Part shown: positions 1 to 64,000 of the stretch, one piece after another
Position numbering within the stretch: position 1 is the stretch's first letter
How the letters are laid out: every line of letters starts with the position of its first letter
Assembly (NCBI GenBank): GCA_002433065.1
Contig: DJHK01000015.1
Coordinates: forward strand, 3,784-67,783
Direction of reading: 5' to 3'
DNA: 64,000 bases
From: Chloroflexi bacterium UBA6622
Lineage (GTDB): Bacteria; Chloroflexota; UBA11872
Notes under the pieces: generated by a model
What the model saw: the letters and a program-made list of their open reading frames with translations, nothing else
Told to the model about the DNA's origin: nothing
Database searches by the model: none
Position numbers and translations under genes: made by a program

Positions 1-809
1 CACCACTGCACACGCGGATCATGCGAATCATCTGGCCACCGCCCCCAGCCGACACCATAAGGGGTTTCAATAGCCACTGATTCGATCCACGCCGCTGTAC
101 CCGTCACCGCGTCAGCCAACGCATCCTCGTGAGTCACAGACCACAACTCAGCTAGCGCGTAGGCCACGCCAGAGGCCCCATGACCAAAACCTGAGCCAAA
201 AAATGTGCCACCTGGCGTAGCAGAGCCAGCCTGTCGATCCCATGCCCAACGCACTCCACTCGCATCTCGTGTCGCACATCGCAAAATGTCATCCCCAAGA
301 GCTCTCGCGGTCGCCAATATGCCCTCGTCGTTCGTAGCGTGATAGGCCCGAAGCAAGAACACAAGACTTCCGGATGATCCGGACAACATATGCGTGTCAG
401 GGTAGGCCACGCGGCCAAGCGCCCGAGCACGGGCCATCGCACAACGGAGCCAGCGATCCCGACCGGTCACTTCGAACAGGTGTAAAAACATTTGGCCATG
501 ACCGGCAAGCCCGGAGTACAGACTCGGATTAGCCGTTGCATCGGTCAAGTCGGGTGTGGACTCACGGTCGACCCACATAGCGGCCGCTTCGGCAACTTCA
601 CGAGCCTTCGTTTCCTGGGTTATGCGGAAAAGATCCGAAAAGAGAAAGATGACGCCGGTCATACCGCCAAACACAGCAGTCGAATACTGTGAGTCGCCCG
701 CATAATTCAGCGTTTCCCAGCGTGTGCCCCCGACAGTTGGCTCCGCCATCGCGGCCAGACTGTCGGCCACGCTCTGTGCAGCCGTTAAGAATCGGTTGTG
801 TGCATTCAT
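1..809 (-). CDS. LanC-like (lanthionine synthetase C family) protein, stand-alone; C-terminus cut by window edge
   Basis: Absent from the ORF track because no stop lies inside the window. Hand translation of the minus strand from ATG 809-807 is open to position 1, and an in-frame TGA sits just upstream at 821-819. Sequence: MNAHNRFLTAAQSVADSL..SLYSGLAGHGQMFLHLFEVTG..SGSSGSLVFLLRAY..GSGFGHGASGVAYALAELW..GWGRWPDDSHDPRVQWC. The repeated Gly-rich helix-hairpin motifs, the G-x-x-H-G-x-x-G motif and the W-C motif are LanC hallmarks. The C-H-G zinc motif would lie outside the window. Confidence 0.7.
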   Translation of the reverse strand, partial: MNAHNRFLTAAQSVADSLAAMAEPTVGGTRWETLNYAGDSQYSTAVFGGMTGVIFLFSDLFRITQETKAREVAEAAAMWVDRESTPDLTDATANPSLYSGLAGHGQMFLHLFEVTGRDRWLRCAMARARALGRVAYPDTHMLSGSSGSLVFLLRAYHATNDEGILATARALGDDILRCATRDASGVRWAWDRQAGSATPGGTFFGSGFGHGASGVAYALAELWSVTHEDALADAVTGTAAWIESVAIETPYGVGWGRWPDDSHDPRVQW

Positions 810-872
810 CACGATCAATCAGGAACCTAGTCTGCCTACAGTACTCCATGCACTGTTCCAAAAACCCGCGAC

Positions 873-896
873 AGCGTACGATTTGAAGCGTACGCT
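873..896. promoter_or_regulatory. Two tandem palindromic boxes (candidate operator) in the LanC-like / aminotransferase divergent region
   Basis: Read directly: 873-882 agcgtacgat and 887-896 agcgtacgct. The second is a perfect 10-bp palindrome and the first matches it 9/10. Start-to-start spacing is 14 bp, and the boxes end 34 bp upstream of ATG 930. Function is inferred only. Confidence 0.3.
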
Positions 897-929
897 CATA
901 CGAGTCCACCCAAGCCCTTCGAGCCCGAT

Positions 930-2312
930 ATGCCGGAAGCGACTGACCCAAGCCAAGAATTTCCGCAGCGCCACGCAGGACTTGCCAATCTGCTGGTTGA
1001 ATTCAACCAGATGAAATCCTTTATGGATGATCCGTTGATCATTGTTGAAGGTGATGGTGTACGCGTTCGTGATCACACCGGACAGTGGTACATCGACGGG
1101 TTATCAGCCGTTGCCGCCGTGCAGCTTGGTCACCGAAATCAGGCAATCATCGCGGCGATGACAGAACAACTCAATAAGATAGCCCTCGCGCTTCCTCTCT
1201 ATGCAGCCTCAGAGCCGGCCATTGATCTGGCCAGACGGCTCGTCGAAATCACACCCGGACCGCTCACACACGTCAAATATGCAAGTGGTGGTTCCGAAGC
1301 CAATGAAGCCGCCTTCAAAGTAGCTCGTCAATATCACTCACAGACGGGACACCCCGGAAAGTACAAGATTATCTCCCGGTACCGTAGCTACCACGGGGCC
1401 ACGATGGGGGCACTGGCCGCCAGCGGAGGTGCTGCTCGAAAGCTCCCGTACGAGCCATTTCCCACAGGATTCCTCAAGGTCCATCCACCAGACTGCTACC
1501 GATGTCCATTCGGACTCAGTTATCCCGAATGTGATGTCCGATGTGCCGAAATCGTGGACGACGTCATTCAGGCCGAAGGTCCAGAGTCCGTCGCAGCCTT
1601 TATTGCCGAACCCGTGAGCATGTCGACAGACGGATTCATCGCCCCGCCACCAGAGTATTTCAAAATCTTGCGGGATATCTGTGACCGCCACAATGTTTTA
1701 CTGATCTTCGACGAAATCATCACTGGGTTTGGTCGACTCGGCGAGCTTTTTGGCGCTGACGTCTACAACACGGCGCCTGACATGATGACCCTCGGCAAGG
1801 GGCTCAGTGGCGGATACGCCCCGTTGGCCGCACTCATGATGACCACGCCGATTGCCGAAGCGTTTTGGGGAGATCCAACCGATGCCGTCCACTTTAATGG
1901 CGGCCATACCTATGCAGGGAATCCCGTCGCCTGCGCCGCTGGCCTGGAAGCAATATCGCAAATAGTTGAGGGCAGAGCCCTCGCGAACGGACAGACTCAA
2001 GGAACCCGACTTCGAACTGGATTGGAGGAGTTGGCTGACCGATATGATCAGATCGGACGGGTGGATGGACACGGTCTCCTGCAGGGAATCGAATTCGTAC
2101 GAGACAAATCAGCCCGCACCCAATTTCCGCCGGCCCGCCTCTTGTGCCGAAAGGTTGGACAGACCGCCAAAGCGAACGGGTTGATCGGACGCATGGGCGA
2201 CCATGAGTTTGTTCTGGCACCTCCCCTTACATCGACTTCAGATGAAATCGATGAAATGGTTGCGATCCTGGACACGTCCATCGCGGAATCACTTGAGACG
2301 TTTGACGGCTAA
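930..2312 (+). CDS. Class-III PLP-dependent aminotransferase (omega-amino acid / aspartate aminotransferase family)
   Basis: 460-aa ORF with SGGSEANEAAFKVAR, DEIITGFGRLG and TLGKGLSGGYAPL (Schiff-base Lys context), typical of class-III aminotransferases. An alternative start is ATG 1011 (MKSFMDDPLIIVEGDG). Confidence 0.85.
   Translation: MPEATDPSQEFPQRHAGLANLLVEFNQMKSFMDDPLIIVEGDGVRVRDHTGQWYIDGLSAVAAVQLGHRNQAIIAAMTEQLNKIALALPLYAASEPAIDLARRLVEITPGPLTHVKYASGGSEANEAAFKVARQYHSQTGHPGKYKIISRYRSYHGATMGALAASGGAARKLPYEPFPTGFLKVHPPDCYRCPFGLSYPECDVRCAEIVDDVIQAEGPESVAAFIAEPVSMSTDGFIAPPPEYFKILRDICDRHNVLLIFDEIITGFGRLGELFGADVYNTAPDMMTLGKGLSGGYAPLAALMMTTPIAEAFWGDPTDAVHFNGGHTYAGNPVACAAGLEAISQIVEGRALANGQTQGTRLRTGLEELADRYDQIGRVDGHGLLQGIEFVRDKSARTQFPPARLLCRKVGQTAKANGLIGRMGDHEFVLAPPLTSTSDEIDEMVAILDTSIAESLETFDG
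993..1010. promoter_or_regulatory. Perfect 18-bp palindrome ctggttgaattcaaccag abutting ATG 1011
   Basis: Read directly. The sequence is its own reverse complement and ends one base before the alternative aminotransferase start ATG 1011. It could be an operator or an RNA hairpin (7-bp stem, AAUU loop). It lies inside the ORF if the start is 930. Confidence 0.25.
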
Positions 2313-2314
2313 GG

Positions 2315-3055
2315 ATGGATCGCCCCGCATTTGATGATCGGGTCGCCGGCTATGCGATATCCCAGACTCATCGCGACGGCCCCACCCTTCAGCCGACTGT
2401 CGAGTTCACAACTGCCCACGAAAACAACCGAGTACTCGACGTCAGCACAGGCACCGGATTCACTGCACACGCGCTGCTCCGCACCGGGGCCCAAGTCGTA
2501 GCTACCGATATCTCACATGGCATGCTTCGCCACACCCTGACTTCACCCTCATCTGGCCTCACTGGAGCACTGAGCGACACCCATCGCCTAGCCTTCGCCA
2601 ATAACGTATTTGACGCAGTGTCCTGCCGGCACGCATTTCATCACTACATCGACGGTCCTGCGGCAATGCATGAAATGGCCAGGGTTGTCCGACCAGGCGG
2701 CCGGGTCGTCATAGCCGACACAATCGCGCCAGAGGACGATACCGCGGCACGAGCGATGCATGAAATCGAGAAGATCCGCGACCCCTCACACGTCGTAAAT
2801 CGACCAGTGGCAGATCTGCTAGAGCTGTTCGAATCTGCAGGATTGGATCCTGTACAAACCAAGCTCGCAGAAACCGAGCTTCTCTTTGATCCGTGGTGTG
2901 ACCGAACTGATGTCGATAAAAAAACACGAGATGGCCTATGGGAAAAATTCACCCGGGACAAAGCCACAAAGCTCATGTTTAGCGTCCACGAGTCCGACCA
3001 ACACCGAACGTTTTCCTGGCCGAACGCAATAATTGCTGGAGTCCGAGCCTTATAG
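2315..3055 (+). CDS. Class I SAM-dependent methyltransferase (Methyltransf_11-like)
   Basis: Motif I VLDVSTGTGFTA, acidic loop VVATDIS, and post-II VRPGGRVVIAD. It starts 3 nt after the aminotransferase stop. Confidence 0.8.
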   Translation: MDRPAFDDRVAGYAISQTHRDGPTLQPTVEFTTAHENNRVLDVSTGTGFTAHALLRTGAQVVATDISHGMLRHTLTSPSSGLTGALSDTHRLAFANNVFDAVSCRHAFHHYIDGPAAMHEMARVVRPGGRVVIADTIAPEDDTAARAMHEIEKIRDPSHVVNRPVADLLELFESAGLDPVQTKLAETELLFDPWCDRTDVDKKTRDGLWEKFTRDKATKLMFSVHESDQHRTFSWPNAIIAGVRAL

Positions 3056-3101
3056 CATCAGCTAGGATCAGAACCAAGGACTCGAACAACGGGATTGCAC
3101 C

Positions 3102-4415
3102 ATGACACAGGCTCCGCTCAGGGTTGGAATGGTCGGATGCGGCGGAATTTCCAGCATGTACACCGACATCTATGCCGGGCTCCACCAACTCGCTCACGTC
3201 GTCGCGGTTGCCGACCTATCCCCGGAGCTTGCCACCAATCGAGCCAAAGCACTGATCAACGCCTATGCAGCTGAGGCCGCAATTGAACGCGCACGAACTG
3301 CAAGCGCGTGCAATCGCGAAGAACGTGTCGCGGCGCAAACCCGTGCTGAATCAGCAGAAATCGCCAGTACCGTCACCATTAAAGAATTTAGCCACCACCG
3401 GGATCTACTTGCCCATATGGATGTTGATGCCATCGTGGTACTCACAGCGCCATCGGTCCGCAAAGAACCAACCATTGATGGGGCGGCCGCGGGCTGCCAC
3501 GTGTTTATCCAAGGACCAATGGCACAGAGTGTTGCTGAAGCCGACGAGATGATCGACGCCGTAACAGCATCAGGCATCAACTTCCACTCGCAGGTTGGTT
3601 CACGTTATAGCAGGGGTATGCTGCATGCCCAGCGGGCCGTATCAAGCGGCCTGATGGGTCAAATAGCGCTGGCCCGTGTAGACCTTAACCTTTTTCGACC
3701 ACAACAATATTTCCGACCAGGACACTGGCACGGAACCTGGGAAGGTGAAGGTGGCACAGCCATATTTCATCACGGTCGATACATCATCGATCCCTTCCTG
3801 TTTGTTGTCGGATCACCGATCGTGCAGGTCGCTTCCTACGCTGGCGCCATGCTGCGTGATATTGAAACCGACGATCTCACGCTGTCGCTTGTTGAATTCG
3901 CCAATGGATCCCGTGGGGTTATTCAAGCATCATTACTCCACCATGAGAATCCCATGGCGCCCACGTACCGCATAGAACTCATTGGAAGCGAAGCCTCCCT
4001 GGTGCTGCATCAGGAATACGTAAAACCTGGGACCGGGCGCAGCCAGTCATCCGACCCAGGCTCGAGTTCCAGCGCACTCAGTTCACGCAACCGTGGGTGG
4101 GAAGCTCGAGTTGGGTTTGGCTCCGACCACGATCCGTCCTTAGTCGACCGCCTGGAAGCCCTCGCAGGGGCTATTCCTGACGCCCCAATCAACGCCAGCG
4201 AGATCCATCAGAGCCGCCTTTGGCTGCAATCAATCATCACCGGGAAGCCAATGCCTGTACCCATCGAGGTGCCAAGAAACCATGTGGAACTAGTGCGAGC
4301 CTCCTATAAATCACAGGAAGCCGGAGGGGTTCCGGTAGCACTTCCTCTAGCCAGTGATGATCCGTTTTACACATTTCAAGGTCGGCTTACACACGGCAAG
4401 AGGATTCCAACCTAA
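3102..4415 (+). CDS. Gfo/Idh/MocA family NAD(P)-dependent oxidoreductase
   Basis: N-terminal Rossmann motif LRVGMVGCGGIS, followed by the typical C-terminal alpha/beta domain. It contains an Ala/Glu-rich insert and a Ser-rich low-complexity stretch (SQSSDPGSSSSALSS). Confidence 0.75.
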   Translation: MTQAPLRVGMVGCGGISSMYTDIYAGLHQLAHVVAVADLSPELATNRAKALINAYAAEAAIERARTASACNREERVAAQTRAESAEIASTVTIKEFSHHRDLLAHMDVDAIVVLTAPSVRKEPTIDGAAAGCHVFIQGPMAQSVAEADEMIDAVTASGINFHSQVGSRYSRGMLHAQRAVSSGLMGQIALARVDLNLFRPQQYFRPGHWHGTWEGEGGTAIFHHGRYIIDPFLFVVGSPIVQVASYAGAMLRDIETDDLTLSLVEFANGSRGVIQASLLHHENPMAPTYRIELIGSEASLVLHQEYVKPGTGRSQSSDPGSSSSALSSRNRGWEARVGFGSDHDPSLVDRLEALAGAIPDAPINASEIHQSRLWLQSIITGKPMPVPIEVPRNHVELVRASYKSQEAGGVPVALPLASDDPFYTFQGRLTHGKRIPT

Positions 4416-4424
4416 GTGCAGAAG

Positions 4425-5840
4425 CTAGTAGGCGCCCTTGCCACGAACCACCACCCACAGCGTCCGAACCAGAATTGTGAGATCAAGCATCGGGGAATAG
4501 TTTTGGATGTAATACAGGTCATACTCGACGTTTTGATGCATGGGTAATTCGCTGCGTCCATTAACTTGCCACCACCCGGTCATACCAGGGAGCACGGCAA
4601 GACGCTGGCGCTGCCATGATTCGTAGCGATCAACCACCCACGGTAACTCTGGCCGGGGTCCGACAAGACTCATCTCACCCTTAAGCACATTCCAAAGCTG
4701 CGGTAACTCATCCAAACTTGTCCTTCGAAGAAACCGGCCCACACGCGTAACGCGAGGATCACCCTGCGGTTTGTAGACCTCGCTGGGCTCAGCACCCTGC
4801 TGCAAGGCAGCTTCCTGCCGACTTTCTGCGTTCGACACCATAGTTCGTAGTTTATACATGGTGAACATTCGGCCGTTCTCTCCGACTCGACGCTGCGAAA
4901 AAATAATCGGACGACCGCTCTCGAGACCCACCGCAATTGCAAGCGCTAGCAAGACGGGAATCATCAGGATGAGAGCCACACTCCCGATGAGGAAATCAAA
5001 AACACGCTTAATAAAACGATCAAATCCGATAATTACCGGGGCACGGACGCTGATGAGCGGCATCCCCCACACATCCTCAGCACTCGCCCGTCCTGACATG
5101 AGATGAAAAACGTCTGGTACTAGACGAACACGAACTGGCATAGCATCCAGCTCAAACACTATTTCCTGCATTCTCTCGTACGCATGCATCGGAAGTGCAA
5201 TCAGCACCTCGTCAATTGCATGATGTTCAATCAAACTAACGAGATCCCCTGATGCACCGATTACAGGGAAACCTTCCACCATATCTTCTCGTTTGGCCGG
5301 ATCATCATCAGCAAAACCAATCACCTCAAAACCGGACCACGGACGATCGCGAATCATCTGGGCGACATGTTTACCAACCGGACCCGCACCAACAATCAAG
5401 ACACGACTAGAACCTCGACTGGATATCCGGGCACTTCGAAATACTCGATTAAGTAACCATCGGAAATTAATGATCAGCAGAACATCTATGACGACGAAAT
5501 AAAGAAAAAGTAGGCGTGATAAAAATTCGACCTTGACGACAAAAAATGCGGCAAAAAGAGCCACCATGGCAACGAGTACCGCCGGCACGAGCACTCGAAT
5601 CTCGTCAGCAATACGTAGAAGGCGCTGATGGTCATACAAATGAGCAAAACGAAGAAAAAAGGCCCAGATAATGGCCACAATCACGTATTCGCGGACCGTC
5701 AACCACGGCAACGTTTCTGCGTCACCAGCCCCAAACGGAAGTAAATGCCTGGCTAGATCCGCCAGGAAAAGCGCCAGCATCGTCAGGCCAACATCTGCGA
5801 TAGCTAGAAACTGCCCAAAAATCCGAGTCCGGTTCCTCAT
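4425..5840 (-). CDS. Polyprenyl-phosphate glycosylphosphotransferase (WbaP/EpsB-type priming sugar transferase)
   Basis: N-terminal TM helices, a Rossmann-like [14 protein letters not shown] segment, and a C-terminal Bac_transf domain with [40 protein letters not shown] and WWQVNGRS. Confidence 0.88.
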
Positions 5841-5843
5841 GGG

Positions 5844-6992
5844 CTACCCTAGAACCAGTTCTCGGTAGACCTGTTCAGTCGCACGAGCCATAGCATCGCG
5901 ATTGTGATGCACAACGATTGCCTTACGAGCATTCCGAGAAAGAGTGCGAGCCTCGCCAAGGTCTGTCAACAATCGGGCCACAGCCGAAGCCGCTGCACTC
6001 ACATCACCCTGGTCAACCAGAATCCCGGTGACCCCATCCTCAATCAGATCCTCCGTACCAACGGCACGAGCGGCCACCACAGGCACGCCCGCTGTCATGG
6101 CTTCCATCACGGAATATGGTGCGCCTTCCCAACGGGCCAAATGCACATATACGTCAGCCGCGGTCAAAAGTTCCCGCGCGTCACTTAAGTAGCCTGGACG
6201 AATCGTAGCCGCCTCAACACCAAGCGTCCGTAGGCGGGCCTCGACAGCATCTTTAAGCTCGCCCTCATTCATCCAGACAAAGCGCGTTTCCGGGTGTAAT
6301 CGATGAACAAGAGCAAAGGTCTCGGCTACGTCAAACGGTGCTTTTTGCGCAGTAAATCGTGCCGTAGTTACAACAACACCTGCATCCTCGGGCAAACCGA
6401 GACGATCCCGGGCTTCCGCACGAGACACCGGATCAAACGAATCAAAGGTGTTGGGGATGTATCGAAGCTTCCTGAGAGATATGACGCCAGCAGCGACAGT
6501 TCGCTCGCCTTTCGACAACACAATAACCCGAGACGTGATCCATCCGAGAACGCGCTCCTGCCAACGGAGTACCGAACGAACTACCAATCTGGAAAAATTT
6601 AAGAAGTAAAAACCGTGCGGCGTATGAACCGTCCGGGTACCAGAGCAGGCAAACGCAGCAAGCCGTCCAACAAGACCAGCCTTCGTACTATGGGTATGTA
6701 CAACCTGATGACGTCTGCGCCTGATCAGGCGAGCGAGAGCCAGCGTGGTGCGAAGGTCGGCTATCGGACGTATAGATCGCACCATAGGTATTTCATGAAC
6801 AACGACCCCCAAAGCGGTCATGTCTGAAAAAAACGACGTGTCCCCATGAGGATCGGATCGAACTCGAGGACTTGCGATCTCAATCTGAATCGCGTCCTTA
6901 TCGATCGACTCCACAAGATCCAGTAGATGCCGTTTCGTGCCTCCGATAGTAGCTTCCATGACGTGCAGAACACGGATGGGCCGAGACGACAT
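5844..6992 (-). CDS. Glycosyltransferase family 4 (GT-B)
   Basis: IRVLHVMEATIGGTKRH N-terminus and the C-terminal E-x7-E region WEGAPYSVMEAMTAGVPVVAARAVGTEDLIEDGVTGILV. Start ATG 6992 is preferred because it avoids a 22-nt overlap. The ORF-track start is 7022. Confidence 0.8.
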   Translation of the reverse strand: MSSRPIRVLHVMEATIGGTKRHLLDLVESIDKDAIQIEIASPRVRSDPHGDTSFFSDMTALGVVVHEIPMVRSIRPIADLRTTLALARLIRRRRHQVVHTHSTKAGLVGRLAAFACSGTRTVHTPHGFYFLNFSRLVVRSVLRWQERVLGWITSRVIVLSKGERTVAAGVISLRKLRYIPNTFDSFDPVSRAEARDRLGLPEDAGVVVTTARFTAQKAPFDVAETFALVHRLHPETRFVWMNEGELKDAVEARLRTLGVEAATIRPGYLSDARELLTAADVYVHLARWEGAPYSVMEAMTAGVPVVAARAVGTEDLIEDGVTGILVDQGDVSAAASAVARLLTDLGEARTLSRNARKAIVVHHNRDAMARATEQVYRELVLG

Positions 6993-7000
6993 CAGAGCGC

Positions 7001-7963
7001 TTAGCGCAGCACCGTCTGACACATCCAGTCGTACTCAGCCTTGACACCTTCATGAATCGTCGTTGTCGGATCAAACCCGAGGACAGTCCGGGCTTTGGAC
7101 GTATCAGCCTGACTATGCAATTGGTCAGCAGGATGTCGATCCGCATAAACACGGTCAGCAGATTTACCAACGACACCTTCCATCTCAGCAACAAGCTCAT
7201 TTACAGAGGCAGTTGGCCCACTACCAATATTAAAGATTTCCCCAATGGGTAATGCGTCCAACACATGCACCTGAGCATCGACCGCATCATGCACATACGT
7301 TAATTCCCGGGTCTGTTCACCATCCCCATAAATCGTGAGTGGTTGCCCCGTCGCGATCGCCTTAAGGCCAATATGCACCAACATGTCAGGCCGTTGGCGG
7401 GGTCCAAACAGGGTGTAGTACCGAAGAATAACCGTGGGAAGATTAAACAGGCGGTGATAGGCAGTAAGCACCTGCTCATCCAATGACTTACTCATGGCAT
7501 AAAAGGATCGGGGTTCAAGTGAGTGCGTCTCCGGCGTAGGAAGCCGAGGATTAAACCCGTAAATTGACGACGTAGAAGCAAAGCTAAATAGCTTCACCTG
7601 GGCTTGTAAGGCCGCGTCAGCCAAACGTTGGGTCGAACGGCTATTGTCACGCATATAGTGCTCAAAGTTCGTCGGCGTCCACCCCTCGCGAACACCAGCA
7701 CGTGCCGCTAAGTGAAAAATGTAATCAGCACCGTTCAGTATGGAGTCGAGATCCAATTCCATGAGGTGGCCTTCAACCATCGTGAACCGATTTGACCCAG
7801 CGAGCTCATCCGCATTTCCACGTTTTTGGTTCACGTCATATGTGTCCGTAAACCCATCGATGCCAACGACGTGATGACCTCGCGCAAGCAGCGCTTCACA
7901 CAAATGAGAGGCGATGAAACCGGCAGCCCCGGTGACGACAGAAATAGGGGCAGTGGTCGACAT
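7001..7963 (-). CDS. NAD-dependent sugar-nucleotide epimerase/dehydratase (SDR, extended)
   Basis: VVTGAAGFIASHLCEALLARGHHVVGID Rossmann motif and the catalytic Y-x-x-x-K (YAMSK). Start ATG 7963 is preferred (MSTTAPISVVTGAAG). Confidence 0.85.
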   Translation of the reverse strand: MSTTAPISVVTGAAGFIASHLCEALLARGHHVVGIDGFTDTYDVNQKRGNADELAGSNRFTMVEGHLMELDLDSILNGADYIFHLAARAGVREGWTPTNFEHYMRDNSRSTQRLADAALQAQVKLFSFASTSSIYGFNPRLPTPETHSLEPRSFYAMSKSLDEQVLTAYHRLFNLPTVILRYYTLFGPRQRPDMLVHIGLKAIATGQPLTIYGDGEQTRELTYVHDAVDAQVHVLDALPIGEIFNIGSGPTASVNELVAEMEGVVGKSADRVYADRHPADQLHSQADTSKARTVLGFDPTTTIHEGVKAEYDWMCQTVLR

Positions 7964-8035
7964 ATCCCGTGAACCCTCGTGAAAACTTATAGAAAACACT
8001 TACTGACGAAAGTATATAGGCGACGCTCCGACTGG

Positions 8036-9169
8036 TCAGACAGATTGGTGGGGCAACAGTTCGTTATATATAGCTTCAGTAGCATCATGCATACCAACAA
8101 GGTCGAACGTGCTACGCGCATACTCGCCGGCTACTGCCCCCATGCGAGTTCGATGGACCGGGTCTGACAACAGCGCACCTATTTCCTTCCCCATCTGCAT
8201 ATCATCACCCGGCCCCACAAGTAGGCCGGTGGTATTTGCCACCACGATCTCGGGAACACCTCCAACGGACGTGGCCACCACCGGTCGACACGCCATGGCG
8301 GCTTCCATGAGCACCAGGCCCAGGCCTTCCCAGTCTGAGGACAACACCACAAGATCACTGGCCGCCATCAGCTCAGGAATGTCATCACGAACCCCTAACC
8401 AACGAACAGCATGATCAACACCAAGCTCGACCGCCGTACGCTGAAGGTGACTGCGGTAGCTTGCACCGCCGAGCTGCGTATCACCTGCACAAAGCAGCAC
8501 TGCCTGTGGAAAATCCTGTAGAACGTTCGCAAATGCTCGGAGCAGCACGTCATGGCGCTTCTGAGGATCCAAGCGCGCAGGACACAGGAGAATCGGAACG
8601 TCGAGAGCAATACCCAGCTGTCCTCGAGCTCTAACTTGTGAGGCACCATCAAATGGCGTCGGGTCGAGCCCGTAACGAATAATCCGTACGTCCTCCTTGG
8701 ACACACCGAGCCTATGGACCACCCAGTTAGCTACGGCCTCTGAGATCGCAATTGTTCTTCTGGTTGATAGAGTCGTCAGTCGATATAGGGTGCGGGAAGG
8801 CATTGACGCAAGTCGTGCTTCAATGTTGTGCTTGCTCGATACGACAGCCGAAACTCCAGCCACCCGCGAAGCTAACGCACCATATACGTCAGCCCGAAGC
8901 AAGTGTGTATGCACGATCGAATAGCCACCCTGACGTATCAACGTGATTAGTCGAGGAAGGTGAACAAGTCCGGTTTGACCAGCCATCGGCAGATAGAAAA
9001 CCCGATCAGCAACACGTGCAACCTCGGATCGCAGATCATGATCACGGAAGTAGACCACATCAATATCGACTGACCTGGAAAGGCCCGGAAGAAGCGCTAG
9101 CAAGTGGCGCTGCGCACCACCCACGGCCAGTGAGGTAATGATGTGAAGAACTCTAGGACGAATGTTCAC
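8036..9169 (-). CDS. Glycosyltransferase family 4
   Basis: RVLHIITSLAVGGAQRH N-terminus and SDWEGLGLVLMEAAMACRPVVATSVGGVPEIV. Confidence 0.8.
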   Translation of the reverse strand: MNIRPRVLHIITSLAVGGAQRHLLALLPGLSRSVDIDVVYFRDHDLRSEVARVADRVFYLPMAGQTGLVHLPRLITLIRQGGYSIVHTHLLRADVYGALASRVAGVSAVVSSKHNIEARLASMPSRTLYRLTTLSTRRTIAISEAVANWVVHRLGVSKEDVRIIRYGLDPTPFDGASQVRARGQLGIALDVPILLCPARLDPQKRHDVLLRAFANVLQDFPQAVLLCAGDTQLGGASYRSHLQRTAVELGVDHAVRWLGVRDDIPELMAASDLVVLSSDWEGLGLVLMEAAMACRPVVATSVGGVPEIVVANTTGLLVGPGDDMQMGKEIGALLSDPVHRTRMGAVAGEYARSTFDLVGMHDATEAIYNELLPHQSV

Positions 9170-10386
9170 GAACGACCTGACAGAACCGCCTCATAACGAG
9201 CAAGTGTTCGTTCGATCTGCTGGTCTATTGAGAAGGTGTTGGTTGCGGTCCGACGACCGGCTTCACCCATGCACGAGGCATAAGAAAGATCTCCAGTCAC
9301 AAGATCCAGACGGTCCGCAAGAGCCGCAATATCAGTCGGATCAACGACATAACCGGTACATCCATCGTCTACAAGTTCCGGTCCAGCCCCCAGACTAGAC
9401 GCAATCACCGGCCGACCAGCCGCCATCGATTCAATCAAGGTCAAGTTGAACGGATCAGGATATGTTGACGGAGCCAGAGTGACGGTCGCTGCCGCATAGG
9501 CATCTCGCATCTCGTCAACATCAAGCCAGCCAGGTAGCAACAATCGGTCGCCCACGCCCAAGCTTTCCGCCATATCCCTGAGACGAGGTGCATATCGTGG
9601 GTTTTCCCCGGCAATCATCAGTCGGATATCCGAATTCCTAGAACGGGCGAGGGCCTGGAGAGCCGCCTCGGCACCCTTCTCACGGGAAACCCTTGCTGCA
9701 AGGAAAGCTAAGGGAGCATCACCAAGATCATGAGCCGATCGAAAAACAGTCCCATTGCCACGCCCCCACCAATCGAGATCGACACCGTTATGCACAACCT
9801 CGGAATCCCCATAACCATTGGCCCGAAGTGCCACTTGCAACGTTTCGCTTATCGCAAAAAGATGATCGACATTGGTCGTCATGTGTTTGCGAATAACTTC
9901 GTTCCGAGCCGGGTTCCAACGGAAGCGCTGACACTTGGCGCAGTTAAACCAACGTTGACGAAAATCGACCGATCCGTTCGTACATATGAACTTGATACAA
10001 CAAAACAGCAGGTAATCATGTGCCGTATACAGAACAGGTGCACCAGTCCTCGCCGCAATACCTAGCGTCGCAAACGAAAGGTGCTGATGCACATTGTGAG
10101 CGTGAACAACATCTGGACTGAATTCCTGCAACGCGGATCTGACACCCCCCGCAACCATTGGATTGAACATCGCGACAGTATTCCGAAACCGTTCCGGATA
10201 CCAGGAACGTAGCCGGTGAACCGTAACGCCTTCCTGAACTCCAACACGTGCAACATCCGACGTTGTTGCGATTACCTGAACGTCATGACCGGCAGCCACA
10301 AAACTTGTCGCTAAACGCTCAACGACAACACCAGCACCACCCCGATTTTCGGGCGGATAGGTATCAGCCAAAAAGGCGATGCGCAT
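9166..10386 (-). CDS. Glycosyltransferase family 4
   Basis: MRIAFLADTYPPENRGGAGV N-terminus and PFNLTLIESMAAGRPVIASSLGAGPELVDDGCTGYVV. It has a Cys-rich insert (CCIKFICTNG..CAKC). There is a 4-nt overlap with the downstream gene. Confidence 0.8.
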   Translation of the reverse strand: MRIAFLADTYPPENRGGAGVVVERLATSFVAAGHDVQVIATTSDVARVGVQEGVTVHRLRSWYPERFRNTVAMFNPMVAGGVRSALQEFSPDVVHAHNVHQHLSFATLGIAARTGAPVLYTAHDYLLFCCIKFICTNGSVDFRQRWFNCAKCQRFRWNPARNEVIRKHMTTNVDHLFAISETLQVALRANGYGDSEVVHNGVDLDWWGRGNGTVFRSAHDLGDAPLAFLAARVSREKGAEAALQALARSRNSDIRLMIAGENPRYAPRLRDMAESLGVGDRLLLPGWLDVDEMRDAYAAATVTLAPSTYPDPFNLTLIESMAAGRPVIASSLGAGPELVDDGCTGYVVDPTDIAALADRLDLVTGDLSYASCMGEAGRRTATNTFSIDQQIERTLARYEAVLSGRS

Positions 10387-10416
10387 AAGAACTTTGCCTA
10401 AAGAACCCTGGTCATT

Positions 10417-11487
10417 TTAGTCGCTATATGCCGAAAGACAGCGTGCAGCCACACCATCCCATGTAAATTGCCTGACGACGTGATCCCGAGCCAACGCTCC
10501 CTCACGAAGAGCCTGGTCAACAGAAGCTGTCAGTGGTTGAAGTGCTCGGCGAATGTCTCCAGCATCTCCTGGTCTGACAATCGCTCCGGCATCCGTGGGC
10601 ATAATCTCAGGCATGCCAGCAACGTTTGAAACAACCGCTGCGGTCCCACATGCCATAGCCTCGATAGGAGCAAGGCCAACAAGCTCTGGCAAGGCCTGAT
10701 GGCGCCCACGATAGTCCTCGTAAACCGAAGGCATGACAAAAGCGCACGCAGAGGCCAGAGCTTGTATTACCCGTTGGTCAGAAGCTTGCGTATGAAACGT
10801 TACCGGACGAGAAGCAGCCTCTGTCTCGAGAAATCTCAGGTAATCAGCGTCATAGGGTCGCCCATAAATTTCAAGCGAGGCCCCCGACGGAAGCCCACGG
10901 ATCGCAAATTCAATCCCCTTATGAGGAAGCAATCGACCCACATACACCACACGCCCCTCAACTTTTTCAGAACCCGGCACATATTTCGTGTGATCAACAC
11001 CAGCGAAAACAACCTCGGTTCGCTTGCCCAGTTTTGGGAGAGTCTGACCCGCAAAGGCGCTCTGCGCCAACTGCGCATCCACCCAACGCCCAATCCGAAG
11101 CCTTCGAATCCAATTGACACCGCCACCGCCGTGATCGGTCACATATATCTTCTTGCGCAATATCCGTCCTGCAAGGGTCGCCATCGCCGTCAACCCGCTG
11201 CGTGCTTGGTGGCAATGGACAACGTCAGCCCACACCAGTGGCGTCATGAAGCCCGGGCCCACCGCATCACCCTTTCGTCCACGTAAACGACGCCATGTGC
11301 GACGCACTTCAATATCAAATCCGTCCACACACTCCAAGCTTTCTCGTGGCCCAAAAGAGACCAGGCGGGTCGGGGTCTTTCGCGACATCGCCCGGGCCAA
11401 CTCGAGTGGGTATCGCTCTCCCCCACCACGCACGGACGCATCGCCGAACCACGTTGGTGACAAGTGAAGTACGCGTAAACTCATCAC
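10417..11487 (-). CDS. Glycosyltransferase family 4
   Basis: LRVLHLSPTWFGDASVRGGGERY N-terminus and LAPIEAMACGTAAVVSNVAGMPEIM. Confidence 0.78.
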   Translation of the reverse strand: MMSLRVLHLSPTWFGDASVRGGGERYPLELARAMSRKTPTRLVSFGPRESLECVDGFDIEVRRTWRRLRGRKGDAVGPGFMTPLVWADVVHCHQARSGLTAMATLAGRILRKKIYVTDHGGGGVNWIRRLRIGRWVDAQLAQSAFAGQTLPKLGKRTEVVFAGVDHTKYVPGSEKVEGRVVYVGRLLPHKGIEFAIRGLPSGASLEIYGRPYDADYLRFLETEAASRPVTFHTQASDQRVIQALASACAFVMPSVYEDYRGRHQALPELVGLAPIEAMACGTAAVVSNVAGMPEIMPTDAGAIVRPGDAGDIRRALQPLTASVDQALREGALARDHVVRQFTWDGVAARCLSAYSD

Positions 11488-12242
11488 AATCGACGCTGAG
11501 CCACGATCAAGTAGCCCCCGGGGTCATCCACCGGGCGTTTGAATGAGCGCCAAAGCAAGCCCGACCACAGGGCAATCCACAGAGCGTCCGGAATGAGCCC
11601 CCGTCGTCGCAGACCACGGATCCAATCCAGAACCCGCCGGCCCCGAAATCGACGCACCATCAACGTGTCCAAACTCAGCCATACCCGCTGGGTTGCTGCT
11701 GGCAAATGCCCACGGACCATGACCACATCGAGCCCAACGTTGTCCAAACATTCCGTCCATTCATCAATAGATCTGTAGTGATAATGACCAAGACGGCGAT
11801 TCACCATTTCAAGGGTTTCATTGCCGTGCTCACGCATAATTCTTGAAGCAAATGCAGGGGCAGGAACCGTAAACACGAAACGCCCCCCGGGACGAAGAAC
11901 CCGGGCAACCTCACGAATTGCGCCTAGATCGTCAGGAATATGCTCAAGGACACTATGGCTGTAGACAGCTCCATACACATCCGACGTCACCGGAGCCTGG
12001 ACCCCGCTACCCTGCATCACATAACGGTAGGTATCCGAAGTGCTTGCTACCCGAGCTTCCGCAGCAACTAATTCGAGCCCATCGATCGGCCAATGCGAAC
12101 GAAGCACAGATCGAGCAACTTCTCCGTTACCACAGCCAAAATCCAGCACAGGACTCGGAAAATCCAAGTCACGGAGCATGATGAACTCAGTTGCTCGCCA
12201 TAGGCCAATGGCGGGTTGGTGAAGATGAGCACGCAACGCCAT
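11484..12242 (-). CDS. Class I SAM-dependent methyltransferase
   Basis: VLDFGCGNGEVA (motif I), VYSHSVLEHIPD and VLRPGGRFVFTVP. The ORF-track start 12410 overlaps the upstream gene by 119 nt. ATG 12242 (MALRAHLHQ) is non-overlapping and preferred, but the start is uncertain. Confidence 0.75.
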   Translation of the reverse strand: MALRAHLHQPAIGLWRATEFIMLRDLDFPSPVLDFGCGNGEVARSVLRSHWPIDGLELVAAEARVASTSDTYRYVMQGSGVQAPVTSDVYGAVYSHSVLEHIPDDLGAIREVARVLRPGGRFVFTVPAPAFASRIMREHGNETLEMVNRRLGHYHYRSIDEWTECLDNVGLDVVMVRGHLPAATQRVWLSLDTLMVRRFRGRRVLDWIRGLRRRGLIPDALWIALWSGLLWRSFKRPVDDPGGYLIVAQRRL

Positions 12243-12291
12243 TCTGAGAATTTCAAGATCGCTATGAGCGACCAGAGCCGTAGGGAAATTC

Positions 12292-13344
12292 TTATTGCTT
12301 CCCAAGAGCCGCCTCGACCAGTTGCCGCATACGTACTTCATACGTGTGGTCACTTTCGACACGACGCCGTCCGGCCACAGCAATGTCATGTCGAGCTTGC
12401 GAGTCACCAAGATATCGATTAATCAACGTAAGCAGGTCGTCGGTGCCCTTATACACCGCCAGTTCTGTTCCAATATCAAATAAATCCGCCATGCAAGATT
12501 TATAGTCAGTAAGTTGAAATGCCCCAGCTAAAGGAATCTCGAAGGTTCGCATATTGGGAGCTTCTCGCATTTGGGCGTGGTGAACATTCAAAGCAATCTT
12601 GGCTCCCCGATACGCCCGGGCAACCGCAGGCGCTGGCAAGAGCGTGAGACCACGATGCACCGACCCCACCTTGTAGCTCGACTCAAGCTTCTCCCAACCA
12701 CGACCCCATACCGCAAGCGATACATCAGCCTGCGCAATCGCCTCAACAATATCGACACGATACCTATCCTCGGGCAGATGACCCATGTTGTGACGGGCAT
12801 CGCCAACAAAAATGATATCGACGGTATCGCTACCAACATCATCACCGACCCACATCGACGGATCTGCCGCATGAGGCAAAAATTGAGCGGTTACGTTGCG
12901 GGCCTCAAGATCTTGAGCATAACTTGGATCGGCCAGAAAAAATCGATCATATAGATGCGCCGCGGCCACAATATTGGGAAACCAAGTTGGATCATCACCG
13001 CTCCAGTGCACCATGGGGCCATCGGTCATTTGACCAATCCGCTCGATCGTCTCAGGAAGCAACACTTCGCCCTTGAGCACTACCGTCAGTTCCGGACGAT
13101 GTTGAGCAGCCGCCTTGAGAACGTCCAGATTGTCGCGCCGCAACATACCAAGCACGCGTTCCATATGAAATCGATCTGAACCAACGATCCGTCGCCGCAA
13201 CCTAGCCCAGGGTCCAGCCGGTCGACCAAGACCGGCACTATAGCGATGCATCACCACGTCATGGCCAATACCGGCAAGTCCCCCAGCACAGTACTCAACC
13301 CATTGACCGGTATCCCAAGCAGGTCCGATTAGAAGGACACGCAT
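12292..13344 (-). CDS. CgeB-like glycosyltransferase-related protein (DUF3880 + Glyco_trans_1_2-like)
   Basis: MRVLLIGPAWD N-terminus. The C-terminal region NMRTFEIPLAGAFQLTDY..LF..GTELAVYKGTDDLLTLINRYLGD..RHDIAVAGRRRVESDHTYEVRMRQL matches the CgeB / spore-maturation GT pattern. Confidence 0.65.
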   Translation of the reverse strand: MRVLLIGPAWDTGQWVEYCAGGLAGIGHDVVMHRYSAGLGRPAGPWARLRRRIVGSDRFHMERVLGMLRRDNLDVLKAAAQHRPELTVVLKGEVLLPETIERIGQMTDGPMVHWSGDDPTWFPNIVAAAHLYDRFFLADPSYAQDLEARNVTAQFLPHAADPSMWVGDDVGSDTVDIIFVGDARHNMGHLPEDRYRVDIVEAIAQADVSLAVWGRGWEKLESSYKVGSVHRGLTLLPAPAVARAYRGAKIALNVHHAQMREAPNMRTFEIPLAGAFQLTDYKSCMADLFDIGTELAVYKGTDDLLTLINRYLGDSQARHDIAVAGRRRVESDHTYEVRMRQLVEAALGKQ

Positions 13345-14486
13345 GCGCGCTCGATTGCTCCCCATACATTGTGGGCTGCGGCCTTCCAGGTGAAGGCTTC
13401 AGCCCGTTTTAGTCCACGACTAATCATGTCTGATCGAAGCTGCTGATCACCAGAAAGTCTAGCGATGGCACTGGAAATAGCATCGGGGTCCTCGGGGTTC
13501 ACAAGAAAACCAGCCTCACCTACCACCTCAGCCAAACCAGCATCGTCTGCGGCGATAACAGGCACACCCGACGCCATGGCCTCCAACGCCGGCATGCCAA
13601 ACCCTTCGTCACGAGCAACACTGATAAAAGCAGTGGCCCCGGCGATGAGCAGTGGAAGATCACCTTCAGCAACCCGACCAATCCACCGAACCACAGCAGG
13701 GTCAGCCTGCTCAATGGCGTCAATGGACGACTCGGACTTCCACCCACCAGCCCCCGCAATGACAAGCTGCATTCCTACCCCCTGAGACTGACTTCTGGTC
13801 ACGGCCTCAACGAGGGTAGGGATGTTCTTCCGAGGCTGGATCGTTCCAACAAAAATCACATAATCACTCTCGATGTGGTGTCTACGACGACACACCGCTA
13901 TCTCTTGGGCATCGTAATTTGGATGAAACCGTTTGGAATCGACGCCGTGGTGAGCCGTCAATATCTTGGTTGGTGAGATACCGTACCTCCGAGCAACATC
14001 CCGAGCCACGACGTCAGAAACAGCAACCACAATTGTTGCGGCGTGCACGTTAACGGCGGTCCACCGATCAAGTTCGGCAATCAACGCGCCATCAAAGTTT
14101 TCTTGTGCATCCGGATGAATAAAAGCCAGATCGTGAACGATGACGACCCGTGCACCAATCCCAAACGAAGGCGGAGGCTCATGAGCACTCTGGACGTAAA
14201 CGTCCCATCTACGTAGCAAACCCTGGATTGCTACTCGAAGCCGATACCACGGATCAGCTTCCAGGATTCCCCTGAGCACCCTGTTGCCTGCCGGAAACGG
14301 CCGAAGTACTCGAGCTCCATGGAGAAGATTTTCGGAACCCGCCAATCTAAGTGGAGCATCACATAAGTACTCCACCATATGGTCACCGGGGATCTTTGCC
14401 ATCTCCCGAACCAGTGCCCGCATACTCTCGCCATGACCATCCGGAATACCCAAATTGGCATTGCGTATATTCACAGCCACACGCAT
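13329..14486 (-). CDS. Glycosyltransferase family 4
   Basis: MRVAVNIRNANLG start (ATG 14486, 1 nt after the flippase stop) and DEGFGMPALEAMASGVPVIAADDAGLAEVVGEAGFLV. Confidence 0.8.
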   Translation of the reverse strand: MRVAVNIRNANLGIPDGHGESMRALVREMAKIPGDHMVEYLCDAPLRLAGSENLLHGARVLRPFPAGNRVLRGILEADPWYRLRVAIQGLLRRWDVYVQSAHEPPPSFGIGARVVIVHDLAFIHPDAQENFDGALIAELDRWTAVNVHAATIVVAVSDVVARDVARRYGISPTKILTAHHGVDSKRFHPNYDAQEIAVCRRRHHIESDYVIFVGTIQPRKNIPTLVEAVTRSQSQGVGMQLVIAGAGGWKSESSIDAIEQADPAVVRWIGRVAEGDLPLLIAGATAFISVARDEGFGMPALEAMASGVPVIAADDAGLAEVVGEAGFLVNPEDPDAISSAIARLSGDQQLRSDMISRGLKRAEAFTWKAAAHNVWGAIERACVSF

Positions 14487-14487
14487 A

Positions 14488-15951
14488 TCAGCTTGACGCT
14501 CCCATACCATCTCGTCGTCGAAGCGCCCCAAGCTCTACCTGCAGTGCCCTGCGATCAATGACATACAGCACGCCGGCATAAACCGCAGCAACAACTAGAC
14601 ATCCCTGCACCAGCAATACCGCATCAGTAAGCAGTGGCAGTAATACAAATCTTCCAAAAACACCGGCCAGGACAGCAGCAACAAACGGCCGAACCATACG
14701 CCGAACCACACGCAACTCAAACTCCCGTCTTCCAATTGGGATAAGCACCATCGTGGCCGCAGCCTGAGAAGCAGCGAGTGCAATCGGAACAGACAGAAAC
14801 CCGACGCCTGCCGTCATAAGACCCACTGCCAACACCCACGCCCCGATTGCCCAGACCACGGCCACCGTAAGCACCACTCTCGTTTTTCCAATCGCAATAA
14901 GAATAGGCGTGATAAGACCATTAATTGGCACAAGCACCGAGTTAAGGACAAGAATGTAGAGAGCCGGAACCGCTGGTAACCACTGATCCCCGTAGATTAG
15001 GGTCGCGACTTCAGGACCAAACGCTATAAGCGCTGCGAATGCTGGCAACGTAACAATCGCATTCCACTTAAGCGTTAACTCTGCTCCCCGACGCACCTGT
15101 TCTGGATTATCTTGAATACGAGAAAATGCCGGGAGGCTGACACGAGCAACTAGTTGTGTCATGACAAGGGGCTGGGAAGAAACACGGTTCGCCCAGCTCA
15201 ATAATCCGGTCGCCGACGCGCCAAAGGCCCGTGGCGCAAACAAGGGAACTAGCGAATCCTTGATCGTTAGCGCAATCCGGGATCCCTGAAACTTGGCGCC
15301 GAAATTCACGTGGGAACGAAGCACCTTAAGGCGCATCGTCGGTATCGGCCACCAGGGTCGCGCCACAACAACAGCGAGCGTTGAAATAATGCTGGCACCG
15401 ACATGGGCAATCACGAGACTCCAGACCCCAGCCGCACCAATCGCGAAACCTATTCCCAGGCTGAAGTAGCAAAAACTTCCCAAAATATCAGCGGTCGCCA
15501 AACGGCCAAACTGCAGATGCCGTTCGAGTAACGCGGCTGGCACTACTCGAAACGCTGACAAAAATATTGACAATGCGAATACCCGAGTCATCCAAGGATC
15601 GATTGCAGCGTTCAAAATGCTATCGACAACAAGGGGGCCGCCTAGAAACAACAACAGCCCACCGATAATCACTAGCCCAAGTTGTCCTGTGAACACCGCG
15701 CGCAAATCCTGACTATTGGGTTCGGTTCCACGTTGAATAAGGCTTGGCTGTAAACCAAGATCGGCAAACTGTTTGACCAACCCTGCTAGAAATGCAATAG
15801 GCACAATAACGCCGAAGTCAGCAGGGGTAAGTAAGCGAAAGAGGGCAATGTTGCCTGCAAAAGCAACAAGTTTCATGCCACCCTCACGAAGGCCAAGGCT
15901 GACAACCCCACGTACCGCTTGTTGCCCCAAATCTCCGGATGGTCTACTCAT
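14488..15951 (-). CDS. Wzx-like oligosaccharide/polysaccharide flippase (MOP superfamily)
   Basis: A roughly 12-14 TM hydrophobic protein with a Polysacc_synt-type N-terminus (VRGVVSLGLREGGMKLVAFAGNIALFRLLTPADFG). Start ATG 15951 is preferred because it is non-overlapping. Confidence 0.75.
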   Translation of the reverse strand: MSRPSGDLGQQAVRGVVSLGLREGGMKLVAFAGNIALFRLLTPADFGVIVPIAFLAGLVKQFADLGLQPSLIQRGTEPNSQDLRAVFTGQLGLVIIGGLLLFLGGPLVVDSILNAAIDPWMTRVFALSIFLSAFRVVPAALLERHLQFGRLATADILGSFCYFSLGIGFAIGAAGVWSLVIAHVGASIISTLAVVVARPWWPIPTMRLKVLRSHVNFGAKFQGSRIALTIKDSLVPLFAPRAFGASATGLLSWANRVSSQPLVMTQLVARVSLPAFSRIQDNPEQVRRGAELTLKWNAIVTLPAFAALIAFGPEVATLIYGDQWLPAVPALYILVLNSVLVPINGLITPILIAIGKTRVVLTVAVVWAIGAWVLAVGLMTAGVGFLSVPIALAASQAAATMVLIPIGRREFELRVVRRMVRPFVAAVLAGVFGRFVLLPLLTDAVLLVQGCLVVAAVYAGVLYVIDRRALQVELGALRRRDGMGASS

Positions 15952-17068
15952 CAAGCCGATATCCAAGCGACCCGGCATATATATCGAGAAGTTGATCAAC
16001 GGACCTCCGCCACGTCATCGCGGCTACCCGACGACGTGCCCCCGCAGCTAGGACTTCCCATCGCGCATCGTCAGTCAGCAGCCCCCGAACCGCCCGCAGA
16101 AGTTCTCTCACATTGTCAGGTGCGACAAGAAGGCCATTCATATCGTGTACGACTGGTTCTTCCGCGCCGGAATCACGAGTACTTACCACAGGCGTTCCAC
16201 AAGCATTCGCTTCAAGCAATACCAAGCCGAAACCTTCAAAGTCGCTTTTCCACGACCGATACGGCATTACGACCAAACGGGCACGGTGGTACCACGCGGC
16301 AAGTTCTTCTTGACTAACCACCCCCGTGAAGGTGACTCGGCCCTGAAGATCCGGTGCATTAATCCGTGTCTGCAACTGTTGAACATACGGTGACGAAGAG
16401 TTGTAGGGCCCGACAATCACATATCGATCAGCGATACCTTCAGACCTAAGCGTCGCAAAAGCCTCCAACATTAAGTCGTATCCTTTGCGTGGCTTCGGTT
16501 CTCCAACAGACACGATTAACCCTGGCTCGCGAACGCGCGGCGTAGATTGGAAAAAATCCTCAGCTCTTACCGCAAGTGGCACCACAGAAGCCTGCGGTAC
16601 TCCGATGTCCGCCTCAATACGAGCTTTCGTGTATTGACTGATAGCCGGTAGACCTCGAGCTCGCCGTAATGCCCAGCCAAGGGCTGTCCCTTCAATCCGC
16701 GGACGACCTGACGGAAGCGCATATGTCCCAACCAGTGAAACAAAATACGGACGCTGACCAGCAGCCACAGCCACAACCGGAGCAAATGGCTCGATCATGC
16801 AATGAATCACATCTACTCCCCGAAGCGCTCGTACAAGAGGAACCAGCGTCCGAAAGAAAACTCGGACCGGATGGCGACTCCCATACTGGAACGAAGGAAT
16901 GCTCAAGTGATCGGGGTAAGAGTGAAGTTTAGGAATAGCAAGCCGATCCCGTGGGCTCACCAGTCGAACATCTACCCCTGAGGCAATTAGCTCATCAGCA
17001 ATTTCACCAGCGTACCGACCCCACCCGGTAGTGGGATCGAGCACATCACTGACCAGGGCCAACTTCAT
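15944..17068 (-). CDS. Glycosyltransferase family 4
   Basis: MKLALVSDVLDPTTGWGRYA N-terminus and DFEGFGLVLLEANACGTPVVSTRDSGAEEPV. Confidence 0.8.
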   Translation of the reverse strand: MKLALVSDVLDPTTGWGRYAGEIADELIASGVDVRLVSPRDRLAIPKLHSYPDHLSIPSFQYGSRHPVRVFFRTLVPLVRALRGVDVIHCMIEPFAPVVAVAAGQRPYFVSLVGTYALPSGRPRIEGTALGWALRRARGLPAISQYTKARIEADIGVPQASVVPLAVRAEDFFQSTPRVREPGLIVSVGEPKPRKGYDLMLEAFATLRSEGIADRYVIVGPYNSSSPYVQQLQTRINAPDLQGRVTFTGVVSQEELAAWYHRARLVVMPYRSWKSDFEGFGLVLLEANACGTPVVSTRDSGAEEPVVHDMNGLLVAPDNVRELLRAVRGLLTDDARWEVLAAGARRRVAAMTWRRSVDQLLDIYAGSLGYRLDE

Positions 17069-19635
17069 GTTCTATCAACCCGCCAACCCACCACGAACAA
17101 AACCAGCAATACACCAACTCCGAACATCGACAAGACAATCGCCTGGGGAAATCCTGGAGGCATGTATGACATAACGATGGTGTGCACTCCGCTGTTATTG
17201 ATAGGAACCCCACGCATCATCGTATTGACAGTAACCATTTCTACAGGCTGACCATCAATAGTCGCTTCCCATCCTGGGTACATCGCCTCGTTAACAACTA
17301 AAAGTCCAGACCCATCCGTTACCACCCGAAGCTTCAGGTCTTGTTGTGAACGGCTGATCTGATACTCCAGTAAGTCTGCTTCAGAAGCACCACCCTGAAC
17401 CCCGGGATCACGGTCGACCATAGCAACAGTTGGACTACGCGCAATCGCATCCAAAATGTCGAGAGGTGCTGCAGCCACATCAATGGTCTTCCAGACTCGC
17501 GCGAGCCACACACGTGGAAACCAATCACGTAATTCGTAGACGTACAAAGATTGTTTAACCGGCGACCAGTTCGGCAGATCGATCAACCCGGATTGCCGTT
17601 CTACCAGTTGAGGATGCTCAAGCTTCACTCCAGACAGCACATACCGAACGTTTCCAACGGCCAAAGCTGCCAACCTGTGCCCGAAAATGTTGGCTCGCTC
17701 GTCGCCATTAATTTCTGGATCAACAGCAAAACCATTAACGGTAGTCCGTTCGCTACCAACATACGCAAGGTAGTCAGCTACAGGGCGTGACATAAGGTTT
17801 TCATATCCGTCTATCGACGCCCATGCTCGAGTCAACGGCAAATTCGGGGTCAACGTCTCGTTTAGAAAAACGTATTCGAGTAAATCACGCTGTGACCGGC
17901 CAATATCTGTACCGGCAGCTGTCGACAACTCAAACTTCTGAGCCAATCCCCGATATGAGAAAACCCGCCACTGGTCAGTTGACTGCCCGGGTATAACAGC
18001 GGCGGCCCGTGGGTCTCGGGAATACCAATCAGTGTCGGTAGCAGGAATCATATGGCCCGGGGCCACCAACACATCGATCACGAGAATGCCCACAAGCATC
18101 ATCTGTGCACGCTGCGCTTGGATGTGACGGCGCATAAAACCCCACAAAACAGCTGCCGTCAGAAGCGCCGCAAACAAAGTCCAGCGAGGTGTCCAAAACT
18201 CAAGGCTAAATGCGTTCGCCATCCGCTCGTAAAGCTGATCGAAGGTCCGGTAATAACGCTCGGCGGAAAGAAATCTACCCTCGGAGCCCACAATAGCCCT
18301 ATCGATATAGTCGTATCCATACGGAACTATTACGAACGCTAATCCGCTCAAAACAATAGTCGCTATCACAGTGCCTGCACCAACAAGCCCAGCAGCCCAC
18401 AGCCAAATCTTCGTTACCCATTTGGCGGGAACACTCCCTCGAAGATCAACCAACCGAATCTGGTCAATACCAATCGCCGCAAGATATGCCAAGCCAAAGC
18501 TCGCCACGATCCCAAACCTAGCTGGTTGCCGAAAAAACCCAAAAAGCGGCAGCTTGTGCAGCAAGGGGAACCCGAGGCTGAATGAGCCCATGGCGAAGAT
18601 CCAGCTCAGGACGACCAGCCCGGTCAAGAACCACACCAACCGATGGCGATTTCTCGAACAAAGAGCCAAAAGGGCCAGAGCCGGTGTTGCAAAACCCAAA
18701 TACAACAGTTCTTCGGCGTTGAGCCGATCCCCCAACACCTTTGGAATCTCAAAAGACGGGAAAAGGTACCCGAGAATCAGGCTCCATGGCGGAATCGATC
18801 CCTGAGCCGCGATCTCAAAATCAAGCCCGGACGCACGCACAGAAAGTGCGGTGGTACTCACCGTAGGTACCAAACGAACCGCACTGACAAGCAACCCGGC
18901 ACCCACCGCCACGGTGATCCATAAGATCGACGCTACAGCAGCACTAAATGTTCCATCACGCCATGCGCACAACAATCGATACGAGACAAAGATCATCCAA
19001 GTAAATCCAAATAACAACGCTATTTGCGGATGGCCAGCAAGCCCCATGACTGCCGCACACAACCCAAGCAGCGCCAGATACCGTTTATGCCCACGAGTAA
19101 CTAACTCAATCGCGGCAATGCCAGCGGGAAGAGCGAAGTAAATGTCGGCATAGTTGAGGAATCGAGAAGTCGCAAACACAAAAGCGCCGTACGTAAACAG
19201 AAATGCGGCGAGATAAGCAGCCAGCCGACTCAATCCCCAAACCCGCCCAAGCCAATAAGCCGCCACCGCCGCAAACACTAATCCCAGCGCCAATTCCAAT
19301 GTGTATGCACGAAGAGGATCCAGAACGCTCAGCAGCAGCCACGTCAACGGATAGAACCAGCCAAACTCCGAAAACGCGATCGGAAATCCCGATAACATCC
19401 CATCCGTCCAAAGCGGAATATGCCCATCCCGGATACCATTCGCCAGAATCGTATAGCGGGGCTGGTAACTCAGAAGTAGATCAAGATCCAGCCACGCAGA
19501 TCCGCTGAATAAAAGCTCTCGATAAAGCAGCAAGAGGGGCCATAGCAAACCAACCCCAACTAAAACGCGACGGCTGGCTGAAGATCTGGAGGGTGCTGCT
19601 TGAACAACACGATCCATGACCGGTCCAAATCTCAT
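17065..19635 (-). CDS. YfhO-family polytopic membrane protein (putative extracytoplasmic glycosyltransferase)
   Basis: The N-terminal motif GHIPLWTDGMLSGFPIAFSEFGWFYPLTWLL resembles the YfhO signature. It has more than 10 TM helices, a large C-terminal soluble region and a final TM. Start ATG 19635 forms an ATGA overlap with the upstream stop. Confidence 0.65.
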   Translation of the reverse strand: MRFGPVMDRVVQAAPSRSSASRRVLVGVGLLWPLLLLYRELLFSGSAWLDLDLLLSYQPRYTILANGIRDGHIPLWTDGMLSGFPIAFSEFGWFYPLTWLLLSVLDPLRAYTLELALGLVFAAVAAYWLGRVWGLSRLAAYLAAFLFTYGAFVFATSRFLNYADIYFALPAGIAAIELVTRGHKRYLALLGLCAAVMGLAGHPQIALLFGFTWMIFVSYRLLCAWRDGTFSAAVASILWITVAVGAGLLVSAVRLVPTVSTTALSVRASGLDFEIAAQGSIPPWSLILGYLFPSFEIPKVLGDRLNAEELLYLGFATPALALLALCSRNRHRLVWFLTGLVVLSWIFAMGSFSLGFPLLHKLPLFGFFRQPARFGIVASFGLAYLAAIGIDQIRLVDLRGSVPAKWVTKIWLWAAGLVGAGTVIATIVLSGLAFVIVPYGYDYIDRAIVGSEGRFLSAERYYRTFDQLYERMANAFSLEFWTPRWTLFAALLTAAVLWGFMRRHIQAQRAQMMLVGILVIDVLVAPGHMIPATDTDWYSRDPRAAAVIPGQSTDQWRVFSYRGLAQKFELSTAAGTDIGRSQRDLLEYVFLNETLTPNLPLTRAWASIDGYENLMSRPVADYLAYVGSERTTVNGFAVDPEINGDERANIFGHRLAALAVGNVRYVLSGVKLEHPQLVERQSGLIDLPNWSPVKQSLYVYELRDWFPRVWLARVWKTIDVAAAPLDILDAIARSPTVAMVDRDPGVQGGASEADLLEYQISRSQQDLKLRVVTDGSGLLVVNEAMYPGWEATIDGQPVEMVTVNTMMRGVPINNSGVHTIVMSYMPPGFPQAIVLSMFGVGVLLVLFVVGWRVDRT

Positions 19636-20843
19636 GCGGCCAATTGATCCGGGCTCAAAAACATCACGATCCTTTCGGCCCGCTTTGCCCAAGTCATATG
19701 TTCAACTTCCGCGCGCGCAACTTGCGCCAACCCACGGGCGAGCACATGATCATTTAACAGGCGGTTCACAGCATCAGCCAGCGCTTCAGGATCATCAGGG
19801 GTAACAAGAAGCGCATTTTCACCATCCCGCAAGATCTCGCGAAGCGAAGGTAAATCGCTAGCCACGATCGACCGTTGCGCCGCCATATACTCAAACAGTT
19901 TGAGAGGAGAGGTGTAACTGCGAGAAATTTCTTCACGGGCGCTGAATGGGATCACCGCAACATCAGCCGCAAGAAGATATTTACGAGCAAGCGAAGGTGA
20001 GAGATGGCCTGTTACGTGAATATTGTTATGGCCAGACGCAGCCGAACGAATGCGGTCAAGATCTGGCGATACACCACCAACGATATACCAGTGCACACTC
20101 TCATCCATTTGGTCAGCAGCCTCCACCAGGACATCCACCCCCTTCCAGGGATACAGATGCCCGATATAGCAGGCTATAGGCGCAGCTTCGGGCAACTCCA
20201 AATCTTGGCGTGCTTCTAACTGACCATCTTGTTCAAACGCTGCAACATCAACCCCATCGGCAGCTACTAGAACTCGGGAGGGATCAAATCCAGCATCCAA
20301 ATACCACTGCCGGAGCCCTTCGGTGATCGTCACTACGCCGTCCATGCGACGTACAGCCCACCAGTGCAATGCCGACGAAAACTTGGATCGAGGTACCGTG
20401 TGGGCCTCAAACGCAAACTTGGCCTCATGCCTCGTAAATATTCTGAGCACCGTAAGCGGCAAGAGATCGCGACTAATAACGATGTCCCCTCGCCATCGCT
20501 CAGCCATAAATGCAGCAGAAATAGTAAAGGTCCAAAGCTGCAAGAAGTGAGCCACCAATCGTATTGGCGCCACATTCAAGAAGGGCCAATCGAGAGTCAC
20601 TCGTTTAATCGCATCAATAGTCGGAAGTCCGACTAACCTGAAACTTCTGGCCACGTTGGCATAGTCGAACGGATCACCGACCCTTCGCATAGCAACCGTG
20701 TTCGCTCTCCGGGCATAGGCAAGCGTGACCTGCGCACCTCCACTAGCAAACGCCGCCGCCATATGCATGATCTGCATCGGATGAGCCCGCTCACTCGGAA
20801 TACGAGCATTGGCGATCATCACAATTCGCAAGGGATGACTCAT
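19632..20843 (-). CDS. Glycosyltransferase family 4
   Basis: LRIVMIANARIPSERAHPMQ N-terminus and SPLKLFEYMAAQRSIVASDLPSLREILRDGENALLV. Confidence 0.78.
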   Translation of the reverse strand: MSHPLRIVMIANARIPSERAHPMQIMHMAAAFASGGAQVTLAYARRANTVAMRRVGDPFDYANVARSFRLVGLPTIDAIKRVTLDWPFLNVAPIRLVAHFLQLWTFTISAAFMAERWRGDIVISRDLLPLTVLRIFTRHEAKFAFEAHTVPRSKFSSALHWWAVRRMDGVVTITEGLRQWYLDAGFDPSRVLVAADGVDVAAFEQDGQLEARQDLELPEAAPIACYIGHLYPWKGVDVLVEAADQMDESVHWYIVGGVSPDLDRIRSAASGHNNIHVTGHLSPSLARKYLLAADVAVIPFSAREEISRSYTSPLKLFEYMAAQRSIVASDLPSLREILRDGENALLVTPDDPEALADAVNRLLNDHVLARGLAQVARAEVEHMTWAKRAERIVMFLSPDQLAA

Positions 20844-20846
20844 GAA

Positions 20847-22649
20847 TTAAATCCGATATACAAGAGAAATCCTTGCTCCAGATTCGATCTGACCAAAGCG
20901 AATTCGACTCGATCGACGCGTCCATCGCACCTGAGCCTTAACTTTCAGCGCTTTGACCTTGACCGGTAATCGATACTGCACATCATGAAGTCGACCTGAA
21001 GCCTCGAGTTCATCGCGAACCAGCACGGATGTCTCATCGACAAGATATGTCCGACGAATCTCAACATTCGAACAGACGGTTCCGTCCCTATCAGCAATCC
21101 CAGACTTAATGACCAAAGAATCACCGTCAACATGGACAGTGCTTTTCGTCGCGTGGCTCGACGAACTACGACGATGTGCTCGAAACATCGGTAGAGAGAA
21201 GTGTCGCCAAATCAATCCTGCGGCATGTCGCCATCGACCGGCCCGGGCATGCGATCGAGCAATGTGCAACACGAACCGATTTTCACGGCCGAGACCACGA
21301 ACTGAACCATGACCAATCGATGGCCTGGACCGTCGGACCGACCAGGATGCTTCTGGTTCATCGGGTTCCGACTCAAACTGGATCCTATTTCGCCAATCGT
21401 CATCCTTGTTACCAACATAAACCAGGCCCCCACCGCCAACACGACCGCCCACAAGACGGTCAGCAGGGCACTTGTCAGTTCGAACAATTGCACACGCCGT
21501 TCGTGAACCGATCCGGGCGACACCAGCATCGGCCGCATGTGTCGGGCCAGAGGGATCAAGATCCGTGGCATCCACCTTTCGTTCATCGAGCTGCGCTGCA
21601 GCATACGCACGAGCAATCCAGGCCAAATCAGCCGTATGAAACACCCGACAGACAAAACCAGCGGACCCCGAAGTAGCTTCCAGAAATCCTGATGGGGTTA
21701 CAGCCGAAACACTCTGAGCCGCCACTCGACAAGCCAGTGGAATCATCGACTTTCGTCCATCGGTCGCGAGCACATAAGCATCGTACGCAGATGAGCCAGC
21801 TTCAGTGTCAGCGTCCCAAAACCACCGTTTCCCTTCCAATCCCAGTGGCTTAAGACCGTCGGGGCGAAGCACCGTACACAAAAAATCAGCACCAGCCCGT
21901 AAAGCATCCTCAAATTCAGCCTCAGCACCGAAGAGACGGAGTGCATAACGAGAAAACCCTACGCATCGACTGTGGTAATACACGGTTAGATCGGAAATAC
22001 CCACACCTTCACCAAGAGTTTCGGCGTCTTGGACATACCGAAACGAGCCATCGGGTCGCATCTCGGCTAAAGAACGATCAATCGCCTGTTTAACTGGTAG
22101 GCGCCAAACGGTCTCATCCAAAGCCACGGATGCCGCTGCCAAACCCATCGCTCCCCACAAGCGCTGATTAGTGACCGGCTTCGCGACAACGTTATGGACC
22201 AAATACGTCTCACAGCACAGTCGAATCGCCTCCTCGATGGCCTGACGTTCCAAAAGATCCAAGATATCTCCCGCATGCATTAGCAACGTAGCTAACGCAT
22301 CAACACATTCACCGGCATCAATAATATTCGTGGAGTTATTCCGAGAGTCATGGAGGCCAGGGAAAAACACCCAGGCGCCATCCGCCTCCGGATCTGGAGC
22401 TAGACGAGCCAGTACCACTCGAGCCGTCTGACGAGCCCTCGCAAGGTAGTGATCGTCACCCGTGTGCCGATGAAGAGCACAGTCGATGACGATGGATCTG
22501 GAAGATTTACCCGTGTGATCAACGCCGTGCTCCGGACAGCGCATATATCCGTAGTCATTACGCATCCGATTGAACAGGTCCGAAGCTGCCGATAACGCCT
22601 CCGCCGCATCCGGTGTCAGTGCCGAAACAGCAGGCGCACCGCTCGGCAT
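20847..22649 (-). CDS. Hypothetical 600-aa protein; possibly an alpha/alpha-toroid plus beta-sandwich glycan-modifying enzyme (heparinase II/III- or C5-epimerase-like)
   Basis: Long intact ORF tightly packed in the operon, with 3-nt gaps on both sides. I recognised no catalytic motif. The helical N-terminal two-thirds and the beta-rich, Arg-rich C-terminal third are judged from composition only. Confidence 0.35.
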   Translation of the reverse strand: MPSGAPAVSALTPDAAEALSAASDLFNRMRNDYGYMRCPEHGVDHTGKSSRSIVIDCALHRHTGDDHYLARARQTARVVLARLAPDPEADGAWVFFPGLHDSRNNSTNIIDAGECVDALATLLMHAGDILDLLERQAIEEAIRLCCETYLVHNVVAKPVTNQRLWGAMGLAAASVALDETVWRLPVKQAIDRSLAEMRPDGSFRYVQDAETLGEGVGISDLTVYYHSRCVGFSRYALRLFGAEAEFEDALRAGADFLCTVLRPDGLKPLGLEGKRWFWDADTEAGSSAYDAYVLATDGRKSMIPLACRVAAQSVSAVTPSGFLEATSGSAGFVCRVFHTADLAWIARAYAAAQLDERKVDATDLDPSGPTHAADAGVARIGSRTACAIVRTDKCPADRLVGGRVGGGGLVYVGNKDDDWRNRIQFESEPDEPEASWSVRRSRPSIGHGSVRGLGRENRFVLHIARSHARAGRWRHAAGLIWRHFSLPMFRAHRRSSSSHATKSTVHVDGDSLVIKSGIADRDGTVCSNVEIRRTYLVDETSVLVRDELEASGRLHDVQYRLPVKVKALKVKAQVRWTRRSSRIRFGQIESGARISLVYRI

Positions 22650-22652
22650 AAC

Positions 22653-23258
22653 CTAAATGCGCTCGCCGATCACGCGTGCTGGAACACCGCCTACGATGCT
22701 GTAGGGAGCGATATCTTCCGCTACCACTGCCCGGACTGCTACAACAGCGCCGTCGCCAATCGTTACGCCAGGAAGCACAACAACCTCGCTATAGATCATT
22801 ACGTCGTCACCGATGACGACAGGACTCTCCTCGATGGGCGCTTGCAAGATCGGGACATCACGACGACTGGTGTCATGACGGTGTGAATAAATCGTGGATT
22901 CGCGTCCAATATGCGAGTTTTTACCAATCGTGATTCCACCAGTACAGTCCAGCCGAACTCCAGATAAAACTTCCGTTCCAGAACCTATTTCAAGTGCCGC
23001 ATCATCCCGATAATCCGACTCGCAGCCAACCCGTACGTCACGCTTGATATGAACCCCAGCACCCATAGTGATTTTCAGACCACTGGGGTAGTAAAAACAA
23101 CTATCGATCTTGGCATCCGCCCCAACCTCAACACCGGCGGCACGACGAAGAAGCGCTGCCCTTAAGGTCCAAACCATCTGCTGATAACGTCGGAACACCC
23201 GAAAGTCCGGAAAGTGACCAACAAACCGTGCGAGCTGACGTGCAGGATCAGTCCTCAT
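22653..23258 (-). CDS. Left-handed beta-helix (hexapeptide-repeat) O-acyl/acetyltransferase
   Basis: Hexapeptide repeats ITIGKNSHIGRESTIY and VVIGDDVMIYSEVVVLPGVTIGDGAVVAVRAVV. Confidence 0.8.
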   Translation of the reverse strand: MRTDPARQLARFVGHFPDFRVFRRYQQMVWTLRAALLRRAAGVEVGADAKIDSCFYYPSGLKITMGAGVHIKRDVRVGCESDYRDDAALEIGSGTEVLSGVRLDCTGGITIGKNSHIGRESTIYSHRHDTSRRDVPILQAPIEESPVVIGDDVMIYSEVVVLPGVTIGDGAVVAVRAVVAEDIAPYSIVGGVPARVIGERI

Positions 23259-24394
23259 AACTCAGACTGAATTTCCGCCACCGAAGGAAAGTCAGGACGG
23301 TCTCCACGCCTGAGTGAATCAAACACCGCCACCAATTTTCCGACCAGCCCGTCGGCCCCATGCCCTTCAACCACTGACGTACGTAAACGACTTATAGTCG
23401 GATCGCGAAGATTTGGATGTAGTCCAAGAATTCCATCGACCCCACGAGCTAGTTCTGCAGGCGTATCACCTACCAAGAAATTGTTCGCCAGTTTGCCCAT
23501 AACATGCCGATACGAGCTGTTGTTGGTTATCACCGGAATCCCACACGCCATTGCCTCGAGCCCAGTCTTATCTAATGAAGGTTGCATCCGCCAGTTCACA
23601 AAAACGCTAAGAGACCGATAAAACTGAGCCATGCTATCTCCTCGAACTGGCCCAACAAACTCGACTGCGTGATCAACCGCGAGTTCAGTGGCCAAAAGCC
23701 GTAAATCCTTAACATATTGGTGATCGGCTGAGTAAAAAGGTTCCCCTGCAATCCTTAACGAGGCATTCGGGTAACCGTTATTGCGCAACGTAGCGAGCGC
23801 CCTGATGCCAGTGTCAAAACCCTTTAAAGGGGTAAGTCGACCAGCCATGCCAAGCACCGCTCCGGTCCCAGCCAATGACAGACCGGACGGAGCAAACCGT
23901 TGAGTATCGATCCCATGCCCAAGTAAGAATGCCCGATCGCTTGGGATCGGATAACTCTCCACGGAGGCCGTCACTGCCGCATTTACAATCCGATTGGCCC
24001 AAATAAGCGCTGACGACTTGCCATGGCTCGTGTACCAAAGGACTAGGGGCGCTCCGGCAAGGCGAGCAACTGGACCAATCGCCACTGCATACGCAGGAAC
24101 CATATGAGCGAACACTGCATTTACCCGGCCACTTGCCAACAAGGACACGCACGTCGCACCAAATTGGTAAACCCGGCGACCACGGGATCGACTGGATTCA
24201 CAGCCAAGACTATGGACGTACACGTTAGGGGGTAGCTCCATATCTACGACTCGACCAGCAAGCACATGAACAGATTCCACTCGCTTGGCTAACTCACCCG
24301 TCCAGTTATGCGCGACGGCCAAATTTACACTTGAAGAATTTAGCTCTTGTGTGACGAATAAGATCCGAAGACCCTGTCCAGTTCCATTAGTCAT
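23255..24394 (-). CDS. Glycosyltransferase family 4
   Basis: LRILFVTQELNSSS N-terminus, the GRLTPLKGF motif, and DKTGLEAMACGIPVITNN. Confidence 0.75.
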   Translation of the reverse strand: MTNGTGQGLRILFVTQELNSSSVNLAVAHNWTGELAKRVESVHVLAGRVVDMELPPNVYVHSLGCESSRSRGRRVYQFGATCVSLLASGRVNAVFAHMVPAYAVAIGPVARLAGAPLVLWYTSHGKSSALIWANRIVNAAVTASVESYPIPSDRAFLLGHGIDTQRFAPSGLSLAGTGAVLGMAGRLTPLKGFDTGIRALATLRNNGYPNASLRIAGEPFYSADHQYVKDLRLLATELAVDHAVEFVGPVRGDSMAQFYRSLSVFVNWRMQPSLDKTGLEAMACGIPVITNNSSYRHVMGKLANNFLVGDTPAELARGVDGILGLHPNLRDPTISRLRTSVVEGHGADGLVGKLVAVFDSLRRGDRPDFPSVAEIQSEL

Positions 24395-25514
24395 TTACTG
24401 ACATCCGTGCCAGTTTCCGATACGCAGCTGCATACGCCTCCAAAACTACCGACTTTTCAAACTGCACTGTCGATGCAGCCGCTGCAACCCCTACAGCACT
24501 CAGACCATCTGAATTCCCCAACGCCTCACACACGAGCGATGCTCCGGCTTCAGGATCCCACGGTAGTAACCAGCCATTCTCTCCATGGTCGATAGTTTCA
24601 GGCATGACCCCGACCGGCGTCGCAAACACCGCTGTCCCACAGGACATAGCTTCAAGACAAACGCGGGGCCCACCTTCGCTCAAAGATGGACAAACCAGGG
24701 CATTCACACCTCTATAGATCTCGGCAAGTTGATTGGTGGTTTCGAGCCAGCCCATGAATGTGACTTTCTTGAGAACCCCGACGCGTGCCAACTCAACCTC
24801 GAACGATCCACGTTCAGGCCCTTCACCAACAACAACAAACCTAGCCGAGGGCCATCTGGCTGCTACCGCTTCAAACACTTGAGCCACATACCGCAAATTT
24901 TTGTTGGCCACCAACCGGCCCACAAACCCCAAAGCGTATTCCTTGCTTCTGGTAGCAGGATGGAAAACTGATCGATCGATGTATGCCGACGAGAGCACAA
25001 GTATTCGACTCGTAGGAATGCCCCAACGGCGCAATATGGTTGGAACCTCCGAGCGATTTACAACACGAATAGCAACTGCACCGCGCGCTACACGGGTTAA
25101 GTACACGCGATAGATGATTTGCTCAAAAGGTTCCCACCACTGGGCTCGTCGAGGATGCCCAGGCACATGGTGGATTTCACTAACGTACGGCGTTCCATAC
25201 TTCCGCGACAGGAACGAAGCCGCACGTCCGTTTGAAAATATGCCGTAATCGTGGCTAACGATCAGATCGTGACCGTGCGCATGCATAAGTTCCGCACCGC
25301 GTTTACGTAACCACCACGTCTGTCGCAACCGAGACACTGGCGACGATTCAACAGAAACTCCATTGTGGGGATTCATCCTCGAGTTACTACCAACATTCGG
25401 GGTTAGGACATCTATCCGATCAAATTCAGTCGATAATCCTTCCAGAGTTGTTGCAAAAGGACCCGACCGACCAATCGCAACATCACGATCACCGCTGAGC
25501 ATAAGTAACTTCAC
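24387..25514 (-). CDS. Glycosyltransferase family 4
   Basis: FVGRLVANKNL and SEGGPRVCLEAMSCGTAVFATPVGVMPETIDHGENGWLL. Confidence 0.78.
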   Translation of the reverse strand: MKLLMLSGDRDVAIGRSGPFATTLEGLSTEFDRIDVLTPNVGSNSRMNPHNGVSVESSPVSRLRQTWWLRKRGAELMHAHGHDLIVSHDYGIFSNGRAASFLSRKYGTPYVSEIHHVPGHPRRAQWWEPFEQIIYRVYLTRVARGAVAIRVVNRSEVPTILRRWGIPTSRILVLSSAYIDRSVFHPATRSKEYALGFVGRLVANKNLRYVAQVFEAVAARWPSARFVVVGEGPERGSFEVELARVGVLKKVTFMGWLETTNQLAEIYRGVNALVCPSLSEGGPRVCLEAMSCGTAVFATPVGVMPETIDHGENGWLLPWDPEAGASLVCEALGNSDGLSAVGVAAAASTVQFEKSVVLEAYAAAYRKLARMSVND

Positions 25515-26674
25515 GCTGTTGGATACCCGGTACGTCGAGTCAACTTGAGCAAAATTTGCATGGTTTCATCGACCAATCGATCCCAAACAAAATGCTCGAG
25601 ATTCGTAGAAGCTGCCCCGCTTAACCGCTCACCAAACGCAGGGTTATTCAACACCCGATTTACCGCAGCAACAAATGATTCTGAGTCCCCAAATGGCACT
25701 AGGAGCGCATTTTTTTCATTCGTGAGAATCTCTCGGTTTCCACCAATATCCGTGGTCACGATCGGCGTCCCTATAGTCCGAGTCTCAATGAGCGTGTGAG
25801 ACAAACCCTCATACTCTGTATTCAGCACGAACACATCAGCCGCTCGAAGATACCTAGGCACGTCTTCATGAGCTACACGACCCACAAAACGAACTCGGTC
25901 AGTAACACCGAGATCTCGTGCACACTGTTCAAGAAATTTTTGCTCCGGTCCATCACCCACAACCACCAGGGTTGCACCCTTCGCAAATGCTGGAACCATA
26001 GCAACGAGATCATCCACACGTTTCCACGCATAGAGACGTGCAACCGTACAGACCACAGGTCCATTCAAGCCCAACTCTCGTTTAGCCTCGTCGCGTGTGT
26101 GCTCAATCAAAGGAGTTTCGGTTAACGCATTCTGAACAACTCGAATCTTTGATTCACTGATGCCCCAACCTTTTACGAGCTGCCCTACATATGAACTCGG
26201 AACAATCACCGTGGTCGCCAATCGACTATAGGCTCGCTGCAGAGCCCGAAACGCCCGCACCCTAAGCGGATGACGAGCCTCTTGAAAGGCTTCAATCCCA
26301 TCCCGTGTAAGTTCACGACGAATCGATGACTCCCAAGCCCAATCACCAACGACCTTAAGCACACGGGGACGTCCGGCCAACAATGCAGCGAGAGTGGAAG
26401 GAAGCTCAATCCCGTTGATATACACCACGTCGGACCTACGAGCTGCACGCCACGTGTACCAAAACACAAGCAAGTAGCGCCAGATCACTGGAGTGGCCCA
26501 CGACACCCGCTTTATAGGAAAAGGAGTTTGAACAAGTCCCTCGGGATCATCGGGACACACTACAGCCCGAACCTCATGCCCACGGTCGTAAAGAGTTCGG
26601 GCCAGGTGATAAATGTGCGTAGCAGGTCCGCCAACCGTCGGCGGAAATATGTTCGAGACAAATGTGACACGCAT
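25511..26674 (-). CDS. Glycosyltransferase family 4
   Basis: MRVTFVSNIFPPTVGGPATH N-terminus and YEGLSHTLIETRTIGTPIVTTDIGGNREILTNEKNALLV. Confidence 0.8.
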   Translation of the reverse strand: MRVTFVSNIFPPTVGGPATHIYHLARTLYDRGHEVRAVVCPDDPEGLVQTPFPIKRVSWATPVIWRYLLVFWYTWRAARRSDVVYINGIELPSTLAALLAGRPRVLKVVGDWAWESSIRRELTRDGIEAFQEARHPLRVRAFRALQRAYSRLATTVIVPSSYVGQLVKGWGISESKIRVVQNALTETPLIEHTRDEAKRELGLNGPVVCTVARLYAWKRVDDLVAMVPAFAKGATLVVVGDGPEQKFLEQCARDLGVTDRVRFVGRVAHEDVPRYLRAADVFVLNTEYEGLSHTLIETRTIGTPIVTTDIGGNREILTNEKNALLVPFGDSESFVAAVNRVLNNPAFGERLSGAASTNLEHFVWDRLVDETMQILLKLTRRTGYPTA

Positions 26675-26772
26675 TAGCTGGACGCTAGCATCGAGCCCGC
26701 AGAGTCACAACGTTAGCAGCTCAGGCTCAAGAAATTTCGATACCGAGCTCAGCAAACACAGCCCGTTGCAGG

Positions 26773-27876
26773 CTACTCGGTCGAAGATGCCTTAGAGACA
26801 TCATGAGAGCCATTCTGAAGGACCGGTAACGAACTCTCCCCCGTAACCACCCCACGAGCACTAGAAAACAGACTCCATGCAGCGCCATCATCCTGCCAAA
26901 CAGCATCGCATCCGCGACACAACTTGTAGTCCTCTAAGTTCCCGGCCACATGAGCCTGTCGAATCGCCTGGTATTCCTTACTGTTCCATATGTCCAGAAT
27001 CGATTGGGTCGACAAATCCCCCATAATCTGATCCTCAGCGAAGTCAGCGCAGCATGACGGAACCTTGCCATTCCAATATATGGCCATCGACTTCCACAAC
27101 CAATTGCACGGAAAGAAATTAGGCCCATGCGGCCGCGCCGTGTAGAAATCCGACGTCTCCATCTGTCCAGCCCACCCATGAGCCCAAAACGTATCCCACT
27201 CGTCTACGGGTAACCCGGTAAACCGATCAAGAAAGTGTTGGGGAATAGTAGGTAGCGCCCCCTTGGCATAACCCGAATTCCAGAGTTGAATCACCTGCAT
27301 CACCATGTAGGGACGTTTACCAGATCTAGTTTTCATCGCCCGTAATAATTGCAATACCCGCTCTAGAGTGTGATCAAACTTGGCACCCTTGCGCATTTCC
27401 TCGTACTCGTCAGGCTCACCAGAATCAAAACTGACAGTGAGCTTGCTCGGTCGAGCATCCAATAAAAGATCGATTTTCTCATCACGTAGTAGCGTGGCGT
27501 TTGTGTTTATATGCGCGGCTATGCCAGCTTCCTCGCACACCCGGATCATCTCGTAGATGTCTTTGTGCATCATCGATTCACCGCGGAAGAACAAATTAGC
27601 CTCCGTTGTGAAATCCTTGGCCTCATTAATGATCTTTCGAAAAAGGTCCAGTTCCATAAAACCGTTGTGCTCATTCGCACCCACACTTTGGGGGCACATC
27701 GGACAACGAAGATTGCAAAAGCTCGTGGGTTCAATGTGGAGCTTGAGAGGCCCATAAGGAACTTCCGTGGACCCTTTCATCCAGTGATAAATAAATCGAC
27801 CAAGAGACGGACGCAGGATCGCACGGTGACGACGATACTTGAGGAGCAAGTCTTTAGCTTGGCCGACTCTATTCAC
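26773..27876 (-). CDS. Radical SAM enzyme with C-terminal SPASM/twitch-like Cys cluster
   Basis: LKLHIEPTSFCNLRCPMCPQ contains the C-x3-C-x2-C radical SAM motif. GESMMH resembles the GGE motif. The C-terminal auxiliary-cluster cysteines are FFPCNWLW..VPSCCADF..LCRGCD. Confidence 0.8.
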   Translation of the reverse strand: MNRVGQAKDLLLKYRRHRAILRPSLGRFIYHWMKGSTEVPYGPLKLHIEPTSFCNLRCPMCPQSVGANEHNGFMELDLFRKIINEAKDFTTEANLFFRGESMMHKDIYEMIRVCEEAGIAAHINTNATLLRDEKIDLLLDARPSKLTVSFDSGEPDEYEEMRKGAKFDHTLERVLQLLRAMKTRSGKRPYMVMQVIQLWNSGYAKGALPTIPQHFLDRFTGLPVDEWDTFWAHGWAGQMETSDFYTARPHGPNFFPCNWLWKSMAIYWNGKVPSCCADFAEDQIMGDLSTQSILDIWNSKEYQAIRQAHVAGNLEDYKLCRGCDAVWQDDGAAWSLFSSARGVVTGESSLPVLQNGSHDVSKASSTE

Positions 27877-28106
27877 GAAGCGGTATCAACCGTCTCGCCG
27901 TTCGGCGGAATTGCCTCATCCCACAGCATGTTAGGGATTCCATCCTCAACTTTGTAACCGTAGCCACAGACCGTGCATACCAGCATCTTTCCACTTACGC
28001 GCAGCACACCGTCATCACGACTATGCTCATCGTTCACACAACGAAGCATCGCTAAGAAATCATCAGGGATGATTGACGAAGCCTGGGAATTGTCAGGATT
28101 GGCCAT
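27873..28106 (-). CDS. Trm112/YcaR-like small protein (DUF343)
   Basis: 77 aa. LAMLRCVNDEH..LVCTVCGYGYKVEDGIPNMLWDEAI matches the Trm112 family C-terminal Y-x-[IV]-x-D-G-I-P-x-[ML]-L motif. The first C-x-x-C pair is degenerate. There is a 4-nt overlap with the radical SAM gene. Confidence 0.7.
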   Translation of the reverse strand: MANPDNSQASSIIPDDFLAMLRCVNDEHSRDDGVLRVSGKMLVCTVCGYGYKVEDGIPNMLWDEAIPPNGETVDTAS

Positions 28107-28141
28107 ATATCAATATTACGTCAAATTGCTTATCTTGGACG

Positions 28142-30388
28142 CTAGAGCATGAAGTGAAGCGTGTCAAAAACAATCAGCAGAGACGCAAAGCTCATAACGG
28201 CTCCAACTTGCATTACTCGCGCCGTCCGTGAACGTATAAACATTTTCTTGGTTAAGCCAATCCACGCACCGAGCGCAAGAAATTGTAGCCCTAAGAGGAT
28301 TATGGCTACCCAGATCAACACTACCGGATAAGCGAGAAAACTTTCGGTTAGTCCCATCGACCAAAAATCAAGTCCAAGACCATTTTCTGGACGACGAGGG
28401 ATCGCATCGACACCAAATCGAGACCACGGTGTACGGCTTAAAGCATCGGCCAAAAAATCGGTTCGGTCGGGTGCAAGAAGATTCACAGCGTCGGCTCGCA
28501 ACAACCACGCATGACCAAGTAGGGGTGAAAACTGGTAAGAGTAGAGAACAGCCGCATAATCGCCCTCAGGTTGGATGGACGACCACGGCTGGTAGTCCGC
28601 ACCACCATAAATCGCACCGTTCAGAGGCACTGCGCCAGCCACTTGCTGTTGGAATACGTCTAGATAGCCCGTGAAATCCTTTGACACCCCCATAAGTTGT
28701 GGGACGACACTAATTGCTACCGTCAGAGCGAGCACAACCTTTAACAACCGCCTACGCGAACAACTAAACATGTGCTCAATGAGTGGTGCACCCAAAACAA
28801 CAAGGAAAGGTAGCGTGGGGACTAGATACCGAGGCCCCCAAGCATTACCGCCGTACCACACTTGCTTCCGGCTATATAGCAGCACATACACAATCGGAAT
28901 AGCAATAAAAAAGGCTGATCGCCAGCCATGACGACGGATAAACCACGGTATAACTGGAACAGTTAAAAGAAGGATTGGGTTGTACCACAACACACCCTTC
29001 CCCCAACTCGTGAGTAATCCCCCCAAACCAAGACCGAAAGGTAGCTCTAGCCACCCGCGCTGTAGACCACCGAGCAACTCCCGCTCGTAGAGCAATCGGA
29101 AATCAAAAACCAACCCCGCAACAAGAAGTACCGCAGGAACAATCAACAGGAAGGGAGCCAGCAAAATCATTTGCAACTGCAGCGAAGACCTAAAGCCAGC
29201 AAACCACCCATGTTTCCTACCTTCTCGTAAGAGAATCGCCAACAAAAAGACGGGGATTGCAATAACAGAGACATATTTGGTTAGTACCGCTGCAAATATG
29301 GCTGAACCCGCCAAGAACACATACCGGCGGCGATTGGTGAAATCAAAAACAAGAATCAGCCACACAGTAGTCAGCAGTAATGTCGTGACTAGAGGCTCAG
29401 CAAAATCATATTTGGCGTAAGGCCATGCCATAGTGCCCAAACCATAAATAATGGCTATAACAATCGACACCTGTTCCGAATACCCCAAACGTCTAACTAT
29501 TCGAAAAACCAAAACCGCTGCGAAAGCCGTGATTAGCGCATTGGCTACAGGCACCCATAACCGACGAAAAAACTCCTGATTCTGTCGCTCGGACCAGACA
29601 CGACCGACCCCAGGCCCATCTATCCACCGACCTCCAACCATCCGAAGAGCTAAGCCATCGACGTAAAAGTTTCCGGTCGATCGTAAATATGCAACCTCAG
29701 CGCTCACGAGATCCAAAGGCGGATCGAACTCCCATGTCGCCGCGTAATAGTAGGCCCGGGAATTACCGATATGCCTAGCAACTGGTTTTGGTTGTTCATG
29801 CTGAATTACTGCACGAACATCGCCTCGATCGTATGCCCACTCTGCTGTCTCAACTCCGACACGAATAGGGTAAGTCGTAACTTCCCCCGAAGATTGAACT
29901 AGCGAGACCCGAGCGATTTCAGTTCCCTGAGCAAACTCTGCGCTGAGCCCACTATGTGAAACGAGGGTCATTCGATCGTAGGTACCCGACTTAATAGAAA
30001 GATCCAACCTTTCTTTAACGCCGTGACCATCCGTCCCACCAATTGGATGAAAATTGACAAGCAACACATCGTGTTCTGCAAGAGGAATACGATCCCGTTG
30101 CGGTGCCGAAAGAGCGATAGGCTCGGCCAGTGCCACGAAAGGCAGTAAGACTGTAGGAAGACCTACACCCCACCTGGCAAAGTTCTTGTTTTGATCCCTC
30201 AGGTACGCATGGCCAGGATCAACCATCGCACTCTTGGCCATCTCAAAGGCAAACGTCCCGTCAGCGCTATAGCCAGCCCCATTACGCCCCATGCCTAGCG
30301 TCATTGCATAAATTGAGAACATGAACAAAAAAATCAGTAGTGCAGGCCGACAGTTCACCCCACCAATAAGTGAACGCATCCTATTCAT
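28142..30388 (-). CDS. GT-C-fold-like polytopic membrane glycosyltransferase (GT39/ArnT/PMT_2-like) with a large soluble insert
   Basis: 748 aa. After TM1 comes an acidic first loop (YSADGTFAFEMAKS), then a soluble segment of about 180 aa (aa ~93-275), then more than 10 TM helices and a C-terminal region. The family assignment rests on architecture and composition, not on a diagnostic motif. Confidence 0.5.
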   Translation of the reverse strand: MNRMRSLIGGVNCRPALLIFLFMFSIYAMTLGMGRNGAGYSADGTFAFEMAKSAMVDPGHAYLRDQNKNFARWGVGLPTVLLPFVALAEPIALSAPQRDRIPLAEHDVLLVNFHPIGGTDGHGVKERLDLSIKSGTYDRMTLVSHSGLSAEFAQGTEIARVSLVQSSGEVTTYPIRVGVETAEWAYDRGDVRAVIQHEQPKPVARHIGNSRAYYYAATWEFDPPLDLVSAEVAYLRSTGNFYVDGLALRMVGGRWIDGPGVGRVWSERQNQEFFRRLWVPVANALITAFAAVLVFRIVRRLGYSEQVSIVIAIIYGLGTMAWPYAKYDFAEPLVTTLLLTTVWLILVFDFTNRRRYVFLAGSAIFAAVLTKYVSVIAIPVFLLAILLREGRKHGWFAGFRSSLQLQMILLAPFLLIVPAVLLVAGLVFDFRLLYERELLGGLQRGWLELPFGLGLGGLLTSWGKGVLWYNPILLLTVPVIPWFIRRHGWRSAFFIAIPIVYVLLYSRKQVWYGGNAWGPRYLVPTLPFLVVLGAPLIEHMFSCSRRRLLKVVLALTVAISVVPQLMGVSKDFTGYLDVFQQQVAGAVPLNGAIYGGADYQPWSSIQPEGDYAAVLYSYQFSPLLGHAWLLRADAVNLLAPDRTDFLADALSRTPWSRFGVDAIPRRPENGLGLDFWSMGLTESFLAYPVVLIWVAIILLGLQFLALGAWIGLTKKMFIRSRTARVMQVGAVMSFASLLIVFDTLHFML

Positions 30389-30409
30389 CGGATAGGAGAT
30401 TTGGCTCGA

Positions 30410-31990
30410 TCAGTTATCAAAGAGGCCCGCCACGAGCTCAAGAAGACGCATACGGAACGCTTCAGCACTAAACTTCCTACTCGATATTCGAGCCCGGGCA
30501 GCCATCGAACTGCACAGCTCCGGGTCACGAATTAATTGCCACGTACGCTCACGCAGATTCTCTGCTTTAGACCAAACAAAGCCATCGTGACTATCAGTCA
30601 CTAGTTCTGGTAGTCCCCCTTGGTCTAACACAACAGGTACTGTTGAACTCGCCATGGCCTCAACAACTGAAATCCCAAAATGCTCAAATCGGACTGGATT
30701 TCGATCCGCTCGCTCCCCATATCCCGCGGCATGCCAGTAAATACGAGCATCACCGTACATCTGGCGAAGCTTATCGAAGGGCACATCTACCGCAAATTCA
30801 ATGGGATACCCCTCAGCCCGCCGCCTCAACTCTTCTGTGTATGCGACGTCAATCGCTCGTCCACTTTGATGTCCGGCAAGACAAAATTTCCAACCATCTA
30901 GGCCTTCGCGACACATACGCTTGAACTGATCAATCATTAGTCCATGCTTTTTCTCATGCGTACCTCGAAAAAATCTTCCCACCGTCAGTATTGTGTGTGT
31001 CTTGGCGCGTGCCTGCGCCCAACTGATGTCGACCGGTGGATACAGGATCGGCCCGCTTATCCCCCAGTACACTTCCATCCAATGCCGACTGTATTTCGAA
31101 ATCGGACAAATAACGTCATATGTATCAAGATGATCAAGGGAATAAAACGTGGGCAGGCCTTCAAGCCGGAGTCCAAGCTCACGAAACGCCTTTCGAAACA
31201 TGATTTCGTATAGGTAGTGGCGCAAATGTCGAACCCTTACGTCGGTGACGGCTAGGCCTACCTCCCTGTTGTCAGCACCCTCAAACCGATCGATTGGATT
31301 AAACGTCGGCGATTCAAGAACTAACTCGACGGTGTTCCCATGCATACGACTCGGATCGATATCGATCTGCCAAGTTTCAAAAGATCCAGGATTGGGAGGA
31401 AAGCTACGTTCAGCAATAACCTCACCGTCAACGAGACATCGGACCGGAAGCTCCACATCCTCTCGAAAGTTTCCTCCAACGATCTCGATGGAGGCGCGTC
31501 GAGTCGACGACGGAACTCGAACCCTGATATTCGCTTGCCCGGTAGCGTAGCGAAACCAACCGGAACCAAGTTCCTGAACGTCGTAAAACCCATCCAACCA
31601 TTCGGGAAGCAGGAGTTCGCGCATAAGGAATCGACCGATAGTCTGTCGAATCATTGCTCCTCGACTTCGATCGATAGGGGAAGGAAATAGAACCAGCATC
31701 ATGCTGTGATCAGCTTCTGAAGGCTGGTTCGTCATAAAAGATGAGTTGATAAATAGATCAAACTCACGCGTAAACGCCGAGAACCGATTCGGTGGTAGAG
31801 CAGGAATGACTCGAACCGTCACGTTACTCAGATCAATGTTTAAGGCATCGGAAAGTTCTTCCCGGGAAACAGGTCGATGAGTCACCAGTTCAGTTTCGAA
31901 CCGCTCTGAGAGAACCTTTGCGGCCATAGCAGAATGTCTTTCCCCACCACCTTTTTGATGGAGCCAACGGTTGTACACCGCCGCTTTCAC
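30410..31990 (-). CDS. GT4-type glycosyltransferase carrying a ~120-aa inserted accessory module
   Basis: C-terminal FEHFGISVVEAMASSTVPVVLDQGGLPELVTDSHDGFVW (E-x7-E region). The N-terminal half is interrupted at aa ~131-253 by a module that ends ADNREVGLAVTDVRVRH. Confidence 0.72.
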   Translation of the reverse strand: MKAAVYNRWLHQKGGGERHSAMAAKVLSERFETELVTHRPVSREELSDALNIDLSNVTVRVIPALPPNRFSAFTREFDLFINSSFMTNQPSEADHSMMLVLFPSPIDRSRGAMIRQTIGRFLMRELLLPEWLDGFYDVQELGSGWFRYATGQANIRVRVPSSTRRASIEIVGGNFREDVELPVRCLVDGEVIAERSFPPNPGSFETWQIDIDPSRMHGNTVELVLESPTFNPIDRFEGADNREVGLAVTDVRVRHLRHYLYEIMFRKAFRELGLRLEGLPTFYSLDHLDTYDVICPISKYSRHWMEVYWGISGPILYPPVDISWAQARAKTHTILTVGRFFRGTHEKKHGLMIDQFKRMCREGLDGWKFCLAGHQSGRAIDVAYTEELRRRAEGYPIEFAVDVPFDKLRQMYGDARIYWHAAGYGERADRNPVRFEHFGISVVEAMASSTVPVVLDQGGLPELVTDSHDGFVWSKAENLRERTWQLIRDPELCSSMAARARISSRKFSAEAFRMRLLELVAGLFDN

Positions 31991-33348
31991 TGCGACTCCA
32001 AAAAAGGATTGAGCTCCCGCCCGTCTAACGGAGCATGACGACCTTCATTCACCCGCAGTTGAAACGTTTTGGGAGCAGCCGTTACAACTTGTAACAGGGC
32101 CCGTGCACGGGCCAGAGAAAGAGCTATAGACGCCCCGTCTAGCTGCAAAATGCCAACTTGTGCATCATTCCAAGCGTACTTTGTGGCTGCAGCCATATGA
32201 CGCAAAGTCCAAAGAAACGGTGCATTCTTAGTAAGCATGCGTAGTTTTCCGAACTCAACATTTCGGGTAAAACCTGGCGACCATTCTTTGCTAAACGCGG
32301 CATGTTCGTGACGCACAACCGAGGAGGGCTCGTAACAAAAGACCCATCCGCGTCTACGAGCCCTCCATGCAAGATCCGCGTCCTCGTAGTACATGAAAAT
32401 CCCATCGTCTAGATAATCCAGCCCGTCCAACATGTCCCGGCGATACAGAACCGCTGCACCTTTTGGGGCGAAAATTTCACACCGGTCGTGGAATGCCGGG
32501 CTATCCCAAGCCGACCACGGAACTCCTTCGAGAACACGAGTGCCTCGATCACGCATCGAACCATCAGGTAAAGGCACAATCCCGGCACTCTCGATCACCG
32601 GCCGCGCCATCGTCGAAACAACAGCGCTCTTGAAAGGAATCTCATTTGTTGTCCGCCCTGGATTCAACTCCACGTGTCCAACCTCACAATTTCCAACAAG
32701 AACTTTTACAGGCACCCCGTGACGACCATCACCGCCAGCCAATTCCAACTTCATAAGAGTGGAACCTTCAACCACCGGCAGTGAGAAATCGACACAACTC
32801 ATTGACCAACGAAATGCACGTCCACCGTCATCCCGCTCCACACCATAAGCACCATTCGTAACGTCGGCCTGACCGACATCTGATCGAAGACCATATATCC
32901 GAATTCCAAGTCTTCGAGCATCCGAACCAGAAGGAACAAACTCGGGAACCTCAAGACGGATCGGCAACCTGTCGTGAAGGTGAAGAATTTTTGGTGCAAC
33001 ACCTCCGACTGATGAATCTTCAGTTAACCGGTCGACAAGCGGCTTTAGCCAGTTAGGGTCAACAATGGTGTCCGGATTTAACAGGCCGACATACGGCTCA
33101 TTCGCCACCCGTAATGCCTGATTGTTGCCTCGAGAGAATCCGACATTTTCACCATTCTTAATGACATCAACTGACGGGAATTCCTGACGTACTCGGTCAA
33201 CAGAATCATCTGTCGAAGCGTTGTCTACGACTGATATCCGAAGATCTGGATACTTGGTTTCGGTAAGACTTTTCAAACAGCCTTCAATTCGACCCTCGCC
33301 GTTATAGTTCAGCACAACAACCCGAACAGGGGGAAGTTTTTTAGTCAT
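31987..33348 (-). CDS. GT2-family glycosyltransferase (rhamnosyltransferase-like) with an inserted accessory module
   Basis: VRVVVLNYNG, VVDNASTDDS, GFSRGNN, LNPDT and YYEDADLAWRARRRGW are GT2 (GT-A) landmarks. A non-GT2 insert lies at aa ~125-245. Confidence 0.82.
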   Translation of the reverse strand: MTKKLPPVRVVVLNYNGEGRIEGCLKSLTETKYPDLRISVVDNASTDDSVDRVRQEFPSVDVIKNGENVGFSRGNNQALRVANEPYVGLLNPDTIVDPNWLKPLVDRLTEDSSVGGVAPKILHLHDRLPIRLEVPEFVPSGSDARRLGIRIYGLRSDVGQADVTNGAYGVERDDGGRAFRWSMSCVDFSLPVVEGSTLMKLELAGGDGRHGVPVKVLVGNCEVGHVELNPGRTTNEIPFKSAVVSTMARPVIESAGIVPLPDGSMRDRGTRVLEGVPWSAWDSPAFHDRCEIFAPKGAAVLYRRDMLDGLDYLDDGIFMYYEDADLAWRARRRGWVFCYEPSSVVRHEHAAFSKEWSPGFTRNVEFGKLRMLTKNAPFLWTLRHMAAATKYAWNDAQVGILQLDGASIALSLARARALLQVVTAAPKTFQLRVNEGRHAPLDGRELNPFLESQ

Positions 33349-35051
33349 TCCACCCGAATAGAGCGCACAGCAAGCCCCAGCGGCCTAGTGTCAGTATCAA
33401 GACCGATGTCGGCTGGCACTAGCGGATCTTCGACTTCTATGACAAGTTCATGCGTCTCAGGACTTATCACAGGGTCTAGTGGAATAACGATGTCTTCAAA
33501 ATCCATCCCGTGTACAGGAACTGTGGCGATATGACGACCGTTTACAGTCACCGATGCCCGTGTGGTTCCTCGTCCATGCAACGGACGACACGCGGATAAA
33601 ACCAATGCCCCTTGGCCAACGTCCTGCCTGACGTAGGCAACAGCGCGTGGCGCAGTCCAACGAATGTGTGGAGGCCAGTCTTCAGCCGGAAACCAGCCTT
33701 CACCGAGCCATTCATCATCCCGAGAACCCATGATCAACTCTTCCGGTGGCAGAGTCCAAAAAGGGCCAGCAGCCTCGGTCATCATGTCGGGTTGTAATAT
33801 TGGCTCGCCGGCGACCTGAAGTTCGTCTTCGTGAGCAGCCGTCGACACGCGCCATCTGGCAGGAATAACAGTCACACCACGTAATCCAACAGCTGCTTTA
33901 CCCACGAAAAAAGTCATAGCATTGGGCCAAATGTGAAATGGGCGCATCCTGTCAGCCAATGGCCACACCCCAAGTGAAACCTTATAGCTTCCAGGGCCAA
34001 GCGGCAGAGGGCCAAGCTCACACTCGACTCGAGTTCTACCGGGTTGGAGTTCGGTCGGACCAATTGTTGTCGCTGTCGAAGTTTCGTGAATCAGCAGCCC
34101 ATCGCTTCGTCGAACAGCAAAGCCAACAACGACGTCCTCAAAATAACCGCTGGAATCCAACTCGAGCTCAAGCCTGAAAATATTTCCCGGTAGATAAGCG
34201 TAGCGTTCAGAACCCGTGTCCACATCACGAGCAAGCGCCGCTCGAATCTGGACTTCACCGGTACCGAGTTCGGTCAATTCATTGCTTGCAATCTGACTCT
34301 CGGCGTGGCCAGAACCGCGCATATGCGCGAGATAATCTTGAATGACCTCACGTGGATTCCCCTGAGCACGGACCTTGCCACTATCAACCCACACGACACG
34401 GTCACAAAATCGTCGAACTTGAATGGGATCGTGAGAAACAAACACGATTGTTTTTCCGCGCTGCTTGATCTCGGCGAGAGCGTCATAACACTTCGCGGTA
34501 AAGCTCGCATCGCCAACAGCAAGAACTTCGTCAATTAAGAGGATGTCTGGATCCAAACTGATAGCAATTGCGAATCCCAATCGCATGAACATTCCCGACG
34601 AATAGTGCCGAACAGGTGTGTCAATAAAGCGCTCAAGTTCAGCAAACTCAACGATCTGCTTATAGCGCCGTCGCATTTCTGCCCGCCCAATCCCAAGAAA
34701 CGAGCCATTAAGGAAAATATTCTCCCGCCCTGTCAGATCGGGATGCATCCCAGCACCTAGCTCAAGAAGGCCAAAAACCTTTCCGTCCAACCTAATTTCC
34801 CCTGAGGTCGGAGAAATAGTTCCGGCCAACAGCTTGAGGATTGTGGTCTTTCCTGACCCGTTCGGCCCAATGATCCCAACCGTTTCACCCTCTTTCACCG
34901 TTAAGTCCACGCCATCGAGGGCCCAGAACTCTTCGTGCTGAATCTGGCGCCGACCGAGTAGCGCTAACGCCATGCCCTGCCATGTACGAGTCGATTCATG
35001 CCGAATCGAAAATCTCTTACGCACTTCTTCTAGAACTATTACGTTCGACAC
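33345..35051 (-). CDS. wzt: ABC transporter ATP-binding protein, Wzt/TagH-type, with a Wzt_C-like domain and an extra C-terminal module
   Basis: Walker A GPNGSGKTT, signature YSSGMFMRLGF, Walker B LLIDEVLAVGD, H-loop VSHD. Residues ~262-385 fit the Wzt C-terminal beta-sandwich pattern (..LPLGPGSYKVSLGVW). Residues ~447-568 form an additional module. Confidence 0.85.
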   Translation of the reverse strand: MSNVIVLEEVRKRFSIRHESTRTWQGMALALLGRRQIQHEEFWALDGVDLTVKEGETVGIIGPNGSGKTTILKLLAGTISPTSGEIRLDGKVFGLLELGAGMHPDLTGRENIFLNGSFLGIGRAEMRRRYKQIVEFAELERFIDTPVRHYSSGMFMRLGFAIAISLDPDILLIDEVLAVGDASFTAKCYDALAEIKQRGKTIVFVSHDPIQVRRFCDRVVWVDSGKVRAQGNPREVIQDYLAHMRGSGHAESQIASNELTELGTGEVQIRAALARDVDTGSERYAYLPGNIFRLELELDSSGYFEDVVVGFAVRRSDGLLIHETSTATTIGPTELQPGRTRVECELGPLPLGPGSYKVSLGVWPLADRMRPFHIWPNAMTFFVGKAAVGLRGVTVIPARWRVSTAAHEDELQVAGEPILQPDMMTEAAGPFWTLPPEELIMGSRDDEWLGEGWFPAEDWPPHIRWTAPRAVAYVRQDVGQGALVLSACRPLHGRGTTRASVTVNGRHIATVPVHGMDFEDIVIPLDPVISPETHELVIEVEDPLVPADIGLDTDTRPLGLAVRSIRVE

Positions 35052-35894
35052 TTAGAGTTCTTCCGCAAATCGATTGGATAAGCGCCGGAAGATTGACCAG
35101 CCCAAACCGAGTAAAACAACCGCACCGACTACAGTGATCCAAGTATGGCGAATTGGCAGAAAGCCCCACATAAAGGCGTATCGGTAGTCGGTAACCAATG
35201 TCGCCATTGGGTTAAGAACAAATACCCAGCGATGTACATCTAGGCCTAGAACTGTGTTGTTCGGAACGATTGACATGGCATAAAAGATCGGAGTCAGGAA
35301 GAACCACGCCAAAAGACCGACTTCTACGATGTGCTCTGTGTCGCGAAAATAAACATTGATCGCAGCAAGAAGCAACCCAAGTCCCAAAACAAACACGAGA
35401 TGTAACAGCATGATGGCCGGCAAAAACAACATAGCGCCAGTTATACCTACCCCAAACGGAATAGCAACCAACCAAAAAACACCGTAAGCCAGAAGGAAGT
35501 TCACAAAGCTCGCAAGGATTGCGCTCAAAGGTAGAAGCTCACGCGGGAAATAGACTTTTTTAATTAACTGTGCATTGGACGTAATACTTCGCATAGCAGA
35601 GGTGAGTGCCTGTTGGGTAAAGAGCCATGGCACTAGCGCAGCTAGCAGGAAAAATGGATATCGCTCAATAGGATCCGTCTTCGCCAGCACCTGAAAAACA
35701 AGCGTAAAGACCGCCATCATCAGCAGTGGATTAAGCAATGACCAGCCGAATCCAAGCACAGAACCTCGATAGCGAACCTTGAGGTCTCGAACCACCAAGT
35801 TTCGTAACAGATCACTGTAACTACTCAGTTCGCGAACGGACCCCAAAAATCTTCGGGCAGCATCGGCACGCCCTTTAACAGCATTAGCAGCCAT
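35052..35894 (-). CDS. wzm: ABC-2 type polysaccharide/teichoic-acid export permease (Wzm/TagG-type)
   Basis: 280 aa and six hydrophobic helices, with an ABC2_membrane-type N-terminus (LVVRDLKVRYRGSVLGFGWSLLNPLL). Its stop directly abuts the ATPase start. Confidence 0.85.
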   Translation of the reverse strand: MAANAVKGRADAARRFLGSVRELSSYSDLLRNLVVRDLKVRYRGSVLGFGWSLLNPLLMMAVFTLVFQVLAKTDPIERYPFFLLAALVPWLFTQQALTSAMRSITSNAQLIKKVYFPRELLPLSAILASFVNFLLAYGVFWLVAIPFGVGITGAMLFLPAIMLLHLVFVLGLGLLLAAINVYFRDTEHIVEVGLLAWFFLTPIFYAMSIVPNNTVLGLDVHRWVFVLNPMATLVTDYRYAFMWGFLPIRHTWITVVGAVVLLGLGWSIFRRLSNRFAEEL

Positions 35895-36026
35895 GTATAG
35901 CCCAAGCTAGGGACCTAGAGATATTAGCGCAGCCAATAGGAAATCCGACGTATTGACCTCGCGTGGTACGCTAATCACACTACGGTCCCGATGAGAGTCG
36001 GGAGCCCCTTGGAGCTCCGTTCGCGC

Positions 36027-36638
36027 ATGGAAATCACGTGGGTCGGAGGCAGTTGCTTTCGAATCCGCGGTCGGGAAGGCTCGATAGTCACCGATCCTCA
36101 CACGTCTAAAGAAACCAAGAAGTCGGCTTTCCCAAAAGCGGACCTAGTTGTGGTGACTGATCATACGATGGCCGAAAATGCCGAAAATTGTGTGCGTCCC
36201 AATCACCGTGAATCTCCACCGTTCGTCGCCTTTGGACCCGGCGAATACGATGTGCGCGGCCTGTATCTTCACGGTGTTTCCAACCAAGACGCTTCTACCG
36301 ATGCCTCCACGATATTCGCGATGGACATCGACAGAATGACCCTAGCCTTCTTCTCACGACCGTCGTTAACCTTTGAAAACGAGCTTCTTGATGAATTAGG
36401 CACAATTCAGATATTAATCGTCAACGCTGACACAGGGATCGAGCAATTGACGCCTCTTATCAGCAGAATAGAACCAAACATCGTGCTTCCCTTTGGCAAC
36501 AGCACCACTCAAACATGGATGGAAGTTGCCCAACAACTAACTGAAGACCATCTGACGTCCGAAGCCTCCCTTAACGTCACTGCATCAACACTCCCTGAAC
36601 CAATAACTACATGCGTTTTGACGGAACGTGCCGCATGA
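36027..36638 (+). CDS. MBL-fold (Lactamase_B_3 / UPF0173-like) protein with a degenerate metal motif
   Basis: MEITWVGGSCFRIRGREGSIVTDP is a typical N-terminus for this fold. The H-x-H-x-D-H position reads VVVTDHTMAEN. Start ATG 36027 is preferred over ORF-track 35991. Confidence 0.5.
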   Translation: MEITWVGGSCFRIRGREGSIVTDPHTSKETKKSAFPKADLVVVTDHTMAENAENCVRPNHRESPPFVAFGPGEYDVRGLYLHGVSNQDASTDASTIFAMDIDRMTLAFFSRPSLTFENELLDELGTIQILIVNADTGIEQLTPLISRIEPNIVLPFGNSTTQTWMEVAQQLTEDHLTSEASLNVTASTLPEPITTCVLTERAA

Positions 36639-36668
36639 CCTCAAATCCATATCAATGAGTGGCACTCA

Positions 36669-39693
<3,025 letters not shown>

Positions 39694-39874
39694 CTTGCAA
39701 TCCTCAGGTCACGAACTACAGCGCATTGACCAGAACATCTACGACACACTGTGAATACCCTCCGCTACCTTATTTTCTTAGCCAAAACCAAAAAGCTATC
39801 GCGCCAGTAACCAACAGAACATAAAGCGTCCGGTACTCTACATCGGAGAAATCGCAACGACCGGAACAAACAAT

Positions 39875-40345
39875 ATGACGCCTGTTTCATTAGGAACTCA
39901 AGCGCCAGATTTTGAACTTAAGTCAACCAATGGCGAAACGTTCATCCTGAGCTCAGAACGCGGAAAATCCAACCTGGTCATTTTTTTTCTTAATGCGACC
40001 ATAGGAGGTACAGATACCCAGGTCGCTGAATCGTTTCGAGACGCTTCGGAGCTGTTTCGTGGGGCACGAACCACAATCGTAGGAATATGCTCTGCACCAC
40101 TCAACGAGCTACAAGCATTAAAAGAAAAGCTATCCCTTCCGTACGAACTCCTGAGCGACAACGAAACTATTGGCCTCATGTACGGAGCGCATATACGACA
40201 AGGATTTGGCCCTTTTTCGCGTCAAAAGTTTTCTCGAAGCACTTTTCTCCTTGATCGAACAGGAGTAATTCGAAGAATCTTCCGGGATGTGGACATGAAA
40301 GATCACATTAATGAAGTACTGGCATCACTAGATACTGACCTGTAA
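39875..40345 (+). CDS. Bcp/AhpC-TSA-fold peroxiredoxin-like protein lacking the peroxidatic Cys
   Basis: GTQAPDFELKSTNGETFILSSERGKSNLVIFF..., LLSDNE and STFLLDRTGVIRR fit the Bcp fold. The canonical T-P-G-C-T motif reads IGGTD. Confidence 0.7.
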   Translation: MTPVSLGTQAPDFELKSTNGETFILSSERGKSNLVIFFLNATIGGTDTQVAESFRDASELFRGARTTIVGICSAPLNELQALKEKLSLPYELLSDNETIGLMYGAHIRQGFGPFSRQKFSRSTFLLDRTGVIRRIFRDVDMKDHINEVLASLDTDL

Positions 40346-40400
40346 ATATCGTTAGACCCACCGGTTTCTCACATATCCCAATAACCTTATATAATCACCC

Positions 40401-40470
40401 GGCCTTTAATCCGACCCGGCGAGGCGGAAAGGCATAGCGCTGAGATAAATTCATCCCCTCTCGGCGGACT
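40401..40470 (+). promoter_or_regulatory. PyrR-binding RNA loop / anti-terminator region of the pyr leader
   Basis: ggcCUUUAAUCCgacccGgcGAGGCggAAAGgc (40401-40433) resembles the PyrR binding-loop consensus (UUUAA..CCAGAGAGGC..AAGG). GCCUUU (40402-07) pairs with AAAGGC (40428-33). It sits directly upstream of a terminator and of pyrR. Confidence 0.65.
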
Positions 40471-40495
40471 AAGGGCCTTCGGGCCTTTTTTTTTT
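40471..40495 (+). terminator. Intrinsic terminator (attenuator) of the pyr leader
   Basis: aaGGGCC-uucg-GGCCuu forms a stem of about 7 bp with a UUCG tetraloop. A run of 10 T follows at 40486-40495. Confidence 0.8.
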
Positions 40496-40520
40496 GCCCT
40501 AGAGATTCGTGGGAGGCTGT

Positions 40521-41078
40521 GTGAAGTCGAACACCGACGGCGAACGGTTGGTGATGTCGGCTGACGATTTACGTCGTGCCCTTACACGTATTGCTCACGA
40601 AATTGTCGAGAGAAACCGTGGCCCTTCAAATCTAGTCTTTGTAGGCGTTCCTCGACCCGGTCCAGTTCTTGCAAAACGACTGGCTCAAGTCGTTGCCGAA
40701 TTCGAGGAAGATCCAATTCCAACTGGATCAATAGACATTTCTCTCCACCGGGATGATCTCAAGCAACGGAGCACTACCCCGGCAATTTACCCTACCGAAA
40801 TTCCAGAGGACGTTACTGGTCGCGACGTAGTACTCGTTGATGACGTCCTCTACACCGGAAGATCGGCACGGGCAGCCCTAGACGCGCTCACAGACTTTGG
40901 CCGACCAAAATCAATCCAACTTGCCGTTGTGGTTGATCGTGGCCACCGCGAGCTACCAATTAGAGCCGATTATGTCGGCAAGAACGTCCCCACAGCATCA
41001 GCAGAGAGCGTTCACGTGCACCTTGTTGAATTGGACGGTGAAGACTGTGTCCGAGTCATCAACGACGGCGAGAAATAG
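40521..41078 (+). CDS. pyrR: Bifunctional pyrimidine operon regulator / uracil phosphoribosyltransferase
   Basis: LRRALTRIAHEIVERN and the PRPP motif VVLVDDVLYTGRSARAAL. GTG 40521 is preceded by GGGAGG (40511-16). Alternative starts are 40509 (GTG) and 40554 (ATG). Confidence 0.9.
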   Translation: MKSNTDGERLVMSADDLRRALTRIAHEIVERNRGPSNLVFVGVPRPGPVLAKRLAQVVAEFEEDPIPTGSIDISLHRDDLKQRSTTPAIYPTEIPEDVTGRDVVLVDDVLYTGRSARAALDALTDFGRPKSIQLAVVVDRGHRELPIRADYVGKNVPTASAESVHVHLVELDGEDCVRVINDGEK

Positions 41079-41085
41079 GACAGCC

Positions 41086-42030
41086 ATGCCGCTGCACCGT
41101 AGACATCTAATCGATATAGCCGATTTTTCTCGGGATGAGTTTGATTCCGTATTGGAAACAGCCGTATCTATGCGACAAGTGCTGGAACGTCCAATCAGTC
41201 GCGTTCCAACCCTACGTGGAAAATCTATAGTTAACGTGTTCTTCGAAGCCAGCACACGGACCCGTGTATCCTTTGAACTCGCCGGAAAATCGCTTAGTGC
41301 GGATGTCGTAAACGTCGCCTCTTCCGGAAGCAGCATTGAAAAAGGCGAATCGCTCATTGACACATTTCATACGATTCAGGCGCTTGGAGCCGATCTTGTC
41401 GTACTGCGGCACCCAAAAGCCGGTGCGCCTGATCTAGCCGCCCGGAACCTTTCGTGTAGTGTCGTAAATGCTGGTGATGGCCTAAGGGGACATCCCAGCC
41501 AAGCACTGCTTGACCTATTCACGGTTCAACAACATACAGGAGACATCGAGGGCTTAAAAATCGTGATTGTGGGCGATGTGCTCCATAGCCGAGTGGCGCG
41601 TTCCGGCATATGGGCATTTGCACGAATGGGTGCTCATGTATACCTAAGTGGTCCGCCTACGCTCCTTCCACCGCACTTCAATAAGCTCGTTAATGGCGAC
41701 GACGGCATAGTCCGAATAGAGCACGACCTCGACCGAGCCATTGACGGTGCTGACGTCGTCATGGCCTTACGGATCCAAAAAGAACGTATGCACTTAGGCA
41801 TGCTGCCTGATCTTCGTGAATATGCCCGCCGGTGGGGAATTACATCAACGCGCCTTTCACGTGCTGATCGACGAGCACTGTTAATGCATCCAGGTCCTAT
41901 GAACCAAGGAATTGAAATATCTCCTGATGTGGCGTACGGAGAACACTCAGTTATAACTGAACAAGTAACAAACGGCGTGGCGGTGCGCATGGCGATTCTC
42001 TACCTATTACTTGCCGGGACTCCCGCATGA
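41086..42030 (+). CDS. pyrB: Aspartate carbamoyltransferase catalytic subunit
   Basis: FFEASTRTRVSFELAG, HPSQALLD and LMHPGPMN. The ORF-track N-terminal extension from 40897 overlaps pyrR. ATG 41086 gives MPLHRRHLIDIADFSRDEF. Confidence 0.93.
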   Translation: MPLHRRHLIDIADFSRDEFDSVLETAVSMRQVLERPISRVPTLRGKSIVNVFFEASTRTRVSFELAGKSLSADVVNVASSGSSIEKGESLIDTFHTIQALGADLVVLRHPKAGAPDLAARNLSCSVVNAGDGLRGHPSQALLDLFTVQQHTGDIEGLKIVIVGDVLHSRVARSGIWAFARMGAHVYLSGPPTLLPPHFNKLVNGDDGIVRIEHDLDRAIDGADVVMALRIQKERMHLGMLPDLREYARRWGITSTRLSRADRRALLMHPGPMNQGIEISPDVAYGEHSVITEQVTNGVAVRMAILYLLLAGTPA

Positions 42031-42647
42031 CCGGATATACGGCTCTCCCTTTACGATTGATCTTGCCGGGCCTATACCAATGGACCGTAGCTTGGCCTCG
42101 TTACCCGTTGGAGTCCTATCTGATCGAAACCGATGATGGCTGTATAGCAATTGATCCCCAAGACGCACATCCAAACATGTTCGAAAACAGTCGCAGTAAT
42201 GTCCGACATGTCATCCTCACGAACCATTACCACGAACGAGCAGCAGCGATATGGAAACATCGATATGGAGCCACTGTATGGGTGCCAAAAGCTGATATGG
42301 ACGACCTTGAAACCATTACTGCCGACGAGGCTTACTCCAAAAGCTCCATATTGCCTGGTGGGATACAGGCGGTTCATCTTGGTGGAATCACCGAGGGTGA
42401 ACATGCATTGCTGTGGCCAGAAAACCGCGGAGTACTTTTTGTAGGCGACGCTCTAGGCACTACAAGCTACTGGACCCACGGCGAAGGTGAACTCGGTGCC
42501 CATCCGAAATTTCGCCCGCCCACTCGGCTCGCAAAATTACTGCAGCTTGATTTCACCAGTCTGGTGGTAGGACATGGTGAACCCATCCTAGATCAAGCAA
42601 AAAACGCTCTGGCTAAGTACCTGGAATTGATGGCCCATGGCGCCTAG
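42027..42647 (+). CDS. MBL-fold protein (degenerate H-x-H-x-D-H) embedded in the pyr operon
   Basis: 206 aa. ESYLIETDDGCIAIDP and VILTNHYHERAA occupy the H-x-H-x-D-H position, followed by LFVGDAL and VVGHGEP. It overlaps pyrB by 4 nt and pyrC by 11 nt. Confidence 0.55.
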   Translation: MTGYTALPLRLILPGLYQWTVAWPRYPLESYLIETDDGCIAIDPQDAHPNMFENSRSNVRHVILTNHYHERAAAIWKHRYGATVWVPKADMDDLETITADEAYSKSSILPGGIQAVHLGGITEGEHALLWPENRGVLFVGDALGTTSYWTHGEGELGAHPKFRPPTRLAKLLQLDFTSLVVGHGEPILDQAKNALAKYLELMAHGA

Positions 42648-43992
42648 ACAACCCCTCGTCATTAGAGGAGGACATCTCATCGACCCTTCTCAAAAACTAG
42701 ACCGTATTGGCGACCTAATGATCGAGGACGGGAAAATTTCAGCAATAGATCCCCCCGCAGGTCAACTTCCACTCGGGGAACCGACCGTTCTGGACGCCTC
42801 TGGACTTGTCGTTACCCCGGGGTTCGTTGACATCCATGCACACCTCAGAGTTCCGGGGTTCGAATATAAAGAAACCCTTGCTTCAGGAACTCGAGCAGCT
42901 GCGGCCGGAGGATTCACCACTGTTTGTGCCATGCCTAACACTAACCCTGTTATCGATTCGCGCAGCGTCCTTGAAGCAGTTCTAGAACAGGCAACAGAAC
43001 AAGCCGTCGTTAATGTCTACGTTCACGGAGCAATAAGCATTGGACAAGAAGGTGTGCAACTCGCTGAACTAGGTGACTTAAGTGACGCTGGTGCAATCGG
43101 GTTTACTGATGACGGCATACCGCTTGCAAACTCCAAGCTCATGCGCCACGCGCTGGAGTACGCAACCCAGCTTGGCCGCCCGGTAAGCAACCACGCTGAA
43201 GATCCGGCCCTTATTGCGGGTGCAGCCATGCACGAAGGAATAATTTCCTCCCGACTAGGTCTTCCCGCTGCACCCCGACAAGCTGAAGAAATCATGCTGT
43301 CCCGAGACTTGTTACTTGCCGAGCTGACAGCAGGCCGCTATCACTGTATCCATGTGAGCTCAGGCGGGTCAGTCGATCTTATAAAACGCGCAAAAGACCG
43401 AGGCGTAAATGTTACTGCCGAGGTAACACCCCACCACCTTACGCTTACCGACGCGTTGATTGCCGGAAGAACCGAGCCAGTAAGTGCCACTTTGCCGCCC
43501 TACGACACAAACACCAAAGTTGCGCCTCCATTACGAGAGCAAGCGGACTGTGAAGCTTTAATCAAAGCGTTAGCAGACGGCACGATTGACTGTATTGCAA
43601 CCGACCACGCTCCTCACGCCTTACACGATAAAGATGTGGAATTCGCAGATGCTGCCGTCGGATTTACAGCACTCGAAACAGCCCTAGCGTCTGTCCTGAG
43701 CTTAGTTCACACGAACCAGCTTAAGCTCGCGACAGCAATTGAACTTCTGACCGTAGGGCCGGCGCAATGCTACGGATTGCCAGCAGGCACACTAAAACTA
43801 GGAAGCCCGGCTGATGTCACAATCTTCGACCCTGACGAAGAATTCATCGTCGACCCAACAAGCTTTCACTCACGTGGAAAGAACACACCGCTTGCCGGAC
43901 TCCCCATGCACGGTGTCGTGCATCACACGTTTGTAAACGGTGCCCATGTCTATGATCGCTCATCTCCTGAATCTGGAACTCTGAGTGCCTGA
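42637..43992 (+). CDS. pyrC: Dihydroorotase
   Basis: GFVDIHAHLRVPG, MPNTNP, ATDHAPH, and the C-terminal amidohydrolase fold. Confidence 0.92.
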   Translation: MAPRQPLVIRGGHLIDPSQKLDRIGDLMIEDGKISAIDPPAGQLPLGEPTVLDASGLVVTPGFVDIHAHLRVPGFEYKETLASGTRAAAAGGFTTVCAMPNTNPVIDSRSVLEAVLEQATEQAVVNVYVHGAISIGQEGVQLAELGDLSDAGAIGFTDDGIPLANSKLMRHALEYATQLGRPVSNHAEDPALIAGAAMHEGIISSRLGLPAAPRQAEEIMLSRDLLLAELTAGRYHCIHVSSGGSVDLIKRAKDRGVNVTAEVTPHHLTLTDALIAGRTEPVSATLPPYDTNTKVAPPLREQADCEALIKALADGTIDCIATDHAPHALHDKDVEFADAAVGFTALETALASVLSLVHTNQLKLATAIELLTVGPAQCYGLPAGTLKLGSPADVTIFDPDEEFIVDPTSFHSRGKNTPLAGLPMHGVVHHTFVNGAHVYDRSSPESGTLSA

Positions 43993-45181
43993 CCGTCCAG
44001 CCATTCTTGCGCTTGAAACCGGTGATGTGTTCTATGGCTTTGCTTTCGGCGCTGATATCACAGGTACAGGAGAAGTCGTGTTTAATACAAGCATGACTGG
44101 CTATCAGGAGATAGCAACCGACGCATCCTATCGAGGCCAACTTGTCGTCATGACCTATCCGCTAATAGATAATTACGGTATTAACGAAGACGACGTTGAA
44201 TCTCGGAGGCCATGGATATCCGGCATGGCGGTTCGAGAACTTGCAGCTACCCGCAACAACTGGCGAATGGCATCGGATCTGAGCACCTATCTTTGCGAGC
44301 ATGAAATTCCTGGAATCGAAGGCATCGATACAAGAGCACTGACACGTATTCTTCGGACCCGAGGACCGCAACGCGGCGTGCTAATTCAAGCACCTGCAAA
44401 TATTGGTAATGACTCTGATCGTTTTTCTTGGATTAAGGGACGGTCTACTGCTGCAGCGGAATGGGCTGAAAGCCAGATCCAAAAGGCTCAGAATCTTCCT
44501 CCATATTCCAAACATGACTATGTGAACGACGTAACCACTCAAAATCCGTATGTAGCTGATGAAAGCCCATGGGAACCATGGCCTAACGCCAAAGTTCGAG
44601 ATAACAAGCCGAGAATCACGCTACTGGACGTAGGTGTGAAAACAAATATTGTCCGTTCACTAACACATCGTGGCTGTCTGGTCACAGTGCTTCCATATGG
44701 ATCCAGCATCGCAGACGTGGAGAGTACAAATCCCGATGGCGTTGTTGTCTGTAACGGACCGGGAGACCCTGAGCAAGCCGGTGAAGCCGTAGAAACGGTC
44801 CGAGGTCTAATAGGTCGTCTACCGATAATGGGTATCTGCCTCGGCCACCAAGTTCTCGGTCTAGCAATCGGCGCGACCACGAGTCGCCTCCCCTTCGGTC
44901 ACCGGGGCGCCAATCAACCTGTAAAAGAACTACTGTCGGGTCGCGCCTACATCACCTCCCAAAACCATGGGTATCAGGTCGACGCCTCATCGATACCTCA
45001 GGAAAGCGGATTCCGGGTAAGCCACATCAATCTTAATGACGGATCGGTTGAAGGCCTGGCCCACGAATCACTCCCGGTGTTTTCGGTCCAATTCCATCCC
45101 GAAGCCAGCCCTGGACCCCAAGATAACCAATACTTATTTGAGAGGTTTTTGGACCTCATCGAAAAGGGCCCCACCGCATGA
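43985..45181 (+). CDS. carA: Carbamoyl-phosphate synthase small (glutaminase) subunit
   Basis: FNTSMTGYQEIATDASYRGQ, GICLGHQ, GHRGANQPV and QFHPEA. The GTG start overlaps the pyrC stop. Confidence 0.93.
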   Translation: MPDRPAILALETGDVFYGFAFGADITGTGEVVFNTSMTGYQEIATDASYRGQLVVMTYPLIDNYGINEDDVESRRPWISGMAVRELAATRNNWRMASDLSTYLCEHEIPGIEGIDTRALTRILRTRGPQRGVLIQAPANIGNDSDRFSWIKGRSTAAAEWAESQIQKAQNLPPYSKHDYVNDVTTQNPYVADESPWEPWPNAKVRDNKPRITLLDVGVKTNIVRSLTHRGCLVTVLPYGSSIADVESTNPDGVVVCNGPGDPEQAGEAVETVRGLIGRLPIMGICLGHQVLGLAIGATTSRLPFGHRGANQPVKELLSGRAYITSQNHGYQVDASSIPQESGFRVSHINLNDGSVEGLAHESLPVFSVQFHPEASPGPQDNQYLFERFLDLIEKGPTA

Positions 45182-45217
45182 ATTCTCCTCAAAGCACTCT
45201 TGGAACCAGCAAATCCG

Positions 45218-48200
45218 ATGGCTGATCTTTCGTCAGTCCTCATCATTGGCTCCGGTCCTATTGTGATCGGCCAAGCCGCGGAATTCGACTATGCCGGCAC
45301 ACAGGCCTGCAAAGCGATGCGGGAAGAAGGTGTTCGATCAATTCTGGTGAATTCGAATCCCGCAACAATTATGACTGACGAGGATGTGGCAGACCGGGTA
45401 TATATAGAGCCCCTTACCATTCCGGTTCTGGAGCGTGTAATCGATCGTGAACGACCAGATGGGTTGCTCGCCTCAATGGGTGGACAAACCGCTCTTAACC
45501 TCGCGGTAGAACTCGACAAAGCTGGGATCCTCGAGAAATACGACCTACAACTACTTGGGACGCCTGTTACGGCCATACAGGATGCCGAGGATCGCGAACG
45601 ATTTCGGAGCCTAATGCACGATATTGGTGAACCGGTCCCAGAAAGCCGGATCGTCACGTCATTACCCGAAGCCTGGGATTTCGCACGATCATGCGGATTT
45701 CCGCTCATCATCCGCCCCGCCTACACACTTGGAGGAAGCGGAGGCGGCGTTGCTCGCCATGAAGATGAGTTTGAGGCAGTGGTGACTCAGGGACTACAAA
45801 CCAGTCCAATCCGCCAAGTGCTCGTAGAACGTTCCCTAATCGGGTGGAAAGAAGTCGAGTACGAGGTCATGCGTGATGGTGGGGACAACTGCATAACGAT
45901 CTGTAACATGGAAAATTTCGACCCCATGGGAGTCCACACTGGAGATTCGATTGTTTTCGCTCCTTCTCAAACGCTGAGCGACAAGGAGTACCAAATGCTC
46001 CGAAGCGCTTCGCTAAAGATAATTCGAGCCCTAGGCGTGGAAGGTGGATGCAACGTCCAATTAGCCCTAGACCCAAACTCCTTCGATTACTTTGTAATTG
46101 AGGTGAATCCACGAGTTAGTAGATCGTCAGCGCTCGCCTCAAAAGCTACCGGATACCCAATCGCCAGAATTGCAGCCCGGATCGCGCTGGGTTGGAAGCT
46201 TGACGACCTTCGCAATCCGATTACGCAGAGCACATCCGCAGCATTCGAACCTTCCCTTGATTACGTAGTCACCAAGATCCCGCGATGGCCTTTTGACAAG
46301 TTCAGCCATGCCGACCGTCGCCTCGGAACTCAAATGAAAGCCACCGGCGAAGTAATGGCTATTGAACGAACAATTGAAGCATCGCTAAACAAAGCGGTTA
46401 GAGGTATGGAGAATGGTGGTCGGACCCTTCTGTGGGAGGACTCTCGATGGACCGACGATGAATCGGCCATCTGGTGGCGCATTGAACACGCCCATGACGA
46501 GCGACTGTGGGCGATCATGGCTGCTCTTCGGCGCGGTGCTACAGCATCTGAGATCTCACGGAGATCGGGGATTGATCGATTTTTCATCGAAAAGATGGTT
46601 AATTTACTCACGACCGAACGTCGATTGCTAGGCAACCCCCTTTCCCCAGATCTAGTGTGGCACGCCAAACGACAAGGCTTTTCAGACCACATGATCGCCT
46701 CGTTGAGCGATACGCTTCCAGAAAAAGTACGTGAGTTACGGGAATCCACCGATATTCGGCCCACATACAAAATGGTCGATACCTGTGCCGCAGAATTCGA
46801 CGCAGCCACTCCATATTTTTGGAGCACATACGAAACTGAAAACGAAGCAGTTCCGTCCGGAAACCCATCCGCTGTAGTAGTAGGAAGCGGTCCAATTCGA
46901 ATCGGCCAAGGTATTGAGTTCGATTATTGCTCAGTACATTCAGCATGGGCATTAGGTGAAGCCGGGTTCGACAGCGTAATGATCAACTCCAACCCAGAAA
47001 CCGTCAGCACCGACTTCGACACCTCAACACGACTGTATTTCGAAGCACTTGACGAAGAAAGCGTTACGGAAGTCCTGCAAAACGAAAAGGCCTCCGGTAA
47101 TAACGCGCCTCCAATAGTCGCCCAATTCGGTGGTCAAACCGCGATAAACCTTGCTGGCCCCCTTTACACAGCCGGATTTGAAATCGCGGGTAGCGGCGTT
47201 GCGAGCATCGATGAAGCCGAGAATCGAGATAAATTTGATCGGTTCCTAGAAAAACTGGGCATACTGCGTCCCCCGGGAGCTGCTGTGACCCGAATGTCCG
47301 ATGCCATCGACATAGCCGAACGGCTCGGGTACCCAGTGGTTGCCCGTCCCTCATACGTGCTCGGTGGTCGTGCCATGCAAGTTGTTGATGACCGCGCCGA
47401 TCTCGAACGTTATATAGCCGAAGTTGTTCAGCCTTCTCCGGAACACCCAGTTTTAATCGACAAATATCTTGAAGGCCTTGAGGTTGAGGTAGATGCGATC
47501 TGCGACGGTACTTCCACGCTGGTACCTGGGATCATGGAACACATTGAGCGAGCAGGTGTTCATTCTGGCGACAGTTTTGCTGTCTACCCTCCGATAAGTG
47601 TTGATGCAGAGCAGCAAGCTTCGCTTTTAGACGCTACCCAAAGAATTTGCGCTGGGCTCAACGCACGAGGTCTCGTCAATATTCAGTATGTGCTGCACGA
47701 CGACAAAGTCTATGTAATTGAAGTCAATCCTCGAGCCAGCCGAACCGTACCTTTCTTGAGCAAGGCGACCGGTATACCTATGGTCAAGCTCGCAACCATG
47801 ACAATGTTTGGATCCACTCTGAAAGAACTTGGCTATGAGTCCGGATTAGCCGAAAATCGACCCCTGGTAGCCGTAAAAGCACCCGTGTTTTCAATGTCAA
47901 AGCTTTCGGGCGTTGACACGTATCTCGGGCCTGAAATGAAATCCACGGGTGAGGTCATGGGGTTGGGGGATTCATTCCCCACCGCTCTGAGAAAAGCGAT
48001 GATCTCAGCTGGGATTGACGTCCCTGAGCAAGGTGATGTGCTGGTATCCATTGCTGACCGAGACAAGACTGAAGCCGCTCCCATAATTTCAAGATTATCG
48101 GAGCTTGGGTTTGGATTAGTGGCCACGGAAGGAACGGCATCGTTCATCGAATCTTCTCTTGACCTCTCTGTGCAAAGAGTCAGCAAGATCAGAGCTGGCA

Positions 48201-48430
48201 GTCCTAATGTTGAAGAATTCATTCGTGAAGGACGTGTGGTCCTAGTTATTAATACTTTGACCGGACGCCGCGAAGCCCTTCAAGATGGTCACTACATGCG
48301 ACGGGCTGCAGCCGAAACCCAAACACCTTGCTTAACCTCTCTGGATACAGCCCGAGCACTAGTAGATTCGCTCCCCGACAGAGAACATCCGTACCAAGTA
48401 CAAACTATAGATGAGTATCGGGGAGACTAA
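45218..48430 (+). CDS. carB: Carbamoyl-phosphate synthase large subunit
   Basis: Duplicated ATP-grasp halves [22 protein letters not shown] and [18 protein letters not shown], plus a C-terminal MGS-like domain. ATG 45218 is preferred over TTG 45200. Confidence 0.95.
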
Positions 48431-48432
48431 GG

Positions 48433-49260
48433 TTGCGCAAGCGGCTTGAAGTTGCGCATGTGATTCGAAATGTTCAAATCACAAAGCGTCTCTGGTGGTG
48501 TGAATATATAGCTCCCGAAATTGCGTCTTCCGCCTTACCCGGACAATTTGCCCACGTTTTATGCAGTGAGCCTGACCAACTCGATCCACTACTTCGACGC
48601 CCACTGAGTTTTTCAAGAATTGATCCATCTAAAGGCCATGTAGCCTTTCTCCTCGACACTGTCGGACGAGGCACAACATGGCTGGTGCAACAACCCGCCG
48701 GCGGAGAGATTGACATGCTAGGTCCACTTGGCGCCCCTTTCGAATTCCAGTCTTCCAAATCAAACGTACTGATGGTCGGTGGTGGGATAGGCCTAGCCCC
48801 TCTAATTGCCCTGGCTGACACTGCCCCACAACACGGCATCAACGTACGCCTGCTTGTTGGAGGACGAGATGCTGAACAGATCACGCCTGACGAATGGCTA
48901 CACCCAGACGTAACGTACCTAATCTCCACCGATGACGGCACCGCTGGCCACCACGGATTCGTCACAGACCTTGTGCCGGCACACTACAACTGGAGTGACC
49001 AAATCTGTGTTTGTGGACCAACTCCCATGATGCAAGCAATGGCACAACTTTCACCTCAACTTGCCAAGAAGCATGGGAACGTCCCGATCCACACGTCTCT
49101 CGAGGCTCGAATGGGATGTGCGATGGGTGTCTGTTATTCGTGTGTCGTCAAAACAACCGAAGGGGTCAAGCGTGTCTGTCACGACGGTCCGGTATTCGAC
49201 CAAAACCACCTGACGTGGGAATGGGATCACGAAGCTCCCGGGCACGATCAACAGAGTTGA
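48433..49260 (+). CDS. pyrK: Dihydroorotate dehydrogenase (class 1B) electron-transfer subunit
   Basis: Ferredoxin-reductase-like FAD/NAD fold (RRPLSF, MVGGGIGLAPL). The C-terminal 2Fe-2S cysteines are CAMGVCYSCV..VC. It has a TTG start 2 nt after carB. Confidence 0.85.
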   Translation: MRKRLEVAHVIRNVQITKRLWWCEYIAPEIASSALPGQFAHVLCSEPDQLDPLLRRPLSFSRIDPSKGHVAFLLDTVGRGTTWLVQQPAGGEIDMLGPLGAPFEFQSSKSNVLMVGGGIGLAPLIALADTAPQHGINVRLLVGGRDAEQITPDEWLHPDVTYLISTDDGTAGHHGFVTDLVPAHYNWSDQICVCGPTPMMQAMAQLSPQLAKKHGNVPIHTSLEARMGCAMGVCYSCVVKTTEGVKRVCHDGPVFDQNHLTWEWDHEAPGHDQQS

Positions 49261-49295
49261 TCAACCGTAAAACCTATACGCACGCACAAGGTGTC

Positions 49296-49742
49296 TCAGG
49301 CATCTCGCCATAGCTTTCCCCTCGCCTTAACACGATCCAATCGTGAAACATCGAAACTCGGAAACTCGAACCCGTCCGGCTGTGGGGGCCCGTGAATCCC
49401 AAGCTTGGCTTGAATTTCCGGCCTCGTGTAATACGCGTTGTACGTCTGACGAACTAGCTCAGCAAATGCCTCCGGGGCTGACTTCTCCACAAACCTCAGA
49501 ATTTCGATCTGTTCTTCAGAAGTAAGCTGTATAAACGATGCATCGCCTGTCGATTTCTCAATGGCGTCCAAGGCCCGCAACACAAGCTCATATAGCTCCT
49601 CATGTTCCCGAAGAAACTCGTGGACGATCGAGGCACAGCCAACCGACCCCGCAGCAGGCATGTCGTTTTCAGCAGGAATCAATTGACTCTGAACCTTCGT
49701 AAGTAGCGCAAGCTGCTCGGCGTTAAACAAACGTTCACTCAT
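49296..49742 (-). CDS. Gluconate 2-dehydrogenase subunit-3-family small subunit
   Basis: FNAEQLALLTKVQSQLIPAENDMPAAGSVG matches the family N-terminal pattern. ATG 49742 forms an ATGA overlap with the GMC stop. There is no twin-arginine signal. Confidence 0.6.
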   Translation of the reverse strand: MSERLFNAEQLALLTKVQSQLIPAENDMPAAGSVGCASIVHEFLREHEELYELVLRALDAIEKSTGDASFIQLTSEEQIEILRFVEKSAPEAFAELVRQTYNAYYTRPEIQAKLGIHGPPQPDGFEFPSFDVSRLDRVKARGKLWRDA

Positions 49743-51343
49743 GCATATAAATCCTGAAAGTTTTGACTCACCCAGTCCGCGCACCGGAGTGCAATCGCCT
49801 GAATCGTGCTCGTTGGATTTACGGCTCCGGAGGTCGTAAACACGCTGCCGTCGATGACAAACAGGTTACGGCACTCGTGCGAGCAGCCCCATTGATTGAC
49901 GACAGAACGCTCGGGATCATTGCCCATCCGACATGTACCCATTAAATGCCATCCACTATCCTGCACTAGCGGATCAACCAAAACCTCAACTGCCCCAGCC
50001 GCCTCACATAATTCTTGGGCCCGTGCGATTGCAAACGGCATCATCTTTTTGCTGTTTGCTCCTAACCGGTAACGCACAAGGGGGGCAGGTGTTCCATCCG
50101 CATCGGTAAGCTGCGGATCAATCGTGACCCGGTTTATTTCCTCCGGAAGATCTTCGCCCATCACCGTAATAGTGATTGCATGACGATAAATTTTTCCGAG
50201 TGCACGATGATGGCCCGCTCCCCATGCCACTGGAACTCCAGATAAGCCTCCATTCGCAGTAGTCAACGGACCAACACTCCGACTGAGCTGCAATTCGAAC
50301 CCTCGAACGAATCCTCGAGACAGGTCTGTTTCGTAAAACTCCTGGCAATTCATGAGACCACCAAGAGGGCCTCGCTGCGCATCCAACGGTTCATCAAACA
50401 CGCCCGTCACAAACCCTACCGGGTGGAACATAAGATGAGTTCCGACCAACCCGGAATGGTTAGCCAAACCTTTTGGAAACTGTGACGACACTGAATTGAG
50501 CAACAACCTCGGGGTTCCGATCCCATTGGCCGCCACAATAACGACTCGAGCCGTATGCTCGCGCCGGACACCGGCCTCATCCCGGAAAACCACGCCTCGG
50601 GCACTACCATTTTCATCAACAGTGACCTCCTCGACCCGAGCATGCGTAATCAGATCAACACCATTTCCCATAGCCATCGGCCAATACGTAACGTGAGCGC
50701 TCGACATCGATGCTGTGGGACAACCAATGTCACATGGGCCACAACCATTGCACGCAGATCGGTCATGGCCAAACACCTCACTGATAAGGGCGTTGTCAGA
50801 CGGCCACCAATGCCAGCCCAATTTATCCAGACCCCGAAAATACGCTTCGCAAGCAACATCAAATCCCAAGGGAGGTGTCTGACGTACACCTCGAGGCGGA
50901 TTCCCTGGATCCCCAGCAAGTCCAGATACACCAATCATCGAGTCATTTAGTTCATAGAACGGCTCAAGATCCCAATAGGTCAGCGGCCAGTCATCAGCTA
51001 TGCCATCCAGGGTTCGCACACGGAAATCAGACGGCCGCATACGCGGAAAGTGTCCTGACCAATGCACAGTGCTACCACCCACGGCATTCATCATTAGAGG
51101 TCGAATCGGGGTACCCGAGACATTAATCGGGTAGTCCTCTGGCCATCGACGCACATTAGGATCCTTGTGAAATTCTGACTGACGAGCCAATTCGTAGTCA
51201 GACTGTCCGTGCGAATATTCAGACTTCTCGATCCACCGCCCCTGTTCCAGACAGGTCACCTTCAACCCATTTCTGGACAAAGACCAAGCGGCCGCCGCCC
51301 CCGCAGCACCCGAACCCACAATTAGGACGTCTGACTTAGTCAC
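49739..51343 (-). CDS. GMC-family FAD-dependent oxidoreductase
   Basis: VLIVGSGAAGAAAAWSL (FAD Rossmann) and the C-terminal GTCRMGNDPERSVVN..NLFVIDGSVFTTSGAVNPTSTIQA. Confidence 0.85.
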   Translation of the reverse strand: MTKSDVLIVGSGAAGAAAAWSLSRNGLKVTCLEQGRWIEKSEYSHGQSDYELARQSEFHKDPNVRRWPEDYPINVSGTPIRPLMMNAVGGSTVHWSGHFPRMRPSDFRVRTLDGIADDWPLTYWDLEPFYELNDSMIGVSGLAGDPGNPPRGVRQTPPLGFDVACEAYFRGLDKLGWHWWPSDNALISEVFGHDRSACNGCGPCDIGCPTASMSSAHVTYWPMAMGNGVDLITHARVEEVTVDENGSARGVVFRDEAGVRREHTARVVIVAANGIGTPRLLLNSVSSQFPKGLANHSGLVGTHLMFHPVGFVTGVFDEPLDAQRGPLGGLMNCQEFYETDLSRGFVRGFELQLSRSVGPLTTANGGLSGVPVAWGAGHHRALGKIYRHAITITVMGEDLPEEINRVTIDPQLTDADGTPAPLVRYRLGANSKKMMPFAIARAQELCEAAGAVEVLVDPLVQDSGWHLMGTCRMGNDPERSVVNQWGCSHECRNLFVIDGSVFTTSGAVNPTSTIQAIALRCADWVSQNFQDLYA

Positions 51344-51426
51344 CCGTGCTGCTCATGTATAACCGCCTTCCACGTTCCCTTGCAGCACGTGTAAGCCAAT
51401 ATGGATTCCGACACGTGGACCTCGGA

Positions 51427-52467
51427 TTAGTTCCATCGGTATACCTCAGGATCAACACTGGCCGGCACTACCCGATCCAACTCGGGCCATATTTCCTCAG
51501 GAATTTCGTGAGCCGCCAAGACCAACGTTTGCTCTATTCGACCTGCTCGACTTGCACCTACGATCGTCGACGTAATACGAGGATCTCGCAACGAGAATTG
51601 AAGCGCTGCGGCAGCTAAAGGAACCTGATACCGGTCACAAATCTGCTCCAGTTCGTAGGCCCGATTCACGATATCTTCGTCTGCGTCCTGGTACGCATAT
51701 CGTGGATAGGCCTTCGGCCCACGGGAAAGGATTCCACTACCGTAAGGGGCCGCATTAAGCACCGCTACATTTCGAAGAGCCGCGATCTCTAGCAACGGTT
51801 CCGCGGAGCGATTGAGCAGGGTATAGCGATTGTGCGTAACCACTACCTCAAAACATCCCGTCTCAACATACTGTATTTCCTGATCAATAGGTCCACCAGC
51901 CACACCCAGATGCTCAATTAATCCCTCTTCCTTCATCGACTGCAAAACTTCCACAGGTCCACCCGGTGCCATAATCGACTCATAGGTTGAGTGTTCTGCA
52001 TCATGAAGATGCACGAGCTGAAGACGTTCGAGACCTAAAAGATCAAGACTTCGTTCCACGGATTTACGCATCTGCGCCCCGCTGAAATCCCCAGTTTTCA
52101 GATCACGATCAGCCTTCGTCCCGATAACCCAACCCTCTGGAATTCCCCCAATTTCCCGTAAAACATTGCCAATCCGCCGTTCACTTTCTCCATCCCCATA
52201 CGACGCTGCTGTATCGAGGAAATTTATGGGCCCCGTAAACACCTCCCGCAGCATGCCAACAGCCTCATCTTCTGCTACCTCATAGGCAAAAACTTCCGGC
52301 ATATCTCCAAGAGCAGCTGTGCCCGCAGACAAGGGTGTAACTTGCAGGCCAGTCGTCCCCAGCACTCGAAGCGAAAAATAGTCGTTTGATTTGCTTATGA
52401 CAGAGCCCTCTTGGTAACAGCGAATGGGAGCGAGAGAGAAATTATGTCTCGGCTGGGAGCACGGCAT
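51427..52467 (-). CDS. Aldo/keto reductase
   Basis: LGTTGLQVTPLSAGTAALG, NFLDTAASYGDGESE, QLVHLHD and LNAAPYGSGIL. The N-terminal ~25 aa of the ORF may not be translated, so the start is uncertain. Confidence 0.8.
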   Translation of the reverse strand: MPCSQPRHNFSLAPIRCYQEGSVISKSNDYFSLRVLGTTGLQVTPLSAGTAALGDMPEVFAYEVAEDEAVGMLREVFTGPINFLDTAASYGDGESERRIGNVLREIGGIPEGWVIGTKADRDLKTGDFSGAQMRKSVERSLDLLGLERLQLVHLHDAEHSTYESIMAPGGPVEVLQSMKEEGLIEHLGVAGGPIDQEIQYVETGCFEVVVTHNRYTLLNRSAEPLLEIAALRNVAVLNAAPYGSGILSRGPKAYPRYAYQDADEDIVNRAYELEQICDRYQVPLAAAALQFSLRDPRITSTIVGASRAGRIEQTLVLAAHEIPEEIWPELDRVVPASVDPEVYRWN

Positions 52468-52638
52468 TGAACAACTTCCATTGCAAGCAAGACCGTTCGA
52501 TAGCCTTGCAAAGCAATCCGTCCTTCACCTACATCGAACAACGGTGGCAACCGATCAAGAGCCCCATGTGAAATCTGCTTGATCCGCCGTTGGACCCAGC
52601 CGCACAAGTGACCCCATACGGAGCACCAGTCTTCTGGC

Positions 52639-54030
52639 TCAACCACGAATACCCCGTGACTCAACACGCGCCGCAGCCTCAGCATGCGACTCGACAAAAC
52701 CAAGTGCAAGCTCCCGTGCACGCTCGAGGTCATGGGGCTCAAGTGCCCCGTCAAGCACAAGATCCAGTAGATATTGCTTAATTGGCTTGATCCAAATTCC
52801 CGGCTCTCGATCAAACAATTTCATCAAGGCATGTCCATCAAGCGGGGAATCAAGAGCCGCAACATCCTGTTCAGCTTGTAATTGCTCGCACCGCGCCTGC
52901 AATTCCGCCACTCTTGCCAGACCAGCTTCAACCCGTCTTGGACGATAGCTGGTGATATCTGCTCGCGATAACGCAAGAAGGGACTGCAGTTCTTCGCCAG
53001 CTTCGCGAATGAAACGGCGAACAGCGCCATCGGTCCAATCTGTCTCGTACGAATTGGCACGCATATGGAAGCGAACAATATGAATTACGCTGTCCATCAA
53101 TCGTCCGTCAACCTTGAGCCGACGCAGTATCTGAGCCGCAATCCGAGCCCCCCGTTCCTCATGTCCAAAGAACCGTACTCGGCCACGACGAATAGTCTTC
53201 GTTTCGGGTTTGCCTATATCGTGAAACAGTGCGGCCCAACGAAGTTGGGCTGCGGCGGGAACGCCTGCCACTACCCGCATCGTGTGGCCGAAAACATCCT
53301 TGTGCTGTCGTTTTTCTTCCTGCTCGGTTTGTTGTAACGGGATAAGTTCAGGTATCACTAAATTCAGAATTCCGAGTTCAAGCATCATGACAAGACCACG
53401 ATCAGGCCGGCGGGCCAGCAGAATCAACTCCAGTTCAGCCGCAATACGCTCAACACTGATTTTTGAAAGTTCACGGGCATTACGACGTGCGGCCGCCGCG
53501 GTGTCCGCCTCCACTTGAAAATCGAGTTGGACTGCAAATCTCACGCAACGAAGCACTCGCAAGGGATCCTCACGGAACCTTTCATCCGGTAGACCAACTG
53601 CCCTGATTTGACCAGCGACCACATCAGCTACCCCACCATGCGGATCAATAATTTGCCCAGACTGAACATCTTGGGCCATCGCATTTACCGTGAAATCCCG
53701 GCGACCAAGATCTGCTTCAAGCGACGTTCCAAACTGTACCTCCGGCTTCCTTGAACCAGGTTCGTAAATCTCCGACCTAAAGGTCGTAATCTCCAATTTC
53801 TGTTCTTCGAAAATGACGCCAATCGTCCCAAATCGCTCACCAACCGAATAGATGTCGGAAGCACCAGCACGTCGAGCAAGTACCTTGATACGGTCAGGAT
53901 GGGCGTCAGTCGTAAGATCAATATCGTGCGGAGGACGTCCCATCAGTCGGTCACGAACCGGACCTCCGACCAGGTATAAATCGAAACCGGCCTGTCTAAA
54001 CACGCGTGCAAGACGTCCAGTAGGATTCAT
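52639..54030 (-). CDS. cca: CCA-adding tRNA nucleotidyltransferase / poly(A) polymerase family with HD domain
   Basis: LYLVGGPVRDRLMGRPPHDIDLTT, RRDFTVNAMA, and the HD motif LFHDIGKP. ATG 54030 is preferred because it does not overlap the upstream gene. Confidence 0.85.
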   Translation of the reverse strand: MNPTGRLARVFRQAGFDLYLVGGPVRDRLMGRPPHDIDLTTDAHPDRIKVLARRAGASDIYSVGERFGTIGVIFEEQKLEITTFRSEIYEPGSRKPEVQFGTSLEADLGRRDFTVNAMAQDVQSGQIIDPHGGVADVVAGQIRAVGLPDERFREDPLRVLRCVRFAVQLDFQVEADTAAAARRNARELSKISVERIAAELELILLARRPDRGLVMMLELGILNLVIPELIPLQQTEQEEKRQHKDVFGHTMRVVAGVPAAAQLRWAALFHDIGKPETKTIRRGRVRFFGHEERGARIAAQILRRLKVDGRLMDSVIHIVRFHMRANSYETDWTDGAVRRFIREAGEELQSLLALSRADITSYRPRRVEAGLARVAELQARCEQLQAEQDVAALDSPLDGHALMKLFDREPGIWIKPIKQYLLDLVLDGALEPHDLERARELALGFVESHAEAAARVESRGIRG

Positions 54031-54046
54031 AAAAATGTCGCCTAAC

Positions 54047-56686
54047 CTAGGCGGGACGAGACCAATACCAACTGATTCCCCGCAATTTCCCAGCCATCCC
54101 ACCAACTGATCTTACACGTTCATTTAGTCGACTCAGAATTTCTCGTGGGCCGCCAAGCAGTCGACGAATCCCAACATCTACCACAAACATGACAAGAGCA
54201 ATCACCAACAAGTGGGACCGATCGAATCGGTTCTCAGGACCGTGGAGCTTCGGCAACAACGCCACCTCACTCAAAGAGTTAAGTTGCACACCGCCCGTCA
54301 GCATCGCGACCCGACGCAGCACGTTAGGATCAGCGTTAACACGGCGAGTATCACTAGCTTCAGAAACCACTACACCGCCCACAGCACCAGTCCGATCAGC
54401 AGACGTCATTGTGTCAACCCGAATCTCGTAAACCCCAGACTCCATATCACGAAGTTCAGCCCGGTACCGACCGGGAGCGGTCTGTACGGCATTGACCTTT
54501 CGATCTTTTCCACCAGAACCAATTATGGATATTTGCACGTCACGCCCATCGACAAACTGAAGATTTATGTCAAACCAATCAACCGTGATCTGTGTCAATC
54601 CGTCGGCATAACTTGCTTCAACATACGGCACCCCTCCACGAATCCCTCCAGGCGGCGGAGCCGCCCAATCTGTCGCCTGACCAAGAAACGTTGACATCTC
54701 CCACTTGCGCCAATCGCTCGCCCAATGCGCACCGTCATCGGACGTCCATGCCACAGCACGACCACGACCAAAATGCCATTGCGCAAGGATTGGATCGTTT
54801 CGATCGGAAACCAACACTAATTCCGCTTCAGGTTTCGGACGCGTCCGAACAAACCCGGCCAACTCAGGAAAAACCTGACCGGAAAGTTCGCCGGAAAACA
54901 TCGGACTTGCAGCACGAAGCCTCGGCTGAAATTTGTACTCGGCAATTGCATACTGGCCAGCAGTTCGCGCTTCTGCTGTTAACACCCTCGGGATCGCCTC
55001 AGGATCAGGCACAAAGTAATAGCGCCCACCACCAATCCTGGCGATCTTCCTGAGAAGTTTCTGATCAGAATCCTCCCCAATCGCGATTGTGGAAACAGTC
55101 ATATCCCGTCGACGCATCGATCGGGTCAGACTCTCGAAATCGCCATGGTGAGCGCGTCCATCGGTCAAGAGAACTACATGCTTGATCGATGCATCAACCT
55201 GATCCAGCCGGGCTCGTGTAAAAAACATTGCACGATAGAGGTCTGTCGACGTACCCATCTTGATGCCGCGAATACGATCGATGACAGCAGCAACCTGATC
55301 CGCCGAAGTAAGTTCACGCGGCGGGACCACCCACTGCGAATCCAGATCGAAAGCCAGCACGCCAAGAACATCTCCTTCGTCTAACAACTCCGCCGCATCA
55401 ACGGCGGCCTCAACTGCTAGATCAAACTTGGCATTCCCCTCACTTGTCCCCACAGCCATACTGGTCGACTTGTCAATCACCAGTATCAAGGCTAGACGAG
55501 GTTCGGGTCTATCTTCGGCAGGGTCGGACCACACCGGCAAAACATCATCAAATGCAGTCCCAGAATATCCACCTACGGCATAACTATGCGGCCCACCCAT
55601 AACAATTAGTCCGTGGCCGGCTGCCACATAGCTCCTTAAAGCATCGATAGATCTCGGACCGAGGGATTCAGCAGACACATCTACAAGAATCACCACATCA
55701 TGCGCCGTCAAATTATCGTCATCCAGGTTTTCTGGCTGGACCCATCGGGCTTGTCTCCCATCGGCCAATAGCGTCGCAGCTACATCGTCATCGCTCCCTA
55801 CAACAAGCACACTGACTGGATCCAGCACATGAACGAATGTCTCAGCAACGTTATTGGATAAACGACTATCGCCATCCTCTAACAGCTCTCCACGGAGCCG
55901 ATGAAATCCTGGGGCAAGATCTAATACGCCTACTCGATATGCATGTGTGCCAGCAGCTATCGAAATTGAAGTGTCACTGACCAGCTGGCTCCCGTCCCAA
56001 ATCCGAAGACGTGCCGAAGTCTTTCGTGGAGATTCAACCCATACTCCAATCTCAGGCCTCGCACCAACTCGAACTTTTTCAGGGACTTCCAGCAGGAGTA
56101 GGGACACATCGCTGTTCCGCACAACATCGACCGGAAAAACGGATATCGGCACACCATTCGCAGCAGACATATACGCCGACGCTTCCAGAGCCGAACTATC
56201 ACCAGTTCCGTCAGATATAAGCACCAATTGGCCGCCAGCCTCCGGGTCTAGCAAACCCAGACCTGTGGCTATGGCCGAGGCGTAGTCAGTACCACGACCA
56301 TCTACGCGGTCGGATAGACCAGGAGCGGCTTGAAGCCTCTGGGGCACCGAAACCACCTTTGCTTCAGCACCGAACTGAATTACACCCACACGTCCTTGGT
56401 GATCTGTACCCGAGAGATATTCATCAATAATCTCACCGGATTTGATCCACTCTGAAGTCAACATACTGTCCGACGTATCCACCAGAAAAACTGTGGCCGG
56501 CCGACTATCACTCCCAATCCAAAACCCGGCCATTGCCAAAACCAGAGCTGTTAGCACGACTCCACGAACACCCGTTGCCAAGACCAGCCGTAACTTGGCA
56601 TGCCCACTTACGCTGGTCCGGGCCCACCACACCACAATCGGCAGCACGCCAAGAAGTATGAGCACCCATGGATTGTCAATCCCCAT
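54047..56686 (-). CDS. Large membrane-anchored double-VWA protein (Bat-like)
   Basis: N-terminal TM pair, two MIDAS-type motifs FLVDTSDSM and LVIDKSTSM, and a C-terminal TM (LLVIALVMFVVDVGI). Confidence 0.7.
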   Translation of the reverse strand: MGIDNPWVLILLGVLPIVVWWARTSVSGHAKLRLVLATGVRGVVLTALVLAMAGFWIGSDSRPATVFLVDTSDSMLTSEWIKSGEIIDEYLSGTDHQGRVGVIQFGAEAKVVSVPQRLQAAPGLSDRVDGRGTDYASAIATGLGLLDPEAGGQLVLISDGTGDSSALEASAYMSAANGVPISVFPVDVVRNSDVSLLLLEVPEKVRVGARPEIGVWVESPRKTSARLRIWDGSQLVSDTSISIAAGTHAYRVGVLDLAPGFHRLRGELLEDGDSRLSNNVAETFVHVLDPVSVLVVGSDDDVAATLLADGRQARWVQPENLDDDNLTAHDVVILVDVSAESLGPRSIDALRSYVAAGHGLIVMGGPHSYAVGGYSGTAFDDVLPVWSDPAEDRPEPRLALILVIDKSTSMAVGTSEGNAKFDLAVEAAVDAAELLDEGDVLGVLAFDLDSQWVVPPRELTSADQVAAVIDRIRGIKMGTSTDLYRAMFFTRARLDQVDASIKHVVLLTDGRAHHGDFESLTRSMRRRDMTVSTIAIGEDSDQKLLRKIARIGGGRYYFVPDPEAIPRVLTAEARTAGQYAIAEYKFQPRLRAASPMFSGELSGQVFPELAGFVRTRPKPEAELVLVSDRNDPILAQWHFGRGRAVAWTSDDGAHWASDWRKWEMSTFLGQATDWAAPPPGGIRGGVPYVEASYADGLTQITVDWFDINLQFVDGRDVQISIIGSGGKDRKVNAVQTAPGRYRAELRDMESGVYEIRVDTMTSADRTGAVGGVVVSEASDTRRVNADPNVLRRVAMLTGGVQLNSLSEVALLPKLHGPENRFDRSHLLVIALVMFVVDVGIRRLLGGPREILSRLNERVRSVGGMAGKLRGISWYWSRPA

Positions 56687-56689
56687 GCC

Positions 56690-58525
56690 TTAACGAACTC
56701 CGCGAATCCTGTTAAACAACCACCACTCACCGACCAGCACCAAGAATGCGGCTCCGACAAACCAAGGAGCTAGGTCAACTATTTCTTGAGCGACGGTTTT
56801 GCTTGTTTCGACGGGATCCATCAACAGTGGCACGTTCGAAACCATGGCAGCATCACGCCTAACCTGCGGCGAAAACTCGATAGTTGCCTCGCCCATCAGC
56901 GATTCTTGAGAAAACTGCTGCACGCTATATGGACCAGGAACGGTGACATAAAGCATTGCAACACGATCATCAGTAAATTCGGCTTGTGACCCATCGGGGG
57001 CAACTACCACTACCCGATCCGCCTGCGGGTGTCTTACCAATTGAACTGGATCAGCGGAAACAAGCTTGGTTCCGTTCGGAAGCGGCCGAAATGGATCCGC
57101 CCAACGAAGAACATTGGCCCAAAACATGGGATACCAAAACGCCTGACTCACACCAGCGTCAACCAGGTCCAGACCTACAAATACCGTTCGACGACCATCA
57201 AGAATCCCGTGGCCCACTACTGCATGGCTAGCATCACCAATATCTGCGCTGGCCCAGTCTGGAACCGTGTAGACAATATTGTTTAGCAGTTGAATATCTC
57301 GGGCATCAATCGCTCGCATAATTGGGCTCGTAGGACGAGGAATTGCAAGCAGTCCTTGTCCACCCTTCCGCTTCAATGCCAGCACCGGAACATCAGGCGG
57401 CCGAACCAATACCACTGAAGCAGGAGGAAATTCAGCCGGAACAAAACCCTCAAACACGTAAAGGTCGGCAACCCCAGGATCCTCACGAAATGCGTCGATC
57501 CCTGAAGCCACAACACTAACGCCGGGGAACGATTGCAACACACGCACGATGGGGTCTGGATCCTCTCCAACCACCATGACGCTCATCAACATCTCATCAT
57601 GAAGCGTCGCAAACACGTCATCGTCAGCATCAAACACGTCGCTTGGTGAGATCACCGAGGCTATATACGTGTCGACAACTGGCAAATCGTCTACGAACAC
57701 AGTGGTCCTTGCTCTCGGTCCAATCCGCACGTTTCTAACAACGGGAGCCTTTGATCCGGGCGAAACTCTCAGGCTCACATCAACCGGTTGACTTCCATCG
57801 TTACGAACGATGACCAACGCTTGAACACCAGCGTCTATATTTAGTCCTCTTCGAACCTCCAGTCCGTCAAGACCTACATTTGAGACGGAAGATCCAACAC
57901 CCACTAGACGAACCCCCGCGTACCCAGACGTTGGATCGCCAGACGCACTGTCTGTAAAGAGGTATATCTGACCTCCGCGATCCGGATCGGCTATAGATCG
58001 CGCAACGTCAATGGCGAGGTCCACCTGACCAACCGAACTTTCTGGACTCACTCCCTCAAGTGACCGGTCGATCACCACTCGGTCAGTTTGGTTTACCACA
58101 AGCACCCGTGGAATTCGACCAGCTGCAATCACCGTAATGCGGGCCGACTCGTCGAGCGATTGAAGAAGACGTCGTGCCGCCGTACGAACTTTATCCATGC
58201 GAGAACTACCATCAGCTTCAATCGCCATTGAAGGCGATGTGTCCATGACCAGAGCTACCGGCGACCCAAGTTCTACAGTGCCGAGCTGTTCCGGGCGAGC
58301 CAGGGCCAACGCCACGAGCACAATCGTCAATAATTGAAATAGCAACACTGCACGACGTCGAAACCATGCCAGCCACCCATCAGCCTCACGTTGGCTGATC
58401 GTTCGACGCCAGACAAGCAACGAAGCAACAACGATTCGTTGACGTCGGGGCCTCAGAAGATAAAAAGCCAGAACGAGTCCGGCCAAGGCTACCCATCCAA
58501 ACGAAGCCGCCGATCCCCAGTTCAT
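56690..58525 (-). CDS. BatA-like VWA-domain membrane protein
   Basis: The N-terminal double-TM segment FGWVALAGLVLAFYLLRPRRQRIVVASLLVW is of the aerotolerance-regulator N-terminal type. It also has MIDAS-like ALVMDTSPSM and a C-terminal TM. ATG 58525 forms an ATGA overlap with the DUF58 stop. Confidence 0.7.
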   Translation of the reverse strand: MNWGSAASFGWVALAGLVLAFYLLRPRRQRIVVASLLVWRRTISQREADGWLAWFRRRAVLLFQLLTIVLVALALARPEQLGTVELGSPVALVMDTSPSMAIEADGSSRMDKVRTAARRLLQSLDESARITVIAAGRIPRVLVVNQTDRVVIDRSLEGVSPESSVGQVDLAIDVARSIADPDRGGQIYLFTDSASGDPTSGYAGVRLVGVGSSVSNVGLDGLEVRRGLNIDAGVQALVIVRNDGSQPVDVSLRVSPGSKAPVVRNVRIGPRARTTVFVDDLPVVDTYIASVISPSDVFDADDDVFATLHDEMLMSVMVVGEDPDPIVRVLQSFPGVSVVASGIDAFREDPGVADLYVFEGFVPAEFPPASVVLVRPPDVPVLALKRKGGQGLLAIPRPTSPIMRAIDARDIQLLNNIVYTVPDWASADIGDASHAVVGHGILDGRRTVFVGLDLVDAGVSQAFWYPMFWANVLRWADPFRPLPNGTKLVSADPVQLVRHPQADRVVVVAPDGSQAEFTDDRVAMLYVTVPGPYSVQQFSQESLMGEATIEFSPQVRRDAAMVSNVPLLMDPVETSKTVAQEIVDLAPWFVGAAFLVLVGEWWLFNRIRGVR

Positions 58526-59406
58526 AAAAGAACTCCGTGCTGCCGCAGGCGACGCAGCACGATGTCTTCCACCGACCACTCGGACATGATGGGAACATAT
58601 CGAACCCTACGGCTATGGCAAAAAACCCGAAGTTCCTCGATCCATCGACTAACCGCTCGACGATAGGCGCGGAGAAGTTCCTCATGACCAAAAATCTCGA
58701 TCTCCCCGCCACTTTCTGCGTCCACCAACTGAACCTCGTCAGTAAGAAATGGATCCACAAAGTTTTCGTCAAGGACATGGAGTACTGTCAGTTCGTGCCC
58801 AGCTTTCGCCAGTCGAGTAACTGATTCCGTAGCGCTGGGAGTAAGCAGATCCGAAACAAGAATCGAAACGCCCTGAGGAAGGTCGCGAGAGTTGTAGGCA
58901 GCCACGGCTCGGGCAAGATCAGTTTCGCCAGATGGGCGTAGCCGAGCCACAAAATCAAAAAATCTTCCGACATGAGAATGCCCATGCCCAGCTGGAAAAT
59001 CAGTATCTAAGCCGATGTCGAGACTAGCTGCGGAGAGCACATCACGACCGGTGAGAACACGCCAACCAAGAGCAGCAACAACCGCCCGCGCAGTTTCAAA
59101 TTTTGACGGACGGCCAGACGCCATTGAAGCACTCGAGTCCAATAACAAATGTACAACAAGAGCTTCTTCGGATTCTCGAACCTTAACGAAAAGCTCATCA
59201 GTTCTCGCATACAAATTCCAATCGATGTACCGATAGTCATCCCCTGAGCTATACGCACGATGATCAACCACCTCAAGCGAACTGCCGCTGCTTGGACTCC
59301 GGCGGGATCCAGTGTGTGTGTAGCCATGGGATCGCCGGGAAACAATCGAAAGTTGGGCCAATCTGGCTCGAAGAACGGCATCGGGCACAAACTCCGAACG
59401 ATCCAC
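58522..59406 (-). CDS. DUF58 domain protein (MoxR-associated)
   Basis: HRAYSSGDDYRYIDWNLYARTDELFVK is the characteristic DUF58 motif. The gene lies immediately downstream of MoxR. Confidence 0.8.
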   Translation of the reverse strand: MDRSEFVPDAVLRARLAQLSIVSRRSHGYTHTGSRRSPSSGSSLEVVDHRAYSSGDDYRYIDWNLYARTDELFVKVRESEEALVVHLLLDSSASMASGRPSKFETARAVVAALGWRVLTGRDVLSAASLDIGLDTDFPAGHGHSHVGRFFDFVARLRPSGETDLARAVAAYNSRDLPQGVSILVSDLLTPSATESVTRLAKAGHELTVLHVLDENFVDPFLTDEVQLVDAESGGEIEIFGHEELLRAYRRAVSRWIEELRVFCHSRRVRYVPIMSEWSVEDIVLRRLRQHGVLL

Positions 59407-59410
59407 AAGA

Positions 59411-60412
59411 TCAGCTATGCCGGTCTCCTGCTCGTGATGTCGTCATAAGAATTTCGTCAAGAATGTTTTCAGAGGAAATGCCCTCCGCTTCCGCCTCAAA
59501 ATTGGGGAGGATCCGATGGCGCATTGCAGGTTTCGCGGCTGCACGCACATCCTCGAACGCAGCGTTGTACCGTCCGTCAAGCAAAGCATAAACCTTGGCA
59601 GCCAGCACCATGGCCTGAGCAGCACGCGGGGAACATCCATATCGCACGTAACGCCGAGTCATTCCGGGGGCAGAAGGTTTATCGGGATGGGTGGCCTCTA
59701 CAAGATCGACCACGTAACGCTCAACATGCGGAGCCACAGCAATTCGTCGAACAAACTCACTCATAGCAACCAAATCATCCGCCGTCGCAATGCGGGCAAC
59801 GGAGGGACTCGTTGCCCCGGTAGTCTGACCAAGAATCTTGACCATCTCGTCGGTTGAAGGAAACTCAACAAGTAACTTGAACATAAACCGGTCGATCTGT
59901 GCCTCTGGTAACGGGTATGTCCCTTCCATCTCGATCGGGTTTTGGGTGGCTACAACAAAAAAGGGTGGCTCAAGTCTGTGCACTTCCCGAGCAACCGAAA
60001 CCTGATGCTCCTGCATCGCCTCCAATAAAGCTGATTGCGTTTTCGGCGTGGCTCGATTTATCTCATCGGCCAAGATCAGGTTCGAAAAAATAGGTCCGGG
60101 CTCAAACCGAAATGCGGGTCTCCCTTGGTCGCCATCAATCAACACATTAGTCCCTGTGATATCAGCTGGCATCAAATCCGGGGTGAATTGAATACGACTG
60201 AATTGCAGATCAAGCACGCGTGCCAACGTTCGAACCAATTCGGTCTTTCCGAGACCAGGCACCCCTTCGATCAGAACATTACGACCCGAAATGAGACATA
60301 CCACTGTGTCTCGAATTACTTCGCGTTGGCCAATAATCACATTGCTGACTTGCTCAACAACCGCCTCCGCAAGCTCCTGGAATCTTTGAGCTTGATGTTC
60401 AGTAGTTATCAC
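59411..60412 (-). CDS. MoxR-family AAA+ ATPase
   Basis: Walker A GVPGLGKT, Walker B LILADEINRATPKTQSALLEAMQE, and the AAA_3 pattern VVATQNPIEMEGTYPLPEAQIDRF. GTG 60412 is preferred because it is non-overlapping. The ORF-track start is 60475. Confidence 0.88.
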   Translation of the reverse strand: MITTEHQAQRFQELAEAVVEQVSNVIIGQREVIRDTVVCLISGRNVLIEGVPGLGKTELVRTLARVLDLQFSRIQFTPDLMPADITGTNVLIDGDQGRPAFRFEPGPIFSNLILADEINRATPKTQSALLEAMQEHQVSVAREVHRLEPPFFVVATQNPIEMEGTYPLPEAQIDRFMFKLLVEFPSTDEMVKILGQTTGATSPSVARIATADDLVAMSEFVRRIAVAPHVERYVVDLVEATHPDKPSAPGMTRRYVRYGCSPRAAQAMVLAAKVYALLDGRYNAAFEDVRAAAKPAMRHRILPNFEAEAEGISSENILDEILMTTSRAGDRHS

Positions 60413-60419
60413 CTGAGCC

Positions 60420-61874
60420 TCATGTAGACGAGAAATATCTATAGATCGTCGGCAGGAAATCGATAGGCGTAACACGACTAAAGTCCCGACGCCCTACTGC
60501 CACTCCACCATCGACAGCATAAGACTCTTGTTGACGAATGTCGCTCGTCCCCACGTCGTTTAACCGATACGATTTCGACTCTATCCCCTTAGGAGATGGA
60601 TCTATTCTGACAACCTCCAATCGGCCGTCCACACTTAATCGCTCTTTCGAAGACAATGCCTCGATATCCCCTTCAACCAGCGTTCCCCCTGAATCCGAAG
60701 AACTCGAGCCCTTCCCAGCCACGGAACCTACCAATGATCCAGATACCTTGGACGTACCGATAGCCGCAGCCAACTGACGCTCTAAATCTCGAACCTTCCC
60801 GTCAATCTGGTTGTTTGTTTCGACGGCGACACCCATCGCCTTGAGTTTGGAGGCCAGGTCACCCATGGCAGATCGAGCGTCACCGACACGACCCCGTTCA
60901 AACGCGTCGGCCACGCTCTCTAAACGGGCAGAAAAATCCGAATCATGGGTTTTGGCTTTTTGAGCAGCCTGACGGAACCCCTCAGCAAGATTTTCCTGCG
61001 AAGCTCTGGTCAGCCCGGACGCTTGACTTGCCAAATCTTGGATTGCTTCTACTGCCGGACGAAAATCACCACTTGCAAGCGCCCTCCCAACGTGCCGACC
61101 TTCTGACGTGAGCCTTAGACTTTCGGAGGTCGCCTGAAATGCCGCACCCGCCTCAACTGCCCGAGGATCACGCTGTTGCCGTAGCTCAGAGATCGCATAC
61201 CGAAGCTGTTCAATTCGTGGGTCAACAGGTGGGCGGCGTTCATTCTGTGCCTGTCCCACAGAGCCCATAGGACCAGGCACCACCAAATCCGTTCCGACGT
61301 GCAGAGCAAACTTGCTCGGAACCAACCCCAAAACCACCACAAGCAGCCATCCGCCCAATGCACCGGCCGCTATGACTAGAAATATTTTTTCGCGGTCTTG
61401 AAACGCATACGGAAACAAATTGGATGCATCGACCGCTTCAAGCACTCGAATTGCATCGTTTTGCTGAAGCTTCCGGATTTCTGGATCCTCATGAAGATCG
61501 GGTGCAACAGCCGTTGACAAACGTTCTTTTAAATGAAGATAACGATCGTACGCCAGCGCCACTTCCCACACCGGAGGCACCACCAATAAGCGCGCGGTCA
61601 AAGTCAAACCACCAAATGTGATGATTAGTACGGTCACAAGGATTGACAGCGCTGTGGGGATAAACGCCGCAGCAAAAACACCAAGCCCAACGCTCAGCGC
61701 GGAAATTAACAAGATCACACGGGGTGCCGTCTGGAAGGTTCGATAGCGCTGCCACCGCTTAGCAAGTCGTAGCAGTCGCTGTTCGACAGGACCAACTGAA
61801 TATTCAGAGCGTCGATACATTAGAGGAGCATGCACAGAACATCGATGCATGACCGATCGGAAATACAGCCTCAT
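60420..61874 (-). CDS. Hypothetical membrane protein with a long coiled-coil/Ala-rich ectodomain, first gene of the MoxR module
   Basis: It has 2-3 TM helices (ILLISALSVGLGVFAAAFIP.., LVIAAGALGGWLLVVVLGL). An alpha-helical Ala/Arg/Glu-rich region and a Ser/Gly-rich stretch follow. I recognised no catalytic motif. Confidence 0.4.
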   Translation of the reverse strand: MRLYFRSVMHRCSVHAPLMYRRSEYSVGPVEQRLLRLAKRWQRYRTFQTAPRVILLISALSVGLGVFAAAFIPTALSILVTVLIITFGGLTLTARLLVVPPVWEVALAYDRYLHLKERLSTAVAPDLHEDPEIRKLQQNDAIRVLEAVDASNLFPYAFQDREKIFLVIAAGALGGWLLVVVLGLVPSKFALHVGTDLVVPGPMGSVGQAQNERRPPVDPRIEQLRYAISELRQQRDPRAVEAGAAFQATSESLRLTSEGRHVGRALASGDFRPAVEAIQDLASQASGLTRASQENLAEGFRQAAQKAKTHDSDFSARLESVADAFERGRVGDARSAMGDLASKLKAMGVAVETNNQIDGKVRDLERQLAAAIGTSKVSGSLVGSVAGKGSSSSDSGGTLVEGDIEALSSKERLSVDGRLEVVRIDPSPKGIESKSYRLNDVGTSDIRQQESYAVDGGVAVGRRDFSRVTPIDFLPTIYRYFSST

Positions 61875-62006
61875 CTACAGCTCCACGAACCAGATATAAG
61901 CAAGTTCTTTGATTTCAACTGCCTCATCCCCAGGCACAAATCATCGTCCTAAAACCTGCACCTGGTGGACAGCACGTCGGATGCCCTTCCCAAATATAGA
62001 TAACGG

Positions 62007-63737
62007 CTACCCGGACCTACGTGCAAGCTTCCATGATTGAGCCGAAGACAGAAGATCACGAGCAACCCTGCGACCAGCCATCGTAGATGCGCCACTCATC
62101 GCCGAGATTTCATCGACCACGTCTGAACCTTCAAGTCGTAAAACCCGGCTACGTGATTCTCCATGACTCTCGCTTTTTTCAACCACAAAATGCACGTCGG
62201 CGAACGCCGCGACGGGAGCAAGGTGCGTAATGCATATGACCTGATGCGAAATGGCTAAAGCCGCCAGTTTCTGTCCAACAATATCCCCGGCACGTGACCC
62301 TACACCAACGTCGATTTCATCGAATACCAGAGTTTCGGTGTCATCCACATCTGCCAGCACAACCTTGAGACCTAACAGTATTCTGGAACGCTCACCTTCA
62401 GACGCAACTTCAGCAAGTTTTCGCATCGGCTGGCCAGGATTAACACTGAGCAGGAATTCGCCCAGATCAACACCGGACTCGTCAAACTGGACCGGAGGCG
62501 AATCTGAATCGACCACGACACCATCCGGATCAGGTTTTCGTTCCAGTCGTGTCTCAAATTCAGCAGACGGCATGTTGAGATCTTCTAATTGCTCGAGCAC
62601 AACCGTAGCAAGGTCCTGAGCAGATTCTCGCCGCCGTTCCGACAAGTCCTCGGCCTGCCGAGCCAACTCACCTGCGAGTTGGTCTTCACGACCTTTCAAC
62701 TCTTCAAGACGTGTATCGCTGTTACGGATCGTCAGCAATCGAGAACGTGCCTTCTCTCCATAAGCAACTATATCGTCTGTCGTGTCGCCGTATTTCTGCA
62801 TCAGCAAGCCAATCATGTGTAATCGCTCGTCCACCTGCTGCAGCCGATCCGCATCCGCTTCAACTCTCTCGGCATAGGCGTGGAGTGCCAAGGCAAGATC
62901 ACTTGAGAGTTCCTGAAGCGCCGAGGCCTGATCAGCAAATCCTCGAACACTCGCATCCATAGAGGAAATCTCCTCAGCGATTTCACTCACTACGCCGAAC
63001 ACATCCTCTGTCGTCGATGAATCATCCGCCTGCAATCTTGCAGCGGCAGTTCGGGCAAGAGACTGCAATCGTTCAGCATTACCAAGCAGGCTTCGCTCTT
63101 GACGTAAGGCTTCTCCCTCACCGGCCTGTAACTGAGCCGAATCAATCTCTTCTACTTCAAATGACAACCGCTCTATCTCACGAGTCATGTCATTTTTGTC
63201 GCGTTGCAGAGATCCGATCTCCCGTCGAACCACACGCAGTTCATTGGCAAGCCGGGCCACACAAGCCCTTCGATCAAGCAACTCAGCAAACTGGTCAAGG
63301 TATTCGAGTTGCCGGGGACGCTGAAACAAGGATTGATGATCGCTCTGCCCGTGCACATCAACCAGTATCGCCCCAAGTTCAGCAAGAGCACGGACAGGTA
63401 CCGATCGCCCATTTACACGAGCAATTGAGCGACCTTCTCCAAGCACTTCCCTCGACACGATGAGAGATTCATCTGGCTCAACACCGTAGTTCTTCAATAT
63501 AGAGTCCGTCTTTGTCGAATCCGTGGCTAGATCGAATACCGCTTCTATATAAGCTGCTGCAGCCCCAGGCCGGACATCCGATGGATCAGCTCGACGACCC
63601 AAAACAAGGCCAAGCGCATCTATAAGAATGGACTTTCCAGCACCGGTCTCACCTGTGAGCACATTTAGCCCAGATGCCAGTTCCAGTTGCACTTCGTCAA
63701 CGAGCGCAAAGTCCCGGATCAAGAATCGGGACAGCAT
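62007..63737 (-). CDS. recN: DNA repair protein RecN
   Basis: N-terminal Walker A LTGETGAGKSILIDAL, a long central coiled coil, and the C-terminal LVFDEIDVGVGSRAG Walker B region. Confidence 0.93.
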   Translation of the reverse strand: MLSRFLIRDFALVDEVQLELASGLNVLTGETGAGKSILIDALGLVLGRRADPSDVRPGAAAAYIEAVFDLATDSTKTDSILKNYGVEPDESLIVSREVLGEGRSIARVNGRSVPVRALAELGAILVDVHGQSDHQSLFQRPRQLEYLDQFAELLDRRACVARLANELRVVRREIGSLQRDKNDMTREIERLSFEVEEIDSAQLQAGEGEALRQERSLLGNAERLQSLARTAAARLQADDSSTTEDVFGVVSEIAEEISSMDASVRGFADQASALQELSSDLALALHAYAERVEADADRLQQVDERLHMIGLLMQKYGDTTDDIVAYGEKARSRLLTIRNSDTRLEELKGREDQLAGELARQAEDLSERRRESAQDLATVVLEQLEDLNMPSAEFETRLERKPDPDGVVVDSDSPPVQFDESGVDLGEFLLSVNPGQPMRKLAEVASEGERSRILLGLKVVLADVDDTETLVFDEIDVGVGSRAGDIVGQKLAALAISHQVICITHLAPVAAFADVHFVVEKSESHGESRSRVLRLEGSDVVDEISAMSGASTMAGRRVARDLLSSAQSWKLARRSG

Positions 63738-63743
63738 CAACGC

Positions 63744-64000
63744 CTACCCAGAATCTGGAATGGGACGTGGCATGTCACGCGGGACCCTCCAACGCAATTT
63801 TTCGGCGAGCGTTGCATAGAAATAATCACGTTCCCGGAATCTTGCGAACCGAGCCACATGCTCCGAGGCCTGACATACAATTTTGTCACCCGACGCCACA
63901 AGATGATCGGTCTGACCATCAATCGACAATGTGGCTTCATGGGTGGTGTACACGAACAATTCAACGCGCACGTCATGCCCAACCACAATCGCGTTACTCG
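63744..64000 (-). CDS. nadK: NAD+ kinase, C-terminal part (5' end outside the window)
   Basis: The frame is open to the window edge. ..VELFVYTTHEATLSIDGQTDHLVASGDKIVCQASEHVARFARFRERDYFYATLAEKLRW fits the NAD kinase C-terminal beta-domain (..DGQ.., ..KL.W). nadK-recN synteny is conserved. Confidence 0.75.
   Translation of the reverse strand, partial: SNAIVVGHDVRVELFVYTTHEATLSIDGQTDHLVASGDKIVCQASEHVARFARFRERDYFYATLAEKLRWRVPRDMPRPIPDSG

Follow-up and report, generated by a model that had tools for sequence, protein, structure and literature searches.

A radical SAM enzyme (rSAM) encoded in a Chloroflexota glycan operon and the small Trm112-like protein encoded directly ahead of it are probably two subunits of one uncharacterized enzyme, because the two genes are kept side by side in dozens of genomes. 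We lean toward the view that the pair forms a single two-subunit, sugar-tailoring radical enzyme—i.e. an epimerase or a dehydrogenase. The literature searched contains no paper that links a Trm112 protein to a radical SAM partner, in agreement with an earlier note on this DNA, which knew of no description of such a pairing.

A radical SAM gene and a Trm112-like gene overlap within a glycan operon

Both genes are located in a same-strand glycan operon of the window (i.e. the whole 64,000-nt stretch of DNA that was analyzed), and their positions are listed in Table 1 together with those of the main neighbors. The TGA stop of the small gene and the GTG start of the rSAM gene share 4 nt, as GTGA; the coordinates and the sequence itself both confirm the overlap that the earlier note had reported for the 77-aa and 367-aa genes. 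The C-terminal end of the small protein reads ...YKVEDGIPNMLWDEAIPPNGETVDTAS. Judging from this arrangement, the small gene is translationally coupled to the rSAM gene. An identical 4-nt overlap is found in 56 related loci (GTGA in 33 and ATGA in 23), which supports the rSAM start site. The small ORF has dN/dS values of 0.15–0.49 against its orthologues, as expected of a sequence under purifying selection. Promoter and terminator sites around the pair were no more numerous than in shuffled sequence.

Table 1. Features of the gene pair and of its surroundings in the window
Feature	Position	Strand	Details or basis
Glycan operon, same strand, ~31 kb	4425..35894	-	Pfam scans and ORF map
Class I methyltransferase, Methyltransf_23/11	11484..12410	-	Pfam
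GT4 glycosyltransferase directly downstream of the pair	25511..26674	-	Glycos_transf_1, 4.9e-36
Radical SAM gene, twitch-type, soluble enzyme	26773..27876	-	367 aa, GTG start
Twitch auxiliary-cluster region, presumed ligands C257, C275, C320, C323	26908..27108	-	Alignment
Radical SAM cluster motif C54-x3-C58-x2-C61 (C54-N-L-R-C58-P-M-C61)	27694..27717	-	Alignment
GTGA overlap, small-gene stop within rSAM start	27873..27876	-	Read from sequence
Small ORF, Trm112/UPF0434-like, divergent	27873..28106	-	77 aa
D-G-I-P-x-M-L motif, small-protein residues 55–61	27924..27944	-	Alignments A2 and A4
Polytopic membrane protein, 35-nt gap upstream of the pair	28142..30388	-	748 aa, ~12 hydrophobic segments

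The operon opens with genes for Wzm, Wzt, a GT2, a GT4, and the membrane protein, followed by the pair, three GT4s, and an acetyltransferase. Next come a 600-aa orphan, a GT4, a YfhO-like protein, another GT4, a Wzx-like flippase, a GT4, and a Glyco_trans_1_2 protein, and the remainder encodes the class I methyltransferase, three GT4s, an NDP-sugar epimerase/dehydratase, a GT4, and a Bac_transf initiating transferase. The pair had been described as lying between a GT-C-like enzyme and three GT4 genes. Pfam supports the GT4 part of this description (Glycos_transf_1, E values of 1e-17 to 1e-36 for the three genes downstream), but the upstream membrane protein returned only a sub-threshold match to the putative glycosyltransferase LA_3751/LA_3752 (7.1e-9, 35 bits where the cut-off is 200) and no other family match, so that a GT-C-like glycosyltransferase is a plausible reading of its sequence. 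This membrane protein is syntenic in 49 loci. The neighbor most often conserved with the pair is the GT4 directly downstream, whose orthologue is found within 8 kb in 57 loci; in L008, L034, L040, and L042, conservation does not extend to the downstream GT4 genes.

The enzyme carries a twitch domain rather than a full SPASM domain

By its match to PF04055 (7.9e-19, 68.9 bits; cut-off 29.5), the enzyme belongs to the radical SAM superfamily, and its C-terminal part matches the Pfam SPASM model (1.2e-16, 61.1 bits). Cysteine conservation was followed in an alignment of 24 rSAM sequences (A1) and in a larger one of 74 rows (A3), which holds 49 family members and 25 distant homologues. The CNLRCPMC motif picked out in the earlier note is found at C54–C61; its three cysteines are invariant in A1, and in A3 C54 is present in 74/74 rows and C58 and C61 in 73/74, the remaining row being gapped there. 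The C-terminal cysteines are C257 (PCNW), C275/C276 (SCCADF), and C320/C323 (CRGCD). Among these, C257, C275, and C320 occur in every one of the 74 rows of A3, and C323 occurs in 73. C276 is found in each of the 49 family rows, and at this position the 25 distant homologues have C (10), N (14), or Y (1); it is a fifth, family-specific C-terminal cysteine. No other cysteines than the three of the SAM cluster and these five are conserved in A1 or A3.

A full SPASM domain has a seven-cysteine pattern, including CX2CX5CX3C, that binds a second auxiliary cluster. Past C320-x2-C323, the cysteines of such a second cluster are absent from both alignments (the segment reads DAVWQDD, with variable residues at columns 329 and 333). 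Because these cysteines are missing despite the Pfam SPASM match, we assign the C-terminal domain as a twitch domain, a truncated SPASM domain with one auxiliary cluster, both clusters of the enzyme being predicted from their ligands. As such, the C-terminal cysteine cluster and the SPASM match noted earlier are retained, and the full SPASM assignment is replaced. A Pfam scan at E ≤ 0.01 detected only Radical_SAM and SPASM in the enzyme, with no B12-binding, HemN_C, or PqqD-like recognition domain. Similarly, all NCBIfam families, the RiPP and cofactor ones included, stay under their cut-offs (104 bits at best, where 380 are required); for example, the StsB, WgkB, KxxxW maturase, and PqqE models score 47–58 bits against cut-offs of 381–650. 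No transmembrane segments were found in the enzyme. Its N-terminal extension of ~45 residues is conserved, basic, and made of two helices. Based on the sequences compared, rSAM belongs to a close-knit family whose sampled members come almost exclusively from Chloroflexota.

The closest relatives with solved structures act on sugars

The AF2 model of rSAM (pLDDT 91.3) has BtrN (4m7t) as its best Foldseek match (E = 9.3e-14, TM 0.73 on BtrN length), and the family profile searched against the PDB also ranks BtrN first (5.6e-24), with the core and the twitch region both aligned. The carbohydrate analogy with BtrN-type enzymes, which the earlier note drew, is therefore upheld by profile and by fold. 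The next profile matches are BlsE and DesII, which are both sugar-acting, and SpeY (PDB 7WZV) is picked up as well (4.6e-5 by profile, fold rank 48). Second-tier fold matches include the peptide maturases SuiB, SkfB, CteB (5why), and anSME, and GDGT-MAS (7tol), a lipid-modifying radical SAM enzyme, is among the weaker matches by both profile and fold.

BtrN is the founding twitch radical SAM enzyme, and we know of no Trm112-like partner reported for it. Like rSAM, BtrN (the 2-deoxy-scyllo-inosamine dehydrogenase of butirosin; 4M7T/4M7S) has a CX3CX2C motif and one auxiliary cluster site, and the cysteine of its LPCFEDF segment and its C-x2-C align with C275, C320, and C323. In contrast, rSAM is ~120 residues longer—with the N-terminal 45-residue extension, an insert at ~198–250, and a C-terminal helix—and has the additional invariant cysteine C276. 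Its operon also lacks genes of a 2-deoxystreptamine/aminoglycoside pathway and encodes glycosyltransferases and exporters instead. The substrate of BtrN resembles a carbohydrate (PMC9012708, for both the twitch definition and BtrN chemistry); BtrN chemistry is not transferable to rSAM, because the two share only ~19% identity. At this identity, and with no 2-deoxystreptamine context, rSAM should not be regarded as a BtrN orthologue.

Other carbohydrate-tailoring radical SAM enzymes include HygY (a twitch epimerase), SpeY (a twitch dehydrogenase), and NeoN (an epimerase), all of which function in antibiotic pathways and, as far as is known, as single subunits. Twitch sugar epimerases use a cysteine as hydrogen donor (Cys249 in NeoN and, going by the title of its paper, also in HygY), and this donor decides whether an epimer or a ketone is formed (work cited in PMC10991966). 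By analogy, C276 is a candidate for the same role in rSAM. Epimerization and dehydrogenation, 2 of the 3 sugar modifications proposed in the earlier note, are retained. The third, C-methylation, is judged unlikely because the enzyme has no additional domain of the sort that usually marks radical SAM methylases (class B cobalamin-dependent and class C HemN-like).

The small protein is a probable, divergent member of the Trm112/UPF0434 family

The 77-aa protein itself has no PF03966 match in Pfam at E ≤ 10, and its match to the NCBIfam model Trm112_arch (2e-6, 27.8 bits) falls under the cut-off of 77. By contrast, 13 of its 16 orthologues match PF03966 (best 4e-12), and the orthologue profile matches SCO3027 (2kpi) at 9.5e-20, as well as UPF0434, archaeal, and eukaryotic Trm112 structures. 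We therefore place the protein in the Trm112/UPF0434 family as a divergent member, an assignment that reaches the window copy through its orthologue group only, since this copy fails the Pfam Trm112p model. The Trm112/YcaR-type label of the earlier note stands in that sense for the group.

The AF2 model of the small protein (pLDDT 71.7) has one helix (H15–20) and three strands (E34–38, E41–44, and E50–54). Most of its top 23 Foldseek matches are Trm112/UPF0434 chains, with probabilities up to 0.95 and rmsd down to 1.7–3.4 Å in the top six, but every E value is above 0.1. The predicted helix and three strands would correspond to the knuckle of the Trm112/UPF0434 (YcaR) family (PF03966; e.g. 2KPI, Haloferax volcanii Trm112 6F5Z, and Archaeoglobus fulgidus Trm112 6ZXW). 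In alignments A2 and A4, L21, C23, Y51, P58, and L61 are invariant, and I20, C44, D55, G56, I57, and M60 are conserved in at least 90% of sequences. The D-G-I-P-x-M-L motif is also seen in the alignment to 2kpi, and a DGIPxL-type motif is shared with the Trm112/UPF0434 family. Possible metal ligands in the window copy are C23, H28, C44, and C47; the first CxxC is lacking and reads C23-VNDE-H28. Some clades of rSAM-linked small proteins have four cysteines and others only one or two, so the four-ligand zinc site of the family (CxxC...CxxC, or Cys/Asp variants) is not conserved across the rSAM-linked group. A role as rubredoxin-like electron donor was considered and rejected (the Rubredoxin match has an E value of 0.045, and conservation of the cysteines breaks down among rSAM-linked clades).

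Bacterial Trm112/UPF0434 proteins, such as YcaR in Escherichia coli, are widespread. Their function was described as unknown in a 2017 review, according to which Trm112 is required for the solubility of its partners and binds them through a beta-zipper, with burial of a hydrophobic surface (PMC5372719). The only bacterial client proposed so far comes from a 2026 preprint that predicts a methyltransferase complex for a mycobacterial UPF0434 protein. The small protein resembles the Trm112 family in being encoded beside the gene of its presumed client, and differs in that this client would be a radical SAM enzyme and not a class I methyltransferase.

A radical SAM/SPASM-type enzyme with a short, translationally coupled ORF is also the classic layout of a precursor peptide and its maturase, and the small protein could in principle be the substrate of rSAM, as in RiPP maturation or through a dedicated protein modification. 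SPASM peptide maturases (SuiB, SkfB, CteB, PqqE, and anSME) have the Pfam SPASM match and the general fold in common with rSAM, and a Rce1-like CPBP protease gene is located directly upstream of the pair in one clade with inverted gene order. We nevertheless consider this explanation very improbable. Specifically, rSAM lacks the second-cluster cysteines and recognition domain of these maturases, with no PqqD-like or other extra domain besides its two-helix N-terminal extension, and its scores against curated maturase families are far below their cut-offs. The small ORF, for its part, is predicted to encode a folded Trm112 zinc knuckle; its conserved positions are the generic ones of the Trm112 family, its tails are variable, and it has no core/leader pattern. 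The sugar-acting nature of the best rSAM relatives and the fusions to glycosyltransferases in the wider family (see below) also argue against a peptide substrate. Finally, the earlier note had asked whether rSAM falls into a subgroup with a known peptide substrate and a precursor gene nearby; neither was found, and the sole small ORF near rSAM is the Trm112-like one.

The gene pair is conserved and moves as a unit

A Trm112-like ORF adjoins rSAM in 68 of 78 related loci, and 68 of the 74 that are informative, nearly all of them from Chloroflexota. Co-conservation across genomes, the check that the earlier note had named, thus turned out in favor of the pairing, including in the clade with inverted gene order. 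Among the 68 paired loci, the 4-nt overlap is kept in 56, gaps of 70–115 nt separate the genes in 5, and the small gene is directly downstream of rSAM in the remaining 7. Along the rSAM tree, all deep clades include the upstream small gene, which relocated once and lost its adjacency once.

In the inverted clade (seven loci), the downstream-placed small gene passes the PF03966 cut-off and no gene of the window operon is found within 8 kb of the pair. There is no glycan operon at this locus, where the pair follows murA-like, mreB, yebC, ruvCAB, and Rce1-like genes. Since the pair remains intact at a non-glycan locus and with inverted order, the two genes travel as a unit. The loss of adjacency concerns one subclade that has the enzyme but no Trm112 gene next to it (L055, L066, L067, L068, L070, and L078), which indicates that the partner is not universally needed in cis. 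Between Trm112-linked and unlinked rSAM sequences, no position is changed in both unlinked groups; the nested unlinked subclade differs at A117 and I119 alone. A C-terminal extension, AAEVGxQGVAALAAAANGY, was considered as a replacement for Trm112 in the unlinked subclade and rejected, given that L065 has both. We found no natural Trm112–rSAM fusion, the long homologues having low-complexity C-terminal tails or frameshifts, and homologues at 28–41% identity have no Trm112-like neighbor in the sampled loci, some of which are short contigs.

These data also bear on a second explanation, in which the small protein is an ordinary Trm112-type activator of the class I methyltransferase of the operon, of housekeeping methyltransferases, or of both, and its position reflects shared regulation or history. 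Every Trm112 client described in the literature searched is a class I methyltransferase (PMC5372719), the mycobacterial UPF0434 prediction agrees (2026 preprint), and the operon does encode a Methyltransf_23/11 protein. In genomes G000–G006, moreover, the rSAM-linked gene is the sole Trm112-family gene, and so it might also, or instead, serve methyltransferases; an orthologue of the operon methyltransferase is located 15–20 kb from the small gene in G000, G001, G003, and G004. However, this orthologue is ~1 Mb away from the pair in G002, G005, and G006, and G007–G009 have no clear orthologue, while the adjacency of Trm112 and rSAM is kept in all of these genomes. The operon methyltransferase is therefore not co-conserved with the small gene, as far as gene positions in these genomes tell. 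In addition, G007–G009 have further Trm112-family matches elsewhere in the genome, and the copies checked by Pfam in G007 and G009 are canonical PF03966 proteins in unrelated contexts, which makes the rSAM-linked copy a separate paralogue. The joint move of the pair to a non-glycan locus and the 4-nt overlap retained in 56 loci also speak against a methyltransferase activator, and we regard this explanation as unlikely.

A model for a proposed two-subunit radical enzyme

The more specific form of the two-subunit reading, to which we give about an even chance, is that the Trm112 protein is a dedicated, stoichiometric subunit of rSAM, and that the holoenzyme carries out radical epimerization or oxidation of a sugar destined for a Chloroflexota surface glycan. 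Under this model, a [4Fe-4S] cluster on C54/C58/C61 would cleave SAM to a 5'-deoxyadenosyl radical, and, as in BtrN, C257/C275/C320/C323 would supply all ligands of a second cluster. The radical would remove a hydrogen at one carbon of the sugar substrate, whether this is a nucleotide sugar, a sugar linked to polyprenyl phosphate, or the growing glycan. The auxiliary cluster could then serve to oxidize the resulting substrate radical, with a keto sugar as product, as in BtrN and SpeY; alternatively, C276 could quench it from the opposite face to give an epimer, as in HygY and NeoN. The adjacent GT4 and membrane transferases would use the modified sugar for a cell-surface polymer. By analogy with Trm112–methyltransferase complexes, the small subunit may bind the enzyme through its zinc-knuckle sheet and DGIPxML segment, and in doing so bury a hydrophobic surface and stabilize or activate the enzyme. 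Translational coupling would fix the ratio of small subunit to enzyme.

If this is correct, rSAM would be the first client of a Trm112 fold other than a class I methyltransferase, and a bacterial Trm112/UPF0434 clade would gain its first defined partner beyond the predicted mycobacterial methyltransferase complex. Radical SAM enzymes are the other large class of SAM users beside the SN2 methyltransferases, and a real complex would extend the idea of Trm112 as an activator from the latter to radical SAM chemistry. It would also add a type of accessory subunit to the carbohydrate-tailoring twitch enzymes, and would flag an unusual sugar in the surface glycan of Chloroflexota lineages that are known here from metagenome-assembled genomes only. 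With a conserved and, by its gene overlap, translationally coupled radical SAM partner, the question of Trm112 clients should become experimentally accessible, as it comes down to two small soluble genes.

Links to sugars in the wider radical SAM family

The pair could also be a real two-subunit radical enzyme with a substrate other than a carbohydrate—e.g. a small metabolite, a lipid anchor, or the polyprenyl or lipid carrier—in which case the glycan-operon context found in most clades would be secondary. The presence of the pair outside glycosyltransferase operons in the inverted clade fits this alternative, as do the four loci with unconserved downstream GT4s, the weaker match to the lipid-modifying GDGT-MAS, and the conserved basic N-terminal extension. 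We consider a non-carbohydrate substrate improbable, however, because the strongest sequence and fold relatives of rSAM act on sugars and because a GFO/IDH/MocA oxidoreductase and an NDP-sugar epimerase/dehydratase are encoded within 5 kb of the pair even in the inverted clade.

The wider family also points to sugars. It includes fusions of rSAM to a PMT_2 (GT-C) domain, to a GT4, and also to a second rSAM. One homologue with ~28% identity is coupled to a DegT/DnrJ/EryC1 sugar aminotransferase, an arrangement that follows the logic of BtrN and BtrS, and another with 34% identity sits among GT2, GT9, and GT4 genes. Lastly, the nearest outgroup of the rSAM family has a GT4 gene directly upstream.

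Gene pair and genomic setting

The 77-aa Trm112-like gene and the 367-aa radical SAM (rSAM) gene are present as first described, with coordinates, lengths and strand all confirmed (Table), and the overlap of the small-ORF stop with the rSAM start reads as GTGA in the sequence. The dN/dS of the small ORF (0.15–0.49) shows purifying selection. The pair lies within a single same-strand block running from 35894 down to 4425 (Pfam and ORF map), which is a cell-surface glycan locus. The three downstream genes, previously called as GT4, are all GT4 by Pfam. Directly upstream is a 748-aa polytopic membrane protein that had been read as a GT-C-like enzyme; the membrane part of that reading holds (~12 hydrophobic segments), while the glycosyltransferase part has only a below-threshold match to a putative glycosyltransferase family, the protein's sole family match in NCBIfam. 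The source genome assembly is 76% complete.

Table. Features of the window and of two related loci
Feature	Position	Strand	Product or basis
Trm112-like small ORF	27873-28106	minus	77 aa
rSAM ORF	26773-27876	minus	367 aa, GTG start
Operon genes before the pair, in order		minus	Wzm, Wzt (with Wzt_C), GT2, GT4, membrane protein; Pfam
Operon genes just after the pair		minus	three GT4s, hexapeptide acetyltransferase, 600-aa orphan; Pfam
Operon, next		minus	GT4, YfhO-like membrane protein, GT4, Wzx-like flippase; Pfam
Operon, next		minus	GT4, Glyco_trans_1_2 protein, class I methyltransferase; Pfam
Operon, last		minus	three GT4s, NDP-sugar epimerase/dehydratase, GT4, Bac_transf initiating transferase; Pfam
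600-aa orphan ORF	20847-22649	minus
Class I methyltransferase of the operon	11484-12410	minus	Pfam
Aminotransferase, methyltransferase, oxidoreductase trio	930-4415	plus	class III, class I, GFO/IDH/MocA
Partial LanC-like gene	3-818	minus	lanthionine synthetase C-like
Region of the inverted pair	L044 7120-9431
Region of the rSAM and aminotransferase genes	L083/L084 6001-9915

The 600-aa ORF, packed between a GT4 gene and the acetyltransferase gene, is conserved in 31 related loci, with no Pfam or NCBIfam match and no predicted TM segments. The plus-strand trio converges on the end of the glycan operon, and the partial LanC-like gene sits at the window edge.

Conservation of the pair

A Trm112-like ORF adjoins the rSAM gene in 68 of the 78 related loci recovered and, because 4 of the other 10 are truncated on the 5' side, in 68 of 74 informative ones; the pairing is thus retained across genomes, where the earlier note had allowed that it might be lost. 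The same 4-nt overlap is found in 56 loci, a gap of 70–115 nt in 5, and the small gene directly downstream in 7; the downstream copy reaches the PF03966 cut-off. All deep clades of the rSAM tree include loci with the small gene upstream; the tree also shows a single relocation (clade support 100%) and a single, nested loss of adjacency. In the relocated clade, no gene of the window's operon lies within 8 kb of the pair; the pair instead follows murA-like, mreB, yebC, ruvCAB and Rce1-like genes and faces racemase-like and GFO/IDH/MocA genes. Since the pair is kept together at this non-operon locus, the two genes move as a unit.

In this clade (L044–L049 and L074), the order of the pair is inverted and no glycosyltransferase operon surrounds it. 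The Rce1-like gene directly before the pair encodes a CPBP intramembrane protease, with the murA-like to ruvCAB genes further upstream, and a helical insert lengthens the Trm112 copy by ~30 residues. The GFO/IDH/MocA gene near the pair recalls that of the window's plus-strand trio.

The small protein could instead be an activator of methyltransferases that serves these in trans, a reading we consider unlikely. The Trm112 clients described in PMC5372719 and in one preprint are all class I methyltransferases, one of which is encoded in the operon; four genomes have its orthologue 15–20 kb away from the pair. Yet Trm112-rSAM adjacency holds in three genomes whose methyltransferase orthologue is ~1 Mb away, and in three further genomes without a clear orthologue.

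Relatives of the window with complete genomes have no Trm112-family gene besides the rSAM-linked one. Three other genomes (G007–G009) have extra Trm112-family matches elsewhere, and Pfam checks on one copy each from G007 and G009 gave canonical PF03966 matches, in unrelated contexts. In the loci sampled, no homologue from outside the tight rSAM family neighbours a Trm112 gene, and searches of the literature turned up no description of a radical SAM partner for Trm112.

The Trm112-like protein

The window's small protein has no Pfam match even at E≤10 and a sub-threshold Trm112 match in NCBIfam. The family assignment comes from its orthologues, of which 13 of 16 match PF03966 (best 4e-12); their profile matches the structure of SCO3027 (2kpi; 9.5e-20) along with several UPF0434 and archaeal and eukaryotic Trm112 structures, so through its orthologue group the protein is placed in Trm112/UPF0434 as a divergent member. 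Structure prediction (pLDDT 71.7) gives a helix plus three strands, and in a fold search Trm112/UPF0434 chains rank first, at E-values >0.1. The invariant residues (L21, C23, Y51, P58 and L61) and a conserved DGIPxML segment are generic Trm112 family positions. Zinc ligands vary between clades, which argues against a redox role. Trm112-like segments also occur inside long open frames (300–880 aa) in five Chloroflexota genomes (G010, G013, G014, G007 and G009), probably as Trm112 fused to larger proteins.

The radical SAM enzyme and its relatives

The rSAM protein carries the CNLRCPMC motif reported for it (C54-NLR-C58-PM-C61) and the C-terminal cysteine cluster (C257, C275, C276, C320 and C323); all eight are invariant in the tight-family alignment. 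When distant homologues are included, C54, C257, C275 and C320 are found in 74 of 74 rows and C58, C61 and C323 in 73. All 49 family rows carry C276, and at this position the 25 distant homologues have C (10), N (14) or Y (1). Pfam recognizes Radical_SAM (7.9e-19) and SPASM (1.2e-16). The SPASM claim survives as this match but not as a full domain: the second-cluster positions are variable in the 74-row alignment, so the conservation pattern identifies a twitch, i.e. a SPASM truncated to one auxiliary cluster (PMC9012708).

The suggested analogy with BtrN is strengthened by two comparisons. Against solved structures, the family profile finds BtrN best (5.6e-24), aligned over the core and twitch region with its cysteines on C275, C320 and C323; the sugar-acting BlsE and DesII also match, with SuiB, CteB (both peptide maturases) and PqqE ranked in among them. 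Of PDB structures, the one closest to the AlphaFold2 model (pLDDT 91.3) is again BtrN (9.3e-14; TM 0.73 on BtrN length), followed by SuiB, BlsE, DesII, SkfB and anSME.

A short ORF ahead of a SPASM-type enzyme resembles a RiPP precursor layout, and the small protein might accordingly be the enzyme's substrate. This is very improbable, as the small protein is predicted to fold like other Trm112 members and nothing in its sequence stands out as a separate core, Pfam finds no recognition domain in the rSAM, and no NCBIfam maturase family fits it. Nor does the enzyme fall in a known peptide-substrate subgroup, membership of which, with a precursor gene nearby, the earlier note took as grounds for refutation: maturase models score 47–58 bits against cut-offs of 381–650, and the best NCBIfam model of any kind reaches 104 bits against 380.

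Wider relatives have glycan-related neighbours. A 34%-identical homologue is flanked by GT2, GT9 and GT4 genes, and a GT4 gene immediately precedes that of the nearest outgroup rSAM (41% identity). A ~28%-identical homologue (L083/L084) overlaps by 4 nt a DegT/DnrJ/EryC1 sugar aminotransferase gene. BtrN acts upstream of its aminotransferase, and this coupling is the layout expected for a keto-sugar maker; L083/L084 is likely an amino-sugar module with a radical dehydrogenase at its core. An asparagine-synthase-like amidotransferase gene follows the aminotransferase there. Wider-family representatives include one PMT_2 (GT-C)-rSAM fusion and one GT4-rSAM fusion, and tandem double rSAM+SPASM units are also seen (P0167, P0184, P0235 and P0266).

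Proposed mechanism

We infer that SAM would be cleaved at the C54/C58/C61 cluster and a sugar hydrogen abstracted. The resulting substrate radical could go one of two ways: oxidation to a ketone via the C257/C275/C320/C323 cluster, as in BtrN, or quenching by a cysteine, which would yield an epimer. rSAM sugar epimerases use a cysteine hydrogen donor (e.g. NeoN Cys249), and a cysteine mutant of the twitch enzyme HygY becomes a dehydrogenase (both as cited in PMC10991966). C276 is the obvious candidate donor. The small protein may bind the rSAM as Trm112 binds methyltransferases, by pairing strands and burying a hydrophobic surface, which makes the partner soluble (PMC5372719).

Distribution of the family

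A search of 1.84 billion cluster representatives gives 4845 with scores below 1e-30. Only two exceed 500 bits and scores then fall to ~350; the enzyme is therefore placed, by sequence score, in a compact subfamily of few members within a large group. The 78 loci are labelled almost throughout as Chloroflexota metagenome-assembled genomes. At 1e-80, matches are found in 27 of 301 sampled genomes of the phylum (10 of 171 genera), including 13 of 13 from the window's genus and 2 of 10 from another; the module is patchy and accessory.

One rSAM subclade (L065, L067, L055 and P0049–P0067) has a C-terminal extension of 50–90 residues with a conserved AAEVGxQGVAALAAAANGY followed by low-complexity sequence, found both with an adjoining Trm112 gene (L065) and without one. 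One contig (L051) is labelled as a Sphingomonadaceae MAG, with its rSAM nested among Chloroflexota (beside L050, L053 and L054) and the same synteny, and the label is likely a binning error rather than a sign of gene transfer.

Follow-up and report, generated by a model that had tools for sequence, protein, structure and literature searches.

Three consecutive proteins of a glycan export cassette, the exporter ATPase Wzt and two glycosyltransferases of the GT2 and GT4 families, carry the same domain, as confirmed by profile comparisons. This module forms the C-terminal tail of Wzt and interrupts the fold of both transferases, in GT2 as a circular permutant. Glycan binding is its best-supported function, and we see about an even chance that it binds a glycan common to the three proteins and couples synthesis and export through the shared polymer. 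If so, GT2, GT4 and Wzt would all hold the same growing sugar chain. We analyzed a stretch of DNA of 64,000 nucleotides, to which we refer as the window.

A preliminary description of the window had reported the three proteins as neighbors, and we found them as described, all on the minus strand, with nucleotide ranges for the modules that fit exactly the residue ranges quoted there (our own limits are given in Table 1). Using Pfam, we identified an ABC2_membrane protein beside an ATPase with ABC_tran and Wzt_C domains, followed by GT2 and GT4, as in a Wzm/Wzt export system. The nucleotide-binding domain of Wzt is of the TagH/Wzt type according to NCBIfam, where its best matches are TagH and galactan Wzt/RfbE, both sub-threshold. 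Reading the sequence, the start codon of GT2 overlaps the wzt stop codon in an ATGA, and the GTG start of GT4 overlaps the GT2 stop codon in a GTGA; these 4-nt overlaps indicate co-translation from wzt to GT4. Transmembrane prediction on the window proteins gave no segments in Wzt, GT2 or GT4. The downstream 748-aa membrane protein weakly matches the NCBIfam LA_3751/LA_3752 family putative glycosyltransferase (35 bits), and its ortholog in locus L001 has a weak PMT_2 match. The module is absent from this protein and from the radical SAM/SPASM enzyme of the window.

Table 1. Cassette genes and module copies (positions within the window)
Feature	Position	Strand	Domain evidence
Wzm, ABC-2 type permease of glycan exporter, 280 aa	35052..35894	-	Pfam ABC2_membrane E 4.6e-14
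Wzt, exporter ATPase, 568 aa	33345..35051	-	Pfam ABC_tran aa 45-176, Wzt_C aa 261-384
GT2 (GT-A fold) glycosyltransferase, 453 aa	31987..33348	-	Pfam Glycos_transf_2 aa 10-115, 294-350
GT4 (GT-B fold) glycosyltransferase, 526 aa	30410..31990	-	Pfam Glycos_transf_1 aa 329-501
Polytopic membrane protein, 748 aa, possibly GT-C type transferase	28142..30388	-	weak NCBIfam match
Radical SAM/SPASM enzyme, 367 aa, cassette end	26773..27876	-	Pfam Radical_SAM + SPASM
Module copy 1, Wzt C-terminal tail, aa 432-568, canonical strand order	33348..33758	-	
Module copy 2, GT2 insert, aa 121-245, circularly permuted	32614..32988	-	
Module copy 3, GT4 insert, aa 122-254, canonical order	31229..31627	-	

In BLASTP, 133 aa of the Wzt tail and the GT4 insert align with 29% identity (pairwise E 5e-7). 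The GT2 insert matched the other two weakly in two-sequence BLAST (E 0.057 and 7e-4), which might suggest that the segments are non-homologous and resemble each other by chance or composition. Against this, a clean family profile, made from 146 domain copies of unrelated proteins after taking out the window's close relatives, matched the Wzt tail with 156.8 bits (E 1e-47), the GT4 insert with 57.6 bits (E 4.5e-17) and GT2 with 20.3 bits (E 1.5e-5), versus a top score of 3.9-4.6 bits for reversed-sequence controls. Across the family profiles used, scores ranged from 156.8 to 162 bits for the Wzt tail and from 57.6 to 76.8 bits for the GT4 insert, and the clean profile found no significant match in any further ORF of the 64-kb window. 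In hhalign, all three pairings reached Prob 97-99.5%; the GT4-insert alignment matched the family alignment over 128 columns (Prob 99.5, E 1.1e-22) and the GT2 insert directly (Prob 97.2, E 3.2e-11). Besides, the same pattern recurs in 120 GT2 homologs and, judged by length, in 120 GT4 homologs, and both AlphaFold models obtained are confident and predominantly beta. With non-homology refuted by the profile scores and hhalign, chance resemblance has a negligible probability, and the recurring accessory module announced in the preliminary description is borne out. The landmark residues singled out there proved to be a true family signature in a 20-sequence alignment: G15, R27, D117, R119 and G122 do not vary there, while conservation reaches 90% or more at W16, E20, W28, L121 and A124. 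Identity between modules of different hosts is only 18-32%, and the three copies are old paralogs that show no trace of concerted evolution.

The GT2 protein belongs to the GT2 family by its PF00535 match (78.9 bits), and its LNPD (aa 90-93) stands at the DXD position, aligned to LDCD/LDSD of chondroitin synthase. Alignment to the chondroitin synthase GT-A domains ends at aa ~115-120, and the GT-A match restarts at ~294, in agreement with the earlier claim that the module interrupts this fold. The insertion site lies ~25 residues past the DXD motif, at the junction of the donor-binding and acceptor-binding halves. The suspicion that this copy might be permuted was also correct. With the ordinary profile, aa 134-155 matched HMM positions 116-137, followed by aa 164-248 at positions 21-105; that is, the D-x-R-x-LG strand that ends the family domain (aa ~128-155) comes first, and the N-terminal part of the family (aa ~164-245) follows. 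This swapped order was present in 120/120 GT2 homologs examined. A column-permuted profile matched GT2 as one unbroken domain (21.7 bits, E 4.7e-6), and the GT2-insert alignment gave Prob 98.9 (E 3.6e-17, 108 columns) against the permuted family alignment versus Prob 96.8 (E 2.9e-10, 79 columns) against the unpermuted one. At the level of sequence, the GT2 module is thereby shown to be a circular permutant of the family domain.

In GT4, PF00534 was detected in the window protein and the N-domain profile only in orthologs, where Glyco_transf_4 is split around the module (positions 1-76/109 before it and 129-170 after it), in agreement with the claim that the module interrupts this fold too. The insertion site is the acceptor-binding N-terminal Rossmann domain; each transferase carries its module within or beside the part of the fold that binds the acceptor. 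The best 120 GT4 homologs are all full length (500-562 aa), with presence of the module judged by length. In a MAFFT family alignment, the GT4 copy has a gap at the ~12-residue P-x-E-x-W-P-P loop and probably lacks it. Since this loop bears a conserved Glu, binding may differ among the three copies.

Regarding Wzt, the nucleotide-binding domain is followed by Wzt_C, a linker and the tail module from aa 432, consistent with the earlier statement that the module comes after a complete Wzt_C domain. A duplication of Wzt_C as the source of the tail was ruled out: the Pfam match is confined to aa 261-384, and hhalign found no similarity between the Wzt_C region and the module family (Prob 0.5, E 0.11). 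The known role of Wzt_C (PF14524) is to read the cap at the glycan end, a checkpoint for export (PMC11231755, PMC9445017). Wzt_C and the module are both C-terminal beta-sandwiches on Wzt ATPases, and in a TagH/Wzt-type ATPase from elsewhere (P0022), which has no Wzt_C, the module comes immediately after the nucleotide-binding domain, so that it occupies the usual place of the substrate-recognition CBM. In the window, however, the module comes on top of a complete Wzt_C, has no detectable sequence relationship to it and is also present on transferases. Wzt_C is not known from transferases in the prototype systems. These are E. coli O9a, K. pneumoniae O12 / R. terrigena and A. aeolicus.

The AlphaFold model of the Wzt tail (pLDDT 94.9) folds into a beta-sandwich of 8 strands plus a single short helix, and that of GT2 aa 120-262 (pLDDT 92.3) is mainly beta, with 9 strands and one short helix. 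Foldseek matched the Wzt-tail model to CBM35 (2w3j), CBM36 (1w0n, 7ay3), CBM6 (1uxx) and BcsB carbohydrate-binding domains, with 8j3x, 9fmt and 5eiy as further matches among this group (E 3e-4 to 4e-3). With TM 0.45-0.60, rmsd 4-8 A and 6-19% sequence identity, the likeness is moderate; the GT2 insert had no significant match (best E 4.7e-3, TM 0.2-0.38). Structures of Wzt carbohydrate-binding domains were absent from the top 50 hits for the tail model, the PDB held no sequence relative of the module, and no Pfam CBM_6, CBM_35 or similar family matched the window copies. The models point to an autonomous beta-sandwich of ~130 residues that moderately resembles the galactose-binding-like beta-jelly-roll CBM6/35/36 and BcsB domains, which are also of similar size and also form tandem arrays. 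Extracellular glycoside hydrolases are the hosts of classical CBMs, whereas the module is found here on an ATPase and on biosynthetic enzymes of the cytoplasm. Of the common glycan- or partner-binding beta-sandwich proposed in the preliminary description, the beta-sandwich module common to the three proteins is supported, with a CBM-like fold in the Wzt-tail model, and the module may bind a glycan. A sub-threshold Pfam match to CBM60 was seen in one member of the wider family (P0052).

The preliminary description could name no established family for the module, but it is not nameless: family members connect it to Pfam DUF7024 (PF22895). The family is large, with 368 cluster representatives at E<=1e-3, and DUF7024 recognised 8 of the 82 members scanned. 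In both members checked, P0042 (module at aa 734-854, profile 22-144/145) and P0037 (aa 574-693), the match sits exactly on the module copy, scoring 51.6-57.3 bits against a gathering score of 24.4 bits. These two and P0033 were retrieved at E<=1e-10 by a profile seeded with the window copies. The window modules and DUF7024 are similar in length (~130-145 aa) and likewise associated with glycan enzymes, but the excised window copies matched no Pfam family at E<=10, nor were they matched in full-length scans, and lie below Pfam detection. Given that only 8/82 members reach DUF7024, the family found here is a wider superfamily around it, and the window modules are divergent members of this uncharacterised family, which DUF7024 partly captures. 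We found no mention of DUF7024 or PF22895 in the papers searched, nor a description of its insertion into GT-A/GT-B folds or of a circular permutant. Elsewhere, the module is usually a C-terminal appendage, often in tandem (2 to 7 copies in 79 of 148 representatives), on hosts such as methyltransferases, Wzt/TagH ATPases, radical SAM, sulfatase-like and GT-C enzymes. The fusion partners (n=82) include methyltransferases (10), Wzt-type ATPases (8) and sulfatase-like enzymes (6), besides GDSL esterases, radical SAM/SPASM, Wzy_C, PMT_2 and GT1/GT2, and almost all of them act on glycans or lipid-linked glycans.

The cassette of Wzm, Wzt with its tail, GT2 with the permuted copy and GT4 with its insert is kept in L001, L003, L004, L006 and L007, down to 39% GT2 identity and including loci found through divergent Wzt tails; the hosts are likely Chloroflexota. 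In the window and throughout the syntenic loci, wzm adjoins wzt; the exceptions are L001 and L002, in which a GyrI-like gene separates the two. The downstream 748-aa membrane protein and the radical SAM/SPASM enzyme at the cassette end keep their positions in L001, L003 and L004. Identity is 52-75% among the close Wzt tails (L001/L003/L004) and 33-48% to the divergent tails of L006-L008; for GT4 inserts, it is 36-60% among close ones and 21-30% to L006/L007. Each copy has been retained with its own host. L004 and L007 encode an extra methyltransferase with a C-terminal module, methyltransferases being the type of enzyme by which chains are capped when export depends on Wzt.

In the mechanism that we propose, three translationally coupled cytoplasmic proteins would act on one lipid-linked glycan, each module copy binding the nascent polysaccharide through its repeat unit or a common feature. 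The transferase copies would hold the growing acceptor chain near the active site, which could favor processivity or alternation between GT2 and GT4, and on Wzt, where Wzt_C reads the cap, the module would provide a second binding site, directed at the chain. It would then be the shared polymer that couples synthesis to export, and not direct module-to-module contacts. Alternatively, the modules could bind each other or a common protein partner and assemble GT2, GT4 and any methyltransferase on the Wzt dimer. Every soluble component of the translationally coupled cassette bears a copy, and all copies are conserved over long evolutionary distances, which speaks for such a tether. [quoted passage not shown] Such coupling has been reported for K. 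pneumoniae O2a (PMC11231755). We nevertheless regard a tether as unlikely: the GT2 of L005 carries the module with no Wzm/Wzt nearby, the radical SAM enzyme of L009 carries it beside a tail-less Wzt (P0026 is another radical SAM enzyme with the module), long tandem arrays occur on predicted extracytoplasmic enzymes (sulfatase-like, PMT_2, Wzy_C), and the low cross-host identity within the locus comes with no visible locus-specific co-variation. A common ligand, the glycan, is favored over a dedicated protein partner by the variety of unrelated enzyme types, the predicted occurrence on both membrane sides, the tandem arrays, the L005 enzyme and the ancient paralogy without concerted evolution.

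The glycan reading has points against it. The likeness of the module to CBM folds is moderate, and beta-sandwiches are also found in protein-protein, lipid-binding and purely structural roles. Moreover, the strongly conserved polar signature (E, R-W, D-x-R-x-LG) is common to hosts that must act on very different glycans. A variable sugar epitope would explain this less well than a metal site, a structural core or a shared ligand other than a glycan. One such ligand could be the membrane surface or the undecaprenyl-pyrophosphate end, the module localising enzymes that have no transmembrane segments and yet must work at the membrane; the invariant charged and aromatic residues would suit a pyrophosphate-lipid head group. 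This we consider less likely still, as Wzm already holds Wzt at the membrane, many members, with several copies each, are themselves integral to the membrane (PMT_2, Wzy_C, sulfatase-like) and require no anchor, and the nearest folds are binders of soluble glycans.

The least likely of these functional alternatives is a module without ligand, serving for oligomerisation, as a rigid spacer that sets geometry or chain length, or persisting as an evolutionary passenger. Beta-sandwich inserts of GT-B enzymes can serve oligomerisation: in the GT4 enzymes TarM and GtfA, the N-terminal domain contains the beta-rich insert DUF1975, which has been linked to oligomerisation or to engagement of the acceptor and in TarM is a trimerisation hub. 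As an all-beta accessory domain in the acceptor-side Rossmann domain of a GT4 enzyme, DUF1975 resembles the GT4 insert in architecture only; the fold family differs, and Pfam detected no DUF1975 in the window GT4, full-length or as the excised insert. P0070, with three GT2 domains, a coiled coil and a module, resembles ruler-type polymerase-terminators, but tandem arrays are atypical for rulers, and the signature residues have been strictly kept on hosts of very different kinds and through a circular permutation, which points to a fold constraint or a functional site under conservation.

Taken together, the interpretation in the preliminary description is partly supported. A related case is the K. 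pneumoniae O7 terminator ORF6 with its predicted Ig-like CBM, which its authors suggest to recruit substrate; they add that no CBM had been identified in terminators other than this one (PMC11231755). There, too, a biosynthetic enzyme from a Wzm/Wzt-dependent pathway, in that case the terminating one, bears a CBM-like domain, but its fold is immunoglobulin-like by description and it belongs to a single enzyme, whereas the module is common to a transporter and several enzymes.

The module of about 130 residues described as recurring in three consecutive proteins (the tail of the Wzt ATPase, aa 432-568, and inserts in a GT4 and a GT2 glycosyltransferase, aa 122-254 and 121-245, respectively) is real according to BLASTP, a HMMER family profile and profile-profile comparison. 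By BLASTP, the Wzt tail and the GT4 insert share 29% identity over 133 residues. With the Wzt tail as query, a word-indexed search for homologs yielded no more than two near-identical fragments. We combined the GT4 insert, the Wzt tail and two close homologs in a small profile; an exhaustive HMMER search with it against 1.84 billion representatives gave 368 proteins at E<=1e-3, each representing a 50%-identity cluster, of which 38 reached E<=1e-10. From these matches we took 150 domain copies for a family profile and ran it on the 64-kb window, where it scored 162 bits for the Wzt tail, 77 bits for the GT4 insert and 20.6 bits for GT2. To avoid circularity, all close relatives of the window proteins were removed, and the resulting profile of 146 copies gave 156.8 bits for the Wzt tail, 57.6 bits (E 4.5e-17) for the GT4 insert and 20.3 bits (E 1.5e-5) for GT2, with reversed-sequence controls at 4.6 bits or less. 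Profile-profile comparison linked the GT4 insert to the family (Prob 99.5, E 1.1e-22) and to the GT2 insert (Prob 97.2, E 3.2e-11). GT2 went undetected with a two-sequence profile of the Wzt tail and the GT4 insert; the deep family profile alone detected it. Across the whole window, the family profiles found the module in no other protein, and we rejected its presence in further proteins, as matches are confined to Wzt, GT4 and GT2.

Regarding the GT2 copy, the suspicion that it is permuted was confirmed. The ordinary profile matches it as two pieces in reversed order: aa 134-155 correspond to family positions 116-137, the D-x-R-x-LG strand, and aa 164-248 to family positions 21-105. This swapped order was present in all 120 GT2 homologs retrieved, and in distant ones both pieces score well (18.5 and 21.4 bits in the homolog P0224, for example). 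With the family alignment rearranged so that columns 104-139 precede columns 18-103, the new profile recovered GT2 as one continuous domain with 21.7 bits (E 4.7e-6). By hhalign, the alignment of GT2 inserts matched the permuted family over 108 columns (Prob 98.9, E 3.6e-17) and the unpermuted one over 79 columns (Prob 96.8). The GT2 copy is a circular permutant. An AlphaFold2 model of GT2 aa 120-262 (43 homologs) has a pLDDT of 92.3, with nine strands and one short helix. The linker from the 'last' strand to the 'first' segment has only ~8-10 residues, so the native N- and C-termini would have to adjoin in space, which would also be a precondition for housing a domain of canonical order in a loop of GT4. 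Foldseek gave no significant match of the GT2 insert in the PDB; an aligner that follows sequence order would be expected to miss a permutant.

None of the three excised segments matched Pfam, and no NCBIfam model covers the module. No established family had been named for it, but one is on record as a DUF: 8 of the 82 family members scanned matched the uncharacterised Pfam domain DUF7024 (PF22895; best E 2.1e-15). These matches coincide with module copies (aa 734-854 in P0042 and aa 574-693 in P0037, two of the homologs), which makes the module a divergent relative of DUF7024. We found no paper mentioning DUF7024 or PF22895. The AlphaFold2 model of the Wzt tail (pLDDT 94.9) is an eight-strand sandwich with one short helix, and Foldseek against the PDB retrieved CBM35, CBM36, CBM6 and the carbohydrate-binding domains of the cellulose-synthase subunit BcsB (E 3e-4 to 4e-3, TM 0.45-0.60), a resemblance of the predicted model at the level of fold class, which does not prove function. 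When the family profile was searched against PDB sequences, no relative emerged, only chance matches to glucose dehydrogenase (E 0.24). One could argue that the Wzt tail is a duplicated Wzt_C, the ordinary carbohydrate-binding domain of Wzt, but hhalign rejects this (Prob 0.5).

The module had also been proposed to interrupt the catalytic fold of both transferases, and our results agree. In GT2, Glycos_transf_2 covers aa 10-115, alignments with chondroitin synthase GT-A domains end at aa 115-120, and GT-A similarity picks up again only at aa ~294; the module starts ~25 residues past LNPD, the DXD equivalent. In GT4, Pfam assigns Glycos_transf_1 to aa 329-501, the N-terminal half being too divergent, and neither hhalign with ordinary GT4s, global or local, nor a profile search of the PDB aligned more than aa ~285-526. 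In orthologs with the same insert, Glyco_transf_4 positions 1-76 (aa 14-81 in P0385) and Glyco_trans_4_4 positions 1-109 precede the module, and profile positions 129-170 follow it (aa 259-297 in P0367). Since the profile is split around the module, the latter interrupts the N-terminal, acceptor-side Rossmann domain. The insert is universal in this GT4 clade, because the best 120 full-length homologs, down to 33% identity, are all 500-562 aa long. In a MAFFT family alignment the GT4 copy (31229-31627) lacks a ~12-residue P-x-E-x-W-P-P loop bearing the conserved Glu; this apparent loss is tentative because the HMM alignment places residues differently. In the MAFFT alignment, 'GWFRY' appears to merge the G-W-Y and R-W motifs.

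The genes from wzm to GT4 start a long minus-strand glycan-biosynthesis operon. The wzt stop and the GT2 start overlap by 4 nt (ATGA, 33345-33348), as do the GT2 stop and the GTG start of GT4 (GTGA, 31987-31990), so the three proteins that bear the module are probably coupled in translation. Wzt aa ~385-568 lie outside any Pfam domain. No transmembrane-like segment was found in Wzt, GT2 or GT4, ruling out membrane anchoring by transmembrane helices. The module-free membrane protein, 77-aa ORF and radical SAM/SPASM enzyme that come after GT4 always follow the trio in three related loci (L001, L003 and L004). The L004 counterpart of the 77-aa ORF is annotated Trm112p, and the window copy has no Pfam match.

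Features of the window and of the related loci L004 and L007
Feature	Coordinates	Strand	Remarks
Wzm permease	35052-35894	-	first gene of the order listed
Wzt ATPase	33345-35051	-	568 aa; Pfam domains ABC_tran aa 45-176, Wzt_C aa 261-384
GT2 enzyme	31987-33348	-	453 aa
GT4 enzyme	30410-31990	-	526 aa
Polytopic membrane protein	within 26773-30388	-	748 aa; weak LA_3751/2-family or PMT_2 similarity; after GT4
77-aa ORF	27873-28106	-	after the 748-aa membrane protein
Radical SAM/SPASM enzyme	within 26773-30388	-	after the 77-aa ORF; more GT4 genes beyond
600-aa protein	20847-22649	-	no Pfam match; second glycan gene set
YfhO-like membrane protein	17065-19692	-	875 aa; second glycan gene set
Wzx-like flippase (Polysacc_synt_3)	14488-15999	-	second glycan gene set
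Class I methyltransferase, C-terminal module	L004 11031-12263		after GT4; with L007 copy, 97.6 and 110 bits
Class I methyltransferase, C-terminal module	L007 18577-19833		after GT4

We compared the window with loci retrieved through GT2 orthologs at 60%, 52% and 39% identity (L001, L003 and L004) or through divergent tail-bearing Wzt proteins (L006 and L007). All five keep the order Wzm, tailed Wzt, permuted GT2 and GT4 with insert. Named orthologs come from Chloroflexota and Anaerolineae MAGs, and a few from Actinobacteria; on this basis the window is probably from Chloroflexota, and the clade that conserves the arrangement is likely Chloroflexota too. L004 and L007 carry an extra methyltransferase of ~410 aa with a C-terminal module, a candidate chain-capping enzyme, giving four module-bearing proteins in a row; the window has no gene for it. 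Beside the tail-bearing Wzt P0038, on the short contig of L008, a GT2 (2656-4029) showed no module at E<=1e-2 with normal or permuted profiles: the trio may not be universal among loci with tail-bearing Wzt, or this insert may be too divergent to detect. Elsewhere, the permuted insert occurs in a more distant GT2 that is solitary, without transporter genes in its vicinity (L005), and the module sits on a B12-radical SAM enzyme adjoining a tail-less Wzt (L009). The Wzt tails are 52-75% identical among the close loci L001, L003 and L004 and 33-48% to the divergent L006-L008 tails, the GT4 inserts are 36-60% identical among the close ones and 21-30% to L006 and L007, and identity across hosts is 18-32%. 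Identities cluster by host and not by genome, by which we rejected recent intra-operon duplication or concerted evolution; the three copies are ancient paralogs, each kept with its own host. At 39-60% GT2 identity, the same chromosomal neighbours recur across genomes (window 35991-39693, plus strand; L001, L003 and L004): a divergently transcribed Lactamase_B_3 protein, CTP synthase and adenylosuccinate synthase. This constancy points to vertical inheritance of the cassette, which would not be a mobile island. In L001 and the related locus L002, a GyrI-like gene lies between wzm and wzt.

Among 148 representatives, 69 have one copy of the module, 41 two, 20 three and 18 at least four; the last copy ends at the C-terminus in 122, and single internal copies are rare. 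Partner domains include methyltransferases, ABC_tran with Wzt_C, sulfatase-like domains, GDSL esterases, radical SAM/SPASM, Wzy_C, PMT_2, GT1 and GT2, and the hosts are predicted to act on both membrane faces. In P0022 (424 aa), the module directly follows a TagH/Wzt-type nucleotide-binding domain with no Wzt_C, in the usual place of the substrate-recognition domain. In P0070 (1170 aa), which has three GT2 domains and a coiled-coil region, a single module lies between GT2 domains, an architecture reminiscent of ruler-type polymerase-terminators.

According to these results, the feature is real, conserved and structurally interesting: a DUF7024-like module of CBM fold on three proteins that are probably translationally coupled, with one copy permuted and two of the three inserted into catalytic folds. 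Its functional interpretation is plausible, though unproven. Binding of the nascent glycan is the best-supported role for the module, because it has a CBM-like fold, occurs in tandem arrays, is attached to enzymes that all act on glycans, lies on the acceptor side of both transferases and takes the carbohydrate-binding-domain position in some ATPases. Enzymes and exporter would thereby all be tied to one chain, and their coupling would be mediated by the substrate. A direct protein-protein tether of the transferases to the exporter, as the preliminary description proposed, is possible but less favoured, since the module is found on extracytoplasmic enzymes too, and in places with no transporter. 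Membrane or lipid-carrier binding and a purely structural role are possible too, and the invariance of charged and aromatic signature residues throughout the family speaks in favour of these alternatives.

For ABC-transporter-dependent glycan pathways, the coordination of polymerisation, termination and export is understood in no more than a few proteobacterial O-antigen prototypes, which use the Wzt_C carbohydrate-binding module and a coiled-coil ruler. If another CBM-like domain, unrelated to Wzt_C, recurs on the exporter, both transferases and a methyltransferase, this would indicate a different strategy in which the substrate mediates coupling, and would also give a testable function to a sizeable uncharacterised family, the DUF7024-like one (368 representatives). 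In prototype Wzm/Wzt systems, export is checked by a CBM on Wzt that recognises the chain cap, and in 2024 the Whitfield laboratory reported a predicted CBM-like domain in one terminator, with none identified in the others (PMC11231755). Our literature search found no description of a distinct CBM-like domain common to exporter, both polymerising transferases and methyltransferase. It is conceivable, albeit rather unlikely, that the module is a portable 'polymer handle' common to every soluble component and defining an unrecognised organisation of ABC-transporter-dependent glycan assembly. Both polymerising transferases, the exporter ATPase and, where present, the capping methyltransferase would then bind either a single nascent chain or one another, and the resulting processive assembly line would pass the growing polysaccharide from the enzymes to the pump; the GT2 permutation would be an adaptation turning the same binding surface toward the GT-A active site. 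On this view, the DUF7024-like domains would constitute a new CBM family, cytoplasmic and directed at lipid-linked glycan intermediates. The GT-A-inserted permutant beside a canonical GT-B insert offers a clean case of domain insertion and permutation for protein evolution and engineering.

Farther downstream, a second glycan gene set on the minus strand (~8000-26700) contains many GT4 genes and a hexapeptide acyltransferase. Given its Wzx-like flippase, a flippase-dependent pathway may abut the ABC-transporter-dependent one in the window. Over all 64 kb, every 2-kb bin has negative GC skew and positive AT skew, and these signs are unchanged despite the coding-strand switch at ~36-49 kb.
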